Shown here: piece after piece, positions 1 to 64,000 of the stretch
Layout: each line of letters begins with the position of its first letter
How positions within the stretch are numbered: the first letter of the stretch is position 1
Sequence record: OR167180
Direction: 5' to 3' (one strand)
DNA length: 64,000 nucleotides
DNA from: Escherichia phage MIZ4
Program-made: the position numbers and the translations under genes
The notes under the pieces: generated by a model
Database searches by the model: none
Told to the model about the DNA's origin: nothing
What the model saw: only the letters and a program-made list of their open reading frames with translations

Positions 1-2820
<2,820 letters not shown>

Positions 2821-2851
2821 CGATAATGCATAAAAAGATGAGGAAATTCTA

Positions 2852-4849
2852 ATGACTCTATTATCACCGGGTTTCGAAACGAAAGAAACTACTCTCTCCA
2901 CTACCATTGTGCAATCTGCGACTGGTCGCGCGGCACTGGTGGGTAAATTCCAATGGGGTCCAGCTTTCCAGATTGTTCAAGTAACTAATGAAGTTGAATT
3001 AGTTAATAAATTTGGTCAGCCGGATAATAACACCGCAGACTATTTCATGAGCGGGGCTAACTTCCTCCAGTATGGCAATGACCTGCGTGTTGTTCGTGTA
3101 CTCAATAAAGAAAAAGCAAAAAACGCAACTGTCCTAGCTGGTAACGTAGAGTTTGAAATCACAAACGAAGGTTCTAACTACAAAGTAGGCGATTCAATTA
3201 AAGTAAAATACAATCGTCAGGATGTTGAAACCGCTGGCAAAGTAACCAAAGTAGATACCGAAGGTAAAATTAAAGGTATTTTCATCCCAACCGGGAAAAT
3301 CATTTCTCTGGCTAAATCCATTGGTGTTTACCCTAATCTGGATGGGTTTACCGTAGAAATCACTTCCGGCACTGGTAACTCAACTGCGGCAATTACCATT
3401 TCCAAAATTGTAACAGATTCCGGTCTTCTCTTAACGGATCTGGAAACTTCCCGTGCCAATATCACAAATCAAACTTTCTTGACTAAACTCAAGAAATATG
3501 ATATGCCAGCGGTAAGTGCAATCTATGCGGGTGAGATCGGGGACTCTCTGGAAGTCGAGATCCTAGCACGTAGTGCGTTTAAGAACACCGCACCGGATCT
3601 GACAATGTATCCTTACGGCGGTACTCGCACCGCAGCACGCAACCTGATTCCATATGCACCGCAGAATGATAATCAATATGCGTTTATTGTTCGTCGTGAT
3701 GGTGTTGTGGTAGAATCCTATGTACTGTCTACTCTGAAAGGGGATAAAGACGTATACGGCAATTCTATCTATATGGACGACTTCTTTGCTCGTGGTTCTA
3801 GCCAGTACATCTATGCAACCGCTCAGGGCTGGGTAGATGGTTTCAGTGGTATTATCTCTCTTGCTGGTGGTGTGTCTGCTAACGAAGCAACGATCGGTGG
3901 AGTTGGTGCTGATCCGTTCATCGGTGCGATGATGCAAGGTTGGGATCTGTTTGCTGAACGAGAATCTATTCACGTAAACCTGTTGATTGCTGGTGCATGT
4001 GCTGGCGAAGGCGATGCGTTCTCTACCGTACAGAAACATGCTGTTTCCATCGGTGATGAGCGTCAGGATTGCTTAGTAATGGTTTCTCCGCCGCGTAGCA
4101 CTGTTGTTAATATTCCGGTGACTACTGCAATTGATAACCTGATTGCATGGCGCGAAGGTTCAGGAAACTATAATGAAAACAACATGAACATTAATACCAC
4201 TTACGCGGTTATTGATGGTAACTACAAATATCAGTATGACAAATACAACGACGTAAACCGTTGGGTTCCGTTGGCTGCTGATATTGCTGGTTTGTGCGCT
4301 CGTACTGATGCTGTATCCCAGCCGTGGATGAGTCCGGCAGGTTATAACCGTGGTCAGATCATGAACGTGGTTAAACTGGCAATTGAGCCTCGTAAGGCGC
4401 ACCGCGATCGTCTGTATCAGGCCGCAATTAACCCGGTAATCGGTGCTGGCGGTGAAGGGTTTATCCTAATGGGTGATAAAACCGCTACGACTGTTCCTAG
4501 CCCGTTTGACCGCATTAACGTTCGTCGTCTGTTTAACATGCTGAAAAAGAATATCGGCGATTCAAGCAAATACAAACTGTTTGAAAACAACGATAACTTT
4601 ACTCGCGCTTCCTTCCGTATGGAGGTTTCGCAATATCTCAGCACGATTCGCTCTCTGGGTGGCATTTATGACTTCCGAGTACAATGCGACACCACGAATA
4701 ACACGCCGGATGTAATTGATCGTAACGAATTTGTTGCTAGTATGTTCATCAAACCAGCAAAATCGATCAACTATATCATGCTCAATTTCACTGCTGTTGC
4801 AACTGGTTCTGATTTTGACGAAATTATCGGTCCAGCTAACCAGGCATAA
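2852..4849 (+). CDS. 18: Tail sheath protein (gp18)
   Basis: 665 aa, position and length as T4 gp18 (659 aa); gene order 17-18-19. Confidence 0.93.
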   Translation: MTLLSPGFETKETTLSTTIVQSATGRAALVGKFQWGPAFQIVQVTNEVELVNKFGQPDNNTADYFMSGANFLQYGNDLRVVRVLNKEKAKNATVLAGNVEFEITNEGSNYKVGDSIKVKYNRQDVETAGKVTKVDTEGKIKGIFIPTGKIISLAKSIGVYPNLDGFTVEITSGTGNSTAAITISKIVTDSGLLLTDLETSRANITNQTFLTKLKKYDMPAVSAIYAGEIGDSLEVEILARSAFKNTAPDLTMYPYGGTRTAARNLIPYAPQNDNQYAFIVRRDGVVVESYVLSTLKGDKDVYGNSIYMDDFFARGSSQYIYATAQGWVDGFSGIISLAGGVSANEATIGGVGADPFIGAMMQGWDLFAERESIHVNLLIAGACAGEGDAFSTVQKHAVSIGDERQDCLVMVSPPRSTVVNIPVTTAIDNLIAWREGSGNYNENNMNINTTYAVIDGNYKYQYDKYNDVNRWVPLAADIAGLCARTDAVSQPWMSPAGYNRGQIMNVVKLAIEPRKAHRDRLYQAAINPVIGAGGEGFILMGDKTATTVPSPFDRINVRRLFNMLKKNIGDSSKYKLFENNDNFTRASFRMEVSQYLSTIRSLGGIYDFRVQCDTTNNTPDVIDRNEFVASMFIKPAKSINYIMLNFTAVATGSDFDEIIGPANQA

Positions 4850-4882
4850 TCAGTAAATTAGCATAGATTAAAAGTTAAATCA

Positions 4883-4903
4883 AGCGGGGAGAAAATCCCC
4901 GCT
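4883..4903. repeat. GC-rich palindromic hairpin AGCGGGGA-GAAAA-TCCCCGCT between genes 18 and 19
   Basis: Perfect 7-8 bp inverted repeat seen directly; no strong T-run after it. Confidence 0.5.
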
Positions 4904-4922
4904 CTATTAAGGAATATCAATT

Positions 4923-5417
4923 ATGGCACTCGATTTGAATGATATTACACGCGGTTTCGAGTCTGGCGATTTTGCTCGTCCTAACCTGTTTGAAGTTGAG
5001 ATCCCGTATCTGGGGCAAAACTTTAAGCTGATGTGTAAGGCTGCGACTGTCCCGGCTGCTACCGTAGAAAAAATTGCTGTAGGCTATCAAAACCGTAAAA
5101 TTAACATCGCTGGCGACCGTGTATACGACGACTGGACCATCACTGTATTCAACGATGACGCACACAAGATCCGTGATGCTATCGTTGCATGGAGCGATCA
5201 GACACACGGCACTGGTTCGGCGATCACTGGTGCAACTCCTGCACAATATAAGAAACAAGCTATTGTTCGTCAACTTAACCGTAACACCGAATCAACTAGC
5301 GAAAAAACATTGTACGGTATTTTCCCAACCAACGTTGGTGAAGTAACCCTCGATTGGGAACAAAACAACGAAGTTGAAACGTTTGAAGTTACTTTTGCTA
5401 TCGATTGGGTAGAATAA
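4923..5417 (+). CDS. 19: Tail tube protein (gp19)
   Basis: 164 aa; matches T4 gp19 (FESGDFARPNLF, NRKINIAGDR, ETFEVT). Confidence 0.93.
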   Translation: MALDLNDITRGFESGDFARPNLFEVEIPYLGQNFKLMCKAATVPAATVEKIAVGYQNRKINIAGDRVYDDWTITVFNDDAHKIRDAIVAWSDQTHGTGSAITGATPAQYKKQAIVRQLNRNTESTSEKTLYGIFPTNVGEVTLDWEQNNEVETFEVTFAIDWVE

Positions 5418-5429
5418 ATATATTATCAT

Positions 5430-5448
5430 GCGGGGAGAAGTTCCCCGC
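5430..5448. repeat. GC-rich palindromic hairpin GCGGGGA-GAAGT-TCCCCGC between genes 19 and 20
   Basis: Near-identical copy of the hairpin at 4883; seen directly. Confidence 0.5.
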
Positions 5449-5475
5449 CTAATTTCTCCCAATTCGAGGTGAATA

Positions 5476-7041
5476 ATGTTTAGTAGATTAAAAATGCTTG
5501 CGCGTTGGGCTGATTTTGACAACGACAAATACGAAGAACAAATTAAAGATAAAGCAGAGTCTATCGCCGCACCTAAAAACAATGATGGTGCTACGGAAGT
5601 AGAAATTAATGATAATTCACCTGCTAGCTCGTGGAACTCTCTTACCCAGCAATTTTACAGCACCGACCAGAAAATCAGCACAACTAAGCAATTAGTTAAC
5701 ACATATCGCGGTTTGATGAATAACCATGAAGTCGAAAACGCTGTACAAAATATCGTTAACGATGCGATTGTATTTGAAGAAGGTCATGAAGTTGTTTCAT
5801 TAAATCTTGAGGCGACTGGCTTTAGTGAATCTGTAAAAGAGCGCATTCATGAAGAATTTAAAGATCTTTTAAACACTATCCAGTTTGATAGTCGCGGTCA
5901 GGATATGTTCCGTCGCTGGTATGTCGATTCTCGTATTTTCTTCCATAAAATCATCGGCAAAAATCCAAAAGATGGTATCATAGAATTACGCCAGCTCGAC
6001 CCACGTAATCTTGAATACGTTCGAGAGATCATTACAGAAGACACACCGGAAGGTAAAATTTATAAAGCAACGAAAGAATATTTCATTTACACTGTAGGCA
6101 ATAGCTCTTATTGCGCAGGTGGTCAAGTATTCTCTCCTAATAGTCGCGTTAAAATCCCGCGTAGTGCTATTACATACGCTCACAGCGGCTTGATGGATTG
6201 TGATGATAAATATATCATTGGTTATTTGCATCGGGCTGTTAAGCCAGCAAACCAGCTTAAATTGTTGGAAGACGCAATGGTCGTTTATCGTATCACGCGT
6301 GCACCGGAACGCCGAGTGTTCTTTATTGATACCGGAAACATGAACAACCGCAAGGCTGCACAGCACATGAACTCAGTGGCACAGTCTTTTAAAAACCGCG
6401 TTGTTTATGATGCATCGACTGGTAAACTTAAAAACCAGCAAGCAAACCTATCAATGACAGAGGACTACTGGTTACAGCGTCGAGATGGTAAAGCAATCAC
6501 CGACGTTACTACTTTACCGGGTGCATCCGGTATGAGTGATATCGATGATATTCGCTACTTTAACCGTAAATTGTATGAAGCGTTACGAGTTCCACTGTCG
6601 CGTAGTAATCTATCCGATGCAAATATGGTGATCGGTGGTGATGGTTCAGAAATTACTCGCGATGAGTTGGAATTTTCGAAATTCATTAGAACTCTGCAAT
6701 CACAGTTTTCGGAAGTATTGCGCGATCCTCTGAAATATAATCTGATTCTCAAAAATGTAATTACGGAAGATGATTGGGATCGTGAAATAAATAATATCAA
6801 GGTGGTTTTCCATCGGGACTCTTACTATACAGAAGTTAAAGACGCGGAAATTTTAGAACGTCGAATCGGTCTAATCGAACGTATTACACCTTACATTGGT
6901 AAGTATTTCTCTAACCAAACAGTGATGCGTGACATTCTGAAATATACCGATGACCAGATGGACACCGAGAAGAAACAGATCGAAGAAGAAGCGAACGATC
7001 CGCGCTTTAAACAAACTCCCGATGAAATAGAGGATTTTTAA
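5476..7041 (+). CDS. 20: Portal vertex protein (gp20)
   Basis: 521 aa, size and position as T4 gp20 (524 aa). Confidence 0.92.
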   Translation: MFSRLKMLARWADFDNDKYEEQIKDKAESIAAPKNNDGATEVEINDNSPASSWNSLTQQFYSTDQKISTTKQLVNTYRGLMNNHEVENAVQNIVNDAIVFEEGHEVVSLNLEATGFSESVKERIHEEFKDLLNTIQFDSRGQDMFRRWYVDSRIFFHKIIGKNPKDGIIELRQLDPRNLEYVREIITEDTPEGKIYKATKEYFIYTVGNSSYCAGGQVFSPNSRVKIPRSAITYAHSGLMDCDDKYIIGYLHRAVKPANQLKLLEDAMVVYRITRAPERRVFFIDTGNMNNRKAAQHMNSVAQSFKNRVVYDASTGKLKNQQANLSMTEDYWLQRRDGKAITDVTTLPGASGMSDIDDIRYFNRKLYEALRVPLSRSNLSDANMVIGGDGSEITRDELEFSKFIRTLQSQFSEVLRDPLKYNLILKNVITEDDWDREINNIKVVFHRDSYYTEVKDAEILERRIGLIERITPYIGKYFSNQTVMRDILKYTDDQMDTEKKQIEEEANDPRFKQTPDEIEDF

Positions 7042-7287
7042 ATGAAACAATTTATCGAAGCAATTAAAACTCGCGATCTAACGCTGATCGAAAAAGAATT
7101 TGATAAGATCATGGAGGCTAAAAAAGCCCAGATCGTCGAATCCCAGCGTGTCGAAATCGCATCCAGTATCATGATCGAAGGTGAAGAAGAAAAAGACCGC
7201 GATGATGAAGATATGGAAGATGAGGACGACGAAGACGAAGACGAAGATCGCAAAGACGATAAAAAAGACAAAGAAGACGACGAATAA
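7042..7287 (+). CDS. 67: Prohead core protein (gp67-like), highly acidic C-terminus
   Basis: 81 aa, poly D/E tail, located between 20 and 68 as in T4. Confidence 0.8.
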   Translation: MKQFIEAIKTRDLTLIEKEFDKIMEAKKAQIVESQRVEIASSIMIEGEEEKDRDDEDMEDEDDEDEDEDRKDDKKDKEDDE

Positions 7288-7299
7288 TAGGAAGCCAAC

Positions 7300-7707
7300 A
7301 TGATTAAAGATTTTACTCCTAAAGCTGACTTAGAAACTTTTCTGCCGGAAGCACAGGAAAAATTGGACATGTTGGCTATGTTTGAGTCAGAAGAACTATT
7401 GAAAATCGTTGAAGGTATCTCCGAGGATGAGCCGGAACTGGCGGTAGCAATGCTGTCTATCATCGACGGAATTACTGTAAATGAAGCAATGGTTAAACAT
7501 GTAAACGCACGCGGGGAAGTTGCACGTAAGAAAGATCGCAAAACCCGTGAGCGTAATGCTTACATGACTACTGGCCTAAGCAAAGCTAAACGCCGTCAAA
7601 TTGCCCGTCGTGCTGCAAAAACCAAACGTGCAAATCCATCTATCGAACGTCATGCGGAACGTAAGCGCAAAAAAGCAATGCGTAAACGTAAGGCGTTAGG
7701 ATTATAA
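7300..7707 (+). CDS. 68: Prohead core protein (gp68-like), basic C-terminus
   Basis: 135 aa, position between 67 and 21. Confidence 0.75.
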   Translation: MIKDFTPKADLETFLPEAQEKLDMLAMFESEELLKIVEGISEDEPELAVAMLSIIDGITVNEAMVKHVNARGEVARKKDRKTRERNAYMTTGLSKAKRRQIARRAAKTKRANPSIERHAERKRKKAMRKRKALGL

Positions 7708-7718
7708 CAGGAAACAAC

Positions 7719-8414
7719 ATGGAAAAGAACGAATTACTGATCGAACAATGGGGCGTTCCTTGTGCTCGCGGTAGTTCGTCATTGCTTGAATCATTTGATG
7801 ATAAGGCTACAGGAAATCTCTATATTCAAGGGATTTTCCTGCAAGCCGAAACAGTAAACCGTAATAAACGCTGGTATCCTCGCAGTGTTCTAGAAAATGC
7901 GGTTACTAAATACATACATGAACAAGTTGAGACACATCAAGCTCTAGGCGAACTTAATCACCCAGCAAGAGCAATGCCAGATCCATCTAATGCTTGCATC
8001 ATAATTGAAAAATTATGGTGGGAAGGTAATAACGTGATGGGTAAAGCCCGTGTTATTGAAGGGGATAAAGGCGCAGGTGATAAACTTGCTGCACTGATTC
8101 GCGCTGGCTGGATTCCTGGCGTTTCATCCCGTGGATTGGGTCGTTTGAAAGACTCCGGTCGCGGATACAATATTGTACAGGAAGGTTTTGTGTTGACGGT
8201 TGGTGTTGATGTTGTATGGGGTCCGAGCGCACCGGATGCGTGGGTAACTCCTGTGGTTGAGTCAACGGATAGCGATTCTATCGCGTCAGACGCACCAGAA
8301 AGCGATAAAACCGAAAAAGTGACTAACCCTACAGCCTCACAACAAAACATCGTAGAATTGAATAATAGCGCGTTTATGGCGCTCGCAGAAGCGTTATCTA
8401 AACGCTATAAATAA
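7719..8414 (+). CDS. 21: Prohead core protease (gp21)
   Basis: Matches T4 gp21 (VNRNKRWYP, ALGELNHP, GWIPGVSSRGLG, VWGPSAPDAWVTP). Confidence 0.92.
   Translation: MEKNELLIEQWGVPCARGSSSLLESFDDKATGNLYIQGIFLQAETVNRNKRWYPRSVLENAVTKYIHEQVETHQALGELNHPARAMPDPSNACIIIEKLWWEGNNVMGKARVIEGDKGAGDKLAALIRAGWIPGVSSRGLGRLKDSGRGYNIVQEGFVLTVGVDVVWGPSAPDAWVTPVVESTDSDSIASDAPESDKTEKVTNPTASQQNIVELNNSAFMALAEALSKRYK
8406..8413 (+). promoter_or_regulatory. Late promoter motif TATAAATA upstream of gene 22
   Basis: Exact TATAAATA overlapping the end of gene 21, about 33 nt before the gene 22 ATG. Confidence 0.45.
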
Positions 8415-8445
8415 TAACGTCGTTATCAACAAGAAGGTTATAACC

Positions 8446-9240
8446 ATGCTTAAAGAAATGCTGCTCGAAGAAGCAAAACAGATCACCGTAGACCTTGCTC
8501 TCGATGACCTGTTTGAATCCGTCGAACTGTCGCCGGAAGTAAAAGAAAATTTTGGTACTATCTACGCTCAGGCGGTAAAAGCTAATGCTGTTGCTCTGGC
8601 AGAAAGCCACATTGAAAAAATCGCCGCTAAAGCCGATGAACTGGTAGAATCAAAGGTCGAAGAAGCACGCACCGAGATTGAAACCAAACTGTACGAAGAT
8701 GCAGATAAATTCCTGAATCACTTAGGAGCTAAATGGCTGGCAGAAAATAAAGAAGCCGTTACCCGTAATATTAAAGCGGATCTGTGCGAATCCCTGATTG
8801 GTTCTCTGAAAGATGTTTTCGTTACTCACAATGTTGTAGTACCGGAAGAATCTGTAGACGTTGTTGCTGAACTTGACGAAGCACTCAAAGAAGAAAAAGA
8901 AAAAACCTCTGAACTCTTTGATGCCAAACTGCAACTTGAAAGCGAAATTCGTGGCATGAAGCGCGAACAAGCGATCAATGAAAGCACTCGTGATCTTTCC
9001 GATACTCAGAAAGAAAAAGTAACCGCGCTGATTGAAGGTCTGGAATATAGCGAAACTTTCGATAAGAAATTAACTGCAATTGTCGAAATGGTTGCTAAGA
9101 AAGAAGACAAACAAGCGAAGATTGAAGAATCACTAAATACTGATGCCGACAAGCTGAATGTTATTGCAGAAAATGTCGAAAAATCAGATAAAAAGGCAAC
9201 TGTAGATTCCGGCGTATCCCGCTACCTGAATTTCATCTAA
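8446..9240 (+). CDS. 22: Prohead core scaffold protein (gp22)
   Basis: 264 aa, acidic and helical, position between 21 and 23 (T4 gp22 269 aa). Confidence 0.85.
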   Translation: MLKEMLLEEAKQITVDLALDDLFESVELSPEVKENFGTIYAQAVKANAVALAESHIEKIAAKADELVESKVEEARTEIETKLYEDADKFLNHLGAKWLAENKEAVTRNIKADLCESLIGSLKDVFVTHNVVVPEESVDVVAELDEALKEEKEKTSELFDAKLQLESEIRGMKREQAINESTRDLSDTQKEKVTALIEGLEYSETFDKKLTAIVEMVAKKEDKQAKIEESLNTDADKLNVIAENVEKSDKKATVDSGVSRYLNFI

Positions 9241-9258
9241 TGTAATTCAAATCTACTT

Positions 9259-9266
9259 TATAAATA
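9259..9266 (+). promoter_or_regulatory. Late promoter motif TATAAATA upstream of gene 23
   Basis: Exact TATAAATA about 34 nt upstream of the ATG. Confidence 0.55.
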
Positions 9267-9299
9267 CTTTAGGTTAACAACAAACAAGGTTTAAAGAAC

Positions 9300-10886
9300 A
9301 TGAAAACTACCAAAGAACTGATGGAAAAATGGTCCCCGCTGCTGGAGAACGAAAAACTGCCGGAAATCGCAACTGCGTCTAAGCAGAAACTGGTTGCTAA
9401 AATTCTGGAATCTCAGGAAGCGGATTTTGCTGTAGACCCGATCTATAAGGATGAAAAAGTTGTTGAAGCATTCGGTGGCTTTATCGCAGAAGCCGAAGTT
9501 GCTGGCGACCACGGTTATGATGCATCTCACATCGCGGCTGGTCAGACTACTGGCGCAATCACTAACGTAGGTCCGGCTGTTATCGGTATGGTTCGCCGTG
9601 CTATCCCTAACCTGATCGCATTTGATATTTGTGGCGTTCAGCCGATGAGCACCCCGACTAGCCAGATCTTTGCAATCCGTTCTGTATATGGTGCTGATCC
9701 GCTGAAATCCGGTGCTCGCGAAGCATTCCATCCGATGTATGCACCTGATGCGTTCCATAGCTCTCTTGCTGCTAAAGGTGCAACGACTGTTTCTCCTACT
9801 GGTACTGCATTCGCTAAACTAACTCTCAGTACTCCGATTGAAGCAGGTGACATTGTACACCACACCTTCGCAGAAACTGGTATTGCTTATCTGCAAAACG
9901 TTACCGCAGGACAAGTAACCCCGGCCAAAGCTGGCAGCGAGTCAGATGATGAAGTTGTCATGAAGCTGATGGAAGAAGGTAAACTGGCTGAAATCGCTTT
10001 CGGTATGGCTACTTCCATTGCCGAAATTCAGGAAGGCTTTAACGGTTCTCAGAATAACCCGTGGGCTGAAATGTCAATGCGTATTGACAAACAGGTTGTT
10101 GAAGCGAAATCTCGCCAACTGAAAGCTCGTTACTCTATCGAAGTTGCGCAGGATCTGCGTGCTGTTCACGGTATGGACGCTGACGCTGAACTGAATGCTA
10201 TTCTGGCTAACGAAGTTCTGCTGGAAATCAACCGTGAAATCGTTGATGTGATCAACTTTACCGCTCAGGTTGGTAAGACTGGTATGACTCAGACCGTTGG
10301 TTCTAAAGCTGGTGTATTTGACCTGCAAGACCCGATTGATACTCGCGGTGCTCGTTGGGCTGGTGAATCCTTCAAGTCTCTGATCTACCAGATCGACAAA
10401 GAAGCTGCGGAAATCGCTCGTCAGACTGGTCGCGGTGCTGGTAACTTTGTTATCGCTTCCCGTAACGTTGTAAACATTCTGGCTTCTGCTGATCAGGGTA
10501 TCAGTCTTGCTATGCAGGGTGCTGCAAAAGGTCTGAATACCGACACCACTAAAGCTGTTTTCGCTGGTGTTCTGGCTGGTAAGTACAAAGTGTTCATCGA
10601 CCAGTATGCTCGTCAAGACTACTTCACCGTAGGTTATAAAGGCGACAACGAAATGGATGCTGGTATCTACTATGCTCCGTATGTTGCTCTGACTCCGCTG
10701 CGTGCAACTGACCCGCAGTCTTTCCACCCGGTTCTGGGCTTCAAGACTCGCTATGGCATCGGCATTAACCCGTTTGCAGACAGCAAATCCCAGGCACCGT
10801 CCGCTCGCATCACCTCCGGTATGTTGAGCAAAGACAGCGTAGGTAAAAACGCATACTTCCGTCGTGTATGGGTTAAAGGTTGCTAA
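9300..10886 (+). CDS. 23: Major capsid protein (gp23)
   Basis: 528 aa; long blocks identical to T4 gp23 (GPAVIGMVRRAIPNLIAFDICGVQPM, AKSRQLKA, DLRAVHGMDADAEL, DAGIYYAPYVALTPLR). Confidence 0.97.
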   Translation: MKTTKELMEKWSPLLENEKLPEIATASKQKLVAKILESQEADFAVDPIYKDEKVVEAFGGFIAEAEVAGDHGYDASHIAAGQTTGAITNVGPAVIGMVRRAIPNLIAFDICGVQPMSTPTSQIFAIRSVYGADPLKSGAREAFHPMYAPDAFHSSLAAKGATTVSPTGTAFAKLTLSTPIEAGDIVHHTFAETGIAYLQNVTAGQVTPAKAGSESDDEVVMKLMEEGKLAEIAFGMATSIAEIQEGFNGSQNNPWAEMSMRIDKQVVEAKSRQLKARYSIEVAQDLRAVHGMDADAELNAILANEVLLEINREIVDVINFTAQVGKTGMTQTVGSKAGVFDLQDPIDTRGARWAGESFKSLIYQIDKEAAEIARQTGRGAGNFVIASRNVVNILASADQGISLAMQGAAKGLNTDTTKAVFAGVLAGKYKVFIDQYARQDYFTVGYKGDNEMDAGIYYAPYVALTPLRATDPQSFHPVLGFKTRYGIGINPFADSKSQAPSARITSGMLSKDSVGKNAYFRRVWVKGC

Positions 10887-10970
10887 TATAAGCCATTCCT
10901 GAAAACTCCTGTCGGGTGCAATGCCCGACTTATCATAAACCTTATGACAGTGTAAAGTGTTAATTCCAAA

Positions 10971-10999
10971 GGGAAGACTCGAAAGAGTCTTCCCTTTTT
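10971..10999 (+). terminator. Rho-independent terminator after gene 23
   Basis: GGGAAGACTC-GAAA-GAGTCTTCCC stem-loop followed by TTTTT. Confidence 0.7.
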
Positions 11000-11116
11000 G
11001 CGTATTATAACCCGTCATAAATAAGGTTGCAAGCCTATATTCTATTGGGAGCTAAAATAGATATACACAACAAACAATTCCACCAATTTTCGTAGTAACT
11101 GCATGGCAAAGGACCA

Positions 11117-11275
11117 ATGAATGAAATGAGCGTTCATGTTGATATTAGGTCGGATAGATTTGGTAGATATACAGATCTGGTGTATGCCGACCTTGTTATG
11201 ACATTTCAGCGTGACGCTAGCGGTAATTTTGGTTTTGGTACGCTGTTCCCTGAATTAACCACAAATTCTCCATAA
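11117..11275 (+). CDS. Hypothetical small protein (52 aa)
   Basis: ATG-initiated ORF below the track size cutoff, translated by eye (MNEMSVHVDIRSDRF...); sits where T4 carries segC. Confidence 0.35.
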   Translation: MNEMSVHVDIRSDRFGRYTDLVYADLVMTFQRDASGNFGFGTLFPELTTNSP

Positions 11276-11286
11276 GGAGGAAATGC

Positions 11287-11439
11287 ATGAGTAAGAAAGA
11301 AAACAGCTATGTTATGACTCGTAAGGAATACAACGAATTGATGTTAGCATTAGCTTATGCAATTATTCGTTCTGATCATGCAATTAATCTGGTAAACAAA
11401 GTTAACCGTAGCGTTGATAATGTTTCTAGGAAGAAGTAA
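11287..11439 (+). CDS. Hypothetical small protein (50 aa)
   Basis: Strong RBS AAGGAGG a few nt upstream of the ATG; MSKKENSYVMTRKEYNELMLALAYAII...; terminator follows. Confidence 0.45.
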   Translation: MSKKENSYVMTRKEYNELMLALAYAIIRSDHAINLVNKVNRSVDNVSRKK

Positions 11440-11448
11440 GTTTATTTT

Positions 11449-11473
11449 GGAATCCTTCGGATTCCTTTTTCTT
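11449..11473 (+). terminator. Rho-independent terminator
   Basis: GGAATCC-TTCG-GGATTCC stem-loop followed by TTTTT. Confidence 0.6.
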
Positions 11474-11477
11474 TTTG

Positions 11478-11485
11478 TATAAATA
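11478..11485 (+). promoter_or_regulatory. Late promoter motif TATAAATA upstream of gene 24
   Basis: Exact TATAAATA about 38 nt upstream of ATG 11523. Confidence 0.55.
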
Positions 11486-11522
11486 TGATATATCCATTAA
11501 GGCAAATACAGGATTCATAAAC

Positions 11523-12764
11523 ATGACTCATATTTTTACTGAACTGTTGCGGGAATCTACTTCCTCAGTAGCTAACCAGACAGCGCGACCGCAACTATTA
11601 TCATTAACTCGCGCGGTAAACAACCTGATTTTCTCTGACCTGGTAGCAATCCAGCCAACGGATCAACCAGTATCTACATTGTACGGCCTACGTTATCTTA
11701 ATCGTGATGGTCAGATGACTTTCCGAACTGCTACAACCTACGGTGGCGCGGCTGGTGATCGCACAGAGATTGAAGAGTTTTCAAAAGAAAAATCTTATGA
11801 CGAAGGCGCACTATTCAAATCAGACGATGTTGTATACGAAGTTGTGACCGCTGGTATAGTCGGTGAAGATGCCGAAACTCCAGAAGCTGCAATCTTTAAA
11901 GGCGTAATGACAAACAAAATTCGTTTCTATAGCGATTGTGCATCGGTAGAATACTTTGAAGATAAAAACACCGAAATTTCGTCTACCTCTATGCAGTTTG
12001 ATAAATGGCAGGTTAATGTAGGTTCCCGTAAACTGAAAACCTCGTTCACCACTGAATTAATGCAGGATCTTGAGGCAAGCCAAATCAACTCTGAAAACTC
12101 TGTAATTGATCTTCTGGCTACTGTTGCTTCCGAAGAGATCAACAAAGATATTATTCAGAAGTTGATCACTGTATCATCTCGCTATAAAATTAAAGGGATC
12201 ACCCCTGATGGCGTACTTTCTCTCGTTAGAGTTCAGGATGCACCAACACAAGCGCGTGAACTTTACCGCTATGCTTGCGAGATGAGCAATCAAATGTTGC
12301 GGACTTCCTCCTTTTCTGGTACATACGTTTTGGCGTCTTCTCGCGTGGTTGGCCTCCTGCAATCTACCGGATGGATGGAAGAAACCGACAATGCTCTAAG
12401 CGAAGGTCGTCTACGTTGCGGTCTGGAAGTGTACGCAGACACGACAACACCTTTCGATTATATGCTCGTTGGTTGTAAGCACATGATCGGTGATATGGAG
12501 AGTGTAGGTTCTCTGTTCTACTCCCCATATACAGAAGCCGACGGCGCTGGCGCGTATAAGAGTGTAATTGACCCTAATAGCTTCCAGCATCATGTAGCTA
12601 TTATGAATCGTTATTCACTCTCTGTCAACCCATATACATCAAAAGTTGATCAGGAAGAACACCAGGTCATCAAGGGTGACGATTGGGGTAAAATGGCTGG
12701 ACGTTCAGAAATGTCCTACATTTTAGGAATCGAACTGCCACCGCTTGAGATTGACAACGCTTAA
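11523..12764 (+). CDS. 24: Head vertex protein (gp24)
   Basis: Paralog-like similarity to gp23 and colinear with T4 gp24; start set at first ATG with RBS (the track ORF begins at an upstream TTG inside the promoter). Confidence 0.9.
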   Translation: MTHIFTELLRESTSSVANQTARPQLLSLTRAVNNLIFSDLVAIQPTDQPVSTLYGLRYLNRDGQMTFRTATTYGGAAGDRTEIEEFSKEKSYDEGALFKSDDVVYEVVTAGIVGEDAETPEAAIFKGVMTNKIRFYSDCASVEYFEDKNTEISSTSMQFDKWQVNVGSRKLKTSFTTELMQDLEASQINSENSVIDLLATVASEEINKDIIQKLITVSSRYKIKGITPDGVLSLVRVQDAPTQARELYRYACEMSNQMLRTSSFSGTYVLASSRVVGLLQSTGWMEETDNALSEGRLRCGLEVYADTTTPFDYMLVGCKHMIGDMESVGSLFYSPYTEADGAGAYKSVIDPNSFQHHVAIMNRYSLSVNPYTSKVDQEEHQVIKGDDWGKMAGRSEMSYILGIELPPLEIDNA

Positions 12765-13352
12765 CTAAATATCTAACCAAGACAAGTCAGATCCGCCCAA
12801 GATTTTTTCGACGGCGGATCTATTTTCTTGATGATATAAGTTAAAACATGGTATCCCATGTCTACGGGCAACATAAACAGCAATTCTAGTTCCTCCCGAA
12901 ACGATTCCATTAACTTCTTTCGCCCAAAATATCACACAATCTACCGGATCATCAAGTGTCTCACCTAAGACTTGAGCAACATTTCTAGAAAACAGATTTT
13001 GCATGTATAACGGTATAGAACGAGGATTATCATAAACATGTTCTAATTCATCCATCGCCAGATTTTTTTGTTCTAAGGTTTGCCATGCAATCACATCATG
13101 ACCGTTATGCTTGTGGTCATAAAACTTCCAATTTGGAATGAAAATTTTTCTATAATCTGGATCGTAATACTTCATGAAAGCATTGTCCATACCGTAAGCC
13201 CCTCCAGAATGCGATACAACGCGATTTTCTGACAATACCCTCCCAATGGTACTAGCCATTATCAAAATGTCGCTAGGCGCTTTTCTAGAGCCTATTAAAG
13301 CACATCTACGAAGTGGTTTTACTCCAAATAGATCTTGTAACTGGTCAAACAT
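12765..13352 (-). CDS. SLOG-superfamily (DprA/Smf-like) Rossmann-fold protein, function unknown
   Basis: 195 aa; LIGSRKAP...VVSHSGGAYGMD resembles the DprA core (GSR ... VSGxAxGxD); call is tentative. Confidence 0.5.
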   Translation of the reverse strand: MFDQLQDLFGVKPLRRCALIGSRKAPSDILIMASTIGRVLSENRVVSHSGGAYGMDNAFMKYYDPDYRKIFIPNWKFYDHKHNGHDVIAWQTLEQKNLAMDELEHVYDNPRSIPLYMQNLFSRNVAQVLGETLDDPVDCVIFWAKEVNGIVSGGTRIAVYVARRHGIPCFNLYHQENRSAVEKILGGSDLSWLDI

Positions 13353-13765
13353 AATATTTCCTCCATAGAAAGCAATATCATACTACAAGTTAATAACAAA
13401 TACAAGTATCCGCGTAGCGGAAGCGAGCACAGCGAGCAATAAAACACTTCCAGTAATTGATTAATAAATGTTCGAAACAAATTTTTATTATTCTATAAGA
13501 TAAGTCTTCGTTTTGATCATAATTTAATCACACATGTAAAAACTACACAAAAGGATATCGCTTCGCGAACTCCTACGGAGTATAACATTTGTGTTACAAT
13601 ATGTAGTGATTAATAATTAACCAAAGATACATTTTCTATGTTCTAAAGATCTTTCTTCGTTTTGATCATAATTTAATCAAACAGTATTAATATTGTGCAC
13701 ATGTAAACTAAAATTATGTTAATAACAGATACAAAAAAGCCGCCCCGAAGGACGGCTAATGTTAA
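13353..13765. repeat. AT-rich non-coding region with about 27-bp direct repeats
   Basis: No ORF over 20 codons with RBS; CTTCGTTTTGATCATAATTTAATCA occurs twice (near 13506 and 13656), ACATGTAAA also twice. Confidence 0.5.
13731..13757 (-). terminator. Rho-independent terminator (minus strand)
   Basis: Minus-strand AGCCGTCC-TTCG-GGGCGGC followed by TTTTTT, downstream of the 13766..14203 gene. Confidence 0.6.
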
Positions 13766-14203
13766 TTATTTGTTGATAACGATCTGATTTCGGCGAATGG
13801 TAACATTACTCTTAGAGATGATCAGATCATCCGGCACTACGTTAGTTTTGTATGGCTGGAAGCGAACAAGCATCTGATTGCGTTTAGACCCTTCCTTAAT
13901 CTTGATTTCCATCTGGATATTGTTGCCTACGTGAGCAACCGCAATTTCACCTTTATTCTCATAGACCCACTTGCTGGTAACGTCTCCAGCAAAAGCCTTA
14001 ATAACTTGCAATGCTTCGTCGTATGCGGTAGAGCTGTGAACTTTCAGAAGGCCAGCCGTAGCAAGACGGGAGCAAGTGATCGCCGGAGATTGCCAAACAT
14101 CAACATTAATTTGCTCAATCAGAGTAACACCGCCCTGATCAACTGCTTTGAATGCTTCGAACATTGCCTTTTTCATTGCTACGTGGTTTTTACGGAATTT
14201 CAT
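13766..14203 (-). CDS. Hypothetical protein (145 aa)
   Basis: ATG with RBS AGAGGTGA; no motif recognised. Confidence 0.65.
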   Translation of the reverse strand: MKFRKNHVAMKKAMFEAFKAVDQGGVTLIEQINVDVWQSPAITCSRLATAGLLKVHSSTAYDEALQVIKAFAGDVTSKWVYENKGEIAVAHVGNNIQMEIKIKEGSKRNQMLVRFQPYKTNVVPDDLIISKSNVTIRRNQIVINK

Positions 14204-14249
14204 AATTATTCACCTCTATTGATTAGTTATTCAGAATATTAATTACAAA

Positions 14250-14525
14250 TCAGGACATTGCCCGTTTGAATGCGTCCATTATAACAGTGTTATTTGGCTT
14301 GTCAACACGTTTTTGAACTTTATTTTTAAATTTTTTGTTGATGTGGTGTTTACGATAAACAACCTTTTCACGGTTGGCGTAAGCCTCTCGTGCATCTTTT
14401 ACCATCAACCATGCCTTAGCCGCATCTTGTCCGCTGATCCCGCCAATCTTCTTAGCAATATCAACAAAATTAAGACCGTGGTCTTCGCGTAGCATGTAAA
14501 CCATTAACGCTGTTTTCTTGTCCAT
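14250..14525 (-). CDS. Hypothetical protein (91 aa), possible helix-turn-helix
   Basis: Start taken at MDKKTAL, where the ATG overlaps the stop of the upstream gene; track ORF extends further in an overlapping frame. Confidence 0.5.
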   Translation of the reverse strand: MDKKTALMVYMLREDHGLNFVDIAKKIGGISGQDAAKAWLMVKDAREAYANREKVVYRKHHINKKFKNKVQKRVDKPNNTVIMDAFKRAMS

Positions 14526-14722
14526 CACTTCGCCCCATTGACGATTAACAGGATAGTGATCAGTACCGGAAACTGGATCATGACAGTACCAATAAACCGG
14601 ATAAACGCATTTTCTGACTTCCACACATGACATGCGACTAGCTGATAGACCATTGTTGCAACCAAAGCCAGAAAATACATCTCGATTGGTGCTTCTTTGA
14701 TCAATCGTACAATCTCATTCAT
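14525..14722 (-). CDS. Small hydrophobic (membrane) protein, 65 aa
   Basis: ATG with GAGGTGAAG RBS; two hydrophobic segments. Confidence 0.55.
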   Translation of the reverse strand: MNEIVRLIKEAPIEMYFLALVATMVYQLVACHVWKSENAFIRFIGTVMIQFPVLITILLIVNGAK

Positions 14723-14883
14723 ACTTCACCTCATACATTCATAAACACAACAACGAATAGGACAGTAACAGTTATTAAAGCCATTTTCAACCCCATATTC
14801 ATAATATTTTCTTCGCCTCACTATGACAGTAGCATGTCGATGCGTGCCATTATAGGCATCTAAATCGCTCTGTCAAGCACTAA

Positions 14884-14913
14884 AAACAAAAAAGCCACCC
14901 CGAAGGATGGCTG
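14884..14913 (-). terminator. Rho-independent terminator after hoc (minus strand)
   Basis: Minus-strand AGCCATCC-TTCG-GGGTGGC followed by a T-run. Confidence 0.6.
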
Positions 14914-14923
14914 ATAGATTTCA

Positions 14924-16138
14924 TTAAGCAGGATGCGTTTCACGAATACGTAGAACTCGCTCTAACGTATCTCGGTCCAGTTTATGTAACTCTTTGGAAT
15001 GATACATGAAACCATTGCGAGATTCCATGCAAGTGCAATCACTATATTTTTCTTCCGCTGCCGCGATTGTCTCCAGATCTTTGGCGTACTTGCTGGTAGA
15101 ATAAACTTCTCGGTCACGCCACTCTAACCCAGCCTCATTGAATTTAACAATCTCGTCAAATACCCACCATCCAATGTAGATAAATGAAGTTTTGCGCCAC
15201 GGGATCGGGTGTACGTAACGAAACATTTTAACAACTTCAATGGAACATTTTCTGCTTGTACTTGCTGCAACTTCTACTGTTTCCTCTTCGATCTGTTGAT
15301 ATAGTTTAGCAACACACCAGAATTTGGCTGTGTCATCGTAAGTAGCACTCTCTTTGAACAGATGACCGTCTGGAGTGATAGAAAATCCTTCCAGTGCTTC
15401 GCCAACCTCACTACCGATCAGAGTCGGTGACATTTGCCCTTCGCGCTGCAAATACCAGTTATGTTTGATCGTCAATTCAGGCATACCGCTAGAATCGCCT
15501 ACAATGTCCTCTGACACAACATAATTAAGTAAGATCTCATTACCTATTGCCACGGTCTTTGATTCCACCACATCCTGTTCTACGTTCATTGTTGCCAGCA
15601 TGATTTTAGTCGATGCGCTATCGGCTGAATTTTCCGACTCACCCCACACTTTTACAGTATACACGCCGTTTTTATCTGCTGTAAATTTTTTGATTGTAAT
15701 ATTCTGTTTTGTGTCTATAACTTCTTCGCCCTTACTCCAACTATAATGTAGTTCATAGTCGTCTGCTGGAGTCTTCCCACCAGAAAAATTTACTGTTGCA
15801 TGTAATTCTACGTCTTTTTGTGATGATACGTAGAAATGCTGCGGTTCGGTGATATTTACGATTAATTCAGCTTCTTCCATGAGGAAAACTTCAGATTCTA
15901 CTGATTCCGTCGTATCGGTATCCTGTACCGTTACTTTATAGCTACCAGCATTTTCACTTGTTGCACCTACTACAGATAGCGTAGCTGTGCTATTTTCATG
16001 CGGTTGGTCGTCTTTTGTCCATGTATATGTCAAATTGCTGGGTAATGGTTCGTCACCAGCTACAGTCGCCGTTAAGGTGAAACCATCTCCAGCAAGAAAA
16101 CATCTTTTGTTAGATTGTATTGATACTGTGAAAGCCAT
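14924..16138 (-). CDS. hoc: Hoc, outer capsid protein with Ig-like domains
   Basis: 404 aa; C-terminal capsid-binding region matches T4 Hoc (YVHPIPWRKTSFIYIGWWVFDEI, ESRNGFMYH); N-terminal Ig-like repeats. Confidence 0.9.
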   Translation of the reverse strand: MAFTVSIQSNKRCFLAGDGFTLTATVAGDEPLPSNLTYTWTKDDQPHENSTATLSVVGATSENAGSYKVTVQDTDTTESVESEVFLMEEAELIVNITEPQHFYVSSQKDVELHATVNFSGGKTPADDYELHYSWSKGEEVIDTKQNITIKKFTADKNGVYTVKVWGESENSADSASTKIMLATMNVEQDVVESKTVAIGNEILLNYVVSEDIVGDSSGMPELTIKHNWYLQREGQMSPTLIGSEVGEALEGFSITPDGHLFKESATYDDTAKFWCVAKLYQQIEEETVEVAASTSRKCSIEVVKMFRYVHPIPWRKTSFIYIGWWVFDEIVKFNEAGLEWRDREVYSTSKYAKDLETIAAAEEKYSDCTCMESRNGFMYHSKELHKLDRDTLERVLRIRETHPA

Positions 16139-16233
16139 ATAAAGCCACTCCCATCGAAAATCCGAATTTAATTAATTGAAATAGTTGATTGTCATCAACC
16201 AGATAACCATTGCGAGATTCCAATACATGAGTA

Positions 16234-16398
16234 TTAGAATAGTGATGCAACGAGGCCGAAATAGTATCGATCTCGTCTGGGTATTTGTTCTGCTATAAAG
16301 TCTGCTGTACTAACAACAATCTTTAACAGAAGTGGATGACCAACGGAGCCATAAACCGGATCTTCTGTTTGATGTAATACATTGATTTTGTTAGACAT
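16234..16398 (-). CDS. Hypothetical small protein (54 aa)
   Basis: ATG with AGAGGA RBS; lies between inh and hoc. Confidence 0.4.
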   Translation of the reverse strand: MSNKINVLHQTEDPVYGSVGHPLLLKIVVSTADFIAEQIPRRDRYYFGLVASLF

Positions 16399-16478
16399 GT
16401 AGTATCCTCTTTTTAATTGCATAACGGAACTACAATTAAAATTATAACAAATATTTCACAACTTTTATCACCCAAAAA

Positions 16479-17204
16479 TTACTTGAGTGTGTGGAATTGG
16501 CTGTGTTTAGTCTCTCGCACCTTGACAGACCCATCGCGTTTGATATAATAGATCAGCGACTTGAGGGTGTCGTGTACATACGCGTGCGGGAAACGTTCTG
16601 GATACTTCTTCCAATCTGGAGTATTAACGATCCAGTCGAAAATCCACCACGGACAGGAGTAGTAACCACGACCGCCACCGATCAAGCAAATGGTCGGACG
16701 GAAGCCGGTAAGATCGCAAAATGAATCAGTGTCATGTGCTGGGGAACGATGCTCTGCTTCGTCAGATAAAATGTTGGCTACCGGAGATTCCACTTTAACT
16801 TCCGGTGCTTCTTCAACATCTGACTTAACTTCTTCGACCACTGGTTCAACTGCCGGAGATTCTTCTTTTGTTTCTTCAATGACGATCTCAGGTTCTTTCA
16901 TTGCTTCAACCAGAGACGGATCAACTTCGTCGAATACTACTTTATCATCTGCGGTGTCTGCTGCCAGAATAAGATCGTTAATACTGGTTCCTTCTGCCGG
17001 AGTTTCTTCTTCCATTTCGGAAGCCAGTTTAGTTAATTCGGTTTCTACGAACTCGATCATGTTATCTAGTGATAAAGTCTTTTTGACCTTAATATCAAAT
17101 TGTTTTGCGTAGTCCGCTAATTCTGTTTTAGCGGCTTTCTGTGATTCTTTGTCGTCGGACGCCGCAATAGCGCGGAGTTCTTCGAAATATTCTTTATCAA
17201 ACAT
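16479..17204 (-). CDS. inh: Inh, inhibitor of prohead protease
   Basis: 241 aa; position between hoc and uvsW as in T4; acidic middle, Cys/Trp-rich C-terminus (CPWWIFDW). Confidence 0.8.
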   Translation of the reverse strand: MFDKEYFEELRAIAASDDKESQKAAKTELADYAKQFDIKVKKTLSLDNMIEFVETELTKLASEMEEETPAEGTSINDLILAADTADDKVVFDEVDPSLVEAMKEPEIVIEETKEESPAVEPVVEEVKSDVEEAPEVKVESPVANILSDEAEHRSPAHDTDSFCDLTGFRPTICLIGGGRGYYSCPWWIFDWIVNTPDWKKYPERFPHAYVHDTLKSLIYYIKRDGSVKVRETKHSQFHTLK

Positions 17205-17230
17205 GTTATTCTCCTGATTGGGGGTGTTTG

Positions 17231-17238
17231 TATAAATA
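17231..17238 (+). promoter_or_regulatory. Late promoter motif TATAAATA upstream of uvsW
   Basis: Exact TATAAATA about 37 nt upstream of ATG 17275; consistent with late expression of uvsW in T4. Confidence 0.5.
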
Positions 17239-17274
17239 TTTGTATACTGTATTTATTGAGTGAGGCTATTCGCT

Positions 17275-18777
17275 ATGCAAGATATTAAAATTCACTTTCT
17301 GAACTACTCCCATGTTCAAATTGAATGTAGCGATTCAATTTTATTAGAAATGCGAGATTATTTTAGTTTTGAAGTCGAGGGAGCGCGGTTTCAAAAAAGA
17401 TTTAAGTATGGTGGATGGGATGGGCGTATTCGTCTTTTAGATTACAACGGAAAGCTGCCAATCGGCCTAACTAAAACCGTGGGAATCTTCGCTAAAAATA
17501 TGGGCTATAGCGTATGGGTAGATCCTCGCTTATTCGAAAAAGAACAAGTTACAGAAGAAGAAATTACAAAATGGTGTAATGACTTAGAATTATATTCCGG
17601 TGCTAACAGGATCACCCCGCATTGGTATCAATCAAAGGCCGTCTTTGAAGGTATTCATCATAAACGCCGTATGTTAGTTTTGCCTACGTCCGCTGGTAAA
17701 TCTGCGATTGCTTGTATGTTATCTCGTTGGTACTTAGAGAACTACGAAGGGAAAGTGTTGATCATCGTTCCTACCACGTCGCTAGTGCTGCAAATGCGTG
17801 ATGACTTTGTTGATTATCGCCAGTTTCCTTATGAAGCAATTCATACTATCATGAGCGGTACTAGTAAACACGTAGGTGATCGCCTGATCGTTGTTAGTAC
17901 GTGGCAATCTGCATGTAAACAACCTAGTGAGTGGTTCCAGCAATTTGGGATGGTAATTGTTGATGAATGTCACAAGGCCACTGCTAAAAACCTGCTAAAC
18001 ATCGTTACTGATATGGATCATTGCCAATTTAAGATCGGCATGACTGGTTCCCCTCGTGACGGGAAAGCTAACATGATGCAGTATGTCGGGCTTTTCGGTG
18101 ATATTTCTAAGATCGTTAGCATTGACCGCCTGATGGAAGAAGGGCAGGTGACAAAACTGAAAATTAACTGTCTTTTCCTTCGTTATACCGATGAGGAATG
18201 TAGCGCGGTTAAGGGGCGAGAATATGCGGAAGAGATCAAGTATATTACGTCTAACCCACGACGAAATAAGTTTGCTTGTAATTTGGCGCTAAAACTCGCT
18301 AAGAAGGGAGAAAACGTATTCCTTATGTTCCGCAATACTAAGCACGGAAAACTTATGTATGACGCGTTACAGAAGGTACACGACAAGGTTTATTATATTG
18401 ACGGTGGAGTTAAGACAGAAGAACGTGATGAATTTAAGAAAATGGCGGAGGGTGACACCGGGATCATTTGTGTTGCGTCTTATGGTGTATTCTCTACTGG
18501 TGTTTCAATTAAGAATTTGCATCATGTTATTTTCGGTCATCCAGTGAAGGAATCAACTATCGTTCGTCAGAGTATCGGTCGTGCATTGCGTAAACATGGT
18601 TCGAAAGACATTGCAACGGTCTGGGATCTTATAGATCATCTGGCGGTGAAGACAAAGAGCAAGAATGCTAAGAAACAGTTTAGTCACCTTAATTATGCTC
18701 TTAAACATGCCCTTGAAAGAATAAAAATTTACAACACCGACCGATTCGAATATGTCACGAAAACCATCGAGATTTAA
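17275..18777 (+). CDS. uvsW: UvsW ATP-dependent DNA helicase
   Basis: Colinear with T4 UvsW (NYEGKVLIIVPTT, GKANMMQYVG, VASYGVFSTG, IATVWDLID); start moved to first ATG. Confidence 0.93.
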   Translation: MQDIKIHFLNYSHVQIECSDSILLEMRDYFSFEVEGARFQKRFKYGGWDGRIRLLDYNGKLPIGLTKTVGIFAKNMGYSVWVDPRLFEKEQVTEEEITKWCNDLELYSGANRITPHWYQSKAVFEGIHHKRRMLVLPTSAGKSAIACMLSRWYLENYEGKVLIIVPTTSLVLQMRDDFVDYRQFPYEAIHTIMSGTSKHVGDRLIVVSTWQSACKQPSEWFQQFGMVIVDECHKATAKNLLNIVTDMDHCQFKIGMTGSPRDGKANMMQYVGLFGDISKIVSIDRLMEEGQVTKLKINCLFLRYTDEECSAVKGREYAEEIKYITSNPRRNKFACNLALKLAKKGENVFLMFRNTKHGKLMYDALQKVHDKVYYIDGGVKTEERDEFKKMAEGDTGIICVASYGVFSTGVSIKNLHHVIFGHPVKESTIVRQSIGRALRKHGSKDIATVWDLIDHLAVKTKSKNAKKQFSHLNYALKHALERIKIYNTDRFEYVTKTIEI

Positions 18778-18784
18778 TAAATAG

Positions 18785-18808
18785 GGGCTTTAATGCCCCT
18801 TTATTCTA
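18785..18808 (+). terminator. Hairpin/terminator after uvsW
   Basis: GGGGCTTTAATGCCCC stem-loop followed by TTTATT. Confidence 0.45.
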
Positions 18809-18820
18809 CGGAGATTAAAA

Positions 18821-19057
18821 ATGATTAGCTTTAAACGTTTTTTGGTTGAGGCCGCTATTGACGGTTTCATGAGTAAGATTTATTCTTGTAATACTATCGA
18901 GGGATTAAATGAACTTGAGGCATATTATGAGAAGCGCAAGAAAGAAACAGAATTGAAACCTGCTGATGATATTTCGATCCGTGATGCCATCGCTGGACGC
19001 CGTAAGCAACTGGAAGCGGACAACGAGCCAGAAGAGGAGCCGGAAGAGGATTTTTAA
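18821..19057 (+). CDS. uvsW.1: UvsW.1-like small protein
   Basis: 78 aa immediately downstream of uvsW, as T4 UvsW.1. Confidence 0.7.
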   Translation: MISFKRFLVEAAIDGFMSKIYSCNTIEGLNELEAYYEKRKKETELKPADDISIRDAIAGRRKQLEADNEPEEEPEEDF

Positions 19058-19069
19058 GATATAAAAAAG

Positions 19070-19095
19070 CCCCATCAATGATGGGGCAAAATAAA
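19070..19095. terminator. Bidirectional hairpin terminator between convergent genes
   Basis: GCCCCATC...GATGGGGC inverted repeat flanked by A-run and T-rich sequence. Confidence 0.5.
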
Positions 19096-19120
19096 CCAAT
19101 TAAAATCGGTTATCAACAAA

Positions 19121-19297
19121 TTACATTAACAGCATTGTTTGCTCTACGAGTTGTTCTTGTTCTTCGCCGTTCGCATCTTCACTAATCGAACGTTCTGTTA
19201 CTAGCTGTAAGCAGTAGCCAGTGTGAACAACGCCGTTTTCTGTCTGGACTGCTAACGCATCCTCGACAGGTTGTTTACAACAAATACAGATTTTCAT
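19121..19297 (-). CDS. UvsY.-2-like Cys-rich small protein (58 aa)
   Basis: Translated by eye: MKICICCKQPVEDALAVQTENGVVHTGYC...; downstream of uvsY as in T4. Confidence 0.45.
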   Translation of the reverse strand: MKICICCKQPVEDALAVQTENGVVHTGYCLQLVTERSISEDANGEEQEQLVEQTMLLM

Positions 19298-19318
19298 AAA
19301 AATTCCTCCTGCATGTAT

Positions 19319-19726
19319 TTAGCGACCAGATTCCAGCATACGCAATTCTATAGCATTCTTGATCGCAAATCCACGAGATTTAACGATATCAAGTGCGCGA
19401 CCAGCAAAATCCATTACCATCTGGTAATATGCAATTTTCGTATCAAGCGGTAAGATCTCGTCGTCTGCTGCCATGACAACTTTCAATTCTGATTTCTCAT
19501 ATTCAGCACGACACCAGTCATCACTACGGTTAGTGTAAAAGTCAAGACGATTTTTCATAGCCTTTTTCTTTTTAGCCTCAAGTGCAATCGTCTCTCTTTT
19601 CGCCTCGCTGTAAATCCTTAACCACTTTGAGTATACTACCGGATTATTCAGCGCCTCCCATTGCAACTTAGTCGCATCGATCTTCATGTCAGCTTCTAAT
19701 TGTTCTTTCAAATCGTTTAGGTCCAT
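19319..19726 (-). CDS. uvsY: UvsY recombination mediator
   Basis: 135 aa; matches T4 UvsY (KSRGFAIK, YSKWL). Confidence 0.9.
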   Translation of the reverse strand: MDLNDLKEQLEADMKIDATKLQWEALNNPVVYSKWLRIYSEAKRETIALEAKKKKAMKNRLDFYTNRSDDWCRAEYEKSELKVVMAADDEILPLDTKIAYYQMVMDFAGRALDIVKSRGFAIKNAIELRMLESGR

Positions 19727-19773
19727 AATATCCCCTTATTCACACTAAGACCTATATCATATCACACACAAAA

Positions 19774-20160
19774 TCACTTTGCAAGTCTTATGCGTAGTTG
19801 TTCAAGATCATCTGGGTTATCTATTACTGAAAAGTAGATTGATACTATGATTGAGTTATCGTCGTACTGCGGAGTTACTTCTACTGTCAGGTTTCGGACC
19901 CGTGGTTCATAGTTTCGGATCGCCTCATTGATGTTTTTTGATAAGGTATCCACTGTCAGTGGGTTCATGTTCTCAAACAGTGATTTATTGAGATCGCATC
20001 CAAACAGTGGATCAAATGGACGAGATCCCTTGCGAGTAGTCACGATCAGTAGAATAGAATCCTTAACCGCTTTAATCCCTATGTTCTTTTTAACGTCGTT
20101 ATTCCACGATCTGGATATATTGAGATCCAAATCAGTATACATCTGATTAATAGTTGCCAT
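19774..20160 (-). CDS. 25: Baseplate wedge protein gp25
   Basis: Matches T4 gp25 (TTRKGSRPFDPLFGCDL, RNYEPR, FSVIDNPDD); start at ATG 20160 with GAGG RBS. Confidence 0.9.
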   Translation of the reverse strand: MATINQMYTDLDLNISRSWNNDVKKNIGIKAVKDSILLIVTTRKGSRPFDPLFGCDLNKSLFENMNPLTVDTLSKNINEAIRNYEPRVRNLTVEVTPQYDDNSIIVSIYFSVIDNPDDLEQLRIRLAK

Positions 20161-20168
20161 GTTATACC

Positions 20169-20798
20169 TCAAAGAATTTTAAGGAAACTGGATAGACCTG
20201 ATAATGAATATACACCAGATTCCCCGCATTCGCACTTGATCGGTACTGCCAGCGTGATTTGATTTCTTGTTAGCTCGTCGATCACTTCTTCCACTTTATC
20301 CGTGGTAAGCATATCCAGCACGCGGTCAAAGTCCTGTGCGTTCAGGTCGTCTATATTGAATTGCTGATCGCCGATCACGATATATTCGATACATGCAATT
20401 ACCATCTGCATAATATCAACATCTTCTGTAAACTTAGGTTGACGAAACTTGATTTTTACTTGTCCTAAGTCTAGAATATACGGTTCAACTTCTGGTATCT
20501 GTGTGCGTGAAACATCAAGAGAATATACTTTCTCTTTATTGCATACACCACATACCCAAGTAGCATCAATTTTCATCTTATTGAGGCTGTGACACCATAA
20601 GAGAAGAAAAATATATTCTGCTTCGCATTTCTCTAGCTCTAATGCATTGATCCCCGTACATTCATGTATGATCTCTATAACAACCTCTGACAGCTTGCCA
20701 GTCTCTTTTGCTGCTACCAGTTTTTGAAATTCGCCGAAGGTGAAAGCACGGGCGTGTATCAACTTTTCGCCTAATTGGATCTTGAAAAAGTATTGCAT
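20169..20798 (-). CDS. 26: Baseplate hub protein gp26
   Basis: 209 aa, position between 25 and 51 (T4 gp26 208 aa). Confidence 0.8.
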   Translation of the reverse strand: MQYFFKIQLGEKLIHARAFTFGEFQKLVAAKETGKLSEVVIEIIHECTGINALELEKCEAEYIFLLLWCHSLNKMKIDATWVCGVCNKEKVYSLDVSRTQIPEVEPYILDLGQVKIKFRQPKFTEDVDIMQMVIACIEYIVIGDQQFNIDDLNAQDFDRVLDMLTTDKVEEVIDELTRNQITLAVPIKCECGESGVYSLSGLSSFLKIL

Positions 20799-20840
20799 AA
20801 TAAAACACCCTTTATAAACACATAGAATTATTTAGTATTT

Positions 20841-20848
20841 TATAAATA
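20841..20848 (+). promoter_or_regulatory. Late promoter motif TATAAATA upstream of gene 51
   Basis: Exact TATAAATA about 21 nt upstream of ATG 20869. Confidence 0.45.
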
Positions 20849-20868
20849 CCCGAAAGGGGGATTATACC

Positions 20869-21639
20869 ATGAATATTATCCGAATAAAACTACCGGAAGG
20901 TGTGCAGAGATTTAAACCATTCACGGTAAAAGATTATAGAGATTTCCTTCTGGTGTCAACTGAAATTAAGATGAATCCAGAAGAAGAACAAACGATTCTT
21001 GATGAGCTATTAGAAGAAATATATCCAGACGTAGATCCGGCATTTCGTGAATATATTTTCCTGAATGTCTTTACTAGTTCAATTGGTAAAACTAAGATAC
21101 CGCTTTGTTTTACTTGCCCGACTTGCAACAAAGAAAGAAAAATGTTGCTTAACTTACAGATTGAAGCACTAAAACCAATCGTTCTAGAGGCCGCAGGGCT
21201 TAAAATAACTTTCCGGTATGTTAAACCATCAACCGACTATGCAAAAACGTTTCTGGATGCGATAGAGCGTGTATCTGATGGTATTAATGATTATCTATGG
21301 ACTGAATTACCGGAAGAAGTTAGAGAACAGGTTATTGATTCAATCTCATTTGCTGAATTTGAAGAAGTTGTTAAGCAGATGCACACAATCAAGATCGAAC
21401 AAAAGATATCTTGTTGTGAAAGTCATGACCTGAAATACATAGGTCTTCTTCCATTATTCAAATTGTTGTTGAATCCAGATGAGTTATTCATCTTTTATCG
21501 AATAAACCATCTATTGGCAAAATCAAATTATTCTATCAGTGATCTTATGGATATGTTACCAGTCGAGAGAAACATTGCACTGACATTGGTTGAGAAAGAC
21601 GTAAAAGAGGCAAATAATGCAAAGAACGGGGTTTCCTAA
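20869..21639 (+). CDS. 51: Baseplate hub assembly protein gp51
   Basis: 256 aa, position between 26 and 27. Confidence 0.75.
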   Translation: MNIIRIKLPEGVQRFKPFTVKDYRDFLLVSTEIKMNPEEEQTILDELLEEIYPDVDPAFREYIFLNVFTSSIGKTKIPLCFTCPTCNKERKMLLNLQIEALKPIVLEAAGLKITFRYVKPSTDYAKTFLDAIERVSDGINDYLWTELPEEVREQVIDSISFAEFEEVVKQMHTIKIEQKISCCESHDLKYIGLLPLFKLLLNPDELFIFYRINHLLAKSNYSISDLMDMLPVERNIALTLVEKDVKEANNAKNGVS

Positions 21640-22726
21640 TGTCTCAATAAAACTTTATCAGGATTATGAGGCATTTCTAAATCATCGCTTTATAGAATTG
21701 GGTGCTACCTTTGTTACAATGACTCTGCGTGATTCGATTCGTGGGGTGAACGAAGGATTGTTGCAATTCTATGATAATAAGGCGATGCATACAAAATTAA
21801 ACGGGAGAGAGATCATTCAGATTTCGCTATCCACTGCTAATACAGATGAAGTGTTTAACCGAATCTATGGGATCTCTCATAGTAATGTAACAATTGACCA
21901 AAAATCCGACAACATTTTAACATTCCAGTTAAAGAGCTATCACGAAACACTAAACCTTAAATTTTCTCGCTCATTAACAAATAACGCTGTTAATAACGTA
22001 ACTAGCATGATTGATGCCATCTATAAGGAAGTTCCTTTATGGAAACCTACTATAAAGGGTGATAACGTTGTTATTCCTCGTTGTCCGTGGGTTAGTACCA
22101 TAAATGACTATATGGATTTTGTTCGGGCATACGGGCAAAGCGTAGAAACAGAGTCTTTCGTTTATTGCTGGGAAGATTTTGATGGTATAACGATCGCTGG
22201 ACACGATACAATATTAAAAAATGATCCAATACCAGCCATAATCTGTGAGCCTAGACTCATGGGGCAATTTATTGATATGTCGCCTAATCTGATGGTTTTT
22301 AATTTCGAATGGCAGACTAAGAGCAATGCTAAAGTTAAAAATTCATTTAGCAATGTGACATACACAACTATTGATTTTGTTACTAAGCAGTATAATAAAA
22401 TTATTGTTGGTAATGGGGATAATATTGCACACTTTGCTCATGGTGGAGCTTATGGCGATTTAACTTATAAGAATGCGTTTTTGGAAGGTTCTAAACTTGC
22501 CACAATAGAACAATATGATTCATATGCTACCGCCGTGTGTCACGGTAATTTTTCGTTGCGCCCAGGTATGGTTATTCGATTCTTTGATGAGAAGCAACAA
22601 GCACGCAATGATTTTATTGTTGACGAAGTGGTGCATGAAATTAGCCGAGAGCAATCATTAACTCACCTGTATATGATCGGTAACAGCGAAGAATTACAGG
22701 AAGTCAAATTTGAAGGTAAGATATAA
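21617..22726 (+). CDS. 27: Baseplate hub protein gp27
   Basis: Matches T4 gp27 (GFPNVSIKL, LQFYDNK, EIIQIS, THLYM). Confidence 0.9.
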   Translation: MQRTGFPNVSIKLYQDYEAFLNHRFIELGATFVTMTLRDSIRGVNEGLLQFYDNKAMHTKLNGREIIQISLSTANTDEVFNRIYGISHSNVTIDQKSDNILTFQLKSYHETLNLKFSRSLTNNAVNNVTSMIDAIYKEVPLWKPTIKGDNVVIPRCPWVSTINDYMDFVRAYGQSVETESFVYCWEDFDGITIAGHDTILKNDPIPAIICEPRLMGQFIDMSPNLMVFNFEWQTKSNAKVKNSFSNVTYTTIDFVTKQYNKIIVGNGDNIAHFAHGGAYGDLTYKNAFLEGSKLATIEQYDSYATAVCHGNFSLRPGMVIRFFDEKQQARNDFIVDEVVHEISREQSLTHLYMIGNSEELQEVKFEGKI

Positions 22727-23244
22727 TGACAGAAACTAAACCTATGCTAAAATTTGTTGTTCCTGTAAAAAAATTAGAGATAAACGGGAAACATATCAAG
22801 ATCCCAAAAATGGGGATTAAGCAACATCGATTATTAAAAGATGTTCGTAGCTGTGATGAAACATTAAAGATTCTTCTTGATTCAATCTGTCCTGGGTTAA
22901 ACGCTGCCGAGTCTGAATTGGTTATGCTTAACCTTTGTGCGTTTAATGGTAAGTGTCTGGAAGAAAAAGATGGTCTTAAGCTGTCTGATGTGTATATTTG
23001 TACAGAGACTGAATTTACTTTAAATGGTAAAGTCTTTAAATTTAAAAATCCAATGTATACTTCTGACCCCATTATCGATGACGCTGATTTCTTGAGTCAT
23101 CATTATCACGATCCTAGCGTAGACTTCCATGATTTCCCAGCTTTTATTATGGATTGGGCTACAGGATTAAGAAAAACTATTGCACTGGATACACCGGAAG
23201 GTACTATCTATGGTGGAATTAACATATTGGATCGCCTATCATGA
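22726..23244 (+). CDS. 28: Baseplate hub distal subunit gp28
   Basis: 172 aa, position between 27 and 29. Confidence 0.75.
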   Translation: MTETKPMLKFVVPVKKLEINGKHIKIPKMGIKQHRLLKDVRSCDETLKILLDSICPGLNAAESELVMLNLCAFNGKCLEEKDGLKLSDVYICTETEFTLNGKVFKFKNPMYTSDPIIDDADFLSHHYHDPSVDFHDFPAFIMDWATGLRKTIALDTPEGTIYGGINILDRLS

Positions 23245-24974
23245 ATGACGCATTAACATCATTTCGCGGGATGCGCAAGGAAGCGGAAGAAAACCCGATT
23301 GATAAACTTAACAAATTAGATAAACTTGATTCTATTGATAATTTGCAAGCCGCTACCGAATTGGTGGCGGAGACAGTAGAACAAAAATCTAATGAAGTTG
23401 TTGGTGCGGTCGAGGATAACACCGCAGCCAATGAATTGACGGCAGAAAATACACAATCTACCGCTGGCAATACCAAAAAAACTTATGAAGAATTGCAAAA
23501 ACTCAATAATTTCTCTTCTCAGATGAATGAGAAATTACGTGGTTTTGGTGTTATGATGGAACGTAGATTTGGTGTTGTCAGTAAAATGGCTAGCGGTATT
23601 GGTGCGATTGAAGAAGCACTGAAAAAACCGGAACAACCGCAAACAATGCCATCACCTCAGCCAGTTTTGCCTACTGTACCGGAACAGCCTAATAATGACA
23701 ACTATCAAGGTCTTCCAAAGAAAAAACCGGATGTTGATGACCGAAAGAAAAAGAACGCCACAGATAAGCGTAATGCGGATTCTATGGAAAATCTTCTTAA
23801 AGTTGTTCGTGGAGGATTTAAAGAAACCATAAGTATCTCTAATAAGGTCTTAGGGATGTTATTTAAGATCACTTTGACCGCTATGGCAGAAGCCGCAAAA
23901 TGGGGTGCTATTTTGATGGGTATTGTTTTTGTCATTGATACCCTGATGGTTCATTTCAGATATTGGAGCGATTTATTCGAGACAAAATTCAGTGAATTTA
24001 TGGATAAAGCCGGAGAATGGGCTGGACCAATTAGTGATATTCTAACAACTATTCGTCAAGTTCGAGATTATTGGTCTAAAGGCGAATATGGAGAGTTAAT
24101 TAAATCTCTTGTTATGGGTATTGGTGATGCATTCTATAAAACCTTTATCCAACTTGATCGAATTATCACTACTGGTATTGCTAAAATTCTTCGCATGATC
24201 CCTGGTATGGGTGATTATGCCGATAAGTTAGAATATGGTGCTTTAAAATCTGCTGTCGCTCAAGGCTATACGCCAAATGAAAGAGAACTCGAATTAATGG
24301 ATAAGGTCGAGTCTGAACATGAAGAAGACAAATATGGAGAGCGTACTGGTTGGACCGGAAAAGCCCGTGATATTGGCGAAGCTATTGGGGATTCTATTAA
24401 GGATAAAGTTAACGAAGGTCTTGTTAGTCTGGGCTGGAGAGATCAAAAGGATGTTGACGCAGAGAAACGACAAGAAGAATTAAAACGCGGGGAATACAAG
24501 TCTGTTTCTGCTGAACAACGATCTGCTAGTCGTAAACTTAGAATTAAAAGCGAGGGCGCGATCAATAATATTAATGAAGTTATGGAGAATTTGAGCGGTG
24601 ACTATGACAAAGAAAGAATGGTAGAGTTGAAAAAGGATATTGATGTTTACCGTGAGCAAGTTCAAGATCCTACATTAGTTGAAAGTGATCGTTCTCAGTT
24701 AGAGCGTCTTATTGAAAAATTTGATGAGATGTATGCTGATAAAACTAAGGGTGCGGTTCCAACTAATCCTGTTCCTGCAACTGAAACGGAAACAGCAAAA
24801 CAAGCGGAACGTACTGAACAAATGCAGAAACAAGCTGCAATCCAGCAACAAACGACAAATCAGACCTCAAACGTAAATAATACACAAATTGTAACAAACA
24901 ATAGAACTATTAAACAGGGTGCACCAACAACTAGAATTGATGCCCCCGGTACAATTAATATGGGGAACTTTTAA
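23241..24974 (+). CDS. 29: Baseplate hub / tail length determinator gp29
   Basis: 577 aa, position and size as T4 gp29 (590 aa). Confidence 0.8.
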   Translation: MNDALTSFRGMRKEAEENPIDKLNKLDKLDSIDNLQAATELVAETVEQKSNEVVGAVEDNTAANELTAENTQSTAGNTKKTYEELQKLNNFSSQMNEKLRGFGVMMERRFGVVSKMASGIGAIEEALKKPEQPQTMPSPQPVLPTVPEQPNNDNYQGLPKKKPDVDDRKKKNATDKRNADSMENLLKVVRGGFKETISISNKVLGMLFKITLTAMAEAAKWGAILMGIVFVIDTLMVHFRYWSDLFETKFSEFMDKAGEWAGPISDILTTIRQVRDYWSKGEYGELIKSLVMGIGDAFYKTFIQLDRIITTGIAKILRMIPGMGDYADKLEYGALKSAVAQGYTPNERELELMDKVESEHEEDKYGERTGWTGKARDIGEAIGDSIKDKVNEGLVSLGWRDQKDVDAEKRQEELKRGEYKSVSAEQRSASRKLRIKSEGAINNINEVMENLSGDYDKERMVELKKDIDVYREQVQDPTLVESDRSQLERLIEKFDEMYADKTKGAVPTNPVPATETETAKQAERTEQMQKQAAIQQQTTNQTSNVNNTQIVTNNRTIKQGAPTTRIDAPGTINMGNF

Positions 24975-26032
24975 TGAAAATTAGTGTTATCAATGATGCC
25001 GTTGATAGCTTTAAAGCGGGGGTTAAAACCTCCGCTGGTTTTACCTCAAAAAATAAAGGGAAAACATTAACCGCTCAATTCCCCGCTGAACGTGCTAGCG
25101 GTAATGATGCTAGCGGTTATTATATCAACGACTTATATAATAATGGTCTGCTATTCACTGCATACGATTACACATCTCGTACTACTGGATCGTTGCGTGA
25201 TTTCAGGAAAAAGAAAAATGTTGCTAGCGGTTTTGGCGGTAGCGTTAATATCGCTGGTTTTGATTTAAATTTGGGTGGGAGAAATGCTGCATTTGACCGC
25301 GAGGCAATTGCTAATATTCTTCTTCCTCGTAGTCAATCTGACGTTGACGCTGCTAGCCATAAGTTTAATGATGTTGGTGAATCTGTTATTTCTCGCGGCG
25401 GTGGTACTTTAGGCGGTGCTCTTTCTAATATGGCATCTACTGCCGTTTTTGGTGGTATCGAAAGTATTACTGGTGGATACCTTGCCGATCACGGTGAACA
25501 GATTTATAATACTGCGCGAAGCATGTATGCTGGTGCTGACGCACGAACTAAAAACTACGTATGGCATCTAACCCCACGCAGTATTGAAGACCTTCGCAAT
25601 ATTCTGATCATATACGAAACGTTTTTAGAATTGTCTTATGGATCTAGTGGTATTTCCAGCACCGCAAAAGAATTAAAAGCGGAAGTTGATGCGTGGTATA
25701 AAAATACACTATTGAGAAAATCCACCCCAGAGGAAGCGAAGAGAAATGATACGCTGTTTGAAGGGATCACCGATTTTCTATCCAACGTAATTACTGTATC
25801 TAACCCGACAATATGGATGATCTCTAACTTCGGTAAGCGTACATCGTTTGAAGGGCGTAGCGATGCATTTGGTCCCGCTCAGATCTCAAGTGTACGTCTG
25901 GACAAGTCGCCTGATGGTAAGTTTAATGGCCTTGCTATTTCTCCTAACTTGCCTAGTACATTTGTTCTTGAAGTATCATTTAGAGAGATCTTGACACTTT
26001 CCCGTGGTACTATATTTGGGAGTGTGGTATAA
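24974..26032 (+). CDS. 48: Baseplate tail tube cap gp48
   Basis: 352 aa, position between 29 and 54. Confidence 0.8.
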   Translation: MKISVINDAVDSFKAGVKTSAGFTSKNKGKTLTAQFPAERASGNDASGYYINDLYNNGLLFTAYDYTSRTTGSLRDFRKKKNVASGFGGSVNIAGFDLNLGGRNAAFDREAIANILLPRSQSDVDAASHKFNDVGESVISRGGGTLGGALSNMASTAVFGGIESITGGYLADHGEQIYNTARSMYAGADARTKNYVWHLTPRSIEDLRNILIIYETFLELSYGSSGISSTAKELKAEVDAWYKNTLLRKSTPEEAKRNDTLFEGITDFLSNVITVSNPTIWMISNFGKRTSFEGRSDAFGPAQISSVRLDKSPDGKFNGLAISPNLPSTFVLEVSFREILTLSRGTIFGSVV

Positions 26033-26964
26033 TGTTTGATTTAAATGATTTTAACGAACAAGCCGCTAACCTTGACTTTCAGCGATCCAACTTATTCAGC
26101 GTGGCATTTGCCACCACTCCAAGTAATAAGACACAAGCGATCCTAGAAAGTATGGGCGGTGCGGTATATGATATTATACCAAATGCATTAAATGACTATT
26201 TCGGGATTACTCGTGGTGATTATACTGACGCATTAACAAATCTTGCTGTACAGGGTGTTAGGCGTGCTGTTGATTCATCCGGTGTCAAAAAGTATCTTTT
26301 AGGTGCAATGTCATCCCGCGTAGTTCAATCTCTTCTGGGGCAATTTGATGTTGGTACATATGCGCTTGATTGGTTCAATATGGCATATAAGACAAGCGGT
26401 CTTCTGGTGTATGCTGTTAAGGTTCCAGAAAACAGATTGAATTATGAAATGGACCATAACCACAATGCGCCAAACATTCGAATTACCGGACGTGATTTTG
26501 ATCCGCTTGTGTTGAGCTTTAGAATGGACTCTAGCGCATCAAACTATAGAGCAATGCAGGATTGGGTTAACTCAGTAGAAGACCCCGTCACAGGGCTTCG
26601 TGCGCTTCCTGTTGACGTTGAAGCTGATATTCAGGTCAACTTACATAACCGAATGGGAGTCCCTCACACGATCATGATGTTTAATGGTTGTGTTCCTGTT
26701 GGTGTGAGTGCACCGGAGTTAACCTATGAGAACAACAACGAAATTACAACATTCGATGTTACTTTCGCATATCGTTCTATGCAAACTGGTGCTGTAGGAG
26801 AGCAAGCCGCGCGAGAATGGATTGAGGATAAGGCAATAAACGCAATAACAAACACTTTCGGCAATAATTTACTTGATAGTGGGTTATCTGCTGCTGGTAA
26901 TGCTTTATCGCGTCTAAATGGCGTTGGTGGGCGTGTGGTGAATACTGTCACTAACTGGTTCTAA
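26032..26964 (+). CDS. 54: Baseplate tail tube initiator gp54
   Basis: 310 aa; C-terminal similarity to gp19 (EITTFDVTFAY). Confidence 0.8.
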   Translation: MFDLNDFNEQAANLDFQRSNLFSVAFATTPSNKTQAILESMGGAVYDIIPNALNDYFGITRGDYTDALTNLAVQGVRRAVDSSGVKKYLLGAMSSRVVQSLLGQFDVGTYALDWFNMAYKTSGLLVYAVKVPENRLNYEMDHNHNAPNIRITGRDFDPLVLSFRMDSSASNYRAMQDWVNSVEDPVTGLRALPVDVEADIQVNLHNRMGVPHTIMMFNGCVPVGVSAPELTYENNNEITTFDVTFAYRSMQTGAVGEQAAREWIEDKAINAITNTFGNNLLDSGLSAAGNALSRLNGVGGRVVNTVTNWF

Positions 26965-26974
26965 TAAGCGAAAG

Positions 26975-26999
26975 GCGGGGATTATCCCCGCCTTTTTAT
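26975..26999. terminator. Bidirectional rho-independent terminator
   Basis: AAAGGCGGGGA-TTAT-CCCCGCCTTTTT between convergent gene 54 and the lipoprotein gene. Confidence 0.7.
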
Positions 27000-27481
27000 T
27001 TTGCTAAATCATTGCAATATTTTAGTGCCTTAGTTTGAAATTCTGCGCTGTTAAGTTCTTCATAACGGTCATAATCACCGTTTAATGCTGCCTTTCTTGC
27101 TTCTTGCTCTATCTGCATGTCAGACATGATAATACAGCGATCCCGTGCTTTCATCTTCTCAAGTTGTATAGACTCTTCTTTCTGCTTGCGCAATTCTTCT
27201 TGACGCTTCTTTTCTTCTTGTGCTTTCTCTTCCCGCGCTTCTTTGATTGCATCCTTGAACATCTGCGTTTGTGGTGCTAAACCAACTTTAACGCGATCCA
27301 CGTCTCGACGTTCCATTTTAGAAATAAAGCATGATTCGATCTGATCATCACTTGCATATGCTGCTTTACATTCACGAAGTAAGAAAACCGGATCTGATTT
27401 AGCATTCATCATAGCTTCCATGTTGGCACAACCAGTAAGCATGAATGCAGCCGCAAGACCAATCAGTTTAATCATTTTCAT
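26996..27481 (-). CDS. Predicted lipoprotein (161 aa) with charged coiled-coil region
   Basis: N-terminal signal peptide ending in lipobox LTGC; Lys/Glu-rich helical middle. Confidence 0.65.
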   Translation of the reverse strand: MKMIKLIGLAAAFMLTGCANMEAMMNAKSDPVFLLRECKAAYASDDQIESCFISKMERRDVDRVKVGLAPQTQMFKDAIKEAREEKAQEEKKRQEELRKQKEESIQLEKMKARDRCIIMSDMQIEQEARKAALNGDYDRYEELNSAEFQTKALKYCNDLAK

Positions 27482-28302
27482 TTAGTCACCTCACCGAAAA
27501 TTGTAAATTGTCTACGATTCTCATCGCCGAAAGATTCTACTACGTCGTTTACCTTGACGCAAGTCCCGCGCGGTAAAATTACTTCACATTCGCAAGGGTT
27601 CCATGCAATTGACCCAACAACAAAACCTTTATGATCTTTTACGTCAATTACCCATGATACATTACAAGAATGTTGCATCTTTCCGGTCATTGATTCATAT
27701 CGATTCTCACAATAAAGGCTAGTGCTGTTTGATAGCCATCCTCCAAAGATGATTGGTGTCATGCTGGTTGACACAAAGTTTTTAAAGGTAAATTCCTTAT
27801 CTTCAATAATACGCTCTATTGTCTGAATGTCAAGATGTTGACCGCGATAAAGAGTACCGTTTAACTTTTCGGTTTTATCCATGACACAATCCATCAAATC
27901 AACAATCTCTGATATCTCATCGGTCATGTCTTCTTCCCCTAAGAGAGCACCATTTACCCATTCGTATTGTTCAGACACATAATCACAGATTGCATTATAT
28001 TCTGCTGGGGGTATGTTGTTATGTTTGTAATGTTTGAATACATTATCTCCAAAGTCTTCGGAGTGTACTTCATACATCACATTAATGATTTTCTTGACAA
28101 ATCCATAATCTTGTGTCTCGCGCTCAAGGAAGCGGATAACCTTCACATAATCATCAAAGTTAATCTGATCGCTGATCATCTCAGTGATCATGTAACCATT
28201 AATCCCCTCAATGTCATATGTTTCAATATAATTGTCCATACGTTCCATCATTGATTCGCGTGATTCTTCCGAAAGACGAAAATCCTGTAATTTCTTGAAC
28301 AT
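27478..28302 (-). CDS. ADP-ribosyltransferase, short Alt paralog (274 aa)
   Basis: R-S-E triad motifs LYRG, FVSTS, CECEVILPRG; alignable to the C-terminal domain of the adjacent Alt. Confidence 0.75.
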   Translation of the reverse strand: MFKKLQDFRLSEESRESMMERMDNYIETYDIEGINGYMITEMISDQINFDDYVKVIRFLERETQDYGFVKKIINVMYEVHSEDFGDNVFKHYKHNNIPPAEYNAICDYVSEQYEWVNGALLGEEDMTDEISEIVDLMDCVMDKTEKLNGTLYRGQHLDIQTIERIIEDKEFTFKNFVSTSMTPIIFGGWLSNSTSLYCENRYESMTGKMQHSCNVSWVIDVKDHKGFVVGSIAWNPCECEVILPRGTCVKVNDVVESFGDENRRQFTIFGEVTK

Positions 28303-28380
28303 TTTAAACCTCCCATATAACAGAAAACGGGGCTAGTATAAAACTAGTCCCCGTTTGAGTCAACCATTATTTCTTAAAAA

Positions 28381-30432
28381 TTACATTTTAAATTTATCTG
28401 GCATTGCGTCTACAGATACCAGATCAGCGATAAGCTGACGTAGAGTTGCCTTATCTGCTTTCTTACGTTCGGTTTTAGCTTCGCTAATGAAGCTGGAGAA
28501 AGACAGGTCAGAAGCAGGTTTAACAACACCCTCACGGATGAATGCATCACCGTCCGCGATCATTTCGCCAGATTCTTGTAATGCTGCCAGTTCATTTTTG
28601 TTCATAATATGTGCCTCAATGTAATAAGTTTCTTGTGAATCTGTCGATGCCGTAGCACGAGTTACCGTATCAAAGGATAACACAACACCGCGAGGAAGTA
28701 AAATCTCGCATTCTTTGTAAGCAAATGCTTTGTTACCTACTGGCAAGACAGGGATGTTTTCCGCGCCAGCAATGGAGAAAGCAACATTAGCGCCACCTTC
28801 ACCGCGAGAGCCAGCCATAGAATCAACACCAGCAACGGCACTAGCCACGTTTGCATTCCAGCCGCCAAAAATGTTAGGTGCAAGGGAAGTGCTCACATAG
28901 TTTTTAAAGTAAAACGCTTTTTGCTTACGTGCAGTTTCCCACATTTGCGACCGGAAGTCCATACCACGATACAGAATAGTACCCGGATCAAGTTTAACGC
29001 CATAGTTGGAGAAGGCATTATCCAGTGCATCGCACATCTTGACCAATTCTTCTGGATCTGAGATTCCTTCAAACTCTTCCAGCTTACGGTCGGTTAGGAA
29101 GTTGTTCATATTGATGTATGCTGCATCGGCATATTCGCTCAACACAAAACCTTCCGCGCCTGGCAGATCAAGATCAATATCTGCCATCATTTCACCCATG
29201 TTGCTAGCAATTGCTTCAAACATACCGGACGCAACATTACGAAGGGCATCGGTTTTAATCTGGGTGATATGACTACGCAGCATTTCAGCTTTTACATCTG
29301 CTGGCATAGACTGGTCTACTCGATCCATTGCCAGGGCGGTGATCTTGTTTTCGAATACTTCCTCGCTCATGATTTCTTTTAAGCGTTTGATTGATGCTGC
29401 GATAACTTCCGCAGACAACGGATCATATTGATCCTGAACTTTTACCAGTTCGCTTACTGCGTATTTTGCATCTGCTTCGCTTTCAAAAATAGTACGCATG
29501 AAACCATAGCGAGTGATAATATCACTTGTCCAGTCATTCAGAGAACGGGCGGTTGAACGTTCTAAGGCTTGACGGTCAATCAGAGTATTAAACTGTTTCT
29601 TAGGTTCGGCTTCGGTGATATCTTCTTCCGGTTTAAGATTAATTTTTTCTGGATGATTCACGTAGTCGCTGTTATAGGTCGCTTGAGTTTTCAGCATTTC
29701 TTCTTTAGTCAAACGAGATTTAGCCGCTACGCGTTGTTCTGCTTCCGCGTTTCGTTCTTCTTCTGACACAAGACTAGCCGCATATGCCTCATCTTTAGTC
29801 AGAGATTCACCCGTAGCCTTAGATACCCAGCGATCACCTAAATCACTTTCTACTTTGGTGAACAAGGATTCATCAAGTTTAATCCCTTTAATCTTATCAA
29901 TCGCCATCCCGCGACGTTTGACAACAACTAAAGCGATCTTTTTGCTGGTCATTACTTCCTGCTGGAATACTTCAAACTTCGGTGTACGACGCACCAAACG
30001 CTCTATAACGCGCTTAACCAGTTCGGTCTTACCTTTCATGCGGGATACGTTAAAACGGAACATAACAGCGTCTAATTGCGCTTTACGGGCTGTTTCCATA
30101 ACCACATCAAACGCACTTGCCATAACTGCAATCGGGTTATCGCCTAGACCATTTTTAAGTTGTACAATACGACCGCTTTTGTTCATTTCGCACAGTACAA
30201 CATGTGCGGTTTTGTCACCCATACGAATGATTTTAGGTGTTTTGTTGGTGAAGTTACAAAGACGGACAATCACATCTTTATCGCGTGTCTGTACTGCAAA
30301 AAGCTGTTTAGGATTCTGCTTAGGCTTTAAGCACTGTACCGGAGCAATACTGCCAAAGTTTTCTTCCTCTTCCGTCAACAGCCATTTCTCGAAAGATTCA
30401 ATCATTAGATCGTCGATTTCTAAGTTAAACAT
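28381..30432 (-). CDS. alt: Alt ADP-ribosyltransferase (683 aa)
   Basis: Size and position as T4 Alt (682 aa); motifs ILYRG, YVSTS, ECEILLPRG. Confidence 0.9.
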   Translation of the reverse strand: MFNLEIDDLMIESFEKWLLTEEEENFGSIAPVQCLKPKQNPKQLFAVQTRDKDVIVRLCNFTNKTPKIIRMGDKTAHVVLCEMNKSGRIVQLKNGLGDNPIAVMASAFDVVMETARKAQLDAVMFRFNVSRMKGKTELVKRVIERLVRRTPKFEVFQQEVMTSKKIALVVVKRRGMAIDKIKGIKLDESLFTKVESDLGDRWVSKATGESLTKDEAYAASLVSEEERNAEAEQRVAAKSRLTKEEMLKTQATYNSDYVNHPEKINLKPEEDITEAEPKKQFNTLIDRQALERSTARSLNDWTSDIITRYGFMRTIFESEADAKYAVSELVKVQDQYDPLSAEVIAASIKRLKEIMSEEVFENKITALAMDRVDQSMPADVKAEMLRSHITQIKTDALRNVASGMFEAIASNMGEMMADIDLDLPGAEGFVLSEYADAAYINMNNFLTDRKLEEFEGISDPEELVKMCDALDNAFSNYGVKLDPGTILYRGMDFRSQMWETARKQKAFYFKNYVSTSLAPNIFGGWNANVASAVAGVDSMAGSRGEGGANVAFSIAGAENIPVLPVGNKAFAYKECEILLPRGVVLSFDTVTRATASTDSQETYYIEAHIMNKNELAALQESGEMIADGDAFIREGVVKPASDLSFSSFISEAKTERKKADKATLRQLIADLVSVDAMPDKFKM

Positions 30433-30473
30433 TTTATATCCTCTAGTTGATAACCTATAAACCTATATTTATG

Positions 30474-30499
30474 AAAAAGGGGCTTAACGCCCCCTTTTA
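30474..30499. terminator. Hairpin terminator between the small-gene array and alt
   Basis: AAAAAGGGG-CTTAACG-CCCCTTTT. Confidence 0.5.
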
Positions 30500-30712
30500 T
30501 TATAATGCACCATCGAGCAATTGCTCTAAGGTGTATCCTGAATAGTCTTTTTCAATCAGGATATATTTTCCTACTCGTTTAATACAACCGCGCATTTCAA
30601 CGTATTCTGCGTAGTTGATGGTACGAGTTGTTCCATCTTCCAGTAATGCAGTACCGATTTCGTTAATGCGGTCATAAGTTACGTCGGTAATGATGATTTC
30701 GATGTTAGCCAT
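30500..30712 (-). CDS. Hypothetical small protein (70 aa)
   Basis: Start at MANIEII with AAGGAG RBS; track N-terminal extension is translated promoter. Confidence 0.6.
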   Translation of the reverse strand: MANIEIIITDVTYDRINEIGTALLEDGTTRTINYAEYVEMRGCIKRVGKYILIEKDYSGYTLEQLLDGAL

Positions 30713-30748
30713 TTGATACTCCTTAGTAGTTCGTTTCGGTATGTGTGC

Positions 30749-30777
30749 ATTATAGGGGATCACCGATCCCCTGTCAA
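30749..30777 (-). promoter_or_regulatory. Sigma70-type early promoter cassette
   Basis: Minus strand TTGACA-17 nt-TATAAT; spacer is the palindrome GGGGATC-GGT-GATCCCC; approx coordinates. Confidence 0.65.
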
Positions 30778-30791
30778 CAACTTTTTTAAAA

Positions 30792-31073
30792 TTATTCGTG
30801 ATTAGTTTCGATGTTGTGCATTTTGCACCAGTTCAGCCAATCGCCCAGATCCTGATAGTTAATGCTTTTATCTGCTGCCATCGTTTTTGTCTTGATACCC
30901 ATATGTGCGTTATGAGTAAGCATTTTTACAGTGAACTCGATTTTATCGCCTTTAGCTTTAACATCAACCAGTTTGGTCCACTGGCTACCAGCGCCGCGAA
31001 TGTTCATACCAACGATGTTTCCGATGTACGCTTCTTTGTTTTTCAGGATTTCGGTTGCTTTGATGAATTTCAT
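30792..31073 (-). CDS. Hypothetical small protein (93 aa)
   Basis: ATG preceded by the conserved leader GGAGAATCAAAA. Confidence 0.65.
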   Translation of the reverse strand: MKFIKATEILKNKEAYIGNIVGMNIRGAGSQWTKLVDVKAKGDKIEFTVKMLTHNAHMGIKTKTMAADKSINYQDLGDWLNWCKMHNIETNHE

Positions 31074-31106
31074 TTTTGATTCTCCAGTTCGTTTCGGTAT
31101 GTGTGT

Positions 31107-31135
31107 ATTATGCTATGTTCTTACTTTGGTGTCAA
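31107..31135 (-). promoter_or_regulatory. Sigma70-type early promoter cassette
   Basis: Minus strand TTGACA-17-CATAAT followed by the conserved ACACACATACCGAAACGA leader. Confidence 0.6.
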
Positions 31136-31143
31136 CAACTTTT

Positions 31144-31413
31144 TTAGATATTTTCAGAAATAAATTTTAAAACTTGACGTAAATGTTTCTCATCTTTGAT
31201 AGTCGCCGGAAGTTCTTCTTTTACTTCCTGTGCAAGATAGATATTTCCGTTCCAAGTGAAAGATCCGTCTTCGTTTACGCGATAGCTGAACATCCACTCG
31301 CAATCATTTTCGATTTCATATACACACAGAATGGTGTAATCTTCAAAGCTATTGATTTCAAGGTCGAAGCCGTGACGTTTTGCAAAGTTGGTAGTGGTTT
31401 TAGTCAGTGCCAT
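31144..31413 (-). CDS. Hypothetical small protein (89 aa)
   Basis: ATG start with RBS; own upstream promoter cassette. Confidence 0.65.
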   Translation of the reverse strand: MALTKTTTNFAKRHGFDLEINSFEDYTILCVYEIENDCEWMFSYRVNEDGSFTWNGNIYLAQEVKEELPATIKDEKHLRQVLKFISENI

Positions 31414-31453
31414 TGTTTGATTCTCCTAAGTGGTATCTCGTTTCGATGGGTGT

Positions 31454-31482
31454 ATTATGCTATACACAGGATCTGGTGTCAA
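31454..31482 (-). promoter_or_regulatory. Sigma70-type early promoter cassette
   Basis: TTGACA-17-CATAAT, conserved leader. Confidence 0.6.
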
Positions 31483-31534
31483 CAACTTTTTTAAAAAATA
31501 GGCAATAAAAAGCCGACACTATGGTCGGCACATT

Positions 31535-31789
31535 TTAAAAATTCTTGCTATATATGCAAGCCTCATAATCTAGAGGATGACCGCCAATCCTACCAGGCTT
31601 AATATTCCAACCGCATCGATATTTGCTGACCATGCTAACCGTTTCGGTTCTTAGAGCATTTCTTTGCAAATCATACCCCCTAAATTCTTGTCTATAAGGA
31701 CAGTCCGCTTTGCAAGTTGGCGGTTCTACGTCATTTAGCGGGTCAGAAGCAGTTGGCTTTATTATCAATTCTTTGTTTGCAATAATCAT
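31535..31789 (-). CDS. Hypothetical Cys-rich small protein (about 84 aa)
   Basis: Start uncertain (ATG at 31789 or 31819); overlaps the upstream gene in a different frame. Confidence 0.4.
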   Translation of the reverse strand: MIIANKELIIKPTASDPLNDVEPPTCKADCPYRQEFRGYDLQRNALRTETVSMVSKYRCGWNIKPGRIGGHPLDYEACIYSKNF

Positions 31790-31922
31790 AAGCACATCCC
31801 ATTGAAGGCAATTTAACATCTTCGCAATAAGTGTTGAATCCGTCAAATACAATCACTTCGTATTTGACTCCATCGGCGATAGCTTTTACTTTATACCATC
31901 CATGCTTGTATAAAATCTTCAT
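31743..31922 (-). CDS. Hypothetical Cys-rich small protein (59 aa)
   Basis: Start at MKILYK with GAGGGAAATAAAG RBS. Confidence 0.55.
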   Translation of the reverse strand: MKILYKHGWYKVKAIADGVKYEVIVFDGFNTYCEDVKLPSMGCAYDYCKQRIDNKANCF

Positions 31923-31955
31923 CTTTATTTCCCTCAATCTCGTTTCGATGGGTGT

Positions 31956-31984
31956 ATTATGCTATAGGCGTGATCTGGTGTCAA
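31956..31984 (-). promoter_or_regulatory. Sigma70-type early promoter cassette
   Basis: TTGACA-17-CATAAT, conserved leader. Confidence 0.6.
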
Positions 31985-32042
31985 TGCCTTTTTTTAAAAT
32001 TTTATGCAATAAAAAAGCCGACACTAAGGTCGGCTAATAAAA

Positions 32043-32351
32043 TCATTTAGACAAATAATCATTCTGTGCAATCCGGTCGGCGTATGCTGGTGTTATGTCA
32101 ATCGCCAGCACTTTAACGCGTGCTTTCTTGCGACCTGGGTTTTCTCGTAACCAGTGCTCATGACCGTGAACATTTTTATACTTTGATGCTGTTTCGAAAG
32201 TACGGATCGGACCTGGGTAATCAGCGTAAAGGATCTCTAGATCTTCGGTGATGTAAAAATATACATCGTAATTGCTGTTCTCTAGCTTAAGCAGAGACTT
32301 TCGGAACATTGGGAGATTTTCGCGGGTAAATTCAAAGATATTATCTTTCAT
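32043..32351 (-). CDS. HxHW-family small protein, member 1 (102 aa)
   Basis: Shares YFYITEDLEILYADY ... HGHEHW ... KVLAIDI with five paralogs. Confidence 0.7.
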   Translation of the reverse strand: MKDNIFEFTRENLPMFRKSLLKLENSNYDVYFYITEDLEILYADYPGPIRTFETASKYKNVHGHEHWLRENPGRKKARVKVLAIDITPAYADRIAQNDYLSK

Positions 32352-32380
32352 AGTATTATCCTCAATAGTTGGATGAAAAG

Positions 32381-32397
32381 GGGCGTTAACGCCCCCA
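32381..32397 (-). terminator. Hairpin (possible leaky terminator)
   Basis: GGGGCGTTAACGCCCC followed on the minus strand by TTTTC. Confidence 0.4.
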
Positions 32398-32401
32398 TAT
32401 A

Positions 32402-32689
32402 TTAAAACAGTCCTTCCTGTACACCGTAGTAGAGTTCGTCGCTGATAATTTCATTAATGCGACGGTGTGTATATTCCTGATTTGCGAAGTTGTCAGCAAG
32501 TTCTACTTTAGTTTCGCCGTCATGAGTCCATTTAGTGATAACTTTACCATCTGCAAATTTGAAGTTGAACTCTTTAGCTACTGCATCGCGTACCAGACGT
32601 GCAAACTTATTGTTGCGGATTGCATTGTCGGTTTCGTGTGCAGCGTGAGCAAATTTGTTAACTTTCAGAGTGATAGTGATGTATGCCAT
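32402..32689 (-). CDS. KEFN-family small protein, member A (95 aa)
   Basis: Paralog of 35712..36023 (LVRDAVAKEFNFK vs IREVRKALAKEFNTK). Confidence 0.65.
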   Translation of the reverse strand: MAYITITLKVNKFAHAAHETDNAIRNNKFARLVRDAVAKEFNFKFADGKVITKWTHDGETKVELADNFANQEYTHRRINEIISDELYYGVQEGLF

Positions 32690-32734
32690 AATTTGATTCT
32701 CCTAGTTAGAAAGTGTATCTCGTTTCGATGGGTG

Positions 32735-32763
32735 TATTATGCTATACACCCGATCCGTTGTCA
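32735..32763 (-). promoter_or_regulatory. Sigma70-type early promoter cassette
   Basis: TTGACA-17-CATAAT, conserved leader ACACCCATCGAAACGAGATACAC. Confidence 0.6.
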
Positions 32764-32770
32764 ACACTTT

Positions 32771-33049
32771 TTATAAAATAATTTTTTGATATTTTTCTAT
32801 GATGTTTGTGTAGGTCACATCAACCGCTAGCACCGTTGCTTCGAATCCACCGTTTAGCCAATGGCTATGATCATGATCGTGAAAGAAACCTAGACCAGTA
32901 CGAAGACCTTCTTTATATTCGGCGCGTACATTCAGTTTGTCGTCGATAAACAGATAAAACCATGAATTTTTACTAGGATTGATGATACAACCTTTCAGAT
33001 TAGGGAGAATATCACGACTAAGAATAAACTTATCACCTACTTTGAACAT
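32771..33049 (-). CDS. HxHW-family small protein, member 2 (92 aa)
   Basis: WFYLFIDDKLNV ... HDHDHSHW ... TVLAVDV; start at ATG 33049. Confidence 0.7.
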   Translation of the reverse strand: MFKVGDKFILSRDILPNLKGCIINPSKNSWFYLFIDDKLNVRAEYKEGLRTGLGFFHDHDHSHWLNGGFEATVLAVDVTYTNIIEKYQKIIL

Positions 33050-33053
33050 AATA

Positions 33054-33374
33054 TTAGTCCTCACTTATAAGGTCAAACCAATTGTTTTTAGCATAATGCT
33101 TAATGCGTGCTTGATCTGCTTCCGCTGGTGATAGATTCCATGCAACCACTACAACTTCTGACGCATCGTCATCAGTTTCTGATACCCAATGATTGTGATT
33201 CATACAGTTATTTGCTATCGAGTGAGCAAATGATTTCATCACTGGAGACGTATAATCATAGTAACGGATTTTCAGATTTTCATCAACATACAAGTAGATC
33301 GTATACGGCTTATATTCAGTAACCAGTAACAGACAGTTACGCAATTCTGGGAAAATCTTTTTAGTTAATTTCAT
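33054..33374 (-). CDS. HxHW-family small protein, member 3 (106 aa)
   Basis: YTIYLYVDENLKIRYYDY ... NHNHW ... VVVVAW; GGAGAA RBS. Confidence 0.65.
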   Translation of the reverse strand: MKLTKKIFPELRNCLLLVTEYKPYTIYLYVDENLKIRYYDYTSPVMKSFAHSIANNCMNHNHWVSETDDDASEVVVVAWNLSPAEADQARIKHYAKNNWFDLISED

Positions 33375-33576
33375 ATTCTAGTTCTCCGTAATACACGGTA
33401 ATCCATTTTTCTTCATACTTTGTATCTTTCCAACACACAATCCCGTTTACTGTGCAATCTTTGGAATTGACGAATGATTCATATTGTTCCGCATCTTCCA
33501 TCATTTCATGAGCGGTCTTTTCATCGAATATATCGCAGATCGCTTTATATGCTCGATAATCTTTAAATTTGCTCAT
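33361..33576 (-). CDS. MSKFKDY-family small protein, copy 2 (71 aa)
   Basis: Tandem paralog of 33579..33788 (MSKFKDYRAYKAI vs MSKFKDYKAYQQI). Confidence 0.6.
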   Translation of the reverse strand: MSKFKDYRAYKAICDIFDEKTAHEMMEDAEQYESFVNSKDCTVNGIVCWKDTKYEEKWITVYYGELEYEIN

Positions 33577-33578
33577 AA

Positions 33579-33788
33579 TTAACACCACTCAAGAGTTTTT
33601 GAAAACACATCTATCCATTGTTGAGTATATGCGGTTTCTTTCCATGATACAATACCAGTCGAATAATGGTTTTTGTTTCCAGAAAAGGACGGGCATTTTG
33701 ATGCATCTTCCATCATCTTTTCGGCGAACTCTGGTTCGTATACTCGCAAGATCTGTTGATATGCTTTGTAGTCTTTAAATTTGCTCAT
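33579..33788 (-). CDS. MSKFKDY-family small protein, copy 1 (69 aa)
   Basis: Tandem paralog of 33361..33576. Confidence 0.6.
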   Translation of the reverse strand: MSKFKDYKAYQQILRVYEPEFAEKMMEDASKCPSFSGNKNHYSTGIVSWKETAYTQQWIDVFSKTLEWC

Positions 33789-34053
33789 AATCGTTAACTA
33801 CCTTATCAGCTTCTTTTATTGTTTTTACATCAACTGCGATAATACGTAAAGGTTCGTCGAATGTCCACCAATGATCGTGAATATCAGCTTGTGATTTATC
33901 ACCAAAGGAATCACGAATATCATTTTTACATTTATAGCTAATGTGACCGTTATAGTCAACATAAAGGTAATTATCGAAAATCGGCGTTTTTAAGATCATA
34001 CCGAAAAATCTTTCTTTGTGTGTCTTATCCAGCGTTGCAGTAATTCGCATCAT
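33775..34053 (-). CDS. HxHW-family small protein, member 4 (92 aa)
   Basis: YLYVDYNGHISY ... IHDHWW ... RIIAVDV; AAGAGGA RBS. Confidence 0.7.
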   Translation of the reverse strand: MMRITATLDKTHKERFFGMILKTPIFDNYLYVDYNGHISYKCKNDIRDSFGDKSQADIHDHWWTFDEPLRIIAVDVKTIKEADKVVNDYEQI

Positions 34054-34065
34054 AATATATTCCTC

Positions 34066-34245
34066 TTAGAAAGGGATGGTCATTTCTTGAGCTTGTACAT
34101 TCTCGTTAGGATTAAACTTCATCCAACCGATATTGTCTACCAGCATATGCACATTTTTATCATATCCTACGTGAGTAGTCAACACTAAATGTGCTTTGCC
34201 TTCAACGATGATTTCCATGTACTTCTGAACTTCGATAGATTTCAT
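34066..34245 (-). CDS. Hypothetical small protein (59 aa)
   Basis: ATG preceded by the GGAGAATCAAAA leader; translated by eye (MKSIEVQKYMEIIVEGKAHL...). Confidence 0.5.
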   Translation of the reverse strand: MKSIEVQKYMEIIVEGKAHLVLTTHVGYDKNVHMLVDNIGWMKFNPNENVQAQEMTIPF

Positions 34246-34277
34246 TTTGATTCTCCGTTTGTTGTCTTGGTGGGAGT

Positions 34278-34306
34278 ATCTTACTACTCCCTTTAATCAT
34301 TGTCAA
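34278..34306 (-). promoter_or_regulatory. Early promoter cassette with hairpin over the -10
   Basis: TTGACA-17-TAAGAT; hairpin GGGAGTA-GTAAGA-TACTCCC encloses the -10 hexamer. Confidence 0.55.
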
Positions 34307-34309
34307 CGA

Positions 34310-34477
34310 TTATTTGTTAATTTCTGGTGCGTTGCTAGGATAGTAACCTTCTTTAACACCCAGATATTTTGCAACCATTCCGGTGATCTTCTGTGCTACT
34401 ACGATATCGAATTTCAGGTAGTCTTCACCGTGGTTTGCTACAATGTATGCTTCGCATTCTGCTTTAGTCTGGAACAT
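34310..34477 (-). CDS. Hypothetical small protein (55 aa)
   Basis: Start at MFQTKAECEAYIV; the track N-terminus MLTGDHRSPILHTY is the translated promoter. Confidence 0.55.
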   Translation of the reverse strand: MFQTKAECEAYIVANHGEDYLKFDIVVAQKITGMVAKYLGVKEGYYPSNAPEINK

Positions 34478-34511
34478 TTTTGATTCTCCTATATCTCGTT
34501 GGTATGTGTGT

Positions 34512-34540
34512 AGTATAGGGGATCGGTGATCCCCTGTCAA
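34512..34540 (-). promoter_or_regulatory. Sigma70-type early promoter cassette
   Basis: TTGACA-GGGGATCACCGATCCCC-TATACT. Confidence 0.6.
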
Positions 34541-34548
34541 CAACTTTT

Positions 34549-34857
34549 TTATTCTTCATCTTCATTTTTATCTTTATATGCGTACTTCATAAATTTGTCT
34601 GCTACTTTGTCCGCGTTTTCAGGTTCTACGTCTGACGCTAGGACAACAGCTAGTTCGGTTTTGTCGTTTCCATCATACCAATGATTATGAGTGTCGTTTT
34701 CTTCGATATAAAACGAATCATTTGGAGTTGTGCGACAATATACGTCTAAATTCCCATCGATATAAAAGATCCAATCCGAATACAAAATGATTGCTTTAGC
34801 CAGATTTTTATTGTCTCTTACAAAAGGTTCCGCGACAAATAGCTTAGTTTGTTCCAT
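34549..34857 (-). CDS. HxHW-family small protein, member 5 (102 aa)
   Basis: WIFYIDGNLDVY ... THNHW ... LAVVLASDV; GAGGA RBS. Confidence 0.7.
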   Translation of the reverse strand: MEQTKLFVAEPFVRDNKNLAKAIILYSDWIFYIDGNLDVYCRTTPNDSFYIEENDTHNHWYDGNDKTELAVVLASDVEPENADKVADKFMKYAYKDKNEDEE

Positions 34858-34873
34858 AATATTTTCCTCAAAA

Positions 34874-35065
34874 TTATACAGCTTCGTAAACTTCCCAATG
34901 TTCAGCGCCAACACGCTTAACGAAAAGGTTTTCTTTGATGTTATTCATAAACGCCTGGATGGATTTAATGCGGTTGGAAGGTTTCCAGTCTTCGTTGGCA
35001 TTGCGGCGATACATAATAACATTACCAGTTCGCTTATATTCAGCAACCATTTTAAGACCACACAT
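34874..35065 (-). CDS. Hypothetical small protein (63 aa)
   Basis: ATG with GAGGATAA RBS. Confidence 0.5.
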   Translation of the reverse strand: MCGLKMVAEYKRTGNVIMYRRNANEDWKPSNRIKSIQAFMNNIKENLFVKRVGAEHWEVYEAV

Positions 35066-35122
35066 AATATTATCCTCAATTTGTGGGAGAGTATTACCCC
35101 TCCCAATGAATGTTATGTTATA

Positions 35123-35443
35123 TCACACAAAATGGCGTGTCAATGCTTCTTTTGCGGTTCCGCTAAGACTTTCGATCTCGCCTGGCATAACATCAACCGC
35201 CAGAACTTCTACAACATCCTCGGACCCTAACCAGTGAGTATGACCTTTGTAGAACTTGATAACCAGACTACCTTCCTCGTCCCATTTAACGCTATCGCTA
35301 GCCCACCACACATCACCGTCGATAAAGTTGATGTAAAGCACACTACGCCACATTGAATTAATTACTTTCAATACTGCGCCTTTCATCTCTTCCACGGTAT
35401 GGTCTTCCATTTTGAAGACCTCACCTACCCGAACTTTTGCCAT
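35123..35443 (-). CDS. HxHW-family small protein, member 6 (106 aa)
   Basis: VLYINFIDGDVWW ... GHTHW ... VLAVDV; GAGAGGTGA RBS. Confidence 0.7.
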   Translation of the reverse strand: MAKVRVGEVFKMEDHTVEEMKGAVLKVINSMWRSVLYINFIDGDVWWASDSVKWDEEGSLVIKFYKGHTHWLGSEDVVEVLAVDVMPGEIESLSGTAKEALTRHFV

Positions 35444-35460
35444 TTAGTCACCTCTCTTTA

Positions 35461-35640
35461 TTACATAACAATCACGCCAGCCGTTGAAAGTTGATGTTTC
35501 AACTGAGCATTTTCTGCTACCGTCAAATCAATGATTTCTTGTGACGCTGCAATCATATATCCATTGGTGATATTGTTTTGCATCAGTTCAATGGTTTCTT
35601 CGTTGTAGCGGATTTTAGCGATGATTTCGTTGAAGTTCAT
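35461..35640 (-). CDS. Hypothetical small protein (59 aa)
   Basis: Start at MNFNEIIAK; track N-terminus is the translated promoter. Confidence 0.55.
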   Translation of the reverse strand: MNFNEIIAKIRYNEETIELMQNNITNGYMIAASQEIIDLTVAENAQLKHQLSTAGVIVM

Positions 35641-35674
35641 GATTGATTCTCCTAGTTCGTTTCGGTATGTGTGT

Positions 35675-35703
35675 AGTATAGGGGATCGGTGATCCCCTGT
35701 CAA
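35675..35703 (-). promoter_or_regulatory. Sigma70-type early promoter cassette
   Basis: Identical to the cassette at 34512 (TTGACA-GGGGATCACCGATCCCC-TATACT). Confidence 0.6.
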
Positions 35704-35711
35704 CAACTTTT

Positions 35712-36023
35712 TTAAAGTTTTTCCATGATAACGGTCATAATTACATCTTCTGCGCGAGCGGTCAGATTATCAGCGTCAGGATGTGGGCGGTTGGTTGTTA
35801 CAGAGATAACACCGTTGCGCACTGGTTTGATATTGATATCAAGATGATCCGCGAAACGTTCGCCATTTACAGAATGAATTTTGGTGTTAAATTCTTTTGC
35901 CAGTGCCTTGCGAACTTCACGAATCAGGGTAGCGTTTTTCAGTTGGTTCTCCGCGCTCATGGTCTTCTGGGTGTTCATGGTTCCGTCGAAGTCAATCATT
36001 GGCAGCGTTACGATGTATTTCAT
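35712..36023 (-). CDS. KEFN-family small protein, member B (103 aa)
   Basis: Paralog of 32402..32689; conserved GGAGAATCAAAA leader. Confidence 0.65.
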   Translation of the reverse strand: MKYIVTLPMIDFDGTMNTQKTMSAENQLKNATLIREVRKALAKEFNTKIHSVNGERFADHLDINIKPVRNGVISVTTNRPHPDADNLTARAEDVIMTVIMEKL

Positions 36024-36068
36024 TTTTGATTCTCCGTTTAAGAAAGTGTGTTTCGTTTTGATGTGTGT

Positions 36069-36098
36069 ATTATAAGGGGATCACCGATCCCCTGTCAA
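36069..36098 (-). promoter_or_regulatory. Sigma70-type early promoter cassette
   Basis: TTGACA-GGGGATCGGTGATCCCC-T-TATAAT (18-nt spacer). Confidence 0.6.
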
Positions 36099-36110
36099 CA
36101 ACTTTTTGGA

Positions 36111-36587
36111 TTATTTTTCTTGATGCTCGCGCTCATACTTTTCGAAATAAAATTCTACTGGCTGATCGTGGATTGAAAGCAAGCCAAAGCGTTTAGCCGC
36201 TCGCAATCCCATATTGCGCTGAATGTACTTCTGGAAGTTCTCTCGTATACACTTACGCCAGTATTCTAAGCCCATACAGCTTTTATAAAGATTGCATTGT
36301 ACACACGCCGGATTCATGTTATCAAGTATATCATGTTCCGGTTTATGCATTCCTACAACCTTATACTTCCACGATCCATCATCATTACGGGCAATTCGTC
36401 CATTTTCATCATAGACTACCTTTGAGCGTCGCAATACTGGTTTGATGTGGTCTGCGTGCCAGCGATCCCCTAGTTCCTCGCCACAATAGGCACAACGTCC
36501 ACCGTATTTCATTTTCAGGATCTGGCGTTGCTCTTTCTTTGACAATTTTTTAGGTTTAGGGGCTTTCGCCCCTTCATTATCACACAT
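36111..36587 (-). CDS. HNH endonuclease (158 aa)
   Basis: CAYCG ... WHADHIKP ... NMNPACVQCN; overlaps the 3' end of the ligase gene by 8 nt. Confidence 0.75.
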   Translation of the reverse strand: MCDNEGAKAPKPKKLSKKEQRQILKMKYGGRCAYCGEELGDRWHADHIKPVLRRSKVVYDENGRIARNDDGSWKYKVVGMHKPEHDILDNMNPACVQCNLYKSCMGLEYWRKCIRENFQKYIQRNMGLRAAKRFGLLSIHDQPVEFYFEKYEREHQEK

Positions 36588-38076
36588 CGAATACCTCTTT
36601 TACTGTATTTGCTGTGGTCTTGTCGTAGCGAATACGTTTGATGATTGGGAGAAATAAAGAGAACTCCGGTTCATCTTCTTTACGTGATTTGCTGCGAATG
36701 TACCCGTTGCATGTCATCTCAATGACTTTTCCAATCAGGTTATGACGGTCAGCCCATAACATTTCTCGGTCGAGTTCATTTCGACGATCGAACGGAATTA
36801 CACGTTCGATACCATCATCACCTTTTTCGGTTGTGGTGTCGGTTAATCCCGATCCGGTATTAGTCATCATTCGTCCGCACGCACTACGGACAGTAAAACC
36901 GCCTACCTTATTAGGATCTTTACTATGCGGATATACATCAACAATTTCCGCGTCGAAGTCAATAACTTCTTTAAATTTAACCTGATCTTTACTACGGCGA
37001 TCTTCAAATACACCATGTAAATTTTTAAGGATAATACCTTCTAAGCCCATGTTGACATAACGATGATATACTTCGCGAGCTTCATCGATATTGTTAACTA
37101 CGGTATTTTCGATTATCTGAACACGAGGATCGTTAAGTTCTTCAACAATCTGTTTTAGTTCTTCGAATCGATCTTTATATTGCTTCGTTGCTTTCTCGTT
37201 TCCGTAATACACATCACGGTCGATAACATCCCAGACAGTGTAAACAATACATTGGGCTTCTTCTTTTGGAATAGTTCCTTTCAGTGATTTGTTGAGGATA
37301 CCATTTCCGGTCTGACGATCTGCAACAACGGATTCTTTCACCGCTTCCGCTACTGGCGTTAATGGCATTTCCTCTTCTTCAAATATCCATGACAGAGTAC
37401 CATCATAAACGCTCTCAACGAAGTTCTGCGCTGGTGTTTGCGAAAGGGTAGGCATATATACCAATTCGCCATCTAGAACAATTCCACGGCCTCGTAGACG
37501 CTCTAAAACCGCAAACAAATCATCAAGCCCTTGATAGGTATTACCTGAACGGGTATAGATTGATAATGTTTCCCCGTCAATATCAGCCATACCACGAGCG
37601 CCATCGCTTTTAAGTTGTGCATACGCCGGATACTTGATATTAGCAATAGTCTTATCAGAACATGACGATGCCAGGTGGCACGGTTGCTGGGGGATCAGTT
37701 TCTTCCATACCTTGTTTGCAGTGGTAGCGGAACAACCGCATTCCAGGTCACGATTCAGGACCATCATTGCAACTTTAGCATCATCCTCTGACAAGCAAGT
37801 CAGAGTATCGGTAACTAGCTGTAATGCTGCGTTGCCAGTTACTTGACGCGTGGCAAGTTTATTTTTAAAGACCTGTAATGCACCGGATAAAGACAATACA
37901 GACGAATAACGCGATGGTTTATCGTATTTCTTTACGCCAAACGTAACCTGTTTGCAATATGCCAGATAAAAGCATTCTTTCAGCGTTTCATTGCTCGCGG
38001 ATTCTTTCAGAATCTTTTCTTTCAGCGATGTTTTGTCTGTTGCTGCAAGCTGATTAATGATATTAAGAATTGACAT
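36580..38076 (-). CDS. 30: ATP-dependent DNA ligase (gp30)
   Basis: Matches T4 DNA ligase (active-site KSDGAR in YAQLKSDGARG, LDGELVY, GLEGIILK, RDLECG); start moved to ATG 38076. Confidence 0.93.
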   Translation of the reverse strand: MSILNIINQLAATDKTSLKEKILKESASNETLKECFYLAYCKQVTFGVKKYDKPSRYSSVLSLSGALQVFKNKLATRQVTGNAALQLVTDTLTCLSEDDAKVAMMVLNRDLECGCSATTANKVWKKLIPQQPCHLASSCSDKTIANIKYPAYAQLKSDGARGMADIDGETLSIYTRSGNTYQGLDDLFAVLERLRGRGIVLDGELVYMPTLSQTPAQNFVESVYDGTLSWIFEEEEMPLTPVAEAVKESVVADRQTGNGILNKSLKGTIPKEEAQCIVYTVWDVIDRDVYYGNEKATKQYKDRFEELKQIVEELNDPRVQIIENTVVNNIDEAREVYHRYVNMGLEGIILKNLHGVFEDRRSKDQVKFKEVIDFDAEIVDVYPHSKDPNKVGGFTVRSACGRMMTNTGSGLTDTTTEKGDDGIERVIPFDRRNELDREMLWADRHNLIGKVIEMTCNGYIRSKSRKEDEPEFSLFLPIIKRIRYDKTTANTVKEVFDV

Positions 38077-38542
38077 TTTCACCTCGTTTTGTTAAACGTT
38101 CACGAATATCATTGAGGATACTACAAAATTCCGATTCAGTCAATATAGTCTTTAACGGATCAGTTCCACCTATACTATGACGCAATTTCTTATTTCCGGT
38201 AGCGAGTAATGCTTTACAAAATTCTGGGTTATTCCGTGCCATCGTAACAAATGCCAGATGTACCAGTCTGTAATAATGCTCACTCATTCGATGAATCGGG
38301 CGACCCTGAAAATATAACATGTGATTCTCTATCTTTTCGGTCCTTCCGGTTCTTTTTGCTTTGCCACCGTGCATCAAAAAGATTTCTCTTTGCTTTTCTG
38401 GATTCTTGAATCTTAATCCCTGTAAAAATCCTTCTGTGCTGTTAATATCGCAACCAAATAGACGGAATGGTCTTTTATTGAAATTGCTCAATTCACCCGA
38501 TGGATAAGGTCCACCCGCATAGATATCAATTTCAGAAGTCAT
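38063..38542 (-). CDS. NADAR/YbiA-like (DUF1768) protein
   Basis: 159 aa; GELSNF...PF, KALLATGNKKLRH resemble E. coli YbiA (GDFSNF, ALLLATAPAKLVEH). Confidence 0.55.
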   Translation of the reverse strand: MTSEIDIYAGGPYPSGELSNFNKRPFRLFGCDINSTEGFLQGLRFKNPEKQREIFLMHGGKAKRTGRTEKIENHMLYFQGRPIHRMSEHYYRLVHLAFVTMARNNPEFCKALLATGNKKLRHSIGGTDPLKTILTESEFCSILNDIRERLTKRGENVNS

Positions 38543-38696
38543 TGAAACTAATCTCGCTAATCAGAGAGAACGGATCATAATCGTCACTAGGAATATCGAT
38601 AGTAATCGAGTGAGGGTTTACCCATACACCAAACTGGTCTTCTTCGGTGAATACTTCTGTATGGATTTCGTGGATGTTTACATTCATAGTTTTCAT
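38532..38696 (-). CDS. Hypothetical small protein (54 aa)
   Basis: Translated by eye (MKTMNVNIHEIHTEVFTEED...); overlaps the NADAR start by 11 nt. Confidence 0.4.
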   Translation of the reverse strand: MKTMNVNIHEIHTEVFTEEDQFGVWVNPHSITIDIPSDDYDPFSLISEISFNDF

Positions 38697-38745
38697 AATA
38701 AAATTCCTTAATAATCAATAACTTACAAAATCATATAGCCAAAAT

Positions 38746-38770
38746 ATAGGCGGGATTATTACCCGCCGTT
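38746..38770 (-). terminator. Hairpin terminator after gene 31 (minus strand)
   Basis: GGCGGGTAATAATCCCGCC followed by T-rich sequence. Confidence 0.45.
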
Positions 38771-38779
38771 TAAAAATCA

Positions 38780-39103
38780 TTAACCGTAAACTACCACAAT
38801 ATTCTGTTTGTGCGTTACAGTCCATTTCAGGTCGATCTCTTCTTCCTTCTTAACGCCGTTAATAACGTCTGGATGAGGAACTTTATTCATCTTTCCATGT
38901 GGCAGTAAAACAGTTTTACCCAGCAATTCTTTATCTACCGTCTCGCCAATATCAATAATCTTACCTACCAGCGGAATCTCACCCATAGTGCGCTTTTGCT
39001 CAATAATGATCCCCATAGAGCTTTTTACTTCGGTCCCTGCGCTTTCTGCTTTAGCTTCGATAATTACATAATCACCAAGTGCTTTAGGAGTTTTAACGGT
39101 CAT
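38780..39103 (-). CDS. 31: Co-chaperonin GroES homolog gp31
   Basis: 107 aa; GDYVIIEA...SGLIIG...GEIP pattern as T4 gp31/GroES. Confidence 0.8.
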   Translation of the reverse strand: MTVKTPKALGDYVIIEAKAESAGTEVKSSMGIIIEQKRTMGEIPLVGKIIDIGETVDKELLGKTVLLPHGKMNKVPHPDVINGVKKEEEIDLKWTVTHKQNIVVVYG

Positions 39104-39144
39104 AATTTTATTACCTCTTCAAATCAATACAGTTTAATGATGAA

Positions 39145-39459
39145 TTATTTATAAATTTCGACGATCTGCGCTGGAGTCAGCCCGTCTACATTAATCAGAC
39201 TATCAAGCCCAAAACTACGGAAACCTTCAACTGCAATTTCATATACTGGCAAAGATGTTTCTGATTCTTTACGCGGTTTTTCAACATTAGGAACTAACCA
39301 CTTTTCGTATGTTTCGAAAGGCATCAGTGCCGGATCTCGCGTGGCGATCATCTCGCGGACAGTACCATCTTTCTTAGTAAACTGCAAAGAGTAAGTACCG
39401 ACCGAAAACATTTTCTTTAGTGCTTCACGAAGTGCGATATTATCAATTTGTTCGGTCAT
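39145..39459 (-). CDS. Hypothetical protein (104 aa)
   Basis: ATG 39459; overlaps the cd stop. Confidence 0.55.
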   Translation of the reverse strand: MTEQIDNIALREALKKMFSVGTYSLQFTKKDGTVREMIATRDPALMPFETYEKWLVPNVEKPRKESETSLPVYEIAVEGFRSFGLDSLINVDGLTPAQIVEIYK

Positions 39460-39958
39460 TATCAATACCCTTCAAATCAGTCAATAATGCTTTTGGAATA
39501 CGCGTAACCGTAATGTCGGCTTTATCCAAAATATCAGCCCAATCACGCCCACCATTTCGATCATATGTGTCGCAGTAATATATGTGTTTAATACCACTGT
39601 TTGCAATTGCTTTAGCGCAATCTGGACACGGTGAAGCAGTACACCACATACTAGCGCCTTCAATCGATACACCGCTACGGGCAGCAAACAAAATAGCATT
39701 TAATTCAGCGTGGATCTCGTTTTTCTGTGACCATGCACTATGCTCTGGTCGTTTTTCTGGGATCATTTTGCCGTCATCATCCAGCCAACCGCTTTTATGT
39801 GCATGACAGCTACAGTTTTCTTGCCCTGCTGGAGTGCCGTTAAATCCAGTAGAAATGATTCGCCCGTCTTTTTCGATCAGTGCGCCTACCTTCCACGAAA
39901 CACATTTAGAGTTCTTTGCTATTAGATAGGCGATCTGCATGTAAGTTTGTGACAACAT
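39443..39958 (-). CDS. cd: dCMP deaminase
   Basis: Zinc-binding motifs CHAE-like HAELNAI and PCPDCAKAI; 171 aa. Confidence 0.9.
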   Translation of the reverse strand: MLSQTYMQIAYLIAKNSKCVSWKVGALIEKDGRIISTGFNGTPAGQENCSCHAHKSGWLDDDGKMIPEKRPEHSAWSQKNEIHAELNAILFAARSGVSIEGASMWCTASPCPDCAKAIANSGIKHIYYCDTYDRNGGRDWADILDKADITVTRIPKALLTDLKGIDNDRTN

Positions 39959-39979
39959 AATATAATCCTCACATATTAA

Positions 39980-40183
39980 TTAACCGTATACGCGAAAGTA
40001 TTCTACTGATCCGTCGCTATACTGTTTTACATTGAATGTATTCACACCATGATTATTTCTCATGATGACATATACACTGCGACGTTCATCGCTAAACGGC
40101 ATAACTGGCGCGGGTTCAATGTCAACACTAAAACCACGTTTAGCAAGTGCTTCTCCTAATTGCTTGAGTTTATCGGTAAACAT
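39980..40183 (-). CDS. Hypothetical small protein (67 aa)
   Basis: ORF with ATG between pseT and cd. Confidence 0.5.
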   Translation of the reverse strand: MFTDKLKQLGEALAKRGFSVDIEPAPVMPFSDERRSVYVIMRNNHGVNTFNVKQYSDGSVEYFRVYG

Positions 40184-41061
40184 TAAAAGTCTCCGTAGTT
40201 AACCTGAAAACATTCTACACCAATTGAGCGGTACATGTCAACCACTTGATCACGGTCATCTACCGCCAAAACAACATGATAACGCGGTGCAATTTCAGAG
40301 AAGAAAATCTCTTTCTTCACTTCATGATCAGGACGACGATCATTAGTTTCACGTTGAAAGTGATCACTAGGTTCAATACCCTGTTCACGCAGCCATTGCA
40401 GAGTATCTTCTTCGCAAACATCCTCACGCCCTGAGCATGTAATGATACGATAACCATTATCACGATACAGTTTAAGCATTTCGATCACTTGCGGACGCGG
40501 TTTATCTTCTTTGACCTTTGTCCAGTCAAACGGATGACGACCGCCCTTATCCGCTAATGTCCCATCAATATCAAAGATCACTGCCTTTGGCAGCATGGTA
40601 TTCGGTTTGTATACTTCTTGACCCATATATTCCTGCATCAGATAAAATTGGTTACGCAAATGAGAAAGTGGAATTGCTTTCTCGCCGCGATAGAAATTAC
40701 GTTTCTTTAGTGTCTCAAACGGTTCATTGAACACTTGTTCAGTATACACCGCGTTAAATTCTTTTGCAAGTTCTTTATAGAATACACGATGTTTTTCTTT
40801 CAGGTTAGTATCAGAGATAATGATACTTAATCCGCGTGATAGAGTCTCACGAGCAATCATTCTCTGAATAGACTCTACCAGCTTTTCTTTTTCCTTAGTA
40901 TACTTGTATTTCAAATGTGAGTCAACACCAAACAACATAAGACGAAGGTCATCACGATTCACATTACGATAATTACTAAACCGTTTACATGTCTCCATAG
41001 CCCATGTAGTTTTACCGGACCCAGAACAACCAACGGTTAAAATCACTTCACATTTCGGCAT
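40183..41061 (-). CDS. pseT: Polynucleotide kinase / 3'-phosphatase
   Basis: Walker A VGCSGSGKTTW, HAD phosphatase motif VIFDIDGTLA, C-terminal IGVECFQV; start at MPKCEVIL aligned to the T4 Pnk N-terminus. Confidence 0.9.
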   Translation of the reverse strand: MPKCEVILTVGCSGSGKTTWAMETCKRFSNYRNVNRDDLRLMLFGVDSHLKYKYTKEKEKLVESIQRMIARETLSRGLSIIISDTNLKEKHRVFYKELAKEFNAVYTEQVFNEPFETLKKRNFYRGEKAIPLSHLRNQFYLMQEYMGQEVYKPNTMLPKAVIFDIDGTLADKGGRHPFDWTKVKEDKPRPQVIEMLKLYRDNGYRIITCSGREDVCEEDTLQWLREQGIEPSDHFQRETNDRRPDHEVKKEIFFSEIAPRYHVVLAVDDRDQVVDMYRSIGVECFQVNYGDF

Positions 41062-41513
41062 TATTTCTCCTTCGGTTTGCACCGTTCCTCATTAAGTTCT
41101 TTTCGATAATAACACATGATCAACTTACTTTCAAGTGTATATCTCTTAATATCCGCAAGCCAGACTCTGAATTTTTGGGAGTCCTCCCACGACATAGAAA
41201 CTCTAGGTTTACCGTCTATTGTATCCACTTTCAGGTCAATGTCAACTTTTTCTATTGGTGCTGGTAGTGGAGGATGTAATTTCGGTTCCTGTGAATAATG
41301 GTCCATTGTACACGAAGAAAGCGCAAATACAATAGGCACAGCGAAGACATGGATTATGGCGGTCTGAAAATTCTTATGTGCTTTCTTAAACATCCAGTGT
41401 ATCACGAAAATTGAAAACACCATCAGGATAATAATGCTTGCACCTATCCACAGATAATCAACCAGATTAAAATGGCTTATCTGCTCTTGTGTAGGCAATA
41501 TTTCTATGCTCAT
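41061..41513 (-). CDS. Predicted membrane protein (150 aa)
   Basis: Two hydrophobic helices near the N-terminus. Confidence 0.55.
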   Translation of the reverse strand: MSIEILPTQEQISHFNLVDYLWIGASIIILMVFSIFVIHWMFKKAHKNFQTAIIHVFAVPIVFALSSCTMDHYSQEPKLHPPLPAPIEKVDIDLKVDTIDGKPRVSMSWEDSQKFRVWLADIKRYTLESKLIMCYYRKELNEERCKPKEK

Positions 41514-41833
41514 TTAGTAGCCTCCTTTAATTCTTCGGTAAACTCCTTAAATGAATCATTAAGCTGTTTCTCTACCAACTTGGGTTTTTGTGCTACTACG
41601 TAGCCTCGTGTAGCGTCTTTCATTGCTTTGTTTTGTTCTTCTGTAAACTTAGTTCTTATTCCGTACATCTCCTTTTGTAGTGAGTCTACGACCTTCATCT
41701 TTTCATCGGTCTTTTTCTTATACTCTGTAAATTCCTGATTCAGTCGATCTACCTCCTTTTTATTTTCCCACCACATATTGCCACCTACCCCCAGCAACGC
41801 AGATATGATAACAATGTATATCAGCTTTGACAT
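41510..41833 (-). CDS. Predicted single-pass membrane protein (107 aa)
   Basis: Start at MSKLIYIVIISALLGV; coiled-coil tail. Confidence 0.5.
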   Translation of the reverse strand: MSKLIYIVIISALLGVGGNMWWENKKEVDRLNQEFTEYKKKTDEKMKVVDSLQKEMYGIRTKFTEEQNKAMKDATRGYVVAQKPKLVEKQLNDSFKEFTEELKEATK

Positions 41834-41877
41834 ATTACCCCCAACGACAAAAGGCGGGGAACTAGCCCCGCTTATTA

Positions 41878-43047
41878 TTACCAATCAATCTTATCAGCCG
41901 GAATCAGTTTCTTATAATTCCGTAGATAGTAAGTTTTCATTGAATCCAGAATACGGTCATAATCAAGACCATCAAATGCAATCATCAGACACATGAAAAT
42001 ATATGCTTGTGCATCACCATGTTTACGCGATTCGATAGTCGCATTGGACGCATATGTCTTTCTGTCTTCTCCCGCGTGTGCGTTATAAAATTCTGTTGCT
42101 GTCGTAAAGGCATTGCGAAGAATAGACCTGAATGCTTCCTCGAATAGCTCGATTCGTTCCAGTGCTTCCGGTTCTCCTTCATATGCAGCACGCAAATCAT
42201 CGGTTTCGCTTTCTACGACATAGTAGATCAGGTTATTAGGAAACATCGATGTGTTTTTAATGTTATGCACACCAATATACCATTCACTCTTCACTTTGAA
42301 CAGTTGACCGTCTTTAGTGCGTGCAACAATTCCTTCGATACCTTCTGCGGTCCGAACTTCATCAAGAATATTGCTAAAACGCGCTGAATCAACCTGTAAC
42401 GCATTTACCAGATGAGGACGTAGGATTGAATCGGCGAATAGCATTTGATGCGGTACATACTCTCCTGTGACGTTATGGCGTACATTCAGAAGTGTTAGCG
42501 ACGGTTCAGAATATTCTACAACAATTCGGTTGCTGGGTGCTGTATATTCAAAGTTGAAAGTATAATCAGACCCAATATCAGCAATCTTAGCGCGTAGATC
42601 CGCATACTTCTCGGAATACAGAAGACCGTTTGCTCTCTCTGCCTGGCTTGAGTACAAGGCCGCTTTAGACTTCAACTGAACATAGCCGTTATCAATGTAT
42701 GTGCTTACTAGACTACCGTCCATTTTGTCCATGACCATTTCCACATCTTCCGGCTTAAAGCGAGCGCGATCATTCTCACCCAAATTAAAAAACTTCTCCA
42801 TAGGACGAGATGCAATGCGGACAGGTCGGTCTTTATCATCGATTTCAAACATGATCCCGCGACACTCTAACGCATCCGGTTTATTCCATATTTCCGGTTT
42901 GCTCAAGTACAGATAACTAAAAATGCGCATACGGGTTTGCATCGCCGTAATTTCATCTTTGTAATAGAACGTATCAGATCCGTCACATAGTGCCATCAGA
43001 TTTTTGAACAATGCTAAAACTTTTTTGTTGTTTTCTTTTGTTGACAT
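41878..43047 (-). CDS. rnlA: RNA ligase 1
   Basis: Matches T4 Rnl1 (ALECRGIMFE, PVRIASRPMEKFFNL, KMDGSLVSTY, FEYTAPSNRIV). Confidence 0.9.
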   Translation of the reverse strand: MSTKENNKKVLALFKNLMALCDGSDTFYYKDEITAMQTRMRIFSYLYLSKPEIWNKPDALECRGIMFEIDDKDRPVRIASRPMEKFFNLGENDRARFKPEDVEMVMDKMDGSLVSTYIDNGYVQLKSKAALYSSQAERANGLLYSEKYADLRAKIADIGSDYTFNFEYTAPSNRIVVEYSEPSLTLLNVRHNVTGEYVPHQMLFADSILRPHLVNALQVDSARFSNILDEVRTAEGIEGIVARTKDGQLFKVKSEWYIGVHNIKNTSMFPNNLIYYVVESETDDLRAAYEGEPEALERIELFEEAFRSILRNAFTTATEFYNAHAGEDRKTYASNATIESRKHGDAQAYIFMCLMIAFDGLDYDRILDSMKTYYLRNYKKLIPADKIDW

Positions 43048-43444
43048 AATTTGTGTTCCATTCTGGTTTAAATTTGGTGATCAAAACAGGTTCTTCGATA
43101 TCGGCAGTGCTTATAATATCCTTACCCGTTGGATTCTCAATATATAACTCAAAACACTGGCGGTAATAGAATGTTACTGTCTTACCTTCCTCTAGCGCAT
43201 TATGAATATTCTTACTCTTGCGAGTATCCGCTGTTGGTGTTTGTCTGTTAATGCTAGTCCGGTAATAATTGATCCGCTTTCTGAGATTGACAGTCTGACC
43301 AATGTATACCAGTTCATCATCAACCGCAATAGCGTAAAGAACATTTAAACGGTTTTTCTGAGGCGGTAGAATCACGTCACCATCTTTACACTCTAAACAT
43401 GAATATTTAACGAATCCATAGTTTTCTATTAGCTCATTAATCAT
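42983..43444 (-). CDS. denA: Endonuclease II (GIY-YIG family)
   Basis: Matches T4 EndoII (YAIAVDDELVYIGQTVNLRKRINYYRTSINR); 3' end overlaps the rnlA start by about 65 nt. Confidence 0.85.
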   Translation of the reverse strand: MINELIENYGFVKYSCLECKDGDVILPPQKNRLNVLYAIAVDDELVYIGQTVNLRKRINYYRTSINRQTPTADTRKSKNIHNALEEGKTVTFYYRQCFELYIENPTGKDIISTADIEEPVLITKFKPEWNTNYVNKRKQQKSFSIVQKSDGTM

Positions 43445-43494
43445 TATCCTTTCCTCACGTCACAACAAAGGCGGGATTTCTCCCGCCCACCTTA

Positions 43495-43893
43495 TTAACT
43501 TTCCAGAATATCGCGAGCTTCGTTACGCTCCTTGATGATTTTCAGGACAAATTCCAGTTTTTCTTTGTTTAGTGTTCCGTTTTCCATTGCTTCTTTGACG
43601 GTAAACACTCCGCCACCTTGCCCGTATACAGTGACAGTGATTTCACCTAACATCGTGGTATGAAAACCGCCAATTTTCGGTGATTCGAAAGAAACAATTA
43701 CCTCGCGGACAGTATTACCGTCGTTGATTTCTGAGAGGGTAATGTCGTTTTTGTAGGCGGTTGCTTTAACCATACGGATCAGCATAGTCTGATCTGGGGA
43801 GATGGTCATTTTGTCCATTGCATGTTGCAATGCAGCGTAACCGAAAACTTTAACGAAGTCCAGAACGTCTTTGCGAGTTTGAAATTTAATCAT
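43495..43893 (-). CDS. Hypothetical protein (132 aa)
   Basis: ATG start with upstream promoter cassette. Confidence 0.6.
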   Translation of the reverse strand: MIKFQTRKDVLDFVKVFGYAALQHAMDKMTISPDQTMLIRMVKATAYKNDITLSEINDGNTVREVIVSFESPKIGGFHTTMLGEITVTVYGQGGGVFTVKEAMENGTLNKEKLEFVLKIIKERNEARDILES

Positions 43894-43920
43894 CTTGATA
43901 CTCCTTAGTTGTTTTGGTAT

Positions 43921-43949
43921 GGGAGTATCTTACTACTCCCGTGATATGC
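43921..43949 (-). promoter_or_regulatory. Early promoter cassette with hairpin over the -10
   Basis: TTGACA-17-TAAGAT; GGGAGTAGTAAGATACTCCC hairpin. Confidence 0.55.
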
Positions 43950-43963
43950 TGTCAACTGCTTTT

Positions 43964-44113
43964 TTATGCAACCGCAAACATCAACATTTGAACATTCTTG
44001 GCTGTCTGGCTTTCAAAGTTCTGACATTCTTTGATAATGTCCTCTACTTTCTCGCCGGAGATCTCCGCGTAAGTTTCGATTGCCATTTTCAGTACCGCGT
44101 CAAAGTTGCTCAT
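43964..44113 (-). CDS. Hypothetical small protein (49 aa)
   Basis: Translated by eye (MSNFDAVLKMAIETYAEISGEKVEDIIKECQNF...). Confidence 0.4.
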   Translation of the reverse strand: MSNFDAVLKMAIETYAEISGEKVEDIIKECQNFESQTAKNVQMLMFAVA

Positions 44114-44151
44114 TTGATTCTCCTTAAAGTGTATTTCGTTTCGATGGGGGT

Positions 44152-44180
44152 ATATTACTACCCCCGTTTCATGCTGTCAA
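44152..44180 (-). promoter_or_regulatory. Early promoter cassette with hairpin over the -10
   Basis: TTGACA-17-TAATAT; GGGGGTAGTAATATACCCCC hairpin. Confidence 0.55.
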
Positions 44181-44399
44181 CTACTTTTTAATGACAAGTT
44201 CGAATTTTGCTACCTTGCGTCCGCGTTTATTGAAAGCAACCCACGGACGGTTTTCAATGTAGAACAATTCTTCACCAATAATGAATACTGGCTGATTGTA
44301 AAGGCGACCCATCAGGTCACGCTGGCGAATGGTAGTAGATTCGTATACTTCGCCCACTACAAAGTGTTTGTTGATAGAGTCGGTGCAAGTAAATTTCAT
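44181..44399 (-). CDS. Hypothetical small protein (72 aa)
   Basis: ATG start after the conserved leader. Confidence 0.55.
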   Translation of the reverse strand: MKFTCTDSINKHFVVGEVYESTTIRQRDLMGRLYNQPVFIIGEELFYIENRPWVAFNKRGRKVAKFELVIKK

Positions 44400-44432
44400 T
44401 TTGATTCTCCTTTGTTTCGTTTAGATGGGAGT

Positions 44433-44461
44433 ATCTTACTACCCCCGCTATTCAGTGTCAA
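44433..44461 (-). promoter_or_regulatory. Early promoter cassette with hairpin over the -10
   Basis: TTGACA-17-TAAGAT; GGGGGTAGTAAGATACTCCC hairpin. Confidence 0.55.
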
Positions 44462-44468
44462 CTACTTT

Positions 44469-44687
44469 TTACTTGTTGTATTCATTCCACCATTGAGTGA
44501 GCTTATCAATTATTTTTGTGTTTCTATCCAACTTATCCCACCGTTTTCGAGGGTTTATCAACCGGAATAGGTAAGGTGTACTTGTTAAGTGAACTCGGTC
44601 AATGTAGTGATTGATGTACTGCTTTTCAATTCTAATTTTCATCTTTTTACGATGAAAATATGCAATGACTTGTTCTTCTGTTTCCAT
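44469..44687 (-). CDS. Hypothetical small protein (72 aa)
   Basis: ATG start with GGAGGAA RBS. Confidence 0.55.
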   Translation of the reverse strand: METEEQVIAYFHRKKMKIRIEKQYINHYIDRVHLTSTPYLFRLINPRKRWDKLDRNTKIIDKLTQWWNEYNK

Positions 44688-44711
44688 ATGTTCCTCCGTT
44701 TCGATGTGCGT

Positions 44712-44740
44712 ATTATGCTATGGTAAGATCCTATTGTCAA
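44712..44740 (-). promoter_or_regulatory. Sigma70-type early promoter cassette
   Basis: TTGACA-17-CATAAT. Confidence 0.55.
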
Positions 44741-44787
44741 CACCCAATAACAAAAAAGTCGCCACTATGGGCGACTTTGAACAAACA

Positions 44788-45264
44788 TTAATCATGACCG
44801 TGATTTGCAATATCCGCTCGCGTCTTGTCTTTGTGATTTCCTACGTCAAAGACACGATAACCATTTTCACGAAGAACTTTAATCACTTCTGGGTTATCCT
44901 CAAAGACTCCGACAACTTCATCTTTATCAAAGGATTTAATTACCTCTAATTTGATGTGATAGTCTTTACGGGAATCGGTACGGCCTCTCATAAAGATTTT
45001 ATCAAAACACACCCCGTTAGAAATTAACCAATCAATTGTTTCCATGTAAGCATGTGAACTTCGTCCGGTTAGGATGTAAATCAAATGCCCGTTGTCGGAA
45101 AGAGCATTAATAACACGAATTACATCGTAAATGGGGGAATCTCCCCCACATGCCTTGTTATATTCGATCCATGACTCGACTTTATCAAGATTTTCGGTTG
45201 GCATCTTTGCTAGTCGATGCGTTGGATCTGTGATCGTAAAATCTAAATCGACAAAATATATCAT
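44788..45264 (-). CDS. HAD-superfamily phosphatase-like protein (158 aa)
   Basis: Motif I DLDFT at the N-terminus, later ILTGRS and FEDNPE; lies in the nucleotide-metabolism cluster. Confidence 0.55.
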   Translation of the reverse strand: MIYFVDLDFTITDPTHRLAKMPTENLDKVESWIEYNKACGGDSPIYDVIRVINALSDNGHLIYILTGRSSHAYMETIDWLISNGVCFDKIFMRGRTDSRKDYHIKLEVIKSFDKDEVVGVFEDNPEVIKVLRENGYRVFDVGNHKDKTRADIANHGHD

Positions 45265-46421
45265 AGATATTTCCCGAATCGGTTGTAGTCGTCGTCTGTT
45301 AAATCGGTATTAACCTGAGATACCAGATACATAATCTCTACTTCCTGCGCTGCATTCTGTACTTCGTCAGAGTTCAACCATTTACGCATCCACGGTAACG
45401 GATGACGACGAACACTAAACGGGCTTTTCAGTCCGGCAGCACGCATACGGGAATCTGCCAGGTATTCTACATAGGTTTTCAGAATTTCCGGTGACAGGTT
45501 AGGAATTGCCCCCATTGCGAATAGGTGGTCTACCCATTCTTTTTCTTGCTCGACAACATCCAGAAAGATTTTCGTTGCTTCGCCTTCAAGTTCTTCCGCA
45601 ATCTGTTTCCACTCATCACCATCAACCCCCGTTTGCCATTGACGAATAATGTATTGTGTTCCTTTTAAGTGAAGTTGTTCATCACGCGCAATAAATTTCA
45701 TGATCTTCGCGTTACCTTCCAGTAAACCACGTTCGGCAAAGCTGAAAGTACATGCAAAGGACACATAAAAACGGATTGCTTCCAGTGCATTTACGCAGTG
45801 TGCACACAGATAAATCGAAGCCATCAGATCTCGTTTTGTATCTTCAAAAAATCTTCTTGCATCATCTAATGCTGTCTGGTCGTCTCGTTCTTCCCAATAG
45901 CGGAGATCTTCTTTTGCATTCTCATACTTACGAATCCAATAAAGAACATCATCATAATATTTCCCGATAGATTCCGCTCGCTTCATGATAGCAGGGTTAT
46001 CGATGATCTGGTCGAACTCACTAGCCGGATCAATGAAACAGTTACGCATAATGTGTGTATAGCTTCGGCTATGAATCGTTTCGCTGAATGTCCATGTTTG
46101 CAACCATGTATCGAGAGTTGGATCAGATACAATTGGACCAAATGCTGCGGACGGTGCGCGACCTTGAATAGAATCAAGTAATGTCTGATACTTCAAGTTT
46201 TCAGTAAAGAAACGCTTTTCAACGTCACCCATATTAAGATATTGAATGCGGTCGGTTGCAAGTGAAATTTCTTCTGGACGCCAGAAAAATGACAATTGCT
46301 TTTCGATCAGTTCTTCAAATACTTGATGACGCTGAATATCATAGCGAGCGATACCCAACCCACTACCCAGAAACATCGGTTCGTTCATAATATCAACATG
46401 TTCGCGGTTAAATACGCTCAT
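45261..46421 (-). CDS. nrdB: Ribonucleotide reductase small (beta) subunit
   Basis: Matches T4 NrdB N-terminus and di-iron ligand regions; continuous 386-aa ORF. Confidence 0.92.
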   Translation of the reverse strand: MSVFNREHVDIMNEPMFLGSGLGIARYDIQRHQVFEELIEKQLSFFWRPEEISLATDRIQYLNMGDVEKRFFTENLKYQTLLDSIQGRAPSAAFGPIVSDPTLDTWLQTWTFSETIHSRSYTHIMRNCFIDPASEFDQIIDNPAIMKRAESIGKYYDDVLYWIRKYENAKEDLRYWEERDDQTALDDARRFFEDTKRDLMASIYLCAHCVNALEAIRFYVSFACTFSFAERGLLEGNAKIMKFIARDEQLHLKGTQYIIRQWQTGVDGDEWKQIAEELEGEATKIFLDVVEQEKEWVDHLFAMGAIPNLSPEILKTYVEYLADSRMRAAGLKSPFSVRRHPLPWMRKWLNSDEVQNAAQEVEIMYLVSQVNTDLTDDDYNRFGKYL

Positions 46422-46436
46422 TAATTCACCTCACTA

Positions 46437-46604
46437 TCACTTTTTAACACAAAAGAACTTAGTATTTCTGTTTACTTCGCTATCCTGCTGCAATTCCTGC
46501 ACAGCTTCAAAACAATTTTGATGTGATGAAAACTCTACGCTGGTAACAGTTCCTTTATTATATACGCCTACGCTAACGGAAAGTAATAACCATAATGTAG
46601 TCAT
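46437..46604 (-). CDS. Small signal-peptide-like protein, tandem paralog 2 (55 aa)
   Basis: MTTLWLLLSVSVGVYNKGTVTSVEFSSHQNCFEAV...; paralog of 46604..46777. Confidence 0.45.
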   Translation of the reverse strand: MTTLWLLLSVSVGVYNKGTVTSVEFSSHQNCFEAVQELQQDSEVNRNTKFFCVKK

Positions 46605-46777
46605 TAGTTCACCTTTTGTTTTTCAACGCAATATAGATTCATAAAGCGTTTATTGTCTTCGCTGATAATCTCGCGAGCTTTAACGCAATCCTGCTTTGTT
46701 GCAAACTCAATGCTTGACATATTTCCGTAATTATACATTGAATTGCTTATTGCAATCAATAACCATACAGTAGCCAT
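46604..46777 (-). CDS. Small signal-peptide-like protein, tandem paralog 1 (57 aa)
   Basis: MATVWLLIAISNSMYNYGNMSSIEFATKQDCVKAR...; ATG overlaps the upstream stop. Confidence 0.45.
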   Translation of the reverse strand: MATVWLLIAISNSMYNYGNMSSIEFATKQDCVKAREIISEDNKRFMNLYCVEKQKVN

Positions 46778-46944
46778 TATCCGACAACCTCAAAACATTT
46801 ATCATCAGGAAGAATCGCCCATTCTACACCGTATTCATCCTCGACGTAGTAGCAAGTCCCATCATGTCGAGCATCATATTCATCACCAACAACAAAGCTA
46901 TCAGCTAGTTCAAAATCTACAGCAACACATTTTAATTTGGTCAT
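46777..46944 (-). CDS. Hypothetical small acidic protein (55 aa)
   Basis: Start at MTKLKCVAV with GTGAGGA RBS; preceded by a promoter cassette. Confidence 0.5.
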   Translation of the reverse strand: MTKLKCVAVDFELADSFVVGDEYDARHDGTCYYVEDEYGVEWAILPDDKCFEVVG

Positions 46945-46975
46945 AATAAAATCCTCACTTGTTTTTGATGGTTGT

Positions 46976-47004
46976 ATTATAGCGGGGATTTCTCCCCGCG
47001 TCAA
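46976..47004 (-). promoter_or_regulatory. Sigma70-type promoter with hairpin spacer
   Basis: TTGACG-CGGGGAGAAATCCCCGC-TATAAT; spacer hairpin is the same motif as at 4883 and 5430. Confidence 0.6.
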
Positions 47005-47012
47005 CACTTATT

Positions 47013-49256
47013 TTACAGCTTGCAAGATGAGCACTCGCTAGCGTCTTCCGTACCATCAGCACCATCACGCACGTTAGCGTAATACAGGGTTTTCAGACCG
47101 TAATGTTGAGCGAACAACATATCATCTAACACATCAGCAATATCGACCTTACCAGTCTTATAAGTGCTTGGATCATAGGATGTATTGGAACTAATCGCCT
47201 GATCTACAAACTTCTGCATGATCGCTGCCAGTGTCAGATAGGGCTTGTTACCTTTCTTGATCAGTGTCCAAAGCAGGTCAATAACATCAGCATTATTCTC
47301 TACGTTCGGAATAACCTGATTAAATTGTCCTTCTTTCGATCCTTTAACCGATACAATCCCGCGAGGCGGTTCAATACCGTTTGTGCTGTTAGACACCTGA
47401 GAAGATGACTCACAGGGCATCAGCGCCGAAAGCGTACTGTTACGAATGCCATATTTTTTCAGGTCTTCGCGCAGTTCTTCCCAATCCATCTCATACACCG
47501 GATCAACCAGTTCATCTACTGTCTTTTTGTACCAGTCGATAGGAAGTTCACCGCGACCATAGCGTGTTTCGTGCATCAGTTCGCAAGCACCCTTCTCTTT
47601 AGCCAGTCGCACACTAGCCTTAATCAGAGCATATTGCAAGCGTTCAAACGTTTTATGCGTAAACTCGTTAGCGTCTTCATATGTGAAGAAATTATCTGCT
47701 AGATATGATGCAAAGTTAGTAACACCAACACCCAGAGAGCGACGTTTTTTGGCTGTCAGAGCTTGTTCTACAGGATAATCCTGATAATCTAACAGGTTGT
47801 CAAGTGCACGCACCATAACCATAGCAATGCGTTCTACTTCTTCCATATTTTCGATATCGAAATTACCTAAAACATATGCTGCCAAAGTACATAGGCTAAT
47901 TTCTGAATCATCACGACCCATCGGTTTAGTAGGCAGTGCAATTTCACAACACAGGTTAGATTGTTTAATCGGTGCTACATTACGAATAAACGCCCCGTGA
48001 TTGTTCATGTTGTCTGTGAACGTTGGGTAGATTCGACCAGTGTTAAAACGTTCAATTGCCACCGCTAAAAACAGGTCTTCGGCTTTAACACGAGTTTTAC
48101 GAACACTCGGATCTTTTTCCAGTTTTTCGTAAAGCTGGCGGAAACCTTCCTCATCTCGGAAGTACAGATCCCACAACAAGCCACCCGCAACATCTGGACT
48201 AAACAGAGTAATGTAATCCCGTTTAAGGAATCGCTCTACCATCAGGTTATTAATCTGTACGCCGTAGTCAAGATGACGAATGCGGTTATCTTCCACGCCC
48301 TTATTGTTCTTTAACACAATCAGACTTTCAAACTCTAAATGCCACATTGGGTAATAGAGTGTCGCTGCCCCGCCACGAATACCGCCTTGTGAGCATGACT
48401 TAACGGCAGTCTGAAAATGTTTCCAGAATGGGATAACGCCAGTATGACGAACTTCACCATGCCCGATCTTAGATCCTTCCGCGCGAATCATACCAGCATT
48501 GATACCGATACCAGCACGCTTGCTAATATACTTGATGATTGCATTTGCTGTTTCGTTGATGCCCTGCAATGAGTCATCACTTTCAATCACCACACACGAA
48601 CTAAATTGGCGTGTTGGGGTACGCACACCTGCCATAATCGGAGTAGGCAGAGAGATTTGCTTATTCGCAACAGCATTATAAAAATCAATCACATGTTCAA
48701 GTCGATTTTCTGTCTCTTCTTGATGCAAGCACATACCGATCAGCATATACGCAAATTGCGGTGTTTCGATGATTTTCTTAGTGCTGCGATCCTGAACAAG
48801 ATATTTCTCTTTTAACTGCATCGCACCAGCATAGGTCATTTTAAAATCAAGTTTATGGTCGATGAATTTCTCCAGATATTCCACTTCTTCACGGGAATAC
48901 TTTTGCAGAATTTCACGATCATATTTTCCGGTTGCAATATTACGCTCAATATGGCTGTAAAAATCAATCGGTTGGAATTGACCGTATACTGATTTGCGAA
49001 GCGCGAACATTGCAAGGTTACTTGCTACATATTGATAATCGGGTGTTTCTACAGTAATGTTATCTGCTGCGACCTTAATCAATACTTTCTGGATATCATT
49101 GGTAGACATACCTTCTGTCAGAAGTGGTTCAACCATATCAAACAATTCATATGGATCAACGTTATGACCTTCGGCTGCCGCTTCCAGAATTTTCATTACT
49201 TTTTCTTTTTCAAACGGAACAGTCAGGCCGGAAGACTTAACAACATTTTTAATCAT
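47013..49256 (-). CDS. nrdA: Ribonucleotide reductase large (alpha) subunit
   Basis: 747 aa, ATP-cone N-terminus, C-terminal CSSC redox motif; T4 NrdA is about 754 aa. Confidence 0.92.
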   Translation of the reverse strand: MIKNVVKSSGLTVPFEKEKVMKILEAAAEGHNVDPYELFDMVEPLLTEGMSTNDIQKVLIKVAADNITVETPDYQYVASNLAMFALRKSVYGQFQPIDFYSHIERNIATGKYDREILQKYSREEVEYLEKFIDHKLDFKMTYAGAMQLKEKYLVQDRSTKKIIETPQFAYMLIGMCLHQEETENRLEHVIDFYNAVANKQISLPTPIMAGVRTPTRQFSSCVVIESDDSLQGINETANAIIKYISKRAGIGINAGMIRAEGSKIGHGEVRHTGVIPFWKHFQTAVKSCSQGGIRGGAATLYYPMWHLEFESLIVLKNNKGVEDNRIRHLDYGVQINNLMVERFLKRDYITLFSPDVAGGLLWDLYFRDEEGFRQLYEKLEKDPSVRKTRVKAEDLFLAVAIERFNTGRIYPTFTDNMNNHGAFIRNVAPIKQSNLCCEIALPTKPMGRDDSEISLCTLAAYVLGNFDIENMEEVERIAMVMVRALDNLLDYQDYPVEQALTAKKRRSLGVGVTNFASYLADNFFTYEDANEFTHKTFERLQYALIKASVRLAKEKGACELMHETRYGRGELPIDWYKKTVDELVDPVYEMDWEELREDLKKYGIRNSTLSALMPCESSSQVSNSTNGIEPPRGIVSVKGSKEGQFNQVIPNVENNADVIDLLWTLIKKGNKPYLTLAAIMQKFVDQAISSNTSYDPSTYKTGKVDIADVLDDMLFAQHYGLKTLYYANVRDGADGTEDASECSSCKL

Positions 49257-49324
49257 ATTACCTCACTTCATATTTTAGCAGGAACAAGTTTATCCTCCAT
49301 ATTGGGGGCTTTCGCCCCCTTTGT

Positions 49325-50557
49325 TTATACTGCCATTTGAGCTGTGATTGCTGGATGGCTTTGATAGTTGTGAATTTTAAAGTCTTTCGGAGTCTTTGTC
49401 AATACCTCATCTAAAGATTTAAATTCCGGCAACTCAATTGTTGGTTTATCAAACGGAACACGGCTTAACTGTTCCATAACTTGATCAAAATGGTTTTTGT
49501 AAATGTGAGTATCTCCACCAGAGAAAATCAGTTCTCCTACCTCAAGATCACACATTTTCGCTATGATGTGAGTTAACAGCGCATAGCTGGCAACATTAAA
49601 GGGCAAGCCCAAAAAGCTGTCTACGCTTCGCTGAAACCACATACAAGACAATTTACCTTCATTGACATAGAATTGCACGAAAGGATGACATACACCTAAT
49701 ACAGCATTATGTGTTCCTTGTACGTTCCATGAGTCAATAATGATCCGGCGATCCGTTGGATTGTTTTTAATTTGTTCAATCACGTTTTGTAACTGGTCTT
49801 CCCAAATCTTCGGGCGATAGACATATTCTTCATCGTCTTTAGTGCTCGATGTGTCTACGTCCATACTAGCAAAGATCGTGGTATCTGGTGCTAAAATATC
49901 CCCACCCAGATAATCACTATCAAGTAGATAACCGAAATAACCATCATCTACCCATTCCTGGAATCCCCACAAGCAATATGCATCATTAACAAAATTAGAT
50001 TGAGTCTTCCAGTGATCTGCTACTAAGAATTGATTATATTCAGAATCAAACTCTTCATAACGCATACCACGCCAGATAGCACATAAACGGTCTTCTGTTT
50101 CATTGGTTGGAGTAAAGTCTTCTACCCACGGGTGCTTAAATGTATGTGTATATTTGCTCTTAACGCGCTTAATTTTGATTTCACCGTGTGGATGAATCGG
50201 TTTGCGTCGCCACGCCATACCATACATATTGCCGACATTATAACCATTGAATCGCAAAGGATTCTTTTCTTTCATATCAAGACAGTTACCGCGCCAAATG
50301 TCGAAGGCTTCTTCGTCAAACTGTCCGCGTGTAATTTCCTGTAAGCGACGGCGGTCAAGTGATCCCTCCATAAACCATAGCAATTCGCCAATTACAGAGG
50401 CTGTAGCCATCTTTTTAGTTGTCAGTAATGGAAAACCCTTGCTTAAGTCAATTCGCATCTCTGCGCCGAATTTAGAGAGCGTACCTACCCCCGTGCGGTC
50501 TTCACGAGGCCAGCCATTATCAAGAACATCACGCAATAGTTTCAAATATTCTTTCAT
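49325..50557 (-). CDS. td: Thymidylate synthase with an in-frame insertion of about 130 aa
   Basis: Conserved TS blocks (DRTGVGT, RRIIIDSWN, FLGLPFNVASYALLTH, C-terminal HPAITAQMAV); 410 aa against 286 aa recalled for T4 Td. Confidence 0.85.
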   Translation of the reverse strand: MKEYLKLLRDVLDNGWPREDRTGVGTLSKFGAEMRIDLSKGFPLLTTKKMATASVIGELLWFMEGSLDRRRLQEITRGQFDEEAFDIWRGNCLDMKEKNPLRFNGYNVGNMYGMAWRRKPIHPHGEIKIKRVKSKYTHTFKHPWVEDFTPTNETEDRLCAIWRGMRYEEFDSEYNQFLVADHWKTQSNFVNDAYCLWGFQEWVDDGYFGYLLDSDYLGGDILAPDTTIFASMDVDTSSTKDDEEYVYRPKIWEDQLQNVIEQIKNNPTDRRIIIDSWNVQGTHNAVLGVCHPFVQFYVNEGKLSCMWFQRSVDSFLGLPFNVASYALLTHIIAKMCDLEVGELIFSGGDTHIYKNHFDQVMEQLSRVPFDKPTIELPEFKSLDEVLTKTPKDFKIHNYQSHPAITAQMAV

Positions 50558-50798
50558 CCCACATCACCTTTTTCTTATTGATTGCTTTCTTACGCAGTTT
50601 TGCTACTGTCTCGTCAATATCGATAAAGACAACGCCACGGTCGAATATAGTAGCAGGTCTTGAGATATCGCTATTTTCTTGCACAGGAAGCCATGATGCG
50701 CTCGCTTCATCATAGAGATATTGTAAACCGTAATAATCTACGGCTACTGCGTAGTTTTCACTGGTAGCCGTCCATAATTGAATAATACCGACTTTCAT
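50529..50798 (-). CDS. Hypothetical protein (89 aa)
   Basis: Start at MKVGIIQ (ATG); overlaps the td start region. Confidence 0.5.
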   Translation of the reverse strand: MKVGIIQLWTATSENYAVAVDYYGLQYLYDEASASWLPVQENSDISRPATIFDRGVVFIDIDETVAKLRKKAINKKKVMWDERIFETIA

Positions 50799-50890
50799 TA
50801 TTGTTCCCGTCCGCAATGTAAGCACCGACTACCAGCAAACATCAAAGATTCACCACAATGTTTGCACTCATAATCTGTAAGAATTTTCAT
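50798..50890 (-). CDS. Possible zinc-ribbon mini-protein (30 aa)
   Basis: Translated by eye: MKILTDYECKHCGESLMFAGSRCLHCGREQ, two CxxC pairs; stop overlaps the next ATG. Confidence 0.3.
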   Translation of the reverse strand: MKILTDYECKHCGESLMFAGSRCLHCGREQ

Positions 50891-50891
50891 G

Positions 50892-51473
50892 TTACGCCTT
50901 CTTACGTTCTAAAATTTGTTCGCTGATCAGGTAATTATCAAGGAAGTAATTATGTTCTTCTTTGGTTACAAAGTCAAAATACAATTCCTGAATCATTTCC
51001 TTAGAGATACCAACATCATATTCAAATGGATCGTTGATCCCTGAACGTTGAACATACGTTAACACAATACGGTCCGCAAAGTCAACCGCTTTTTCAATCA
51101 GGGAAGGTCCGCCAATAACGCTTACCAAACCTTGCAATTTCTCTATGACTTCTAATAATTCCTTCAATCCACCATCATTAGTAATCGCGGTATACACATC
51201 TGGTTGGTCGCCGTTTTTTGCTTTCGGTGCTGGCTTACTGGTATCGGTGCTAACAACCACATTCACACGACCTTCCAGTGCTTTAGGGAGACTTTCAAAG
51301 GTATTACGTCCCATTACAACCGCCGCAAGTTCAACATCTCCCATAGTGCGCATTTTAAAGTTTTCCATGTCCTTTTTAATTGGACGCCCCCAGGGTAAAC
51401 CGCCTTTAAAACCAAAAGCCCAATTTTCATCTGACATTTTAGTGTCACCAATAGCAAATACACATTGAATCAT
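50892..51473 (-). CDS. frd: Dihydrofolate reductase
   Basis: 193 aa as T4 Frd; GLPWG and VIGG motifs. Confidence 0.88.
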   Translation of the reverse strand: MIQCVFAIGDTKMSDENWAFGFKGGLPWGRPIKKDMENFKMRTMGDVELAAVVMGRNTFESLPKALEGRVNVVVSTDTSKPAPKAKNGDQPDVYTAITNDGGLKELLEVIEKLQGLVSVIGGPSLIEKAVDFADRIVLTYVQRSGINDPFEYDVGISKEMIQELYFDFVTKEEHNYFLDNYLISEQILERKKA

Positions 51474-51488
51474 AATATAAATCTCCCA

Positions 51489-51818
51489 TCAAATCAGTTT
51501 GAAATAGTTTTCGTTTACATTTTCTTCTGTGATTGCTGTCTTAAATTCTTGACCGTTATCCGGTGTGATGAAATAACGGTCAGAATAATCACGAAAACGT
51601 TTTAAGTGAGATACCCCAACATTAACACCATTTTCCCAAAAACGAAAGGTAATCATTTTTGGTTCATATCGATAGTCGCTGGTTAACACAGTACCATCCC
51701 CGCGACGGGCTTCATAAACCGTAATACATTCACGGTTAGCGGCTTTAAGGCATTCTTCAATAGTTCCGCACGAGATAATACTTACTTTTTCATCTACGAT
51801 TTGTTCTACAGTCCACAT
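51489..51818 (-). CDS. Hypothetical protein (109 aa)
   Basis: Start at MWTVEQ with GAGAGGA RBS; the track extension is translated promoter and leader. Confidence 0.55.
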   Translation of the reverse strand: MWTVEQIVDEKVSIISCGTIEECLKAANRECITVYEARRGDGTVLTSDYRYEPKMITFRFWENGVNVGVSHLKRFRDYSDRYFITPDNGQEFKTAITEENVNENYFKLI

Positions 51819-51849
51819 AATATAATCCTCTCTTTGTTTCGATATGTGC

Positions 51850-51877
51850 ATTATACACTATTGCGTTACGCTGTCAA
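51850..51877 (-). promoter_or_regulatory. Sigma70-type early promoter cassette
   Basis: TTGACA-16-TATAAT followed by the CACATATCGAAACAAAGAGAGGA leader. Confidence 0.6.
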
Positions 51878-52423
51878 CTCTTTTTCAAAAGATTTTACGA
51901 TATACATTAAATTTCTAATTTCGGACGGTGGGATTGTCTCTGTCCACCCGTCCGGCATAACTTTTTGCGATACGTGGTGTGTTTTATTACTAAGTTTTTG
52001 TCGAACAATACCCTCTAATTTTAGGGGTATGTTTCCATCTTTAGTTGTTAGCGTATGGAATATAAAGTGACGAACGGAAGACACGCTGGATTGCTGTTTC
52101 ATCCTTTCCTCGGCTTTTTTGTTGGTGATTCCGAACTTATACCCGACAATACAGCCCCAATTATCAACCAGTTTTTGTATATAAAAGGTTCCTGGTTTTC
52201 TTTTATCATAACCTCCTTTTTGAGTGGGACATTTCGGACACTGCATATCATCTAAAGATGCGACATATTTGCCATGAACGCAGCAATCCATACTTAGATT
52301 CTTTTCTCTTGCATTAATATACCCATTAATAAATCCATTGGATTTTACTTTTTCATTATGAGAACAAAATTCATCAATTCGTATATTTGCTGATATAACA
52401 TTTTTTCTTCTCATTCGTTCCAT
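51866..52423 (-). CDS. T5orf172-like (GIY-YIG-related) domain protein with N-terminal Cys cluster
   Basis: 185 aa; CCVHG...CPKCP; GTFYIQKLVDNWGCIVGYKFGITNK resembles the T5orf172 core; domain call tentative. Confidence 0.45.
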   Translation of the reverse strand: MERMRRKNVISANIRIDEFCSHNEKVKSNGFINGYINAREKNLSMDCCVHGKYVASLDDMQCPKCPTQKGGYDKRKPGTFYIQKLVDNWGCIVGYKFGITNKKAEERMKQQSSVSSVRHFIFHTLTTKDGNIPLKLEGIVRQKLSNKTHHVSQKVMPDGWTETIPPSEIRNLMYIVKSFEKELTA

Positions 52424-52702
52424 CCAACATTCTTGGCAACCACCTCCCCCATTTTTAAGTATATCGATCGTGGTTAATTTTTTGCTTGTGATTTGGATTT
52501 AATCCACAAGCAATTTTAATTTTAGATCGTACACCGGACCACTCATAGAATCCCAAATATATCATATCTCCGCTTTTTATTTTTGGTGAATTTAATGCTT
52601 CATTTCAATCTCAATTGGAGATTTTGAATTATAGTAATGGATATATTCTATATCTTTAGCAAATCTGGTGTTCATTTTGTCCTCCGTTGTTTCGATGTGT
52701 GT

Positions 52703-52730
52703 ATTATACATTACCACATCAGCACGTCAA
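52703..52730 (-). promoter_or_regulatory. Sigma70-type early promoter cassette
   Basis: TTGACG-16-TATAAT and conserved leader; the downstream ATG opens only a 27-codon ORF. Confidence 0.5.
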
Positions 52731-52792
52731 CACCTTTTTCATAAAATTTTAGGCAATAAAAAAGCCTCCCCGAAGGGAGGCTATAAAATTCA

Positions 52793-53767
52793 TTACATCG
52801 CTAACAGAGAGTCCAGGTCATCCAGATCAGAAGCGGAGGAAGTACCGCCACCCAGGTCCAGAGATGCCATCAGGTCATCAGCGGAAGAATCTAACGCAGT
52901 GCTAGCTGCGTTAATACCAACTACAGTGCTAGCTGCGGTAGTACCAGCGTCGAATGCATTCATCTGTGCGTCAAAATCATCAAGCTGGCTGTTAATCGCT
53001 GCCGCAGCACTGGAAGCCGCAGCACCAGCTACCATAGAAACGCCCATAGTTTTCTTAAATTTGGTTTCCAGTTCATCGAACGGTTTAAACTGGCTAGGCG
53101 CTACAATCTCACTCAGATCAACCATGTTTTCCATCAGATATTTCTGATATGCTTCGTCTTCAATCTTCGGAAGCTGTGATTGCTGCATGAAACGAGAATC
53201 ATCATAGTTCTGGTGTTTATCAACCTTCTTAGCTTTCAGGAGGAAGTTAGCACCGGAGAACACACAAGTTACATCTACCGGAACTTCGCCCATGTCGGTA
53301 TTCACGTTCACCATTGCAACGATCTTATCATAAATTTTCTGACCGAAGCGGAATTTGAATACTTTACCTTCATTTTCTGGTGCTTGAGGATCTTTCAGTA
53401 CCAGAATGTTTGCGTAGTAAGACGCTTTACGCTTAATCAGTTGCCATTCGGTTTTATCGGTATTGTATAGGTCTTTTTCGTTAATATATTTGCACACAGG
53501 GCAAGAATCAAAATCACCGTGGGTGCTTGAGCAGTTTTCCCAATACCATTTGCCATTAACTTTGAAGGAATGGTTTACCAGTTTCACAATCGGCAGACCG
53601 TCTTCTGTCTTAGACGGCAGGAAGCGAATCAGGGCTTCACCGTTACCTGCTGCATCAGTCTTAATCTTCCACTCTTTCGGATCTTCTTTGGAGAAACCGT
53701 TGCCACCTTTCAGTGCGGCCAGTTGAGCTTGCAGTTTGGAGCTATCTTGACGACGAAACATGTTCAT
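52793..53767 (-). CDS. 32: Single-stranded DNA-binding protein gp32
   Basis: Matches T4 gp32 (IRFLPSK, CSSTHGD, DSCPVC, NEGKVFK, acidic C-terminal tail). Confidence 0.93.
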
Positions 53768-53827
53768 AATTATACCTCTTTATACATTAACTATTGATTA
53801 ATTTACGTTTTATACTATATCAGATAC

Positions 53828-54424
53828 TTAATTGCTTGTCAATACTTTATCAATTATATCTAACAGTTTTGGCTTTCTATTTTCAAATTCTAACATCTCT
53901 TCGGGAGAAATGTCAACTACTTCTGTTTTGTTGAAAAAGTTTGGGTCTATAGCATCAGCAACAAAGTTTCTCGCAAGTGCTGCCGCTTTCTCATGAACAT
54001 ATATTCCCAAATATATCAACTTCTTTCTTTCGACCTGAATATTGGCAACATATTTACCATCTCGTTTATAAAGACTAACACCGATATATTCAGACGATCG
54101 ACCTTTCTGTTTACCCATATTTCTTGAGTTTTGTTGCTCGTTCGCATCTCTCAAGTTTTCAATCCGATTATCTGTTATAATTCGGTTAACATGGTCAACG
54201 TATTTTGGCATGTATCCATGATGCATAAAGAAAATTATTCTATGCTCTTTATGATGTTTACCATCGATACACACCAATCTGTATCCATGACTAGGATTAA
54301 CTCCACCCGCTCTAGATCCGACTTTATGCTTTCTGTTTGTCGATATCTTGCGAATCAGCTTACCGTTATCATATTTAAAGAGTTCATGACAACGAGCATA
54401 CAATTCAGGATCATATGTTTTCAC
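53828..54424 (-). CDS. HNH homing endonuclease with AP2-like DNA-binding domain
   Basis: HGYRLVCIDGKHHKEHRIIF...VDHVNRIITDNRIENLR (HNH) plus YIGVSLYKRDGKYVANI (AP2-like); GTG start inferred; T4 has segG at this locus. Confidence 0.65.
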   Translation of the reverse strand: MKTYDPELYARCHELFKYDNGKLIRKISTNRKHKVGSRAGGVNPSHGYRLVCIDGKHHKEHRIIFFMHHGYMPKYVDHVNRIITDNRIENLRDANEQQNSRNMGKQKGRSSEYIGVSLYKRDGKYVANIQVERKKLIYLGIYVHEKAAALARNFVADAIDPNFFNKTEVVDISPEEMLEFENRKPKLLDIIDKVLTSN

Positions 54425-55088
54425 CTTTTAACCTCGATATTTCTTTACACTCTTTAACTACTTTAACAAATAATGCTCTTGCTTTTGCGGCGTCAATAAC
54501 AAGTAGTTTCTTGTACGCCTTCATTTTAACACTATAAGTTTGCCAAATCAAGTCTTTGGCTACCTTGTCGTGTTCGTCGATTATATTTAGAAAGCTATCT
54601 AACAACATAAACGACTCAAACGATATAATCCGATTTTGCAGTAGTTTAAAGATACCGCTAGTTTCGGTTGCAGGATTATATGTAATTAGCTCTTTAAGAG
54701 TAACCCCGCGTTTCTCGGAGAAGTATACCAGACTTTTAATGTCATCGTCAAATCTTGTTGCTGCATCGGTTATCTTTCCTATGTATTCCATATAAAAGCC
54801 GTATGCGTCAACATCAGTGATTTCCCCTACCCATGCATCGGTATTAGCTGCCAGATTGCTTAGGAATAGGAAGTATAGTTCTCTTAGATTGTACTTTTCC
54901 GCTAATTTTGCGAAATAATACTTATCTCTGCGTTTATTGAATGCGGCATCAGACAACCGCATCCTCCAATTGTATTTTACGCAATCATAACGCCCGTTCA
55001 TATGAGCTTTCATCATGCAATATAACATATACACAGATTTAGCATTAATTCGCATATCTGGATCTGGAGGAAGACGGTTTCTGATCAT
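54411..55088 (-). CDS. 59: Helicase loader gp59
   Basis: Matches T4 gp59 (KSVYMLYCMMKAHMNGRYD, KYNW, SDAAF, RRDKY, FESFMLLDSFLNIID). Confidence 0.92.
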   Translation of the reverse strand: MIRNRLPPDPDMRINAKSVYMLYCMMKAHMNGRYDCVKYNWRMRLSDAAFNKRRDKYYFAKLAEKYNLRELYFLFLSNLAANTDAWVGEITDVDAYGFYMEYIGKITDAATRFDDDIKSLVYFSEKRGVTLKELITYNPATETSGIFKLLQNRIISFESFMLLDSFLNIIDEHDKVAKDLIWQTYSVKMKAYKKLLVIDAAKARALFVKVVKECKEISRLKGENI

Positions 55089-55097
55089 ACATACCCC

Positions 55098-55367
55098 TTA
55101 AATATCGAGAGTGTTGGTCGGTTCGTCGATCACTCCCTTCCTGAGCGTTCTATTTACTATACATTCTTGTGTGATCTTGTCAATAATGGACACCGGAATA
55201 TACTTCTGATAGTGACCATATTCTATAGAGTTTTCCTCTACAAACTGAGTTGTCGCTTCAAGATAAGTCAATCCCTCTTCAACAACCAGTTTTTCGATTG
55301 CAAGACCGTTTGCTGTTTTGTTCGCGGCTTTTACCGCATGTTCATTAAGCATTGAACACCCGATCAT
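55098..55367 (-). CDS. 33: Late transcription accessory protein gp33
   Basis: Matches T4 gp33 core (EKLVVEEGLTYLEATTQFVEENSI); 89 aa. Confidence 0.8.
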   Translation of the reverse strand: MIGCSMLNEHAVKAANKTANGLAIEKLVVEEGLTYLEATTQFVEENSIEYGHYQKYIPVSIIDKITQECIVNRTLRKGVIDEPTNTLDI

Positions 55368-55620
55368 AGAGTTCTACCGCTTCATCGCGTTCTGCTTCGA
55401 AGGTTTCGCGCTGTTGCTGGTGATACAGTTTAAACAGAATGCCCCACATTTTACCATCTACGCCTAATTCTTCTTTAGCACGCTGCTTGATCTCTTTGAT
55501 CTTATCGCCATATGCTTCTTGAATGGTTTTCTGATCGCTGGCTTCTTTAATCAGTTGTGCCAGGGTATTTCCGTGCACTGCTTCGTCAAATACTACTTTT
55601 TCTTTTTTCTGTTCAGTCAT
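55345..55620 (-). CDS. dsbA: DsbA-like dsDNA-binding protein
   Basis: 91 aa, position between 33 and rnh as T4 dsbA. Confidence 0.7.
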   Translation of the reverse strand: MTEQKKEKVVFDEAVHGNTLAQLIKEASDQKTIQEAYGDKIKEIKQRAKEELGVDGKMWGILFKLYHQQQRETFEAERDEAVELYDRVFNA

Positions 55621-55624
55621 AATA

Positions 55625-56221
55625 TTAACCCTCTTTCGTCATTAATTGAAAACCACGTTCAGCTTTTGAGATTTCGCTAGGACGTAAATCGTCACCCACA
55701 TATTCTAGCATCATTTCTCGTATAATGTCAAGTGCTTTTTCATCACCTGATTTTAACTCGAACTCAAGTTCATAGTGAGCATCTCCCATGACTTCGCCGA
55801 CTTTGCAATAATAGAAAGTGTCTTTGCACATTTCCACTATAGCACCCTCAAGGTCAAGTGTCAATGACTTGCGGTATGTCATTACTTGCAATAAAGGAAC
55901 GATAAGGTCGGAGTTTACGCCTAGACTATCAACATAGTGATAGAAATCATCCATTGTTGAAAAGGTAATTTCTTCTCGGTTGAATAGTCCAGATTCACTA
56001 TCACCTATTTTGACCATGATCAATGATCTATTAACGTCAAGTCGAGCATAAATTCCTTTTCGACGCAGTGCATGATCTTCGGTATCATAATAAAATTCGT
56101 GTTTTATAATGTTATCACGGTCTACGATATTATAACCGTCATACATTGCCACCCACAAATCACAGATGGTTTCGACGCCAATTTGTGAGTGTGCATAGTA
56201 TTTTAATTCAAGTTCTTTCAT
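55625..56221 (-). CDS. CYTH-like (triphosphate tunnel metalloenzyme) domain protein
   Basis: 198 aa; N-terminal ELELKY (ExExK), YYDTEDHALRRKGIYARLD, C-terminal ELEFELK; T4 has no gene here as far as I recall. Confidence 0.5.
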   Translation of the reverse strand: MKELELKYYAHSQIGVETICDLWVAMYDGYNIVDRDNIIKHEFYYDTEDHALRRKGIYARLDVNRSLIMVKIGDSESGLFNREEITFSTMDDFYHYVDSLGVNSDLIVPLLQVMTYRKSLTLDLEGAIVEMCKDTFYYCKVGEVMGDAHYELEFELKSGDEKALDIIREMMLEYVGDDLRPSEISKAERGFQLMTKEG

Positions 56222-56231
56222 GTGTCAACCC

Positions 56232-57179
56232 TTAGAACTCACCAATTTTCTGCAACATTTTAACTAACGCATTTGTTACAAAATAGTTATAAATTTTACC
56301 GCGTGGTGCTGGTTTAGATTTTTCCCATGACTCCAGAATCTGATTCTGAATATCATCTGGGATGTAATCGAAATCAATAAGTTCGCGGTTTTCGTCAAAT
56401 CGTCGTGCTTCTTCCTCTGTCATCAAAGACTTTGGGTCTTCGGCATCGAAAATTTGCTCTAACCATTTGGTTGCAACTGGTTTAGCTCGTTCCCCTTCCA
56501 GTCGAGAGATAATGAAATCACTACGACACTTGACAGAAGCCACACCGTCTTTTGCGTCACCCTTAACACATTTTACCATAAGGTCTTTGTAAGGGCTACC
56601 ATATTTGCATTTCTTCCATGCTTTCTGTACTGGCGCCCACTGTTTCACGTTTTTGTATTTGTGCAACTGTGTGTAGTCACCATCACCTGAGTTGATCAGC
56701 ACCTGGCGACCTTCGACAGAAAACTTTTTAGTTAATACAGCGATTATATCATCTGCTTCAACTTTGTCAACCTTAATAACGTGATAAGGCATGTTCTCTT
56801 TAAACTCTTCGGTGATCTTATTGATCGCAGCAAAGATCATCTCCCAATCACGAGGATCTGCGTCTCGCTTTTCCTTACGGTTGCGTTTATAGTAAGGGGC
56901 GATATCACGTCGCCAGTAACCTTTGCTTGAATCAAAAGCAAGTACCGTAATAGGGTATTGCTCTTTGAATTTTGTCATATTATAACGCATGGTGTCAAGG
57001 ATAAGATGACGGATCATGCCTTCATTAATAGGATCTTCCGGTTTAAAGGTATGCGAGATAGTAGCAATCATAAGCTGCGACATATCAATCAAATGCACAC
57101 CTTCCGGCAGTTTATCTTCTGGATCATCGAAGAAATCATTAAGTGTAGCGGTAGTTTTTGTAAACGGGTTATACGTCAT
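56232..57179 (-). CDS. rnh: RNase H / 5'-3' flap exonuclease
   Basis: 315 aa as T4 Rnh (305 aa); acidic active-site clusters, position before gene 34. Confidence 0.88.
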   Translation of the reverse strand: MTYNPFTKTTATLNDFFDDPEDKLPEGVHLIDMSQLMIATISHTFKPEDPINEGMIRHLILDTMRYNMTKFKEQYPITVLAFDSSKGYWRRDIAPYYKRNRKEKRDADPRDWEMIFAAINKITEEFKENMPYHVIKVDKVEADDIIAVLTKKFSVEGRQVLINSGDGDYTQLHKYKNVKQWAPVQKAWKKCKYGSPYKDLMVKCVKGDAKDGVASVKCRSDFIISRLEGERAKPVATKWLEQIFDAEDPKSLMTEEEARRFDENRELIDFDYIPDDIQNQILESWEKSKPAPRGKIYNYFVTNALVKMLQKIGEF

Positions 57180-57181
57180 AA

Positions 57182-57367
57182 TTAAGTTCTCTCCACTCTC
57201 ACAACAACATATTCGCCAAACGAGTTAGATACTTCACGATCATACCCGTATTTCTCCATAACTCGCAGAATTGCATTGTTTAATTCGGCGCGGAAATAAT
57301 TGTAATCCTTATCAGGGATTCTGTCAACTACCCATTTTGCACCGTCTGACAAATCAACTTTAACCAT
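57182..57367 (-). CDS. Hypothetical small protein (61 aa)
   Basis: ORF immediately upstream of rnh. Confidence 0.5.
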   Translation of the reverse strand: MVKVDLSDGAKWVVDRIPDKDYNYFRAELNNAILRVMEKYGYDREVSNSFGEYVVVRVERT

Positions 57368-57405
57368 AATATATCATCCTCTTTTGTTTCTATCAAGCCT
57401 TATTT

Positions 57406-57413
57406 TATAAATA
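57406..57413 (+). promoter_or_regulatory. Late promoter motif TATAAATA upstream of gene 34
   Basis: Exact TATAAATA about 29 nt upstream of the ATG; AAGGAG RBS. Confidence 0.55.
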
Positions 57414-57441
57414 TGAACATACTATAAAAGGAGACCCAATA

Positions 57442-60400
57442 ATGGCAGATTTTTCTCAACATTTCAAGGCCACATTTGGCTTTGACGCTGGTAATGAAAA
57501 GGTCGTCAATGTAGCATACGCAGATAAAAACACATCAACGGATGCGGTCAACGTTGAATTTTTCAATTACCATAATGGTATTACTCAGTATGACACAACT
57601 CGCGGTTATGATCAATACGGCACTACAATCTATCAAAACCGTCCGTATTATGCAAAAGAAGATATCGCAAAACCAGCAGGTGACTTTGACCCGACTAAAT
57701 GGCAAGCACTGCGCACGGACCCACGTTGGGATTATGTTGCAGCAACTTCCGGCGATACTCCTTTAAAGTCCGGTGATTATATCGCAGCGGACTGTCAGTT
57801 TGCAAACTTGACATTCTCAATGCCTACTAATCCTGTAGAGGGCGACACTATAACAGTAAAAGATATCGGTGGCAAGTGCGGTGTTAATGAGTTATCGTTC
57901 CTTTCGGTTGGTCATGAGTTCTATCATAATGGTGTGGTAAACAACCGCAAATGGTACTGTACTACCCCTTATGCAATGAACTACTTCATTTTTGTTCGCA
58001 ATCGCTGGCACGTTTACCAGACGGGAACGGAGCCACGCGGGGTATATGCACAACCATCTATCGACCCGATCCAGATGCAAAACGGTGATCAGGTATTCCG
58101 CCGTAGTTCTTTGGGTAACATTGTTTTGATGCTTCCTAAGTTTGCTAATAACGGTGATATGATCCAGACTACCGATCTTGACGGATTGACTGCAACCAAC
58201 CATGTTACGGTAAAAGTGCATGAAGGTGCGCAAGAACAATCGATCGGTACTTTCGGGGTAAAAGAAATTGTTGGTAAGCGTAGCGGTCATGGTGTATTCA
58301 TATTTGACAAACCGGAAAACTTATGGCGTTTGTGGGATGGTGATCAGTCTGTTCGCTTGAATCCTATCATTAGTGATACTCAATTATCCCCTAATAGCTA
58401 TGTTGCAGTATTTGGTGATCGTGATGTTACCTTGACTTTACCGACCAATGTCGAGCCGGGTGATCGCATTCAAGTTTCTATGCAGTATATGCACGGAAAC
58501 CAGACTTGCCGAATCATTACCTCAGAAGAGGATACAAAAATCCTTATGCAGAAAAACATGGTTCAGTTTCCTAAGCGTAGCGAGTACCCATTCAATGGGA
58601 CCGATACATGGATGGGAGTGTCTGAATTGTCTTTCAACGCTGCAAATGATTATGTACCTTATCTGGAGTTCTCTTATTCAGAAGGTGATGATGGTAAGAA
58701 ATACTGGTTGGTGGCACATGCTTACCCGATTGTAGAACGAGTAGATCCGACTCGTAAAGATCGTGTTGGTGTAATTGCACTGGCTACCCAGGATGAAACA
58801 AACAAAAACCATGAAGATAATCCTAGCGACGAAGTTGCGGTGACTCCAAAGGTTCTGGCTAATAAAACAGCCAACGAAACTCGACGCGGTATTGCTCGCA
58901 TTGCAACTCAAGCGGAAACGCATCAAGATACTGGTTCCAACTTCCTGGATGATGTTATCGTTACGCCTAAAAAGTTAAATGACTGTGTTGCTACCGAAGC
59001 CCGTCGTGGTGTGATGGAAATTGCAACCCAGCGCGAAACCAATGAAGGTTTAGACGATACCCGCGCTATTACTCCTAAGAAATTAGAAGAACGTCGCGCT
59101 TCCGAAGACCTCGCTGGTATTGCTGAAATTGTTCAGGTCGGCGGTAGTGCTGCCGCTCGACGTGGCGAAGCTGGTACAGGGATCTATAACATCAATGACC
59201 ATGCTAAAATTGTTACGCCAAAAAACATCAACGAAGTCAAGGCGACCGAAACTTCCCGTGGTGTTGGCTATCTGGCAACTGACGCGGAAGTGCAAGGGGC
59301 TACAGAATCAACCCCGCAAGATGCTTTACTAATCACGACTCGCACGCTAACGAAACGTACTGCTACCGAATCGCGCACTGGTATCGCTGAAATTGCAACT
59401 CAGGAAGAAACAAACTTAGGTCAAAGTGATAACCATATCATCACGCCCAAAAAGCTGCATACTCGCCGCGCAACGGAAACTTTACACGGTTTAGCAGAAA
59501 TTGCAACTCAGCCGGAATTTGACTCAGGTCTTGACGATGCTCGCATTTCTACCCCATTGAAGATTAAAACCTTCTTTGAGAATGCACAGCGTTTGAAAGT
59601 AGATCCGACTCAGGGGCTTAACCTTACTGGTGATTTGTGGCAAGGTATCATGATCCGCGGTCTGGACGCAACCGAAGACACAAAAGGTGTCGCTAAAGTT
59701 GCTACTACTCAGCTTACTGACGCTGGTCAAGATGATACTACAATCATCACGCCTAAAAAGCTGCAAGGCAAAAAGGCAACCGAAGGTAAAGAAGGTATTA
59801 TCCGAGTTGGTACTCAAGCCGAAACCGTGGCTGGTGCACTGGCTAATGTAGCAATTTCTCCGAAGAACTTCAAATATGTTGTTCAGACAGAGGATACATG
59901 GAAAGCAACCGAAGCGCGTCGTGGATTCTTGAAAGTTGCTACTCAGGAAAACTGTTTTGTTGGTGATAATCTGCAAGGTTCTACTCAAGAACTAGGAAAC
60001 TACCAGCATGACGGAATTGCTGTTACCCCGAAAGGATTAAACTATGCACTTGCTAATTTCTTACCTAAGATGGCAACCGCTCAGAATAGTTTGAAATTGG
60101 GTAACGTAGAGGCCGCTAAATGGGCGCGTAGAGACATTGACCAGACCATAGAGAGCAATTACACGTTTAATAAAAACGTTAACGTGAAGGGCGATTTGGG
60201 GTGCTTAAAATCTGGTTCCTTTGAAACTCTGTTTGTGACTAAGAACTCTACTGATGTTCCGAGTAATGGTCATTTGGTGTTGGGTGAGCGTGGAGTTGAC
60301 GGTCACACCGGAATTACTCTACATGGCACAACCGCATCGGAAGGCATGAAAAACTCGTGGTCTATTATCGTTGGTGGTACTGGAACAGCGCAAGTTGTTG

Positions 60401-61182
60401 ATAGTGATGCTATCGCTTTCGGTCAAATCAATGATGGTGGAGTCGTCGAGCATTACGCCTTTGCTATGGAACACAATGGCGACGCGACAGCATATAGAGA
60501 CTTTATTGCAGGTCGTAACCTGTATGCGAAACAAGGCGGTTTATACATTGTTGACCAGTCTAATCCGGCAATGACTCGTTCCCCAGATGGTATGCTGAAT
60601 ATCGGTCACGGTGGAAGTGTTAACATCAAGGCAGGTAATCAAACGTTAACTACAGAGATCGCCGGACAGAAATATCAGATCGTACACGCAGGAAACGCTG
60701 ACGAAGTTCTTAACCGTCAGTTTGTTAAGAATGCTGGCGATACAATGGTCGGTAAGCTGACTATGGATAATGCGCCTATTGTTTCTGTTAAGCATGAAGC
60801 TAGCGCGGCAACCGCTCCGGCAATCGGTAACATCGGTTTCTGGAATATGCGAGTTACTACCCAGAACATCAAAGAAACTTATCCAGAGAAGAAAAACGGT
60901 ACTCTGATGCAATGGGGTACTGACGCGGACGGGCTTACCCAGCTTTGGTCCCCTGATGGTACTCATAAACATTATATCCGTTCCGGTACTGGTGGTCAAT
61001 GGACCGCATGGGGTGAAATTTACACCAAACAGAATAAGCCTACCGCTCAGGAAATCGGGGCAGTAGTTGCAGAAGGTGGTTTAATGAACTCTATGACGGT
61101 TCGTGATTGGATCAAAGTTGGTAATGTTAAAATCATCGCCAATAATCTGACTCGTACCGTAGACTTTATCTGGGAAGACTAA
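57442..61182 (+). CDS. 34: Long tail fibre proximal subunit gp34
   Basis: 1246 aa; matches T4 gp34 (KPAGDFDPTKWQALRTD, FPKRSEYP, ETRRGIARIAT repeats, C-terminal WIKVGNVKI). Confidence 0.93.
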   Translation: MADFSQHFKATFGFDAGNEKVVNVAYADKNTSTDAVNVEFFNYHNGITQYDTTRGYDQYGTTIYQNRPYYAKEDIAKPAGDFDPTKWQALRTDPRWDYVAATSGDTPLKSGDYIAADCQFANLTFSMPTNPVEGDTITVKDIGGKCGVNELSFLSVGHEFYHNGVVNNRKWYCTTPYAMNYFIFVRNRWHVYQTGTEPRGVYAQPSIDPIQMQNGDQVFRRSSLGNIVLMLPKFANNGDMIQTTDLDGLTATNHVTVKVHEGAQEQSIGTFGVKEIVGKRSGHGVFIFDKPENLWRLWDGDQSVRLNPIISDTQLSPNSYVAVFGDRDVTLTLPTNVEPGDRIQVSMQYMHGNQTCRIITSEEDTKILMQKNMVQFPKRSEYPFNGTDTWMGVSELSFNAANDYVPYLEFSYSEGDDGKKYWLVAHAYPIVERVDPTRKDRVGVIALATQDETNKNHEDNPSDEVAVTPKVLANKTANETRRGIARIATQAETHQDTGSNFLDDVIVTPKKLNDCVATEARRGVMEIATQRETNEGLDDTRAITPKKLEERRASEDLAGIAEIVQVGGSAAARRGEAGTGIYNINDHAKIVTPKNINEVKATETSRGVGYLATDAEVQGATESTPQDALLITTRTLTKRTATESRTGIAEIATQEETNLGQSDNHIITPKKLHTRRATETLHGLAEIATQPEFDSGLDDARISTPLKIKTFFENAQRLKVDPTQGLNLTGDLWQGIMIRGLDATEDTKGVAKVATTQLTDAGQDDTTIITPKKLQGKKATEGKEGIIRVGTQAETVAGALANVAISPKNFKYVVQTEDTWKATEARRGFLKVATQENCFVGDNLQGSTQELGNYQHDGIAVTPKGLNYALANFLPKMATAQNSLKLGNVEAAKWARRDIDQTIESNYTFNKNVNVKGDLGCLKSGSFETLFVTKNSTDVPSNGHLVLGERGVDGHTGITLHGTTASEGMKNSWSIIVGGTGTAQVVDSDAIAFGQINDGGVVEHYAFAMEHNGDATAYRDFIAGRNLYAKQGGLYIVDQSNPAMTRSPDGMLNIGHGGSVNIKAGNQTLTTEIAGQKYQIVHAGNADEVLNRQFVKNAGDTMVGKLTMDNAPIVSVKHEASAATAPAIGNIGFWNMRVTTQNIKETYPEKKNGTLMQWGTDADGLTQLWSPDGTHKHYIRSGTGGQWTAWGEIYTKQNKPTAQEIGAVVAEGGLMNSMTVRDWIKVGNVKIIANNLTRTVDFIWED

Positions 61183-61216
61183 TTAAAGGGGGGCGAAAGC
61201 CCCCTATGGGGTTATT

Positions 61217-62356
61217 ATGACACAAGAGATAGAATTACGCAACACTGGAATTAGGTTTGCGCATTTCGACGAAGACTCTGCGACATTTACCAGCATTTCA
61301 GAAAACAACTCTGTGATGTATAAGCTGGAAGTGCGCGGATCTAATGCGGATTCTTCCAAACCAGCAAGGATTAGATTTAATGGAGTGGAGATCGTCGGGA
61401 CTGGCTATGAGACTGGTCTAAACTTTAAAGTTTTTACTCCAACTGGACAATTGCACGAAGAAAAGGTATTCTATGGTCGTGGTGCTGTTTTGGCAATGCG
61501 TGATTATCTTTCTTTATTGAATGGTGATTATATCATTGCGATAGCAACGCATGGAGAATTGTTTGCAGACCCGGTAAGTGATGATATATTTTCTAAGCTG
61601 GGATCTGTATCATTCCCGAATCACATTTTGTTACAGCAAATGCCTCGTGTGTCCTATGCTGCAATTTATTCTACTAAAATGGGTAAAATTGTGTGCGAAG
61701 GGATGCAAGCAACGCACGGGGAAGGACAAGATTCGTCTATACAAATTGAGAAAGTTTATGATACTATAGACGATCTTGCAATAACAGGAACACCACAACG
61801 ATTTTTAGATTATCCGGTTGAATATGTTAGCGAAGATGCCGAACATTTCGAGCTAATACAATGGCCTCATGATGAGATCAGCGCACCACTTGAATATTTT
61901 AACATAAAGGCAGGTGACAAACTATCAATATCCTTTGAATTGTTCCGTGATAGTGCCGCAGCCGAAGCCAACGTAACAGCGCGTTTCTATCACAACTACT
62001 TCACTGATGGACAATATCAAACTGGCGTTCGTTATAATGCCAGCCAGAAAGATCAATGGGAAAAGTTTGAAGCCGTCTATACCGTACCGGAAGGAGTTGA
62101 TAGTGTTACCACTGGTTGTATCAGATATCCAACCAACTCCAATGAAGGTGTTGTTAAGGTTAGAAACATACTAATAACGCCGATCAGTGGAGTCGTCAAA
62201 ACTACTGGTCCTACTTCCTTTGGTGTTAACGGTGTTAGAACAACTCACATTCAGGATAACGGTGATTTTACTAACCCTGTAATGAGTCTTCTTAAATTAC
62301 CTAGAGACAATAAACATATCACATCCAACAACTTTAAAGAGTTCGATGTTGATTAA
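61217..62356 (+). CDS. 35: Long tail fibre hinge gp35
   Basis: 379 aa, position after 34 (T4 gp35 372 aa). Confidence 0.8.
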   Translation: MTQEIELRNTGIRFAHFDEDSATFTSISENNSVMYKLEVRGSNADSSKPARIRFNGVEIVGTGYETGLNFKVFTPTGQLHEEKVFYGRGAVLAMRDYLSLLNGDYIIAIATHGELFADPVSDDIFSKLGSVSFPNHILLQQMPRVSYAAIYSTKMGKIVCEGMQATHGEGQDSSIQIEKVYDTIDDLAITGTPQRFLDYPVEYVSEDAEHFELIQWPHDEISAPLEYFNIKAGDKLSISFELFRDSAAAEANVTARFYHNYFTDGQYQTGVRYNASQKDQWEKFEAVYTVPEGVDSVTTGCIRYPTNSNEGVVKVRNILITPISGVVKTTGPTSFGVNGVRTTHIQDNGDFTNPVMSLLKLPRDNKHITSNNFKEFDVD

Positions 62357-62377
62357 CATTTTTAACAAGCCGATCCT

Positions 62378-62410
62378 CGTGGTCGGCTTTATTTTTATAC
62401 AGTTGGTTAA
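62378..62410 (+). terminator. Rho-independent terminator after gene 35
   Basis: AGCCGATCC-TCGT-GGTCGGCT stem followed by TTATTTTTAT. Confidence 0.55.
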
Positions 62411-62517
62411 AACATAACCAAAACGAAGAAAGATCTTTAGAATAATAGAAAATTTGTTTCGGTTAAAAAGTAGTCAGTGCCTACGGCACGTCGCAAAGCG
62501 ATATTTTGTTAACATTC

Positions 62518-62525
62518 TATAAATA
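62518..62525 (+). promoter_or_regulatory. Late promoter motif TATAAATA upstream of the distal tail fibre gene
   Basis: Exact TATAAATA about 33 nt upstream of ATG 62559. Confidence 0.5.
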
Positions 62526-62558
62526 CTCGGAACTATAACTAATTTTTGAGGTTACTTT

Positions 62559-64000
62559 ATGGCAGATTTGAAACATGGATCTACTGTAGGCGGATCTCCC
62601 ATTTGGACGCAAGGAAACTTGACGATCCAGCCAGCGGGTGATCAGCTTTTCTACAAAGGTCATAAAATCTATACCGCTTTTGATAAACCTTCGGCTGCCG
62701 ATTTTGATGCTGTTAGTGCATCCGAAGGCGGGACATTTCAGAAACTGGTCCATTTTGAAGAAGGTTTAAGCGTAGGTAGCGCATCCGGTGGAGAAACCAA
62801 AAAGAACGGGATCTTTAAAGGAAATAGTGATGCGGCTAACTTTGATGGTGTAAGTTGGGGTTTGCATTCGTGGAAATCTATTGGTTTTGTTAATGCTCGT
62901 GATGATGTTATCATGGCTTATATTGACACTACCACAGGTGATTTTAAAACTAAAGGGACCATCGAAGGGACAACCATTAAAGACACTGGTCAACGCGTCT
63001 ATAGCCCTGTTAATAAGCCGACAAACAATGATTTGGATTTGGTTTCCAGACAAGGCGATACAATCACCGGAACTTATAATTTAAACACGGTTAATTTTAA
63101 ATTGTCGGTTGATTCTAAGCTGGTTGCGAGGGATCGGGATTTTATTACTTTCGATGCTGAAAACATTTATTATGGAAACGTTCTTGATACTTTAGTATTT
63201 CGTAGCAAGAACGAGCCTAAAATTTTTGTTAACGGTAGTGAAGGTAATTTTTATCATACCAACAACAAGCCTACTAAAGCCGACGTAGGATTGGGTAATG
63301 TCACCAATGACGCGCAAGTTAAGCGTGCTGGTGACATTATGGAAGGTAATTTGCAAGCGCCCAAAATGCTTGTGACAACCGATCCATCTGGACCTAATGA
63401 TCTGGTTAGATTGAGCTACTTTGAGAAAAAAGCAATGGTAGCTAGTCCAACTATCATTGGAAATGTTGATTGGAATACCCTTATTAATCGCGGTATGTTC
63501 AGTGTGGAGAATGCCGAAGCCGGACAAAATAAACCATCTGATAGCTATTATAACGGTGTTTTGATGGTATATCGACCGGAAGATGCGGTTGGTACTGTTC
63601 GAGTTGTTCAGGTCTATTACCCTGAATCAATTAATCATCCTGTTTGCTGGCGTTCTTGTTCCGGTAACTCGTGGACCGCATGGAACTATGTAGATCACCG
63701 TAAATTGGCTGATGCTCGCTATGTTAATGTGACTGGCGATACCATGACTGGGGCGTTGACGGTTCCTGCTGCGAACGGCGTTCATACCACAGAAGCTAAC
63801 TATAATGGTGATAATTGCTACGCTGGACTTAATAGCTTAAATGGTACAGCAATGATTCATCGTGTTAGTGATATTAAAGCGCACGAGAAACTAGGAATCA
63901 CACATGATTCTAAAATTATTTTCGTTAAATCCCGTGACAATACTCAAGATACAGACACTTTCGAAATATACCACGAAGGACATAAACCAACTCCTGATGA
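62559..64000 (+). CDS. 36: Long tail fibre distal subunit, gp36-like N-terminus continuing as a long gp37-like ORF (partial, runs off the window)
   Basis: N-terminus matches T4 gp36 (MADLKHGSTVGGSPIWTQGN); my manual translation finds no stop through nt 64000 (over 480 codons); not in the ORF track because it has no stop in the window. Confidence 0.7.
   Translation, partial: MADLKHGSTVGGSPIWTQGNLTIQPAGDQLFYKGHKIYTAFDKPSAADFDAVSASEGGTFQKLVHFEEGLSVGSASGGETKKNGIFKGNSDAANFDGVSWGLHSWKSIGFVNARDDVIMAYIDTTTGDFKTKGTIEGTTIKDTGQRVYSPVNKPTNNDLDLVSRQGDTITGTYNLNTVNFKLSVDSKLVARDRDFITFDAENIYYGNVLDTLVFRSKNEPKIFVNGSEGNFYHTNNKPTKADVGLGNVTNDAQVKRAGDIMEGNLQAPKMLVTTDPSGPNDLVRLSYFEKKAMVASPTIIGNVDWNTLINRGMFSVENAEAGQNKPSDSYYNGVLMVYRPEDAVGTVRVVQVYYPESINHPVCWRSCSGNSWTAWNYVDHRKLADARYVNVTGDTMTGALTVPAANGVHTTEANYNGDNCYAGLNSLNGTAMIHRVSDIKAHEKLGITHDSKIIFVKSRDNTQDTDTFEIYHEGHKPTPD

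Follow-up and report, generated by a model that had tools for sequence, protein, structure and literature searches.

RB49-like phages carry, directly downstream of alt, a 274-aa ADP-ribosyltransferase (ART) that consists of little more than the catalytic part of Alt, retains the complete R-S-E triad, forms an old lineage of its own and is preceded by expression signals of a different type from those of alt. We propose, with a probability of roughly 0.65, that this short ART is an early enzyme, driven by a host-type promoter and not packaged into the virion, which would modify arginine residues of host proteins.

Two ADP-ribosyltransferase genes in tandem

The window (64,000 nucleotides of sequence record OR167180, Escherichia phage MIZ4) comes from an RB49-like Krischvirus, called MIZ5 in our comparisons. 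A preliminary description of this DNA had placed alt and a short ORF next to each other, and both ORFs exist exactly as it gave them, on the minus strand and with 683 and 274 codons for amino acids. The genes and domains are as follows.

28381..30432, minus strand: alt, full-length Alt-like RNA polymerase ADP-ribosyltransferase, 683 aa (ORF list; phrog_802 match)
28660..29169, minus strand: ART catalytic domain of Alt, residues about 422-591 (alignments, Pfam)
27478..28302, minus strand: short Alt-like ADP-ribosyltransferase, 274 aa, ortholog of RB49ORF183c, phrog_15144 (ORF list; PHROG)
27541..28023, minus strand: ART core of the short protein, residues 94-254 (alignments)
26996..27481, minus strand: lipoprotein-like ORF, 161 aa, ortholog of RB49ORF182c (ORF list; phrog_16112, unknown function)

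The window Alt matches phrog_802 with residues 16-683 (E 7e-180). It is 27% identical to T4 Alt over 695 aa (E 1e-60), and T4 alt.-1/alt.-2 match the N-terminal part of it. The short protein matches phrog_15144 ('ADP-ribosyltransferase') with residues 1-274 on profile positions 1-274 of 274 (E 1e-197). All 58 Krischvirus-type records that match the locus (58/58) contain the short gene, and a relative with a 43%-identical short ART retains the gene order (alt - short ART - lipoprotein ORF - gene 54). A word-indexed search returned only 8-9 homologous proteins; as such a search is insufficient to establish family size, it is the exhaustive profile search that shows the family to be really small. 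Across the whole genome, the ART census consists of Alt, the short ART and one ModB-like gene (in record coordinates 86585-87088 in one search and, as a gene of 167 aa, 86588-87133 in another). NCBIfam has no model for any of these three MIZ5 ARTs, nor for the lipoprotein ORF.

The novelty implied by the preliminary description does not hold. The short ORF is RB49ORF183c, so the gene has been known in RB49-like phages since 2003, when it was annotated; its GenBank label reads "similar to C-terminal part of T4 Alt protein", Nolan et al. (2006) discussed it as a paralogous duplication of alt, and RefSeq calls it ADP-ribosyltransferase. The remark that T4 has no ART directly downstream of alt is correct in a narrow sense, T4 having only alt.-1/alt.-2 there, which contain no ART domain. 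Since tandem paralogs of alt are a common theme in T4-like phages, a specialist would not be surprised by one more. Our literature search found no biochemical characterisation of the short ART of any kind, including as a non-catalytic protein, and no RNA-seq, transcriptome or virion proteome of any RB49-like phage.

The ATG of the lipoprotein ORF overlaps the stop codon of the short gene (ATGA), which suggests that the two are probably co-transcribed and translationally coupled. The lipoprotein ORF has a lipobox (LTGC) and four invariant cysteines, which it shares with homologs of 41% identity at the same position. We considered whether it forms a toxin/immunity pair with the short ART, but this is unlikely, because a lipoprotein with signal peptide and conserved cysteines points to a location outside the cytoplasm.

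An intact catalytic domain

Three kinds of comparison relate the short protein to the catalytic region of Alt, in agreement with what had been read from the sequence before. BLASTP aligns residues 96-257 with Alt 422-593 (32% identity, 174 aa, E 7e-17), hhalign aligns residues 94-254 with Alt 422-590 (probability 99%, E 6e-18), and both proteins score above the gathering cut-off (23.4 bits) of Pfam PF03496 (ADPrib_exo_Tox), with 56.8 bits for the short protein (residues 82-266 on profile 2-187/196) and 37.8 bits for Alt. Similarity extends to T4 Alt (31% identity over 180 aa, E 2e-22) and to phrog_802 (E 5e-45), where the match begins only at profile position 330 of 674. The motifs quoted in the preliminary description are present: LYRG (R153), FVSTS (S178-T-S180) and CECEVILPRG (E238-C-E240) in the short protein, and LYRG (R489), YVSTS (S514-T-S516) and ECEILLPRG (E574-C-E576) in the window Alt. 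The aromatic-R pair (Y152-R153), S178-T179-S180 and E238-C-E240 thus follow each other in R-S-E order, and T4 Alt, a head-packaged NAD:arginine mono-ADP-ribosyltransferase (phrog_802), has the same R, S-T-S and E-x-E motifs.

R153, S178-T-S180 and E238-x-E240 are invariant among six members of the short family down to 41% identity, and the same residues are invariant in a 10-sequence alignment that includes Alt. About 70 further positions outside the catalytic motifs are invariant in the short family over the same range. Synonymous differences far outnumber nonsynonymous ones in the short gene (12:1, 6:1 and 18:0 for the pairs among MIZ5, GEC-3S and RB49), and dN/dS for these phages, at 0.02-0.04, equals that of alt itself. 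In every RB49-like phage sampled, strong purifying selection acts on the short ART.

A sequence search of the PDB with the short protein yielded insignificant matches only (Tre1, E 0.15; SpvB, E 0.37), so that a comparison of folds was needed. The AlphaFold2 model has a pLDDT of 87.3 and a pTM of 0.85, with low confidence (pLDDT about 60) for residues 181-208. Foldseek aligned it over about 220 columns, with E values of 1e-10 to 1e-8, to Vis, C3bot2, Certhrax, CDTa, C3lim, Plx2A and iota-Ia; for Vis, C3bot2, Certhrax, CDTa and iota-Ia the probability is 1.00, and the target-normalised TM-score of the predicted model is about 0.6. As modelled, the short protein is an R-S-E ADP-ribosyltransferase with a C3/VIP2-like ART fold of N-terminal helices and a mixed beta core. 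The C3-like and binary-toxin ARTs (Vis, C3bot, C3lim, Certhrax, Plx2A, CDTa, iota-Ia, C2-I; PF03496) share the predicted fold and the triad, but they are only 13-20% identical to the short ART, and they are secreted by bacteria and act on eukaryotic proteins, whereas the short ART is a phage protein that would act inside a bacterium.

These data also bear on the idea that the short ORF is what remains of a duplicated alt, decaying or no longer catalytic, with no enzymatic role or only one in binding or as a decoy. There is precedent, since duplicated segments of alt have decayed into small ORFs in T4, and the short protein is, after all, a truncated Alt. T4 alt.-1/alt.-2 are likewise products of alt duplication immediately downstream of alt. 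However, they are N-terminal copies, 56-62% identical to Alt residues 1-117, broken by a stop codon and devoid of an ART domain, whereas the Krischvirus ORF is intact and represents the other, catalytic part of Alt. A dN/dS equal to that of alt, the invariance of the three motifs and of the other conserved positions, the complete ART fold of the model, a strong Shine-Dalgarno sequence with a predicted promoter of its own, and the presence of the gene in every RB49-like record matched all speak against decay, and we regard it as highly improbable. The short protein is apparently an active enzyme, and the core of the original reading, Alt followed by a short catalytic-domain paralog with intact triad, is supported by sequence comparison and model alike.

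An old, separate lineage

The short protein covers about residues 315-600 of Alt. Missing from it are the N-terminal approximately 315 residues with the domain of about 300 aa (PF26846, Tevenvirinae_ADPRT), the part copied in T4 alt.-1/alt.-2, and it has no similarity to alt.-1/alt.-2; PF26846 is found only in the neighbouring proteins of 668-697 aa and not in the short ARTs. At the other end it stops 34 residues past E240 and is without the C-terminal tail of about 90 residues, whose conserved closing motif (M/L)P-x-KF occurs in MIZ5 Alt, T4 Alt, P0007 and P0008 and is absent from all members of the short family.

In a midpoint-rooted neighbour-joining tree of 172 columns, the short ARTs form a clade with 100% bootstrap, and all full-length Alts together with the second copies of T-even phages form another (79.5%) that excludes them. 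The short ARTs are, by this tree, an old and separately evolving subfamily. Recent copying of the neighbouring alt is rejected: T4 Alt is a better match for the short protein (86 bits) than the Alt encoded next to it (67 bits), and the tree disagrees. Neither the T-even 'altb' copies nor a short ART of an Aeromonas phage (UP87, 294 aa) group with the Krischvirus clade, so a shared origin with either was dismissed.

Second copies of alt lie downstream of alt in T2 (EcT2_00208), JS10 (altb) and SP18 (altb), in split form in CF1 (392 + 315 aa), a metagenomic Tequatrovirus (273 + 415 aa) and Acinetobacter phage ZZ1, and 6phi13 also has its alt paralogs downstream of alt. Like the short ART, the T-even second copies are ART paralogs directly downstream of alt, and different targets have been suggested for them too. 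They differ in being full-length, or split full-length, rather than a single short ORF, in beginning 3 nt past the alt stop with no promoter or terminator in between, where the short ART has a cassette of its own, and in forming their own clade (98.5% bootstrap).

The comparison with Alt, ModA and ModB that had been suggested earlier places the short ART with Alt, in its separate clade, and reveals no detectable similarity to the Mod enzymes: BLASTP gives E 5.5 for ModA and no match for ModB, and phmmer with ModA or ModB as query finds only the 167-aa gene. By predicted function, T4 ModA and ModB (200 and 207 aa) are nevertheless the closest analogy, as early, non-packaged, stand-alone R-S-E ARTs. 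The T4 mod genes adjoin srd, whereas the short ART is at a different locus, beside alt.

Expression signals of the two genes

The signals that we identified around the two genes are these.

30474..30498, minus strand: intrinsic-terminator-like hairpin and T-run upstream of alt, dividing alt from the upstream early ORFs (fold)
30466..30473, minus strand: late-promoter-like box CATAAATA, with one mismatch to the T4 late box TATAAATA; its start is 41 nt ahead of the ATG of alt (sequence)
28335..28363, minus strand: sigma-70-type promoter TTGACT-17-TATACT in the alt/short-ART spacer, -35 at 28358-28363 and -10 at 28335-28340 (scan, 10/12 matches)
28325..28356, minus strand: G-tract/C-tract stem-loop followed by UUUUCUGU, overlapping the promoter spacer and the -10 box; with the promoter, a putative PeSL-type cassette (fold)
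28309..28314, minus strand: Shine-Dalgarno sequence GGGAGG, 6 nt ahead of the start codon of the short ART (sequence)
26970..26996, no strand assigned: bidirectional terminator where the lipoprotein ORF and gene 54 converge (fold; annotation)

Upstream of alt, an exact TATAAATA is absent. We accept the box with one mismatch because the same position is occupied in seven other lineages: T4, T2, JS10, CF1, KP182, Apostate and L007 have [T/C/A]ATAAATA at the equivalent site, 28-41 nt before the alt ATG and after a hairpin, which brings the lineages with a late-type box before alt to eight with MIZ5. ATAAATA occurs only three times on the entire minus strand of the window. CATAAATA is a putative late promoter of alt. 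The hairpin that precedes it (-15.3 kcal/mol, z -3.5) is listed as terminator 'alt<--RB49ORF185c' in the supplement of Nolan et al. (2006). The short ART shares with T4 alt its genomic neighbourhood, between gene 30-side early genes and gene 54. T4 alt has a late-type box; in the short ART, which falls outside the clade of all full-length Alts, a sigma-70-type promoter takes its place.

Upstream of the short gene, no late-type box is found in MIZ5 or in L007. The sigma-70-type promoter is marked at the same site in the GEC-3S record, is conserved as TTGACA-17-TATACT in L007 (short ART 43% identical), and was predicted in RB49 as early promoter Pe:112388 (Nolan et al., 2006, supplement). In that early-promoter model it scores a low 9.3 where neighbouring promoters reach 33-39, and may therefore be weak. 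The spacer stem-loop (-18.9 kcal/mol, z -3.8) has a counterpart in L007 (-18.8, z -4.0) in which the distal stem has changed from CTAG/CTAG to CAG/CTG with the pairing kept. The terminator on the gene 54 side (-19.6 kcal/mol, z -4.1) is annotated in GEC-3S and listed by Nolan et al. (2006, supplement) as '54-><-RB49ORF182c'.

The spacer resembles the promoter-early stem-loop (PeSL) cassettes described for RB49 and phi1 (Arbiol et al., 2010, PMC2839356; Comeau et al., 2014, PMC4122927). Every component listed in the definition (PMC2839356) is present: the stop codon of the gene before lies in an AT-rich tract, the sigma-70 -35 and -10 boxes are separated by 17 nt, and a stem-loop with G and C tracts, a Shine-Dalgarno sequence and an ATG complete the element. 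A stem-loop that overlaps the -10 box is one of the two commonest PeSL subclasses. The element is not a copy, in sequence, of the repeated PeSL family found upstream of neighbouring small ORFs. The PeSL authors counted 51 PeSLs in RB49, and promoter and terminator activity was established by experiment for others in RB49/phi1 (193/192, 206/205 and the stem-loop of 211/210). The short gene thus fits the definition of a gene behind a predicted PeSL-type cassette, with the -10 box inside the terminator hairpin.

Could the short ART instead be a late enzyme, expressed by read-through from the late alt transcript and packaged as a second injected effector of the head? Its position immediately downstream of alt on the same strand would allow this, as would the low score of its promoter in one model. 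The second alt copies of T2 and JS10, which lack signals of their own and have full Alt architecture, are presumed to be late and packaged, and about 44% of phage ARTs lie in contexts that suggest head packaging (PMC9503650). Against this stand the strong hairpin and T-run between the two genes, conserved in a diverged relative, a near-consensus sigma-70 promoter with no late-type box, the lack of the N-terminal region and C-terminal tail common to full-length Alts and T-even second copies, and the phylogenetic distance from these copies. The missing N-terminal domain is in itself no proof against packaging, as the capsid-targeting sequence of T4 has been described for internal proteins only. 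On balance, we consider a packaged late enzyme unlikely. The N-terminus of the short protein, MFKKLQDFRLSE, was examined as a capsid-targeting or prohead-protease (L-x-E) signal and discounted, since the first 20 or so residues are unconserved in the family and so short a motif is expected by chance.

A model for the short enzyme

We propose a model in which the two paralogs are expressed at different times. Alt would be made from its late-type promoter and, by homology to T4 Alt, is presumably packaged and injected. The stem-loop terminator of the cassette would stop transcripts that arrive from alt, while the sigma-70 promoter inside the same stem-loop would start a new transcript with the short ART and the lipoprotein gene. 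The position of the short gene behind a terminator and a sigma-70 promoter of its own makes early synthesis by unmodified host RNA polymerase most likely, as for ModA and ModB in T4, and the protein is most likely absent from the virion. Once made, it would use NAD+ to mono-ADP-ribosylate arginines of host proteins. The phage would thus possess three ARTs, an injected Alt, an early ModB-like enzyme and the early, Alt-derived short ART. Read-through of the terminator from the late alt transcript could express the short gene late as well.

The closest sequence relatives of the short ART are Alt proteins, which modify protein arginines, and its ExE motif is an arginine-type signature in this clade of R-S-E ARTs. 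Both argue for arginine and against a different substrate, and the sequence contains no hint of nucleic-acid binding. Nonetheless, an active ART might take another route: its donor could be NAD-capped RNA (RNAylation), its substrate could be a small molecule or a nucleic acid, or its main role could be against a host defence system. The best structural match of the model is the Vis toxin, which was solved with agmatine, T4 ModB transfers NAD-capped RNA (10.1101/2021.06.04.446905; PMC9503650), and the invariant family loop N192-S-T-S-L-Y-C-E-N-R-Y202 and ARTT residues W234-N235 are unlike Alt. We think such a substrate rather improbable. A target different from that of Alt among host proteins, as the preliminary description had it, is plausible, given that the ARTT-loop residues before ExE read AWNPC in the short protein and AFAYK in Alt, and given the old separate clade.

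A more specific proposal, which we make tentatively and hold to be possible but doubtful, is that the short ART does the job of ModA, completing the modification of RNA polymerase alpha at Arg265, or covers other early targets. One Mod-type enzyme of T4 would then have been replaced in Krischviruses by non-orthologous displacement, with the PeSL promoter buried in the alt terminator setting the opposite timing of the paralogs.

What our analysis adds to the earlier annotation is the invariance of the triad, the dN/dS values, the fold model, the old separate clade, and the pairing of a late-like box at alt with a PeSL-type cassette at the short gene. Phage ADP-ribosyltransferases are a classic case of host takeover via protein modification, and they have attracted renewed interest since ModB was found to attach RNA to proteins. 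In RB49-like phages the T4 trio occurs in a natural variant, with an injected Alt, a ModB-like enzyme and a stand-alone Alt-derived enzyme behind an early-type cassette. The timing and targets of the latter, if measured, would tell how the domain of a packaged effector is re-used as an early enzyme, and whether another ART lineage can supply ModA function.

The alt locus and its short paralog

Both open reading frames lie on the minus strand, at exactly the coordinates that the preliminary description had assigned to them:

28381..30432, minus strand: alt, ORF of 683 aa
27478..28302, minus strand: short ADP-ribosyltransferase (ART), ORF of 274 aa

The locus is 100% identical to that of Escherichia phage MIZ5 (OR167181.1), a Krischvirus of the RB49-like group, with the same coordinates in that record, and 57 further records match the alt/short-ART locus at 95-99% identity. 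The proposed alignment of the 274-aa ORF to the catalytic region of Alt was borne out by BLASTP (32% identity over 174 residues, E 7e-17) and by hhalign, in which residues 94-254 of the short family match Alt 422-590 with a probability of 99%. Alt and the short protein each score above the Pfam gathering threshold of PF03496 (ADP-ribosyltransferase exoenzyme), and the R-S-E motifs that had been quoted are present in both: LYRG (R153), FVSTS (S178-T-S180) and CECEVILPRG (E238-C-E240) in the short protein, and R489, S514-T-S516 and E574-C-E576 in Alt. The short protein corresponds to about Alt residues 315-600; its residues 8-268 fall on positions 330-602 of the 674 positions of the PHROG Alt profile, and an HMM of the short family matches Alt at 315-412 and 422-591. 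Compared with Alt, it lacks the N-terminal third to half, as well as a C-terminal tail of ~90 residues ending in (M/L)P-x-KF, which is retained by full-length Alts and by the second copies of T-even phages.

In six members of the short family (271-288 aa, identity down to 41%), R153, S-T-S and E-x-E are invariant together with ~70 other positions, and the triad is still invariant after Alt proteins are added to the alignment. Synonymous and nonsynonymous differences among MIZ5, GEC-3S and RB49 stand at 12:1, 6:1 and 18:0, and dN/dS of the short gene is ~0.02-0.04, the same as for alt. Such selection and conservation contradict the idea that the short ORF is a decaying remnant, which is essentially excluded. 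A confident AlphaFold2 model based on a 10-sequence alignment (pLDDT 87.3, pTM 0.85) is helical over residues 12-143, in the N-terminal part, and has its beta core at 146-272, with 181-208 as the sole uncertain loop. When this model was compared with the PDB by Foldseek, it matched Vis, C3bot2, Certhrax, CDTa, C3lim, Plx2A, iota-Ia and C2-I (probability 1.00, ~220 columns, 13-20% identity). In the R-S-E clade, E-x-E, as opposed to Q-x-E, pairs with an arginine acceptor, as for Alt, ModA and ModB. An unusual substrate, either NAD-RNA or a small molecule, is possible, but nothing specific speaks for it. All of the computational evidence says that the short protein should be a working enzyme. We infer its activity and specificity from sequence and model, and consider it very probable that it is an active R-S-E ART.

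Descent and distribution

The short protein scores higher against T4 Alt (86 bits) than against the Alt of MIZ5 (67 bits), and we therefore rejected the idea that it is a recent copy of the neighbouring alt. Neighbour joining on 172 columns of the ART core (24 sequences, 200 bootstraps) placed the short proteins in one clade and the two Krischvirus-type Alts in another, each supported at 100%, and the second alt copies of T-even phages group with 98.5%. Full-length Alts and second copies unite at 79.5%, with the short clade outside. An exhaustive profile search over 1.8 billion representatives returned just three representative clusters for the short family, at 268-425 bits; the next scores, 125 bits or less, belong to Alt proteins of 600-710 aa and a few giant multidomain proteins. 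The short family is therefore a small and old one, restricted to RB49-like phages. A metagenomic relative (L007) whose short ART has just 43% identity retains the gene order alt, short ART, ~160-aa ORF, gene 54, gene 48, gene 29. A new element of the present analysis is the evidence that the short ARTs make up an old, separate and constrained clade.

The gene itself is not new. In the original RB49 record, its ortholog RB49ORF183c carries the note "similar to C-terminal part of T4 Alt protein", and RB49ORF183c, 44RRORF188c and T4 alt.-1/alt.-2 have been described as paralogous duplications of the adjacent alt, with 44RRORF187c as a full-length duplication (Nolan et al., 2006; PMC1524935). RefSeq and Pharokka-type annotations name the short ORF "ADP-ribosyltransferase"; the protein has a PHROG of its own (phrog_15144, end-to-end match, E 1e-197), and BFVD holds the predicted structure of a 99%-identical ortholog as "RNA polymerase-ADP-ribosyltransferase". 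In our literature search, the ORF was named by Nolan et al. alone, and biochemical work on the short protein was not found. As a query against a phage collection, the short protein hit 1796 places in 1209 records. The reading of the locus as Alt plus an ART paralog was correct, but the 274-aa ORF is an already known, long annotated gene within a common theme of alt paralogy.

Paralogs in tandem with alt are common, and the arrangement is not unusual for the family. In T2, the second copy is full-length (685 aa) and begins 3 nt past alt, and JS10 has alta and altb. The second copy is in two pieces, one ORF for the N-terminal domain and one for the ART domain, in Citrobacter phage CF1 (L014 6062-8184; 392 and 315 aa) and in a metagenomic Tequatrovirus (L010 5183-7248; 273 aa for the N-terminal domain, PF26846, and 415 aa for the ART domain), and BFVD lists entries named 'split RNA polymerase ADP-ribosylase' from Acinetobacter phages. 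The formation of a stand-alone catalytic ORF by splitting of Alt is a recurrent event. T4 indeed has no such ART: just alt.-1/alt.-2 lie downstream of its alt, which share 56-62% identity with Alt residues 1-117 and differ from the short protein in having no ART domain. The suggestion of a distinct target for a second ART is matched by the same "functional divergence, expanded targets" remark in a 2026 paper on phage 6phi13, which has two Alt paralogs.

Aeromonas phage UP87 (Biquartavirus) has three Alt-family ARTs in a row (L015 3928-8717), a 294-aa short ART upstream of full-length copies of 639 and 640 aa, all annotated 'hypothetical protein'. In the neighbour-joining tree, the short ART of UP87 falls outside the Krischvirus short clade, so that Alt-like ARTs of this short, stand-alone kind probably have more than one origin.

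Control signals at the locus

Upstream of alt, a hairpin and T-run are followed by CATAAATA (30466-30473), which begins 41 nt ahead of the ATG; there is no exact TATAAATA upstream of alt. A hairpin followed by [T/C/A]ATAAATA, 28-41 nt before the alt ATG, is found in T4, T2, JS10, CF1, KP182, Apostate and L007, and the entire minus strand of the window has just three ATAAATA sites. The box sits at the position of a T4-type late promoter, which fits a protein needed during head assembly. Between this box and the alt Shine-Dalgarno sequence lies the block AGGTTATCAAC (MIZ5 30433-30465, minus strand; L007 3900-3929), which is kept in both although the flanking bases differ; in the mRNA of alt, it may serve as a leader element.

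The 78 nt that separate the short gene from alt are organised differently, with an AT-rich tract, TTGACT-17-TATACT and the Shine-Dalgarno sequence GGGAGG. A stem-loop (ACGGGGACTAG / CTAGCCCCGT; hairpin 28325-28356; -18.9 kcal/mol, z -3.8) is followed by UUUUCUGU, and its loop and 3' arm cover the -10 box. The same promoter is annotated in the GEC-3S record, and the supplement of Nolan et al. predicts an early promoter, Pe:112388, at this site, with a low score (9.3). L007 has TTGACA-17-TATACT and the same hairpin, with a distal stem that is altered yet still pairs (-18.8 kcal/mol, z -4.0). RB49/phi1 carry composite cassettes of promoter plus terminator that are called promoter-early stem-loops (PeSLs). 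In one of the two most frequent PeSL subclasses, the stem-loop overlaps the -10 box, and experiments on other copies have demonstrated both promoter and terminator activity (PMC2839356). Judged by its sequence, the alt/short-ART spacer matches the published definition.

A transcript from alt would contain both hairpin arms and should terminate, whereas a transcript from the spacer promoter would start inside or after the 3' arm and could not form the hairpin. The two paralogs would therefore be wired for separate control. In T2 and JS10, by contrast, the second alt copy lacks signals of its own. The contrast between a late-type signal for alt and a PeSL cassette for the short gene is new in the present analysis, and we put it forward as a hypothesis. 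The main rival to early synthesis without packaging is that the short ART is expressed late by read-through and packaged. We consider this quite improbable, although the short-gene promoter is possibly a weak one, terminators are leaky and absence of the Alt N-terminal domain need not preclude packaging.

An intergenic element of 64-77 nt is repeated upstream of small minus-strand ORFs in the window:

30728-30791: repeated element
31086-31149: repeated element
31433-31496: repeated element
31935-31998: repeated element
32715-32778: repeated element
34491-34554: repeated element
35638-35714: repeated element
36075-36124: repeated element

Read along the coding strand, it has the form TTGACA-GGGGATCnnnGATCCCC-TATAAT and is a sigma-70 promoter whose spacer contains a stem-loop. 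The repeats are the PeSL cassettes known from RB49/phi1, to which a role in the modular shuffling of genes and the formation of mini-circles is ascribed (PMC2839356). Small early ORFs at 32043-32351, 32771-33064 and 33054-33374 (minus strand) have a common ...Y-x-D/E-Y...H-x-H-W-L/V... pattern and look paralogous, and two adjoining ORFs have an 89-nt stretch at 72% identity over their 5' ends (33491-33579 and 33703-33791).

The gene downstream of the short ART

26996-27481, minus strand: lipoprotein-like ORF of 161 aa, ATGA overlap with the short-ART stop codon

By this overlap, the 161-aa ORF appears to be translationally coupled to the short ART; the transcription unit ends at a bidirectional terminator common to gene 54. 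The 161-aa protein (phrog_16112) combines the lipobox L-T-G-C of a lipoprotein signal with four invariant cysteines and a charged central part that resembles a coiled coil; a diverged relative has a counterpart of 41% identity at the corresponding position. The match of the 161-aa protein to the Cor superinfection-exclusion protein is weak and at signal-peptide level only. If made early, such a lipoprotein could act in exclusion or in the masking of receptors.

ART census and model

A six-frame search of the whole 165,508-bp MIZ5 genome found three ARTs, namely Alt, the short ART and one Mod-type gene:

86585-87088 of the MIZ5 record (22585-23088 of L004, a later stretch of it), minus strand: Mod-type ART, 167 aa, next to srd

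The Mod-type ART resembles T4 ModB (E 1e-9) more closely than ModA (BLASTP E 2e-5; no phmmer hit), and is N-terminally shorter than both. When expressed from plasmids in E. coli, ModA and ModB have toxic effects and Alt does not. No second mod gene was detected in the MIZ5 genome. T4 likewise has three ARTs (Alt, ModA, ModB), and the census suggests an Alt-derived enzyme in a Mod-like role; that ModA was replaced non-orthologously by an Alt derivative is a tentative idea that we rate as doubtful. The DNA polymerase (MIZ5 record 93461-97253, L004 29461-33253) is annotated as two CDS (1407 and 1209 nt) with an HNH endonuclease gene between them; in RB49/phi1, gene 43 is a PeSL-flanked, plastic locus (Arbiol et al., PMC2839356).

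We propose that Alt, by homology to T4, would be synthesized late, packaged and injected. The short ART would be made early by host RNA polymerase from the PeSL promoter and would ADP-ribosylate arginines of host proteins in an NAD+-dependent manner, Mod-like in role but of the Alt lineage by descent. We give this combined statement a probability of roughly 0.65; that the short ART is early and not packaged is less certain than that it is an active R-S-E ART. The new elements, i.e., the old clade, the contrasting signals and the three-ART census, are hypotheses for simple experiments rather than surprises.

Follow-up and report, generated by a model that had tools for sequence, protein, structure and literature searches.

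The minus strand of the window, the whole 64,000-nucleotide stretch analysed here, carries at 30710-36113 what is very probably the PeSL (promoter-early stem-loop) cassette array at HPR3 in an RB49-type, T4-like phage. The array is real and in essence already known, being the PeSL element at the same locus as in RB49 and phi1, described in 2010 (Arbiol et al., 2010; PMC2839356). The window matches Escherichia phage MIZ5 (Krischvirus, RB49 group) at 100%; 57 further Krischvirus records are 90-99% identical to it, and RB49 and phi1 are relatives at 93-96% identity. Gene order is that of the RB49/phi1 ORF185-212 block (HPR3), the orthologous interval in which PeSLs were defined, and the elements termed 'PeSL-like' in the initial annotation are actual PeSLs.

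By definition, a PeSL combines a sigma70 promoter with a polyG/polyC stem-loop, mostly located in the spacer or overlapping the -10 (PMC2839356). In the HPR3 of RB49/phi1, promoter and terminator activity as well as recombination mini-circles were detected, the terminator activity with one construct of an orthologous stem-loop, and lacZ expression from a PeSL206/205 fusion reached about 13,000 Miller units (Arbiol et al., 2010; PMC2839356). The -35/spacer/-10 tested in that fusion equals that of the MIZ5 cassette c34540 if the oligonucleotide followed phi1, the source phage being unstated in the paper. By analogy with these orthologous cassettes, comparable promoter strength, terminator activity and mini-circle formation would be expected in MIZ5. 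PeSLs were extended to other T4-like phages by Comeau et al. (2014; PMC4122927).

In addition to phage genus and locus (ORF185-212, HPR3), the MIZ5 and RB49/phi1 elements share a stop codon in an AT-rich tract, a consensus sigma70 promoter, a Shine-Dalgarno sequence and an ATG, a G-run/C-run stem-loop lying in the spacer, over or after the -10 or upstream of the -35, and an association with ORFan indels. Furthermore, the -35/spacer/-10 sequences of c36098 and c34540 are identical to those of phi1 at the experimentally tested positions (211/210 and 206/205). The differences are minor: in MIZ5 the loss of 2.7 kb (ORF186-192) between cassettes reduced their number and left a chimeric one, and one MIZ5 cassette (31135) lacks a stem-loop. 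The present analysis makes modest additions to the published picture, namely hypervariable hairpin spacers, loop flips, core exchange and a RegB-consensus match (10/11), which are undiscussed in the two earlier papers (PMC2839356; PMC4122927).

T4 early promoters and the elements of the T-even internal-protein (IP) loci are similarly strong, with A-rich UP-like sequences, and form repeated linkers around small variable genes; the IP promoter/stem-loop linkers have been suggested to restrict gene shuffling to the loci they flank (PMC2839356). However, T4 has a GTTTAC -35 and weaker, AT-rich hairpins, compared with TTGACA and G4/C4 stems in the RB49 type, and the two are considered analogs rather than homologs (PMC2839356). 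As in integron cassettes and lambdoid morons, a comparison drawn by Arbiol et al. (PMC2839356), small accessory genes are mobile as units with a promoter supplied with or beside the unit. Unlike integrons, PeSLs have no integrase or attC-type site and exchange by homology within a regulatory repeat, and unlike in morons the regulatory sequence is itself the vehicle of mobility.

Promoters and cassettes of the array

A consensus scan of the minus strand finds eight near-consensus sigma70 promoters in the array, each with 11-12 of 12 hexamer matches and with -35 hexamers starting at 36098, 35703, 34540, 32764, 31984, 31482, 31135 and 30777. Two weaker sites, at 35143 and 34306, match at 10 of 12 positions, and the 'at least nine' promoters initially annotated are reached only when these are included. 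The pattern TTGACA-N18-ATAMT occurs nine times in the 64 kb, compared with 0.17 expected, and seven of these occurrences lie inside the array. The -10 elements of the strong sites, given earlier as TATAAT or CATAAT, are so in six cases (two and four, respectively) but TATACT in the other two, and the 17-nt spacer does not hold at 36098, where it is 18 nt. A small gene does follow each promoter, as had been claimed: every cassette lies between the stop codon of the preceding gene and a small ORF of unknown function, of 55-103 aa. Promoters are annotated at corresponding places in the GEC-3S record, that at 34306 among them, and the RB49 early-promoter consensus reportedly agrees with 5'-end mapping of early transcripts (PMC1524935).

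All ten cassettes are read on the minus strand. Cassette c36098 (PeSL 212/210; 36021-36113) is bounded by the HNH stop codon and the o210 ATG, with a -35 at 36098-36093, the palindrome GGGGATCGGTGATCCCC at 36092-36076, TATAAT and a leader ending in GGAGAATCAAAAATG; its RNA hairpin has an energy of -14.2 kcal/mol, and the PeSL211/210 stem-loop is the one tested as a terminator, the phage of the cloned allele being unstated (PMC2839356). In c35703 (PeSL 210/209; 35638-35714), the -35 (35703-35698) and the palindrome GGGGATCACCGATCCCC (35697-35681) are followed by TATACT, the Shine-Dalgarno sequence GGAGAATCAA and the o209 ATG at 35640. The weak cassette w35143 (PeSL 208/207; 35063-35149; TTGACA-17-TAACAT) lies within the 3' end of o208 and is conserved in 15 of the 16 genomes compared; its hairpin, at about 35105-35084, is downstream of the -10 (MFE -18.8 kcal/mol for the whole 71-nt segment), and the o207 start uses GAGGATAATATTATG in place of GGAGAATCAA. 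Cassette c34540 (PeSL 206/205; 34475-34551) consists of a -35 at 34540-34535, the palindrome at 34534-34518, TATACT and GGAGAATCAAAAATG ahead of o205. The second weak cassette, w34306 (PeSL 205/204; 34243-34312; TTGACA-17-TAAGAT; GGAGAATCAAAATG; o204), stands at the head of the six-gene run o204 to o199 and has a GGGAGTA/TACTCCC hairpin over its -10 (34291-34272; -15.7 kcal/mol, z -5.0).

In c32764 (PeSL 199/198; 32687-32773; -35 at 32764-32759; GGAGAATCAAATTATG), the CATAAT lies inside a hairpin, GGGTGTAT/ATACACCC, at 32751-32730 (-14.0 kcal/mol), and the downstream gene o198 is a paralog of o210 (phrog_7474). The scan identified a promoter and a terminator in c31984 (PeSL 197/196; 31920-32045), and folding gave no stable hairpin there. 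Cassette c31482 (PeSL 196/194; 31411-31537), the best nhmmer hit (E=3.6e-21), has a terminator at 31529-31512, a -35 at 31482-31477, CATAAT and GGAGAATCAAACAATG before o194. Cassette c31135 (PeSL 194/193; 31071-31146; -35 at 31135-31130; CATAAT; GGAGAATCAAAAATG; o193) has a non-palindromic spacer, CCAAAGTAAGAACATAG, and folds at only -2.0 kcal/mol (z +0.17); without any stem-loop, it is therefore a plain promoter repeat and not a full PeSL. The last cassette, c30777 (30710-30794; palindrome at 30771-30755; o185 ATG at 30712), is a chimeric junction.

A cassette unit fills the about 75-125 bp that separate the stop codon of a small gene from the next start codon. It comprises a UP-like A-tract, a near-consensus sigma70 promoter, in most cases a G-run/C-run hairpin, and then a conserved 5' leader with a GGAG Shine-Dalgarno sequence. 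The promoters would be used immediately after infection by host RNA polymerase in its unmodified form. Hairpins located in the spacer or overlapping the -10 would be transcribed only by polymerases from upstream promoters, while that of w35143 would also lie within its own transcript. We infer that the hairpins attenuate or terminate read-through or stabilise upstream 3' ends, and each small gene or short operon would therefore be transcriptionally insulated.

Recombination between cassettes and gene-content breakpoints

Gene-content breakpoints coincide with cassette boundaries, which the initial annotation had suggested checking. Among 16 genomes, cassettes make up 15.8% of alignment columns but contain 18 of the 24 indel endpoints (P=2e-10 for events counted without a phylogeny, several of which share ancestry), and the enrichment persists under a null limited to gene junctions (P=0.007, shared ancestry uncorrected). 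The module-shuffling interpretation is also supported by the events themselves: both ends lie in cassettes in 8 of 12, and seven of these, inter-cassette indels or tandem duplications, keep the register of the -35 (offset pairs -3/-3, 35/35, 36/36, -11/-10, -15/-13, -20/-21 and -8/-15), the eighth being a 40-nt duplication inside one cassette. The remaining four have at least one end outside cassettes, and therefore other routes to gene-content change exist.

One product is c30777, a three-way chimera left by a lineage-specific deletion of ~2.7 kb (alignment columns 7423-9901 and 9943-10191) whose junction is unique among 58 records. Its AT-rich part resembles PeSL 193/191 in continuing from the o193 stop, while in the alignment its core, TTGTTGACAGGGGATCGGTGATCCCCTATAATGCACACAT, is that of PeSL 187/186 and its leader, ACCGAAACGAACTACTAAGGAGTATCAAATG, that of PeSL 186/185. 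Identical 38-nt cores also occur at differing cassette positions between genomes, and o205 is 91% identical to RB49 ORF191, which indicates duplication of a cassette-plus-gene unit. Because the cassettes present efficient phage homologous recombination with near-identical direct repeats of ~60-90 nt every 0.25-1.8 kb, genes could be exchanged, deleted, duplicated or inserted in register, and the same process may copy promoter cores between cassettes.

Hairpin turnover and possible alternative roles of the palindrome

The element GGGGATC-N3-GATCCCC forms the spacer of exactly four cassettes (36098, 35703, 34540 and 30777), in line with the 'several' first annotated, but its stem is really 8 bp: the A that ends TTGACA pairs with the T that begins the -10 in three of the four, and in c36098 with the additional 18th base of the spacer, also a T. 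The earlier hairpin inventory was also incomplete, omitting those at 32764, 34306 and 35143 and the canonical terminators that closely precede 31984 and 31482. Hairpin energies are -13.8 to -15.7 kcal/mol in six cassettes, and three (31135, 31482 and 31984) have no hairpin within the promoter. The spacer hairpins have no U-tract and were not called terminator-like by the scan. All 89 spacer-hairpin instances in the 16 genomes still fold: stems and loops differ in sequence, the loops also in length (3-6 nt) and the hairpins in position, and pairing is kept.

Hairpin spacers are 1.3-2.8 times as diverse as third codon positions, beside an almost invariant -35 (pi 0-0.02) and a well conserved leader, and the sole non-hairpin spacer (31135) is invariant in 16/16 genomes. 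Together with the movement of cores between cassettes and the presence at orthologous sites of loop alleles, GGT and ACC, that are exact reverse complements, this would suit a hairpin targeted by a structure- or sequence-specific nuclease or recombinase (such as an endonuclease VII-type or HNH enzyme acting on an extruded cruciform), with cassette exchange active and targeted and not a by-product of general recombination. The array is in fact bordered by an HNH endonuclease gene that matches endonuclease VII families among the PHROGs, and Arbiol et al. left the possibility open (PMC2839356). We consider it unlikely, however, as the published mini-circle junctions map to the stretch separating the -10 from the ATG, and less than 50 bp of homology suffices for T4-type recombination (PMC2839356). 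Crossovers in the present alignment are spread throughout the cassette, in the AT-rich part (-3 to -22) and the leader (+35, +36), and are not hairpin-centred, and the loss of ORF195-196, with ends in c31984 and c31482, joined cassettes without promoter hairpins. Replication template switching alone, as in T4 rII mutagenesis, gives quasi-palindrome loop flips and templated changes.

The suggestion that the palindrome is an operator, at which a dimeric phage or host protein bound between -35 and -10 would shut the early promoters off, draws on the perfect 7+7 (8+8) dyad exactly in the spacer of four strong promoters, and a GGGG...CCCC-specific protein has been speculated upon, albeit for recombination and not repression (PMC2839356). 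The turnover of the 89 instances, in which pairing alone is kept, makes this very improbable. The palindrome is present in only 4 of 10 cassettes; orthologous positions carry GGGGAG-loop-CTCCCC or GGGGAT-CACGT-ATCCCC instead, with eight different loop sequences among the 16 genomes; and elsewhere the hairpin overlaps the -10, follows it or precedes the -35. Furthermore, A->G variants pair only as sense-strand G.U, breaking the dyad symmetry of the DNA, and the small ORFs nearby yielded no DNA-binding domain. Dam- or SeqA-dependent promoters, distinguishing injected (methylated) from newly replicated (hemimethylated) DNA, are scarcely credible despite a GATC 3-4 nt after the -35 in seven of eight strong cassettes, two such sites 7 nt apart in the palindromic ones, and retention of the PeSL 199/198 GATC in 15 of 16 genomes while the preceding 3 nt vary, as GATC shows no enrichment either across the window (363 observed vs 346 expected) or within the array (5.2 per kb vs 5.7 elsewhere), GATC-free GGGGAG...CTCCCC alleles replace the palindromes at corresponding positions, and common GATC sites are not independent evidence because the cassettes are homologous copies.

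The shared leader and its resemblance to RegB sites

The leader described as common to all cassettes is real, as seen in the alignment (A1), repeat families D1-D4 and eight nhmmer hits (E<=4e-15), and the strong cassettes share an A-tract, GTTGTTGACA and an ACAC(A/C)CAT..GAAACGA leader; GGAGAATCAA, however, precedes the ATG in only 7 of 10, with variant Shine-Dalgarno sequences in c31984 and c30777. Cassettes c36098 and c32764 have a leader insert, ACACTTTCT, in common (alignment A1, family D4).

RegB/S1 endoribonuclease targets in T4 early mRNAs have the consensus GGAGRAYARAA (Durand et al., 2006; PMC1702504), which GGAGAAUCAAA, the early-gene Shine-Dalgarno sequence of six array leaders, matches at 10 of 11 positions; a seventh leader (c35703) has GGAGAAUCAAU. 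The exception is position 8, a C in the array instead of the A strongly favoured by the consensus. A RegB homolog is present in RB49, although this diverges from T4 RegB, and cleavage within the GGAGAAUCAAA Shine-Dalgarno sequence, as predicted from this match, would provide an early shut-off.

Architecture of the cassette array and its published counterparts

Flanking the array, on the same minus strand, are the DNA ligase and HNH genes (36111-38082) on one side and alt (28381-30432) on the other. The segment 30500-36400 is 100% identical, at the same coordinates, to Escherichia phage MIZ5 (OR167181.1), the name used here; 57 further records, all Krischvirus (RB49-like), match this segment at 90-99%. 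Its gene-by-gene counterpart is ORF185-ORF212 of RB49 and phi1, after which the array ORFs are numbered (o185 and so on), and the cassettes sit directly 5' of ORFans in this ortholog of a hyperplastic region. Repeated motifs named PeSLs (promoter-early stem-loop cassettes) have been described in RB49 and phi1, at ~52 per genome and mainly in hyperplastic regions 5' of ORFans (Arbiol et al., 2010; PMC2839356). In fact, all of the test cases in that study, namely PeSL193/192, PeSL206/205, PeSL211/210 and the ORF192 region with its 'eight PeSLs in an ~5-kb area' (PMC2839356), map to the locus described here. The PeSL-like character proposed in the initial annotation is thus supported by orthology as well as by the sequence features described below; the element was already on record for this locus and this phage group, and the window represents one more PeSL-carrying genome. 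The additions made here are modest: breakpoint statistics from 16 genomes, a chimeric cassette in MIZ5, hypervariable spacers with loop flips and a resemblance to RegB sites, the last two being small, testable extensions. The HNH endonuclease gene adjoining the array (36111-36587, minus strand; PF01844, with PHROG matches in HNH as well as endonuclease VII families) overlaps the end of the ligase gene and is 474 nt instead of 477 nt long in relatives that have ORF211.

A consensus scan of the minus strand found eight sigma70 sites with 11-12 of 12 hexamer matches, whose -35 hexamers start at 36098, 35703, 34540, 32764, 31984, 31482, 31135 and 30777, and two weaker sites with 10/12 matches at 35143 and 34306 (cassettes are named by these positions, with the prefix c for strong and w for weak). 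The -10 hexamer of the strong sites is TATAAT in two, TATACT in two and CATAAT in four, and the pattern TTGACA-N18-ATAMT occurs nine times in 64 kb against 0.17 expected, seven of these within the array. Promoters are annotated at equivalent sites in the GEC-3S record and, according to Nolan et al. (2006; PMC1524935), the mapped 5' ends of early RB49 transcripts agree with the early-promoter consensus of that phage. That the sites form one repeat family is supported by alignment of the ten cassettes, by a repeat finder (families D1-D4) and by a profile search (8 matches, E<=4e-15). The components of the family are an A-tract (AAAAAAG, conserved in the alignment), GTTGTTGACA, ACAC(A/C)CAT..GAAACGA and then GGAGAATCAA ahead of ATG. 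The AT-rich tract contains the upstream gene's stop codon, 6-13 nt from the -35 in the seven strong cassettes that no terminator precedes; a terminator hairpin separates stop and -35 in c31984 and c31482, and the -35 of w35143 is situated within o208.

The Shine-Dalgarno element GGAGAATCAA is present in nine copies against 0.18 expected, all on the minus strand and 1-4 nt ahead of a cassette start codon; it is followed by ATG in seven array cassettes, and variant Shine-Dalgarno sequences are found in c31984, c30777 and w35143. A second start-region motif, GAGGAWWATAYTATG, has eight minus-strand copies against 0.04 expected (32349-32363, 34051-34065, 34855-34869, 35063-35077, 39956-39970, 46942-46956, 51816-51830 and 14800-14814) and is used within the array by promoter-distal genes that lack a strong cassette upstream.

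The initial annotation had described at least nine promoters, several of them with a palindromic spacer; the array and its repeat family stand, with the eight strong and two weaker sites, while the palindrome GGGGATC-N3-GATCCCC fills the spacer of four cassettes only (8-bp stem, 3-nt loop, -13.8 to -14.2 kcal/mol as RNA). Missed were the hairpins of c32764, where the -10 is enclosed by GGGTGTAT/ATACACCC (-14.0 kcal/mol), of w34306, where GGGAGTA/TACTCCC spans the -10 (-15.7 kcal/mol, z -5), and of w35143, where the hairpin is 3' of the -10, as well as canonical terminators directly 5' of c31984 and c31482. Of the stem-loops, four occupy the spacer, two span the -10 and one lies 3' of it, with two more present as terminators in the AT-rich tract 5' of the promoter. 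These sites are among the five positions recorded for the stable, often polyG...polyC stem-loops of PeSLs: in the spacer, over the -35 or the -10, 5' of the -35 and 3' of the -10 (PMC2839356). The exception is c31135, in which folding found no hairpin (-2.0 kcal/mol, z +0.17). The hairpins at 32035-32016 and 31529-31512 have the form of intrinsic terminators, a GC-rich hairpin followed by a U-tract; the four spacer palindromes supply a hairpin followed by UAUACUAC, UAUAAUGC or UUAUAAUAC, and the scan called no terminator-like site at any of them. A search of 28000-38500 against Rfam gave no match at E<=1. A repeated terminator-like hairpin is also seen at 30471-30505, after o185 and just ahead of alt, and at 32373-32407, after o198; its two types, GGGGCGTTAACGCCCC and GGGGCTTAACGCCCC, are 83% identical over 35 nt.

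Published experiments bear on orthologous cassettes. A PeSL206/205 clone gave ~13,000 Miller units from lacZ, and the PeSL211/210 stem-loop cut lacZ about as much as rrnB T1, the source phage of the cloned sequence being unstated in both cases (PMC2839356). MIZ5 c34540 is identical to phi1 PeSL206/205 in -35, spacer and -10, and c36098 is likewise identical to the phi1 cassette 5' of ORF210, stem-loop included. Furthermore, circular DNAs arising from exchange between neighboring cassettes were detected by inverse PCR in RB49 and phi1 (PMC2839356). By analogy with these orthologs, the same promoter strength, terminator effect and mini-circle formation would be expected in MIZ5.

Gene-content breakpoints and the o193|o185 junction

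PeSLs are among the few concrete mechanisms proposed for accessory-gene swaps in the hyperplastic regions of T4-type phages. The ligase-to-alt interval of MIZ5 and 15 relatives was aligned (16 sequences), which gave 12 distinct events, indels or duplications, of 40 bp or more. With a cassette span of -30 to +85 of the -35, covering 15.8% of alignment columns, 18 of the 24 endpoints fall inside cassettes (binomial P=2e-10), and P=0.007 under a stricter null that allows breakpoints at gene junctions only (15 of 31 junctions have a cassette), both statistics treating events as independent rather than as changes on a tree. Like PeSLs, the cassettes thus lie at insertion, deletion and replacement breakpoints, and the suggestion that cassette boundaries coincide with gene-content breakpoints in related genomes is borne out. 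The use of 16 genomes, compared with the original two, provides independent quantitative support that confirms the PeSL model and leaves the picture unchanged.

Both ends lie in cassettes in eight of the 12 events, and seven of these connect different copies in register with the -35 (offset pairs -11/-10, -15/-13, -8/-15, -3/-3, 35/35, 36/36 and -20/-21), a pattern characteristic of homologous exchange between repeats. Cassette exchange is probably driven by general homologous recombination, as crossover points scatter across AT-rich tract and leader and do not center on the hairpin. The eighth event is a 40-nt duplication in G2248 within one cassette, comprising hairpin, -10 and leader start (locus sequence L011, ~2640-2766), and vB_Eco_SAP has a 79-bp tandem duplication of a whole cassette (L006, ~9995-10140); these two duplications resemble products of local slippage or of unequal exchange inside a cassette. 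The exceptions are an extra ORF inserted at a plain gene junction, the loss of ORF189.1 between TGAAA microrepeats, an ORF211 indel with its left end outside any cassette, and the loss of ORF207 in UPWr_E1 by exchange between two copies of GAGGAWWATAYTATG, which identifies this motif as a recombination linker as well.

MIZ5 is without ~2.7 kb found in the 15 aligned relatives (RB49 locus sequence L002, ~7417-10523), the junction lying at 30710-30794. Alignment columns 7423-9901 (RB49 ORF191-187), which include the genes for a DNA methyltransferase (ORF189) and a DUF262 protein (ORF187), are missing in MIZ5 alone; ORF186 and ORF192, both variable among relatives, are also absent. The cassette at the o193|o185 junction, c30777, is a three-part chimera in the alignment: its AT-rich part runs on after the stop of o193, the core TTGTTGACAGGGGATCGGTGATCCCCTATAATGCACACAT matches the GEC-3S PeSL187/186 allele, and the leader matches that of PeSL186/185. 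A 351-nt query over the junction is contiguous in one of 58 records, MIZ5 only. Lineage-specific loss of a methyltransferase-containing block has left a chimeric cassette in its place.

Hairpin variation and the operator and Dam readings

The initial annotation also raised the possibility that the spacer palindrome is an operator. At seven spacer-hairpin positions in the 16 genomes there are 89 hairpin instances with 34 distinct 38-nt cores; each allele was folded separately, and a column-based covariation count was dropped, as MAFFT misaligned rows whose loops differ in length. Every one of the 89 instances folds, and for 31 of the 34 alleles the energy is -10 kcal/mol or better. The 89 represent two stem types, GGGGATC/GATCCCC and GGGGAG/CTCCCC, with eight different loops that are 3-6 nt long, and several A->G variants pair solely as G.U in the sense strand. 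The loops GGT and ACC, each the exact reverse complement of the other, alternate at orthologous positions, and identical cores occur at different cassette positions in different genomes, one of them, for instance, at 187/186 in MIZ5 and GEC-3S and at 206/205 in RB49 and MIZ6. The extent of this turnover is illustrated by the mean pairwise diversity of the spacer, which is 0.11-0.24 in seven of the eight strong cassettes compared with 0.086 for third codon positions, 0.04 over the whole region, 0-0.02 within the -35 hexamers and 0-0.04 within leaders; a spacer value of 0.37 for c31984 is apparently an alignment artefact, and the spacer of c31135, the sole one without a hairpin, is invariant.

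The hairpin is therefore kept despite the turnover of its sequence, and variation with pairing retained fits a selected hairpin, turned over by inter-cassette exchange and hairpin-templated change, and not a sequence-specific operator. A repressor operator, which would be one conserved dyad at a fixed position in co-regulated promoters, is not supported and was set aside, since stem type, loop sequence, loop length and position all vary among cassettes and among their orthologs in the 16 genomes, and G.T-creating variants are tolerated. Regulation through Dam methylation is rejected as weak, since GATC is not enriched in the window (363 observed versus 346 expected), its density in the array does not exceed that outside it, and hairpin alleles that lack GATC freely take the same positions. 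The 2010 PeSL paper makes no mention of inversion, gene conversion, GATC, methylation or operators (PMC2839356).

Leader resemblance to RegB sites and the small genes

The leaders of the cassettes resemble the RegB/S1 target of T4 early mRNAs, with the consensus GGAGRAYARAA (GGAGAAUAAAA in T4; PMC1702504), and RB49 has a divergent RegB homolog (PMC3014915). The cassette motif GGAGAAUCAAA matches this consensus at 10/11 positions, the mismatch being C at position 8 in place of the preferred A, and the candidate site GGAGAATCAAA (10/11, C at position 8) is present in six array cassettes; at the corresponding Shine-Dalgarno, c35703 carries GGAGAATCAAT and c30777 carries GGAGTATCAAA. RegB, of which the PeSL paper makes no mention (PMC2839356), may cleave the cassette leaders of MIZ5. 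A joint reading, in which each PeSL is an 'early-only' module with GGAGAAUCAAA as its RegB/S1 site and the spacer hairpin is in addition a diversification hotspot, is possible, though we regard it as doubtful. If true, the former part would imply a transcriptional burst with programmed inactivation of the mRNA thereafter, and the latter would imply loop inversion by template switching together with inter-cassette gene conversion, so that cores are reshuffled faster than by neutral drift.

None of the 19 small ORFs matched a Pfam family at gathering score, with one sub-threshold PROCT match in o199, and every PHROG match was to 'unknown function'. Several are paralogs. Both o210 and o198 belong to phrog_7474 and have a leader insert in common (repeat family D4); o202 and o201, a tandem pair at 33361-33788 (minus strand), both belong to phrog_8471, are 46% identical and form repeat family D5. 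A third family, phrog_9345, includes o197, o199, o200 and o206; its minus-strand paralogs lie at 32043-32351, 32771-33049, 33054-33374 and 34549-34857 and, weakly, at 35123-35443 and 33775-34053. These proteins of ~92-106 aa, with a conserved H-x-H-W and a ...vlAvDv C-terminal segment, account for a third of the array and are without Pfam match. In addition, o205 is 91% identical to RB49 ORF191. This paralogy indicates duplication, besides deletion, of units made up of a cassette and its gene. The ORF195 homolog (31535-31789, minus strand) overlaps o196 out of frame, is the sole array ORF without a PHROG match and may not be a real gene.

Elsewhere in the window, divergent members of the cassette family are found on the minus strand at 43895-44744, 46963-47017, 51834-52747 and 14261-14319 (nhmmer E 3e-9 to 0.02), with differing G/C hairpins such as GGGAGTATCTTACTACTCCC, GGGGGTATATTACTACCCCC and GCGGGGATTTCTCCCCGC. 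The tetranucleotide GGCC is rare in the whole window, with 23 occurrences against 64.7 expected from trinucleotides (ratio 0.36), a depletion far beyond that of any other 4-nt palindrome tested.

Follow-up and report, generated by a model that had tools for sequence, protein, structure and literature searches.

A Krischvirus orthologue of T4 gene 30.3 (adfN) with a predicted NADAR fold and a putative role against DarTG1

Gene organization between gene 31 and the DNA ligase gene

We analysed a window of 64,000 nucleotides from Escherichia phage MIZ4 (OR167180), and within it a 159-amino-acid open reading frame (ORF) located between gene 31 and the DNA ligase gene. The features of this region, together with two ADP-ribosyltransferase genes located further along the window, are as follows.

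38780 to 39103, minus strand: gene 31 (co-chaperonin, phrog_931), with its stop at 38780
38749 to 38767, minus strand: terminator-like hairpin just past gene 31 (GGCGGG-N7-CCCGCC followed by a T-run), recognized as a consensus match only
38532 to 38696, minus strand: 54-amino-acid ORF, called gp31.-1 in RB49 (phrog_15277), between gene 31 and gene 30.3
38063 to 38542, minus strand: adfN (gene 30.3) orthologue, a 159-amino-acid ORF from ATG to TAA encoding a single-domain protein with a NADAR fold, a predicted DNA guanine-ADP-ribosyl glycohydrolase
38063 to 38076, minus strand: overlap of 14 nt in which gene 30.3 ends and the ligase gene begins (ligase ATG at 38076 as annotated)
36580 to 38076, minus strand: gene 30, ATP-dependent DNA ligase (PF01068, E 2e-22; phrog_114, E 1.3e-141)
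27478 to 28302, same strand as gene 30.3: ADP-ribosyltransferase (PF03496, ADPrib_exo_Tox)
28381 to 30432, same strand as gene 30.3: ADP-ribosyltransferase (PF03496, ADPrib_exo_Tox)

The region from 37500 to 39200 is 100% identical, at equal coordinates, to Escherichia phage MIZ5 (OR167181.1), whose record gives the taxonomy Straboviridae; Krischvirus. It is 96-99% identical to 58 further records of RB49-group phages, including RB49, Phi1, JSE and GEC-3S. The MIZ5 record (OR167181.1) labels the ORF at 38063 to 38542 as a hypothetical protein, and the gene carries either this label or "gp30.3 conserved hypothetical protein" in MIZ5 and in the majority of the 59 related Krischvirus records. A codon comparison with the sister phage KMB43 revealed 14 synonymous and 2 nonsynonymous changes, indicating that the ORF encodes a protein and is subject to purifying selection. 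The gene is annotated in KMB43 as a protein of 59 amino acids, and a natural truncation similar to that in RB69 was considered as an explanation. This was rejected, as the KMB43 ORF is intact and 98% identical to that of the window, and the 59-amino-acid call is therefore an annotation artefact.

Read along the minus strand, the features follow one another as gene 31, the hairpin, the 54-amino-acid ORF, gene 30.3, the ligase gene and a gene for an HNH endonuclease. A preliminary description of this DNA, made from the sequence alone, had placed a NADAR/YbiA-like gene between gene 31 and the ligase gene; this position is correct, and the 54-amino-acid ORF lies in the same gap. The statement that the start of the gene overlaps the ligase stop has to be reversed. 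The genes are read from the minus strand, so that it is the 3' end of gene 30.3 that overlaps the ligase start, by 14 nt, and the ATG of gene 30.3 (38542) that overlaps the stop of the upstream 54-amino-acid ORF, by 11 nt (ATGACTTCTGA). The Shine-Dalgarno sequence of the ligase gene (GAGGTG) is located within gene 30.3, ahead of the ATG at 38076, which suggests that gene 30.3 and gene 30 are translationally coupled. The 54-amino-acid ORF and gene 30.3 probably share a transcript, and their translation is probably coupled as well. Judged by its sequence, the putative terminator at 38749 to 38767 marks the upstream edge of a block formed by gp31.-1, gene 30.3 and gene 30; the count of terminator-like sites in the region is no higher than in shuffled sequence. 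In the interval from the putative terminator of gene 31 to the 54-amino-acid ORF, a promoter scan gave no convincing sigma-70-like promoter. The possibility that the 54-amino-acid ORF is the counterpart of T4 30.4 was rejected, as there is no similarity between the two.

Family membership, predicted fold and active-site residues

The 159-amino-acid protein scores 135.4 bits with the Pfam family PF08010 (Phage_30_3; cut-off 36, E 1.5e-39), in an alignment that spans positions 2-138 of the 138 positions of the profile, and it matches phrog_652 with an E-value of 1.7e-45. BLASTP against gp30.3 of T4 (NC_000866) gave 39% identity (E 5e-31) over residues 3-150, aligned with T4 residues 2-152, and the alignment reaches the last residue of the T4 protein. 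Homologues were found by tblastn in 1509 phage records, with hosts including Escherichia, Klebsiella, Aeromonas, Acinetobacter and Vibrio, and an exhaustive HMMER search identified 987 cluster representatives at E <= 1e-3.

The T4 gene also lies between gene 31 and the ligase gene, within a larger set of genes. In the T4 map (NC_000866), 30.2 and 30.1 lie between 30.3 and the ligase gene, and 30.4-30.9 and rIII lie between 30.3 and gene 31. A tblastn search of 99% of the MIZ5 genome with T4 30.1-30.9, alt.1, 61.1 and 61.2 as queries returned matches to 30.3 and 61.1 only; for 30.1, 30.2, 30.4-30.9, alt.1 and AdfA (61.2) there was no match below E 0.05 in that part of the genome. Gene 30.3 is thus the sole gene of the T4 30.1-30.9 block that has been retained in the Krischvirus lineage.

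The assignment to the NADAR superfamily comes from the family profile and the predicted structure. The match of the single protein to the Pfam NADAR profile (PF08719, NADAR/DUF1768), by which the preliminary description had proposed to check its assignment, is below threshold and does not suffice alone (score 16.3 bits, cut-off 35.1, E 0.012, residues 14-120). The BLASTP match to E. coli YbiA is also weak (23% identity, E 0.008). When a profile built from 88 sequences of the gp30.3 family was searched against the PDB, YbiA (2B3W) was the top match with an E-value of 3.6e-4, followed by PnNADAR from Phytophthora (8BAU, E 0.22). An AlphaFold2 model calculated from an alignment of 12 sequences had a mean pLDDT of 94.2 and a pTM of 0.89. 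A Foldseek search of this model against the PDB returned only two structures below an E-value of 1, namely YbiA (E 2.3e-6) and PnNADAR with ADP-ribose (E 6.5e-4). The structures reported as nearest to T4 AdfN by Johannesman et al. (PMC11825919) are the same as those found for the Krischvirus model. By predicted fold and family profile, the protein is a member of the NADAR superfamily, with a weak link at the level of the individual sequence, and in this sense the NADAR protein of the preliminary description is confirmed.

Two further matches were discarded. A PDB sequence search with the single query gave a D-alanine carrier-protein ligase (7vhv, E 4e-4) as the top match and no NADAR match; the ligase match was judged spurious because the matched region shared no fold with it in the later structure searches. 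The NCBIfam model "DS32_2 NADAR family anti-phage protein" gave E 0.015 and a score of 14 bits (cut-off 240), which does not amount to membership.

The resemblance to YbiA motifs that had been pointed out from the sequence was found in the reference protein: YbiA of E. coli K-12 (NC_000913) reads GDFSNF and ALLLATAPAKLVEH at the positions aligned with GELSNF and KALLATGNKKLRH of the phage protein. A YbiA-like protein in the narrow sense could not be upheld, since the Glu of the YbiA subfamily is replaced by His (H122). In the classification of De Souza and Aravind, as cited in later papers, NADARs are grouped by the catalytic residue on the last strand, which is Glu in YbiA, Asp in the DarT-associated BC4488 group and His in phage gp30.3.

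To count residues, 162 sequences were aligned on the family HMM, comprising the protein of the window, T4 gp30.3, the 150 best representatives and hits from a word-indexed search. E37 corresponds to the catalytic Glu of T4 (E36) and is Glu in 157 of the 162 sequences, and H122 corresponds to T4 H123 and is His in 158. At least 90% of the sequences retain the LSNF motif (residues 18-21) and Q41, R85, T132, L134, T135 and E138. In the AlphaFold2 model the C-terminal helix (residues 136-157) is intact.

Proposed function and alternative explanations

NADAR proteins hydrolyse guanine-linked ADP-ribose (Schuller et al., 2023), and the T4 orthologue has been studied both in phage infection and in vitro. 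Gene 30.3 of T4 was renamed adfN, for anti-DarT factor NADAR (Johannesman et al., Nat Commun 2025, PMC11825919). According to this study, adfN is necessary in T4 and T2 for growth on hosts carrying DarTG1, where the deletion mutants cannot form plaques, and when supplied in trans it is sufficient for growth of RB69 on such hosts (PMC11825919). Purified AdfN strips ADP-ribose from DNA, and the variants E36A and K43A are impaired. Truncation of the C-terminal 15 amino acids lowers the activity, and RB69, whose allele is truncated in this way, is sensitive to DarTG1. AdfN acts specifically on guanine adducts and does not influence DarTG2 (PMC11825919). Full activity of T4 AdfN was seen only during infection by T-even phages, implying a further phage cofactor (PMC11825919). 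Hydrolysis of guanine-ADP-ribosylated DNA by T4 gp30.3 in vitro was also reported by Cihlova et al. (2024, PMC11125620), who found that uninfected cells were not protected from DarT1. Transposon insertions in T4 30.3 were lost only on DarTG1 hosts, and the gene was dispensable on K-12 (HIDEN-SEQ preprint). The published DarTG1 set of phages consists of T2, T4, T6, RB69 and Bas35-47 (PMC11825919), and our literature search found no paper that deals with Krischvirus and DarTG together.

The most likely explanation, to which we assign a probability of about 0.8, is that the gene is the adfN orthologue of Krischvirus (the RB49 group) and encodes a minimal NADAR enzyme that removes the guanine ADP-ribose installed by DarT1 from phage DNA. 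The present analysis establishes the homology, the fold, the retained active-site Glu and His, the intact C-terminal helix, the synteny and the purifying selection, whereas the enzymatic activity of the Krischvirus protein, its substrate and an anti-DarTG1 phenotype are inferred from the homology to T4 AdfN. In a DarTG1 host, the DarT1 toxin would put ADP-ribose on guanine of the phage DNA and thereby block replication. In the Krischvirus enzyme, the basic residue 44 would hold the diphosphate of the bound ADP-ribose, with the distal ribose lying close to E37 and H122, and the enzyme would then hydrolyse the N-glycosidic bond that links ribose to guanine. Unmodified DNA would be restored, and we therefore propose an orphan antitoxin role for the enzyme. 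The preliminary description had suggested that a phage copy could reverse a host ADP-ribosylation defence, and experiments have shown this for the T4 orthologue AdfN against DarTG1 (PMC11825919, PMC11125620, HIDEN-SEQ preprint). As this role has been published for the orthologous T4 gene, the central idea is already known. What speaks against this reading is that the identity to T4 AdfN is only 39%, that residue 44 is Arg, and that T4 AdfN needs a T-even factor for full activity. None of the T4 genes without a match in MIZ5 (30.1, 30.2, 30.4-30.9, alt.1 and AdfA) can be proposed as the AdfN cofactor in that phage.

R44 and the missing T4 genes lead to an alternative in which the natural Arg has weakened or retuned this NADAR enzyme, which might then have poor activity against DarTG1 or be specialised for another DarT1 variant, ADP-ribosylated base or cofactor context. 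The active-site residues E43, K50 and E125 of PnNADAR correspond to E88, K95 and D171 of the E. coli C7 NADAR (Schuller et al., 2023), and R44 aligns with the phosphate-binding Lys of these proteins (PnNADAR K50, E. coli C7 NADAR K95), of T4 gp30.3 (K43) and of YbiA (K55). Across the 162 sequences this position is Lys in 148, Arg in 9 and Gln in 2. The K95R variant of the E. coli C7 NADAR kept hydrolysis in vitro and lost the rescue of cells from DarT1 (Schuller et al., 2023), indicating that R44 is a conservative replacement but not certainly a neutral one. In addition, the Krischvirus phage has no homologues of T4 30.2, 30.1 and AdfA, which would fit a changed cofactor context. Against a loss of function, Arg retains the positive charge and K95R is catalytically active in vitro. 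Arg is found in 9 of 10 sampled alleles of the 90%-identity Krischvirus cluster, in a gene under purifying selection. The remaining allele, a mosaic that is 91% identical, has Lys, which suggests that Lys and Arg are interchangeable at position 44. Arg also recurs among distant family members: with the exception of the protein of the window and a 71%-identical relative (P0002), the Arg-bearing members share only 30-60% mutual identity, and the Lys-to-Arg change at the phosphate-binding position therefore probably arose several times. Taken together, we consider a weakened or retuned enzyme unlikely. A more specific version, to which we would give little weight as well, is that the Krischvirus AdfN is a naturally retuned variant that works without the T-even cofactor or acts on another spectrum of DarT1-like or other guanine-ADP-ribosylating toxins. 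If this were true, comparison with T4 AdfN could reveal what determines the efficiency of NADARs in vivo and how catalysis and rescue are uncoupled in K95R.

Returning to the removal of guanine ADP-ribose from DNA, the nature of the substrate has a second alternative, namely that the main substrate is RNA that has been guanine-ADP-ribosylated by RNA-targeting toxins, or soluble derivatives of ADP-ribose including immune signals derived from it. The T4 NADAR cleaves guanine-ADP-ribose on RNA in vitro, and the substrates of YbiA are small riboflavin intermediates. The activity of the T4 NADAR on RNA is nevertheless less efficient than that of the E. coli C7 NADAR, and no soluble substrate has been demonstrated for gp30.3 proteins in the literature found. 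Moreover, the sole in vivo phenotype of the orthologue is specific for DarTG1, and DarT1 modifies DNA. We regard RNA or soluble compounds as a very improbable main substrate. With respect to the base, the T4 NADAR does not cleave thymine-ADP-ribose, and it is absent from the NADARs named as cytidine-ADP-ribose cleavers.

The two ADP-ribosyltransferase genes mentioned in the preliminary description are present in the window, both matching PF03496, and they lie about 8-10 kb from gene 30.3 on the same strand. The suggestion that the enzyme erases the marks of these transferases (an Alt-like and a second one, 27478 to 30432), which would make the modification of host proteins reversible, found no support and has hardly any probability, because the corresponding T4 enzymes (Alt, ModA and ModB) are annotated as modifiers of RNA polymerase and other host proteins and the NADAR substrates in the literature found are N-glycosidic base adducts, with thymine-ADP-ribose and ADP-ribose on phosphate ends not cleaved. 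The transferase genes are not adjacent to gene 30.3, which is conserved independently of them, and T4 can do without 30.3 when its host lacks DarTG1.

The practical value of the preferred reading, an anti-DarTG1 adfN orthologue, lies in annotation. The gene can be named adfN-like, encoding a NADAR DNA ADP-ribosylglycohydrolase and putative anti-DarTG1 factor, and RB49-group phages that are candidates for phage therapy are predicted to be resistant to E. coli carrying DarTG1. The natural Lys-to-Arg change and the missing T4 30.2, 30.1 and AdfA might alter efficiency or cofactor dependence, a modest point.

Comparison with T4 AdfN, DarG1 and YbiA

The Krischvirus protein is most similar in its overall features to T4 AdfN. 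Both are single-domain proteins of similar size (159 and 152 amino acids) that can be aligned from end to end, both match the PF08010 profile, and in both phages the gene is located between gene 31 and the ligase gene. They share the three nearest structures, the catalytic Glu, the clade-specific His and the C-terminal helix. The Krischvirus protein differs in having R44 where T4 has K43. Its gene overlaps the ligase gene directly, because 30.2 and 30.1 are absent, and its upstream neighbour is the unrelated 54-amino-acid ORF instead of 30.4. The internal ORF 30.3' of T4 is not present in the Krischvirus gene. Furthermore, the phage is a Krischvirus, placed outside Tevenvirinae in the record taxonomy, and has no detectable AdfA.

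[quoted passage not shown] The phage NADAR consists of the bare core (159 amino acids here) and lacks the N-terminal extension of DarG1, and its residue on the last strand is His whereas that of DarG1 is Asp. No DarT toxin gene is found beside the phage gene, which has the 54-amino-acid ORF and the DNA ligase gene as neighbours, and the phage NADAR is thus an orphan. Unlike DarG1, T4 AdfN fails to protect cells from DarT1 when they are not infected.

E. coli YbiA (COG3236, PDB 2B3W) shares the motifs xSNF, SxE...Q..K and LLAT..KL with the Krischvirus protein. The two differ at the last-strand residue, where Krischvirus has KLRH (His) and YbiA has KLVE (Glu), and in their biological role, YbiA being an N-glycosidase of riboflavin intermediates.

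Genes and signals flanking 30.3

The gene for gp30.3, a 159-aa orthologue of the NADAR-fold protein gp30.3 (AdfN) of T4, lies between gene 31 and the DNA ligase gene (gene 30), and its upstream side holds two features in the window:

38749..38767, minus strand: perfect 6-bp GC hairpin (GGCGGG TAATAAT CCCGCC), followed by TATATTTTGG
38532..38696, minus strand: acidic ORF of 54 aa (gp31.-1 in RB49), phrog_15277

The hairpin lies 13 nt downstream of the stop of gene 31. From its sequence it looks like an intrinsic terminator that parts gene 31 from the block of gp31.-1, 30.3 and ligase; no clear sigma-70-like promoter was found after it. On the arrangement of the two reading frames, the start of 30.3 is predicted to be translationally coupled to gp31.-1. 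The 54-aa protein has no Pfam match, and T4 30.4 was ruled out as its counterpart, being unrelated. In the protein collection gp31.-1 is oddly placed in the 90%-identity cluster of gp30.3 itself, which may point to fused or mis-called ORFs somewhere.

Beyond the ligase gene lies a further gene:

36111..36587, minus strand: HNH endonuclease (PF01844, phrog_2118), overlapping the ligase stop by 8 nt

Essentially all of the 59 Krischvirus records carry this gene. Within the query region that contains it (35700-38100), some parts match at two to four places in each genome, which fits the annotation of several other HNH genes in MIZ5. The DNA directly downstream of the gene is mosaic among relatives, with matches broken into two or three pieces.

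Integrity and relatives of gp30.3

In the sister phage vB-Eco-KMB43 (OR525698.1) the annotation of 30.3 covers just its final 59 codons. A natural truncation, as in RB69, was rejected: the full 159-codon ORF is intact (L005:764-1243, from this phage) and shares 98% identity with the copy in the window, and the short form is an annotation artefact.

With phmmer, residues 45-151 of gp30.3 (38063..38542) matched PDB 7vhv, a D-alanine-D-alanyl carrier protein ligase, in its C-terminal part; this match is weak, though nominally significant (E 4e-4). The NCBIfam DltA match was sub-threshold. Because structure searches gave no fold support for this likeness, the match is probably a compositional coincidence.

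NADAR domains of the gp30.3 type also occur in larger metagenomic relatives (P0022, P0053, P0062, P0066, P0098). There they form tandem duplications or have a fusion partner: a calcineurin-like metallophosphoesterase, a thymidine kinase, BspA-type leucine-rich repeats or an alpha/beta hydrolase (UPF0227). Of the 161 related sequences, 71 exceed 200 aa.

T4 homologues and ADP-ribosyltransferase genes

Except for 30.3, no homologue of T4 30.1-30.9, alt.1 or 61.2 (AdfA) was detectable in MIZ5 (window, L006 and L007, the latter two being further MIZ5 sequence). If active, 30.3 would be the only known anti-DarTG1 factor of this phage. Among the ADP-ribosyltransferase (ART) genes of MIZ5 are:

27478..28302 and 28381..30432, minus strand: Alt-like ART and, directly downstream of it, a second ART of PF03496
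MIZ5 86585..87088 (L006 22585..23088), outside the window: annotated 'RNA polymerase ADP-ribosylase'

The short second ART adjoins alt in MIZ5; T4 lacks a counterpart at this place and has alt.-1, alt.-2 and alt.-3 there instead.

Follow-up and report, generated by a model that had tools for sequence, protein, structure and literature searches.

Within the 64,000-nucleotide stretch of Escherichia phage MIZ4 DNA analysed here (sequence record OR167180; hereafter the window), the td gene lies on the minus strand at positions 49325-50557 as a single unbroken ORF encoding a thymidylate synthase of the ThyA type (410 aa plus stop). The genes around it, all on the minus strand, run in the order 59, a small HNH-AP2 gene, 32, two small ORFs, frd, a small ORF, td and nrdA, which is the usual T4-like arrangement. 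The td region was 100% identical to that of Escherichia phage MIZ5 and 97-99.8% identical to those of RB49 and other Krischvirus genomes. Because 58 Krischvirus genome records, RB49, JSE and Phi1 among them, contain the Td protein at 90-100% identity, the insertion described below is not an artefact of a single assembly.

Profile searches confirmed the assignment to the ThyA type over the whole domain, with both models above their curated thresholds. Pfam Thymidylat_synt (PF00303) covered residues 2-410 (E 1.1e-84, 284 bits against a cut-off of 24.3, profile positions 1-266) and TIGR03284 scored 283.6 bits against a cut-off of 108.35. An initial sequence-only reading of this DNA had set the 410-aa product against 286 aa for T4 Td and 264 aa for E. 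coli ThyA, lengths that were borne out (T4 from 1tis), and had described both catalytic blocks as intact, as proved to be the case. A phmmer search against the PDB gave a split match, residues 1-82 corresponding to E. coli ThyA 1-82 and residues 254-410 to E. coli 110-264. The N-terminal catalytic core (residues 1-117; 50207-50557, minus strand) ends in YGMAWR, the counterpart of the YGxQWR motif, while the C-terminal catalytic core (residues 254-410; 49328-49798, minus strand) was delimited by the invariant alignment columns and the phmmer match. Alignment with E. coli, T4 and L. casei, the latter two sequences being identical to PDB 1tis and 1lca, showed R21, E58, W88, Y112, R270/R271 and the catalytic C290-H291 to be invariant, together with R310, S311, D313, N321, H351 and Y353; the reference residues in E. 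coli were the catalytic C146 and the dUMP/folate-binding R21, E58, W80, Y94, R126/R127, R166, S167, D169, N177, H207 and Y209. Judged from these residues, the enzyme outside the insert appears complete and is presumably active.

The whole excess length of the protein forms one block between WR117 and D254-Q255 in the alignment with T4, E. coli and L. casei, with 136 residues at a site that holds 4 in T4, where they read DFGG, and 10 each in E. coli and L. casei. This agrees with the single in-frame insertion of about 130 aa first proposed between the WR motif and the DQ...NPTDRR block, the boundaries being one residue wider (residues 118-253; 49799-50206, minus strand) than the original 119-252 (KPIHPH...YRPKIW), to which window positions 49802-50203 correspond exactly. 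The excess is not spread over many small indels, since alignment with T4 and bacterial ThyA places it in a single block, nor is it a standard feature of the family, being fixed in Krischvirus and its T4-like relatives and not general in thymidylate synthases. The insert carries a net charge of -11 (pI 4.8). Its base composition is host-like (GC 0.400, compared with 0.412 for the core and 0.407 for the window), and a foreign base composition was accordingly rejected; no second copy of the module was found elsewhere in the window.

Thymidylate synthases are known to accept surface inserts, and the block could in principle be a lineage-specific loop expansion whose likeness to endonucleases, described below, is either coincidental or the result of capture in the reverse direction. 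The enzyme of L. casei carries 50 additional residues nearby, indicating that the surface around YGxQWR can take up extra sequence without loss of activity. However, the alignment places this small-domain insert elsewhere, upstream of YGxQWR, so that identity of the two sites was rejected, and the L. casei insert is unrelated to endonuclease genes. Eukaryotic thymidylate synthases have a longer loop after YGFQWR, at the same site as the td insert, and this loop is likewise unrelated to endonuclease genes.

The position of the block, in frame within a conserved enzyme gene, and the status of td as a classic host of mobile elements (the T4 td intron) also raise the possibility of an intein or mini-intein removed by protein splicing, or of an undetected intron. 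Neither is credible on the evidence gathered. The ORF is continuous and no Rfam family was matched at gathering thresholds anywhere in the window, so that a group I intron is absent, as the sequence-only reading had stated. Its judgement that the insert is not intein-like also held. Pfam returned no match to the insert alone, Hint/intein domains included, and the junctions lack the expected residues, with R118 on the N side (WR|RKP) in place of a nucleophilic Cys or Ser and E253|D254 on the C side (IWE|DQ) in place of His-Asn followed by Cys, Ser or Thr. The predicted structure would moreover run the core sheet directly into the stalk of the insert. No alternative-frame ORF was present across the inserts of the window, Klebsiella phage phiKp_21 and the related gene P0024, in each of which only the td frame was open, and a hidden out-of-frame ORF of the ShiLan kind (see below) was rejected on the same grounds.

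Searching with the insert alone, as the first reading had proposed, revealed larger inserts at the same td site. A tblastn search of phage genomes recovered the 58 Krischvirus records first; the next matches were to Klebsiella phage phiKp_21 (E 2e-12) and to Vibrio phages D69 and D148 (E 2e-6), along with weak ones to genes annotated as HNH endonuclease, AP2 or DNA-binding. The matches in phiKp_21 (517 aa), Vibrio phage D69 (477 aa) and Bacillus phage Kioshi (548 aa) are thymidylate synthases with a bigger insert at the same site, and Enterococcus phage 163 encodes a 491-aa version. The long inserts at this site measure about 245-285 aa, and many different ones match window positions 49790-50206 at E 1e-11 to 1e-18. 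A whole-protein search uncovered a size series of Td proteins, comprising forms of 406-418 aa (87-44% identity), forms of 469-559 aa with one of 613 aa, 299-aa forms with a 23-residue 'IERK' mini-insert and 276-aa forms with no insert; relatives at 87-51% identity sit in T4-like synteny. An insert profile retrieved 14,626 cluster representatives at E ≤ 1e-3. Among the best 150 of these, 88 were proteins longer than 330 aa, 58 of them thymidylate synthases, and the td inserts fall into at least 58 protein clusters when clustered at 50% identity. Many of the best-scoring matches to the module are short stand-alone proteins. The block in the window thus appears, from these comparisons, to be a reduced form of a far larger element that is widespread in phages.

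The stand-alone proteins are themselves informative. Although the short insert alone gave only a marginal match in PHROG ('HNH endonuclease', E 0.13), a long insert matched PHROG 2081, 953 and 374, all 'HNH endonuclease', at E 1.7e-33, 1e-25 and 2e-20, respectively. It also matched 1435 phage records, those listed being mostly free-standing genes, to which long td inserts were linked at E 2e-15. The free-standing relatives that we inspected encode 224-272 aa (a 220-270-aa class) and include an ICP1 gene directly after DNA polymerase and genes in 115 Rheinheimera 'Barba' phage records. In a 15-sequence alignment, the long inserts are collinear with complete free-standing proteins from their initial Met onwards, and in hhalign the short-insert and free-standing profiles aligned with each other at E 3e-6 (probability 88%). 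The free-standing relatives are the IPA-HNH homing endonuclease genes that were described in ICP1 as gp59, gp115/116 and gp209 (Barth, Dunham & Seed 2023, PMC10448857), since both ICP1 gp59 and the reported abundance in Barbaviruses agree with our matches, including those to 115 Rheinheimera phages. In that study, the IPA-HNH genes carry an HNH domain too divergent for Pfam and seen by HHsearch, followed by AP2; the genes are plentiful in Barbaviruses and often adjoin DNA polymerase genes, and T4 is reported to lack them, with thymidylate synthase unmentioned (PMC10448857).

The HNH identity of the core is only suggested by our own tests. Pfam was silent on the free-standing relatives except for an occasional AP2 or I-HmuI NUMOD-like domain; a C-terminal domain of this kind occurs in long td inserts and in free-standing relatives (AP2 in pW2; PF00847 and PF22083 among the module matches). 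NCBIfam gave no match to a long insert or to the free-standing relatives, and neither Pfam nor NCBIfam detected an HNH in the core of the module. A match of the module to PacI was borderline, a sequence-profile search of the PDB returned a chance match only (E 0.6), and Foldseek placed nothing in the PDB below E 0.3 against the long-insert model. A direct hhalign comparison with the canonical HNH_3-AP2 gene of the window was not significant (E 0.0077, probability 5%).

Measured against the features of IPA-HNH genes, the window insert shares homology of the core module, both directly (hhalign E 3e-6) and through a chain of long inserts (E 2e-12, 2e-15 and 1.7e-33), and the full-length td inserts share the domain order of these genes. 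It differs in lying in frame inside td, whereas IPA-HNH genes are free-standing beside essential genes, and in lacking the N-terminal beta domain, the C-terminal AP2/NUMOD-like domain (the segment is deleted and gave no Pfam match), the LDKD...N motif and the Cys/His positions, the last two being a candidate active or metal site. Its likeness to the long inserts and to the free-standing relatives is nonetheless statistically significant and collinear, which argues against the loop expansion introduced above. Given that the module has 14,626 cluster representatives, with many short stand-alone proteins among the best matches, an origin inside the enzyme is unlikely, and we regard loop expansion as very improbable. 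Of the two origins offered in the sequence-only reading, a degenerate mobile-element remnant is therefore favoured over a grafted accessory domain, on the strength of the homology to full-length td-site inserts and to free-standing IPA-HNH genes.

Alignment resolved the long inserts into five parts, namely an N-linker (P.PHG...RK.Y.D.Y), a beta-rich domain, a central module (LY..W..M..R.Y......Y..V.VC.RW.NF.NF..D...LWGFQE.VDS.Y...LDKDYYGS..YSP.TC.F....N), a C-terminal domain (GFK.Y......F.S...LQ..RGL.RKA.LP) and a C-linker (hVVRP.I..DQ). The window Td retains both linkers and a shortened central module, with the beta domain and the C-terminal domain missing. Structure prediction, suggested at the outset as a check on whether the insert folds separately, gave it a confident fold in which a stalk and a knob are well defined; AF2 modelling of the window Td reached a pLDDT of 92.7 and a pTM of 0.91, a confidence that draws on an alignment rich in insert-bearing homologues. 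The outgoing stalk strand (residues 118-130, RKPIHPHGEIKIK; 50168-50206, minus strand) was identified from the AF2 model and carries the P.PHG...RK motif common to most long inserts, while the returning strand (residues 245-254, YVYRPKIWED; 49796-49825, minus strand) leads into the core DQLQNVIEQIK helix. Together these strands would make a two-stranded stalk bearing a small unit. This unit is the reduced central module (residues 150-235; 49853-50110, minus strand; net charge -14), delimited by AF2 secondary structure and alignments and predicted to contain helices at 153-169, 181-193 and 199-204 and strands at 210-213 and 228-231. It includes the conserved stretches LWGFQEWVD (49946-49972, minus strand) and GDILAPDTTIF (49871-49903, minus strand) as well as LLDSDY (residues 211-216; 49910-49927, minus strand), a degenerate counterpart of the LDKDY motif. 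As modelled, the relic is still a real domain rather than a random loop.

Conserved features of the family have been lost from the window copy. Every long insert and free-standing protein in the 15-sequence alignment has DKD, and DKD with the downstream Asn is nearly invariant among the 88 long relatives. Among thymidylate synthases, 34 of the 36 inserts that exceed 160 aa have DKD, and all nine inserts of 111-160 aa lack it. In the window insert, DSD replaces DKD, the helix with the conserved Asn is deleted and the Cys/His positions have changed (RC to RY, VC to VA and TC to TT). The net charge of -11 for the insert and -14 for its core compares with a basic pI of 8.3-9.6 for most long inserts and 8.6-9.4 for all free-standing forms. 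With the DKD, the Asn, the Cys/His positions and the positive charge gone, DNA binding or cutting would no longer be expected. The best reading of the window insert is that of a probably nuclease-dead, reduced relic entrenched in an intact enzyme, where relic refers to origin and not necessarily to present role. In a tree of the core, the RB49-type short forms form one clade (bootstrap 89), and the short forms of 417-418 aa fall among the long forms of the phiKp_21 clade (bootstrap 98). Taken together, the short forms were monophyletic in 0 of 100 bootstraps, implying that reduction to the same core occurred at least twice.

Variation at the site suggests that the element is, or formerly was, mobile. 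The td genes P0024, which carries the insert (552 aa), and P0029, which lacks it (276 aa), encode proteins that are 89% identical in the core and were sisters in 99 of 100 bootstraps of the core tree, and their contigs are syntenic (DHFR then TS, with the same upstream genes). At the DNA level, one clean block of 837 nt differs between them, the 5' flank being identical at 300 of 338 nt, and in the insert-less P0029-type td the insertion site lies around the YGVQWRDWRGVDQL codons. This clean presence/absence could represent either gain or precise loss, as the data fit both. Thymidylate synthases of Bastille-like Bacillus phages are reported to measure 289-311 aa (PMC4528723), and the Td of Kioshi, which belongs to the same subfamily, measures 548 aa. 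Alleles of td in this group are mosaic around the insert, the window Td and P0002 being 99% identical in the N-terminal core, 86% in the insert and 82% in the C-terminal core. Such mosaicism, together with homology to a putative homing endonuclease family, might be taken to indicate that the window insert still works as a homing endonuclease and drives the inheritance of td when infections are mixed. We consider this extremely unlikely, as both flanking domains are absent, DKD has become DSD with the Asn-bearing helix deleted, the Cys/His positions are gone, and a core with a net charge of -14 is unsuited to DNA binding.

The insert is under purifying selection. Against an 87%-identical relative, the insert showed 22 non-synonymous and 30 synonymous changes, giving a dN/dS of 0.129, compared with 0.106 for the core. 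Within Krischvirus, dN/dS was 0.07-0.25 for the insert and 0.005-0.04 for the core in most pairs, non-synonymous change in the insert outpacing that in the core by 5-10 times. In relatives with cores 62-72% identical, the insert was 50-55% identical, and LWGFQEWVD and GDI.APDT.IF were almost unchanged among relatives. A domain that had become newly useful would likewise show constraint almost as strong as that on the core, which is why the term relic is confined here to origin.

These observations give some weight to an account that shares the same origin and adds that the remnant has been co-opted, the acidic knob now serving as a protein contact (for example within the T4-type dNTP-synthesizing complex, or with a basic partner) or as a modulator of activity or stability. 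In its favour are a dN/dS of 0.13 that is near the core value in the most informative pair, the strong conservation of LWGFQEWVD and GDILAPDT.IF in relatives only 50-60% identical, the confident predicted fold, the contrast between the basic charge of most long forms and the strong acidity of the window insert, and the independent reduction of two lineages to the same retained core. However, no partner, motif or structural analogue in Pfam, PHROG or the further searches indicates a specific function, the non-synonymous rate of the insert is 5-10 times that of the core within Krischvirus, and its conservation can be accounted for if a domain embedded in an essential enzyme has to stay folded. 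Co-option is therefore the less likely course, though a good deal more plausible than any of the other alternatives.

Overall, we consider it probable that residues 118-253 are what is left of a homing-endonuclease-like element of the IPA-HNH kind, a degenerate remnant that lies in frame and does not splice. Points that weigh against this reading are the weakness of the HNH identity of the core in our own profile and structure tests and the fact that the P0024/P0029 polymorphism could be a precise loss. The full element would comprise some 245-285 aa, its divergent HNH-like core lying between a beta-rich N-terminal domain and a NUMOD/AP2-like domain at the C-terminal end, all carried on a two-stranded beta stalk, and would occupy a surface loop just after YGxQWR, being translated with the enzyme and kept in the mature protein. 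It presumably cuts empty td alleles and is copied into them during repair, in the manner of an intein or intron endonuclease, and splicing would not be needed because the loop seems to tolerate a protruding domain. In the lineage of RB49 and Krischvirus, both outer domains would have been deleted, the core then going without DKD, the downstream Asn, the Cys/His positions and the positive charge, and what remains is the stalk and an acidic, mainly helical knob. The likeliest reasons for retention of this remainder are perhaps that an imprecise deletion would harm an essential enzyme and that an occupied site would offer no target to active relatives.

A broader and more tentative proposal, which we hold to be possible rather than probable, is that these inserts constitute a novel class of selfish element in phage thymidylate synthases, in which a complete, in-frame and unspliced homing endonuclease forms a working enzyme-nuclease chimera that passes through a cycle of invasion, decay and loss, the RB49-type insert being a fixed and possibly useful decayed copy. 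Such a chimera might use the synthase dimer to pair two nicking domains.

Homing endonucleases are not generally known to persist within genes unless an intron or intein removes them from the product; otherwise they lie between genes or split them. In the literature searchable here, outside which many subscription papers lie, we found no account of the td insert, either for the RB49 group or for thymidylate synthases elsewhere. Among non-splicing insertions, the closest precedent is the ShiLan-type insertion of phage DNA methylase genes (Arsenault, Gosselin & Gogarten 2025, PMC11855218), in which a homing-type insertion is likewise read through in frame in a phage enzyme gene, shows no intein or intron features and is presumed to form a loop that the enzyme tolerates (PMC11855218). 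It differs in that its HNH endonuclease is out of frame, whereas the td frame itself encodes endonuclease-like domains, and in its host gene and nuclease subfamily. Homing-endonuclease inteins and mini-inteins resemble the td inserts in lying in frame at conserved sites of essential enzymes, in their presence or absence among close alleles and in the decay of the endonuclease, a pattern in keeping with the homing cycle; unlike them, the td insert has neither a Hint domain nor splice-junction residues and stays in the mature protein, where the loop must tolerate it permanently. The group I intron of T4 td with I-TevI is also a mobile element in a conserved part of the same host gene in T4-like phages, but it splices as RNA, encodes a GIY-YIG endonuclease and occupies another site in td, and the window has no such intron.

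The td inserts would thus stand as a second and much larger non-splicing case beside ShiLan, so far the sole recent report. Within one well-understood enzyme they offer a natural series of complete elements, reduced cores and empty sites, in which the conversion of selfish DNA into a permanent protein domain could be studied, and they mark the loop after YGxQWR as an apparently permissive site for domain insertion in thymidylate synthase. The copy in the window is best regarded as a fossil, and the wider family that it reveals is the more interesting result.

Several of the td genes that carry an insert are mis-annotated as 'HNH endonuclease' or 'hypothetical protein'.

Comparison of the td allele in the window with those of phage JSE (L014) and of the relative encoding P0002 (L009:4001-5221) shows that these td alleles are mosaic. 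The window and P0002 thymidylate synthases matched at 116 of 117 positions in the enzyme part preceding the insert (N-core), whereas identity was 86% within the insert and 82% in the part following it (C-core), and this difference suggests recombination breakpoints inside or close to the insert. The td start codon lies within a 29-nt overlap with a 98-aa ORF (50529-50825, minus strand), for which no family match was found and which is annotated as a hypothetical protein of 89 aa in JSE, JK32, G2248 and SFHK24.

At the site occupied by the element, P0027 and many thymidylate synthases of 299-300 aa carried a 23-residue mini-insert (KHIERKNFGPAHLGGDRLAVDQTE), in which an IERK motif is similar to the element's N-terminal stalk. 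The mini-insert may be the scar of a deletion or, alternatively, a hairpin that served as a precursor. Insert-bearing enzymes have been mislabelled in public records, as an 'HNH endonuclease' in Vibrio phage D69 (L002:2644-4077) and as a 'hypothetical protein' in phiKp_21 (L001:2455-4008) and, likewise, in several Krischvirus genomes (Cognac/Whisky/Brandy records).

Among the best 150 of 14,626 cluster representatives in the insert-profile search, approximately 30 proteins of 330-724 aa (including P0250, P0251, P0254, P0259, P0273 and P0278) carried the module without a thymidylate synthase domain, often internally or in two copies. Pfam analysis of these proteins detected no other domain except NUMOD-like matches in nine, and each may represent either an endonuclease with several domains or an insertion in another, unrecognised host protein. 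In Vibrio phages including D432, D116 and D42, the module match overlapped one feature annotated as 'HNH endonuclease' and another annotated as 'DNA primase'. The gene for the endonuclease may lie directly against that for the primase or extend into it.

Between genes 59 and 32 of the window, a free-standing 198-aa gene (53828-54424, minus strand) encodes an HNH_3-type motif of canonical form (VDHVNRIITDNRIENLRDANEQQN), with an AP2-like segment after it. Relative L010 shares this gene (Pfam HNH_3) and L009 lacks it, which makes it a variable, putative homing-endonuclease gene. The interval between gene 32 and frd, which in the window holds a 185-aa ORF (51866-52423, minus strand) without a Pfam match, looks like a further variable slot, since the 340-405-aa ORFs filling it in L009 and L010 have CapR/DUF4379 matches and CapR, which binds DNA, is a domain associated with homing endonucleases.

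The metagenomic T4-like contig L012, whose thymidylate synthase has the short form of the insert, encodes nrdA as 476-aa and 324-aa ORFs; the 237-aa ORF that splits the gene gave a faint match to an I-HmuI NUMOD-like domain (L012:4689-7876). This arrangement is a predicted genes-in-pieces ribonucleotide reductase, resembling that reportedly found in Aeromonas phage Aeh1.
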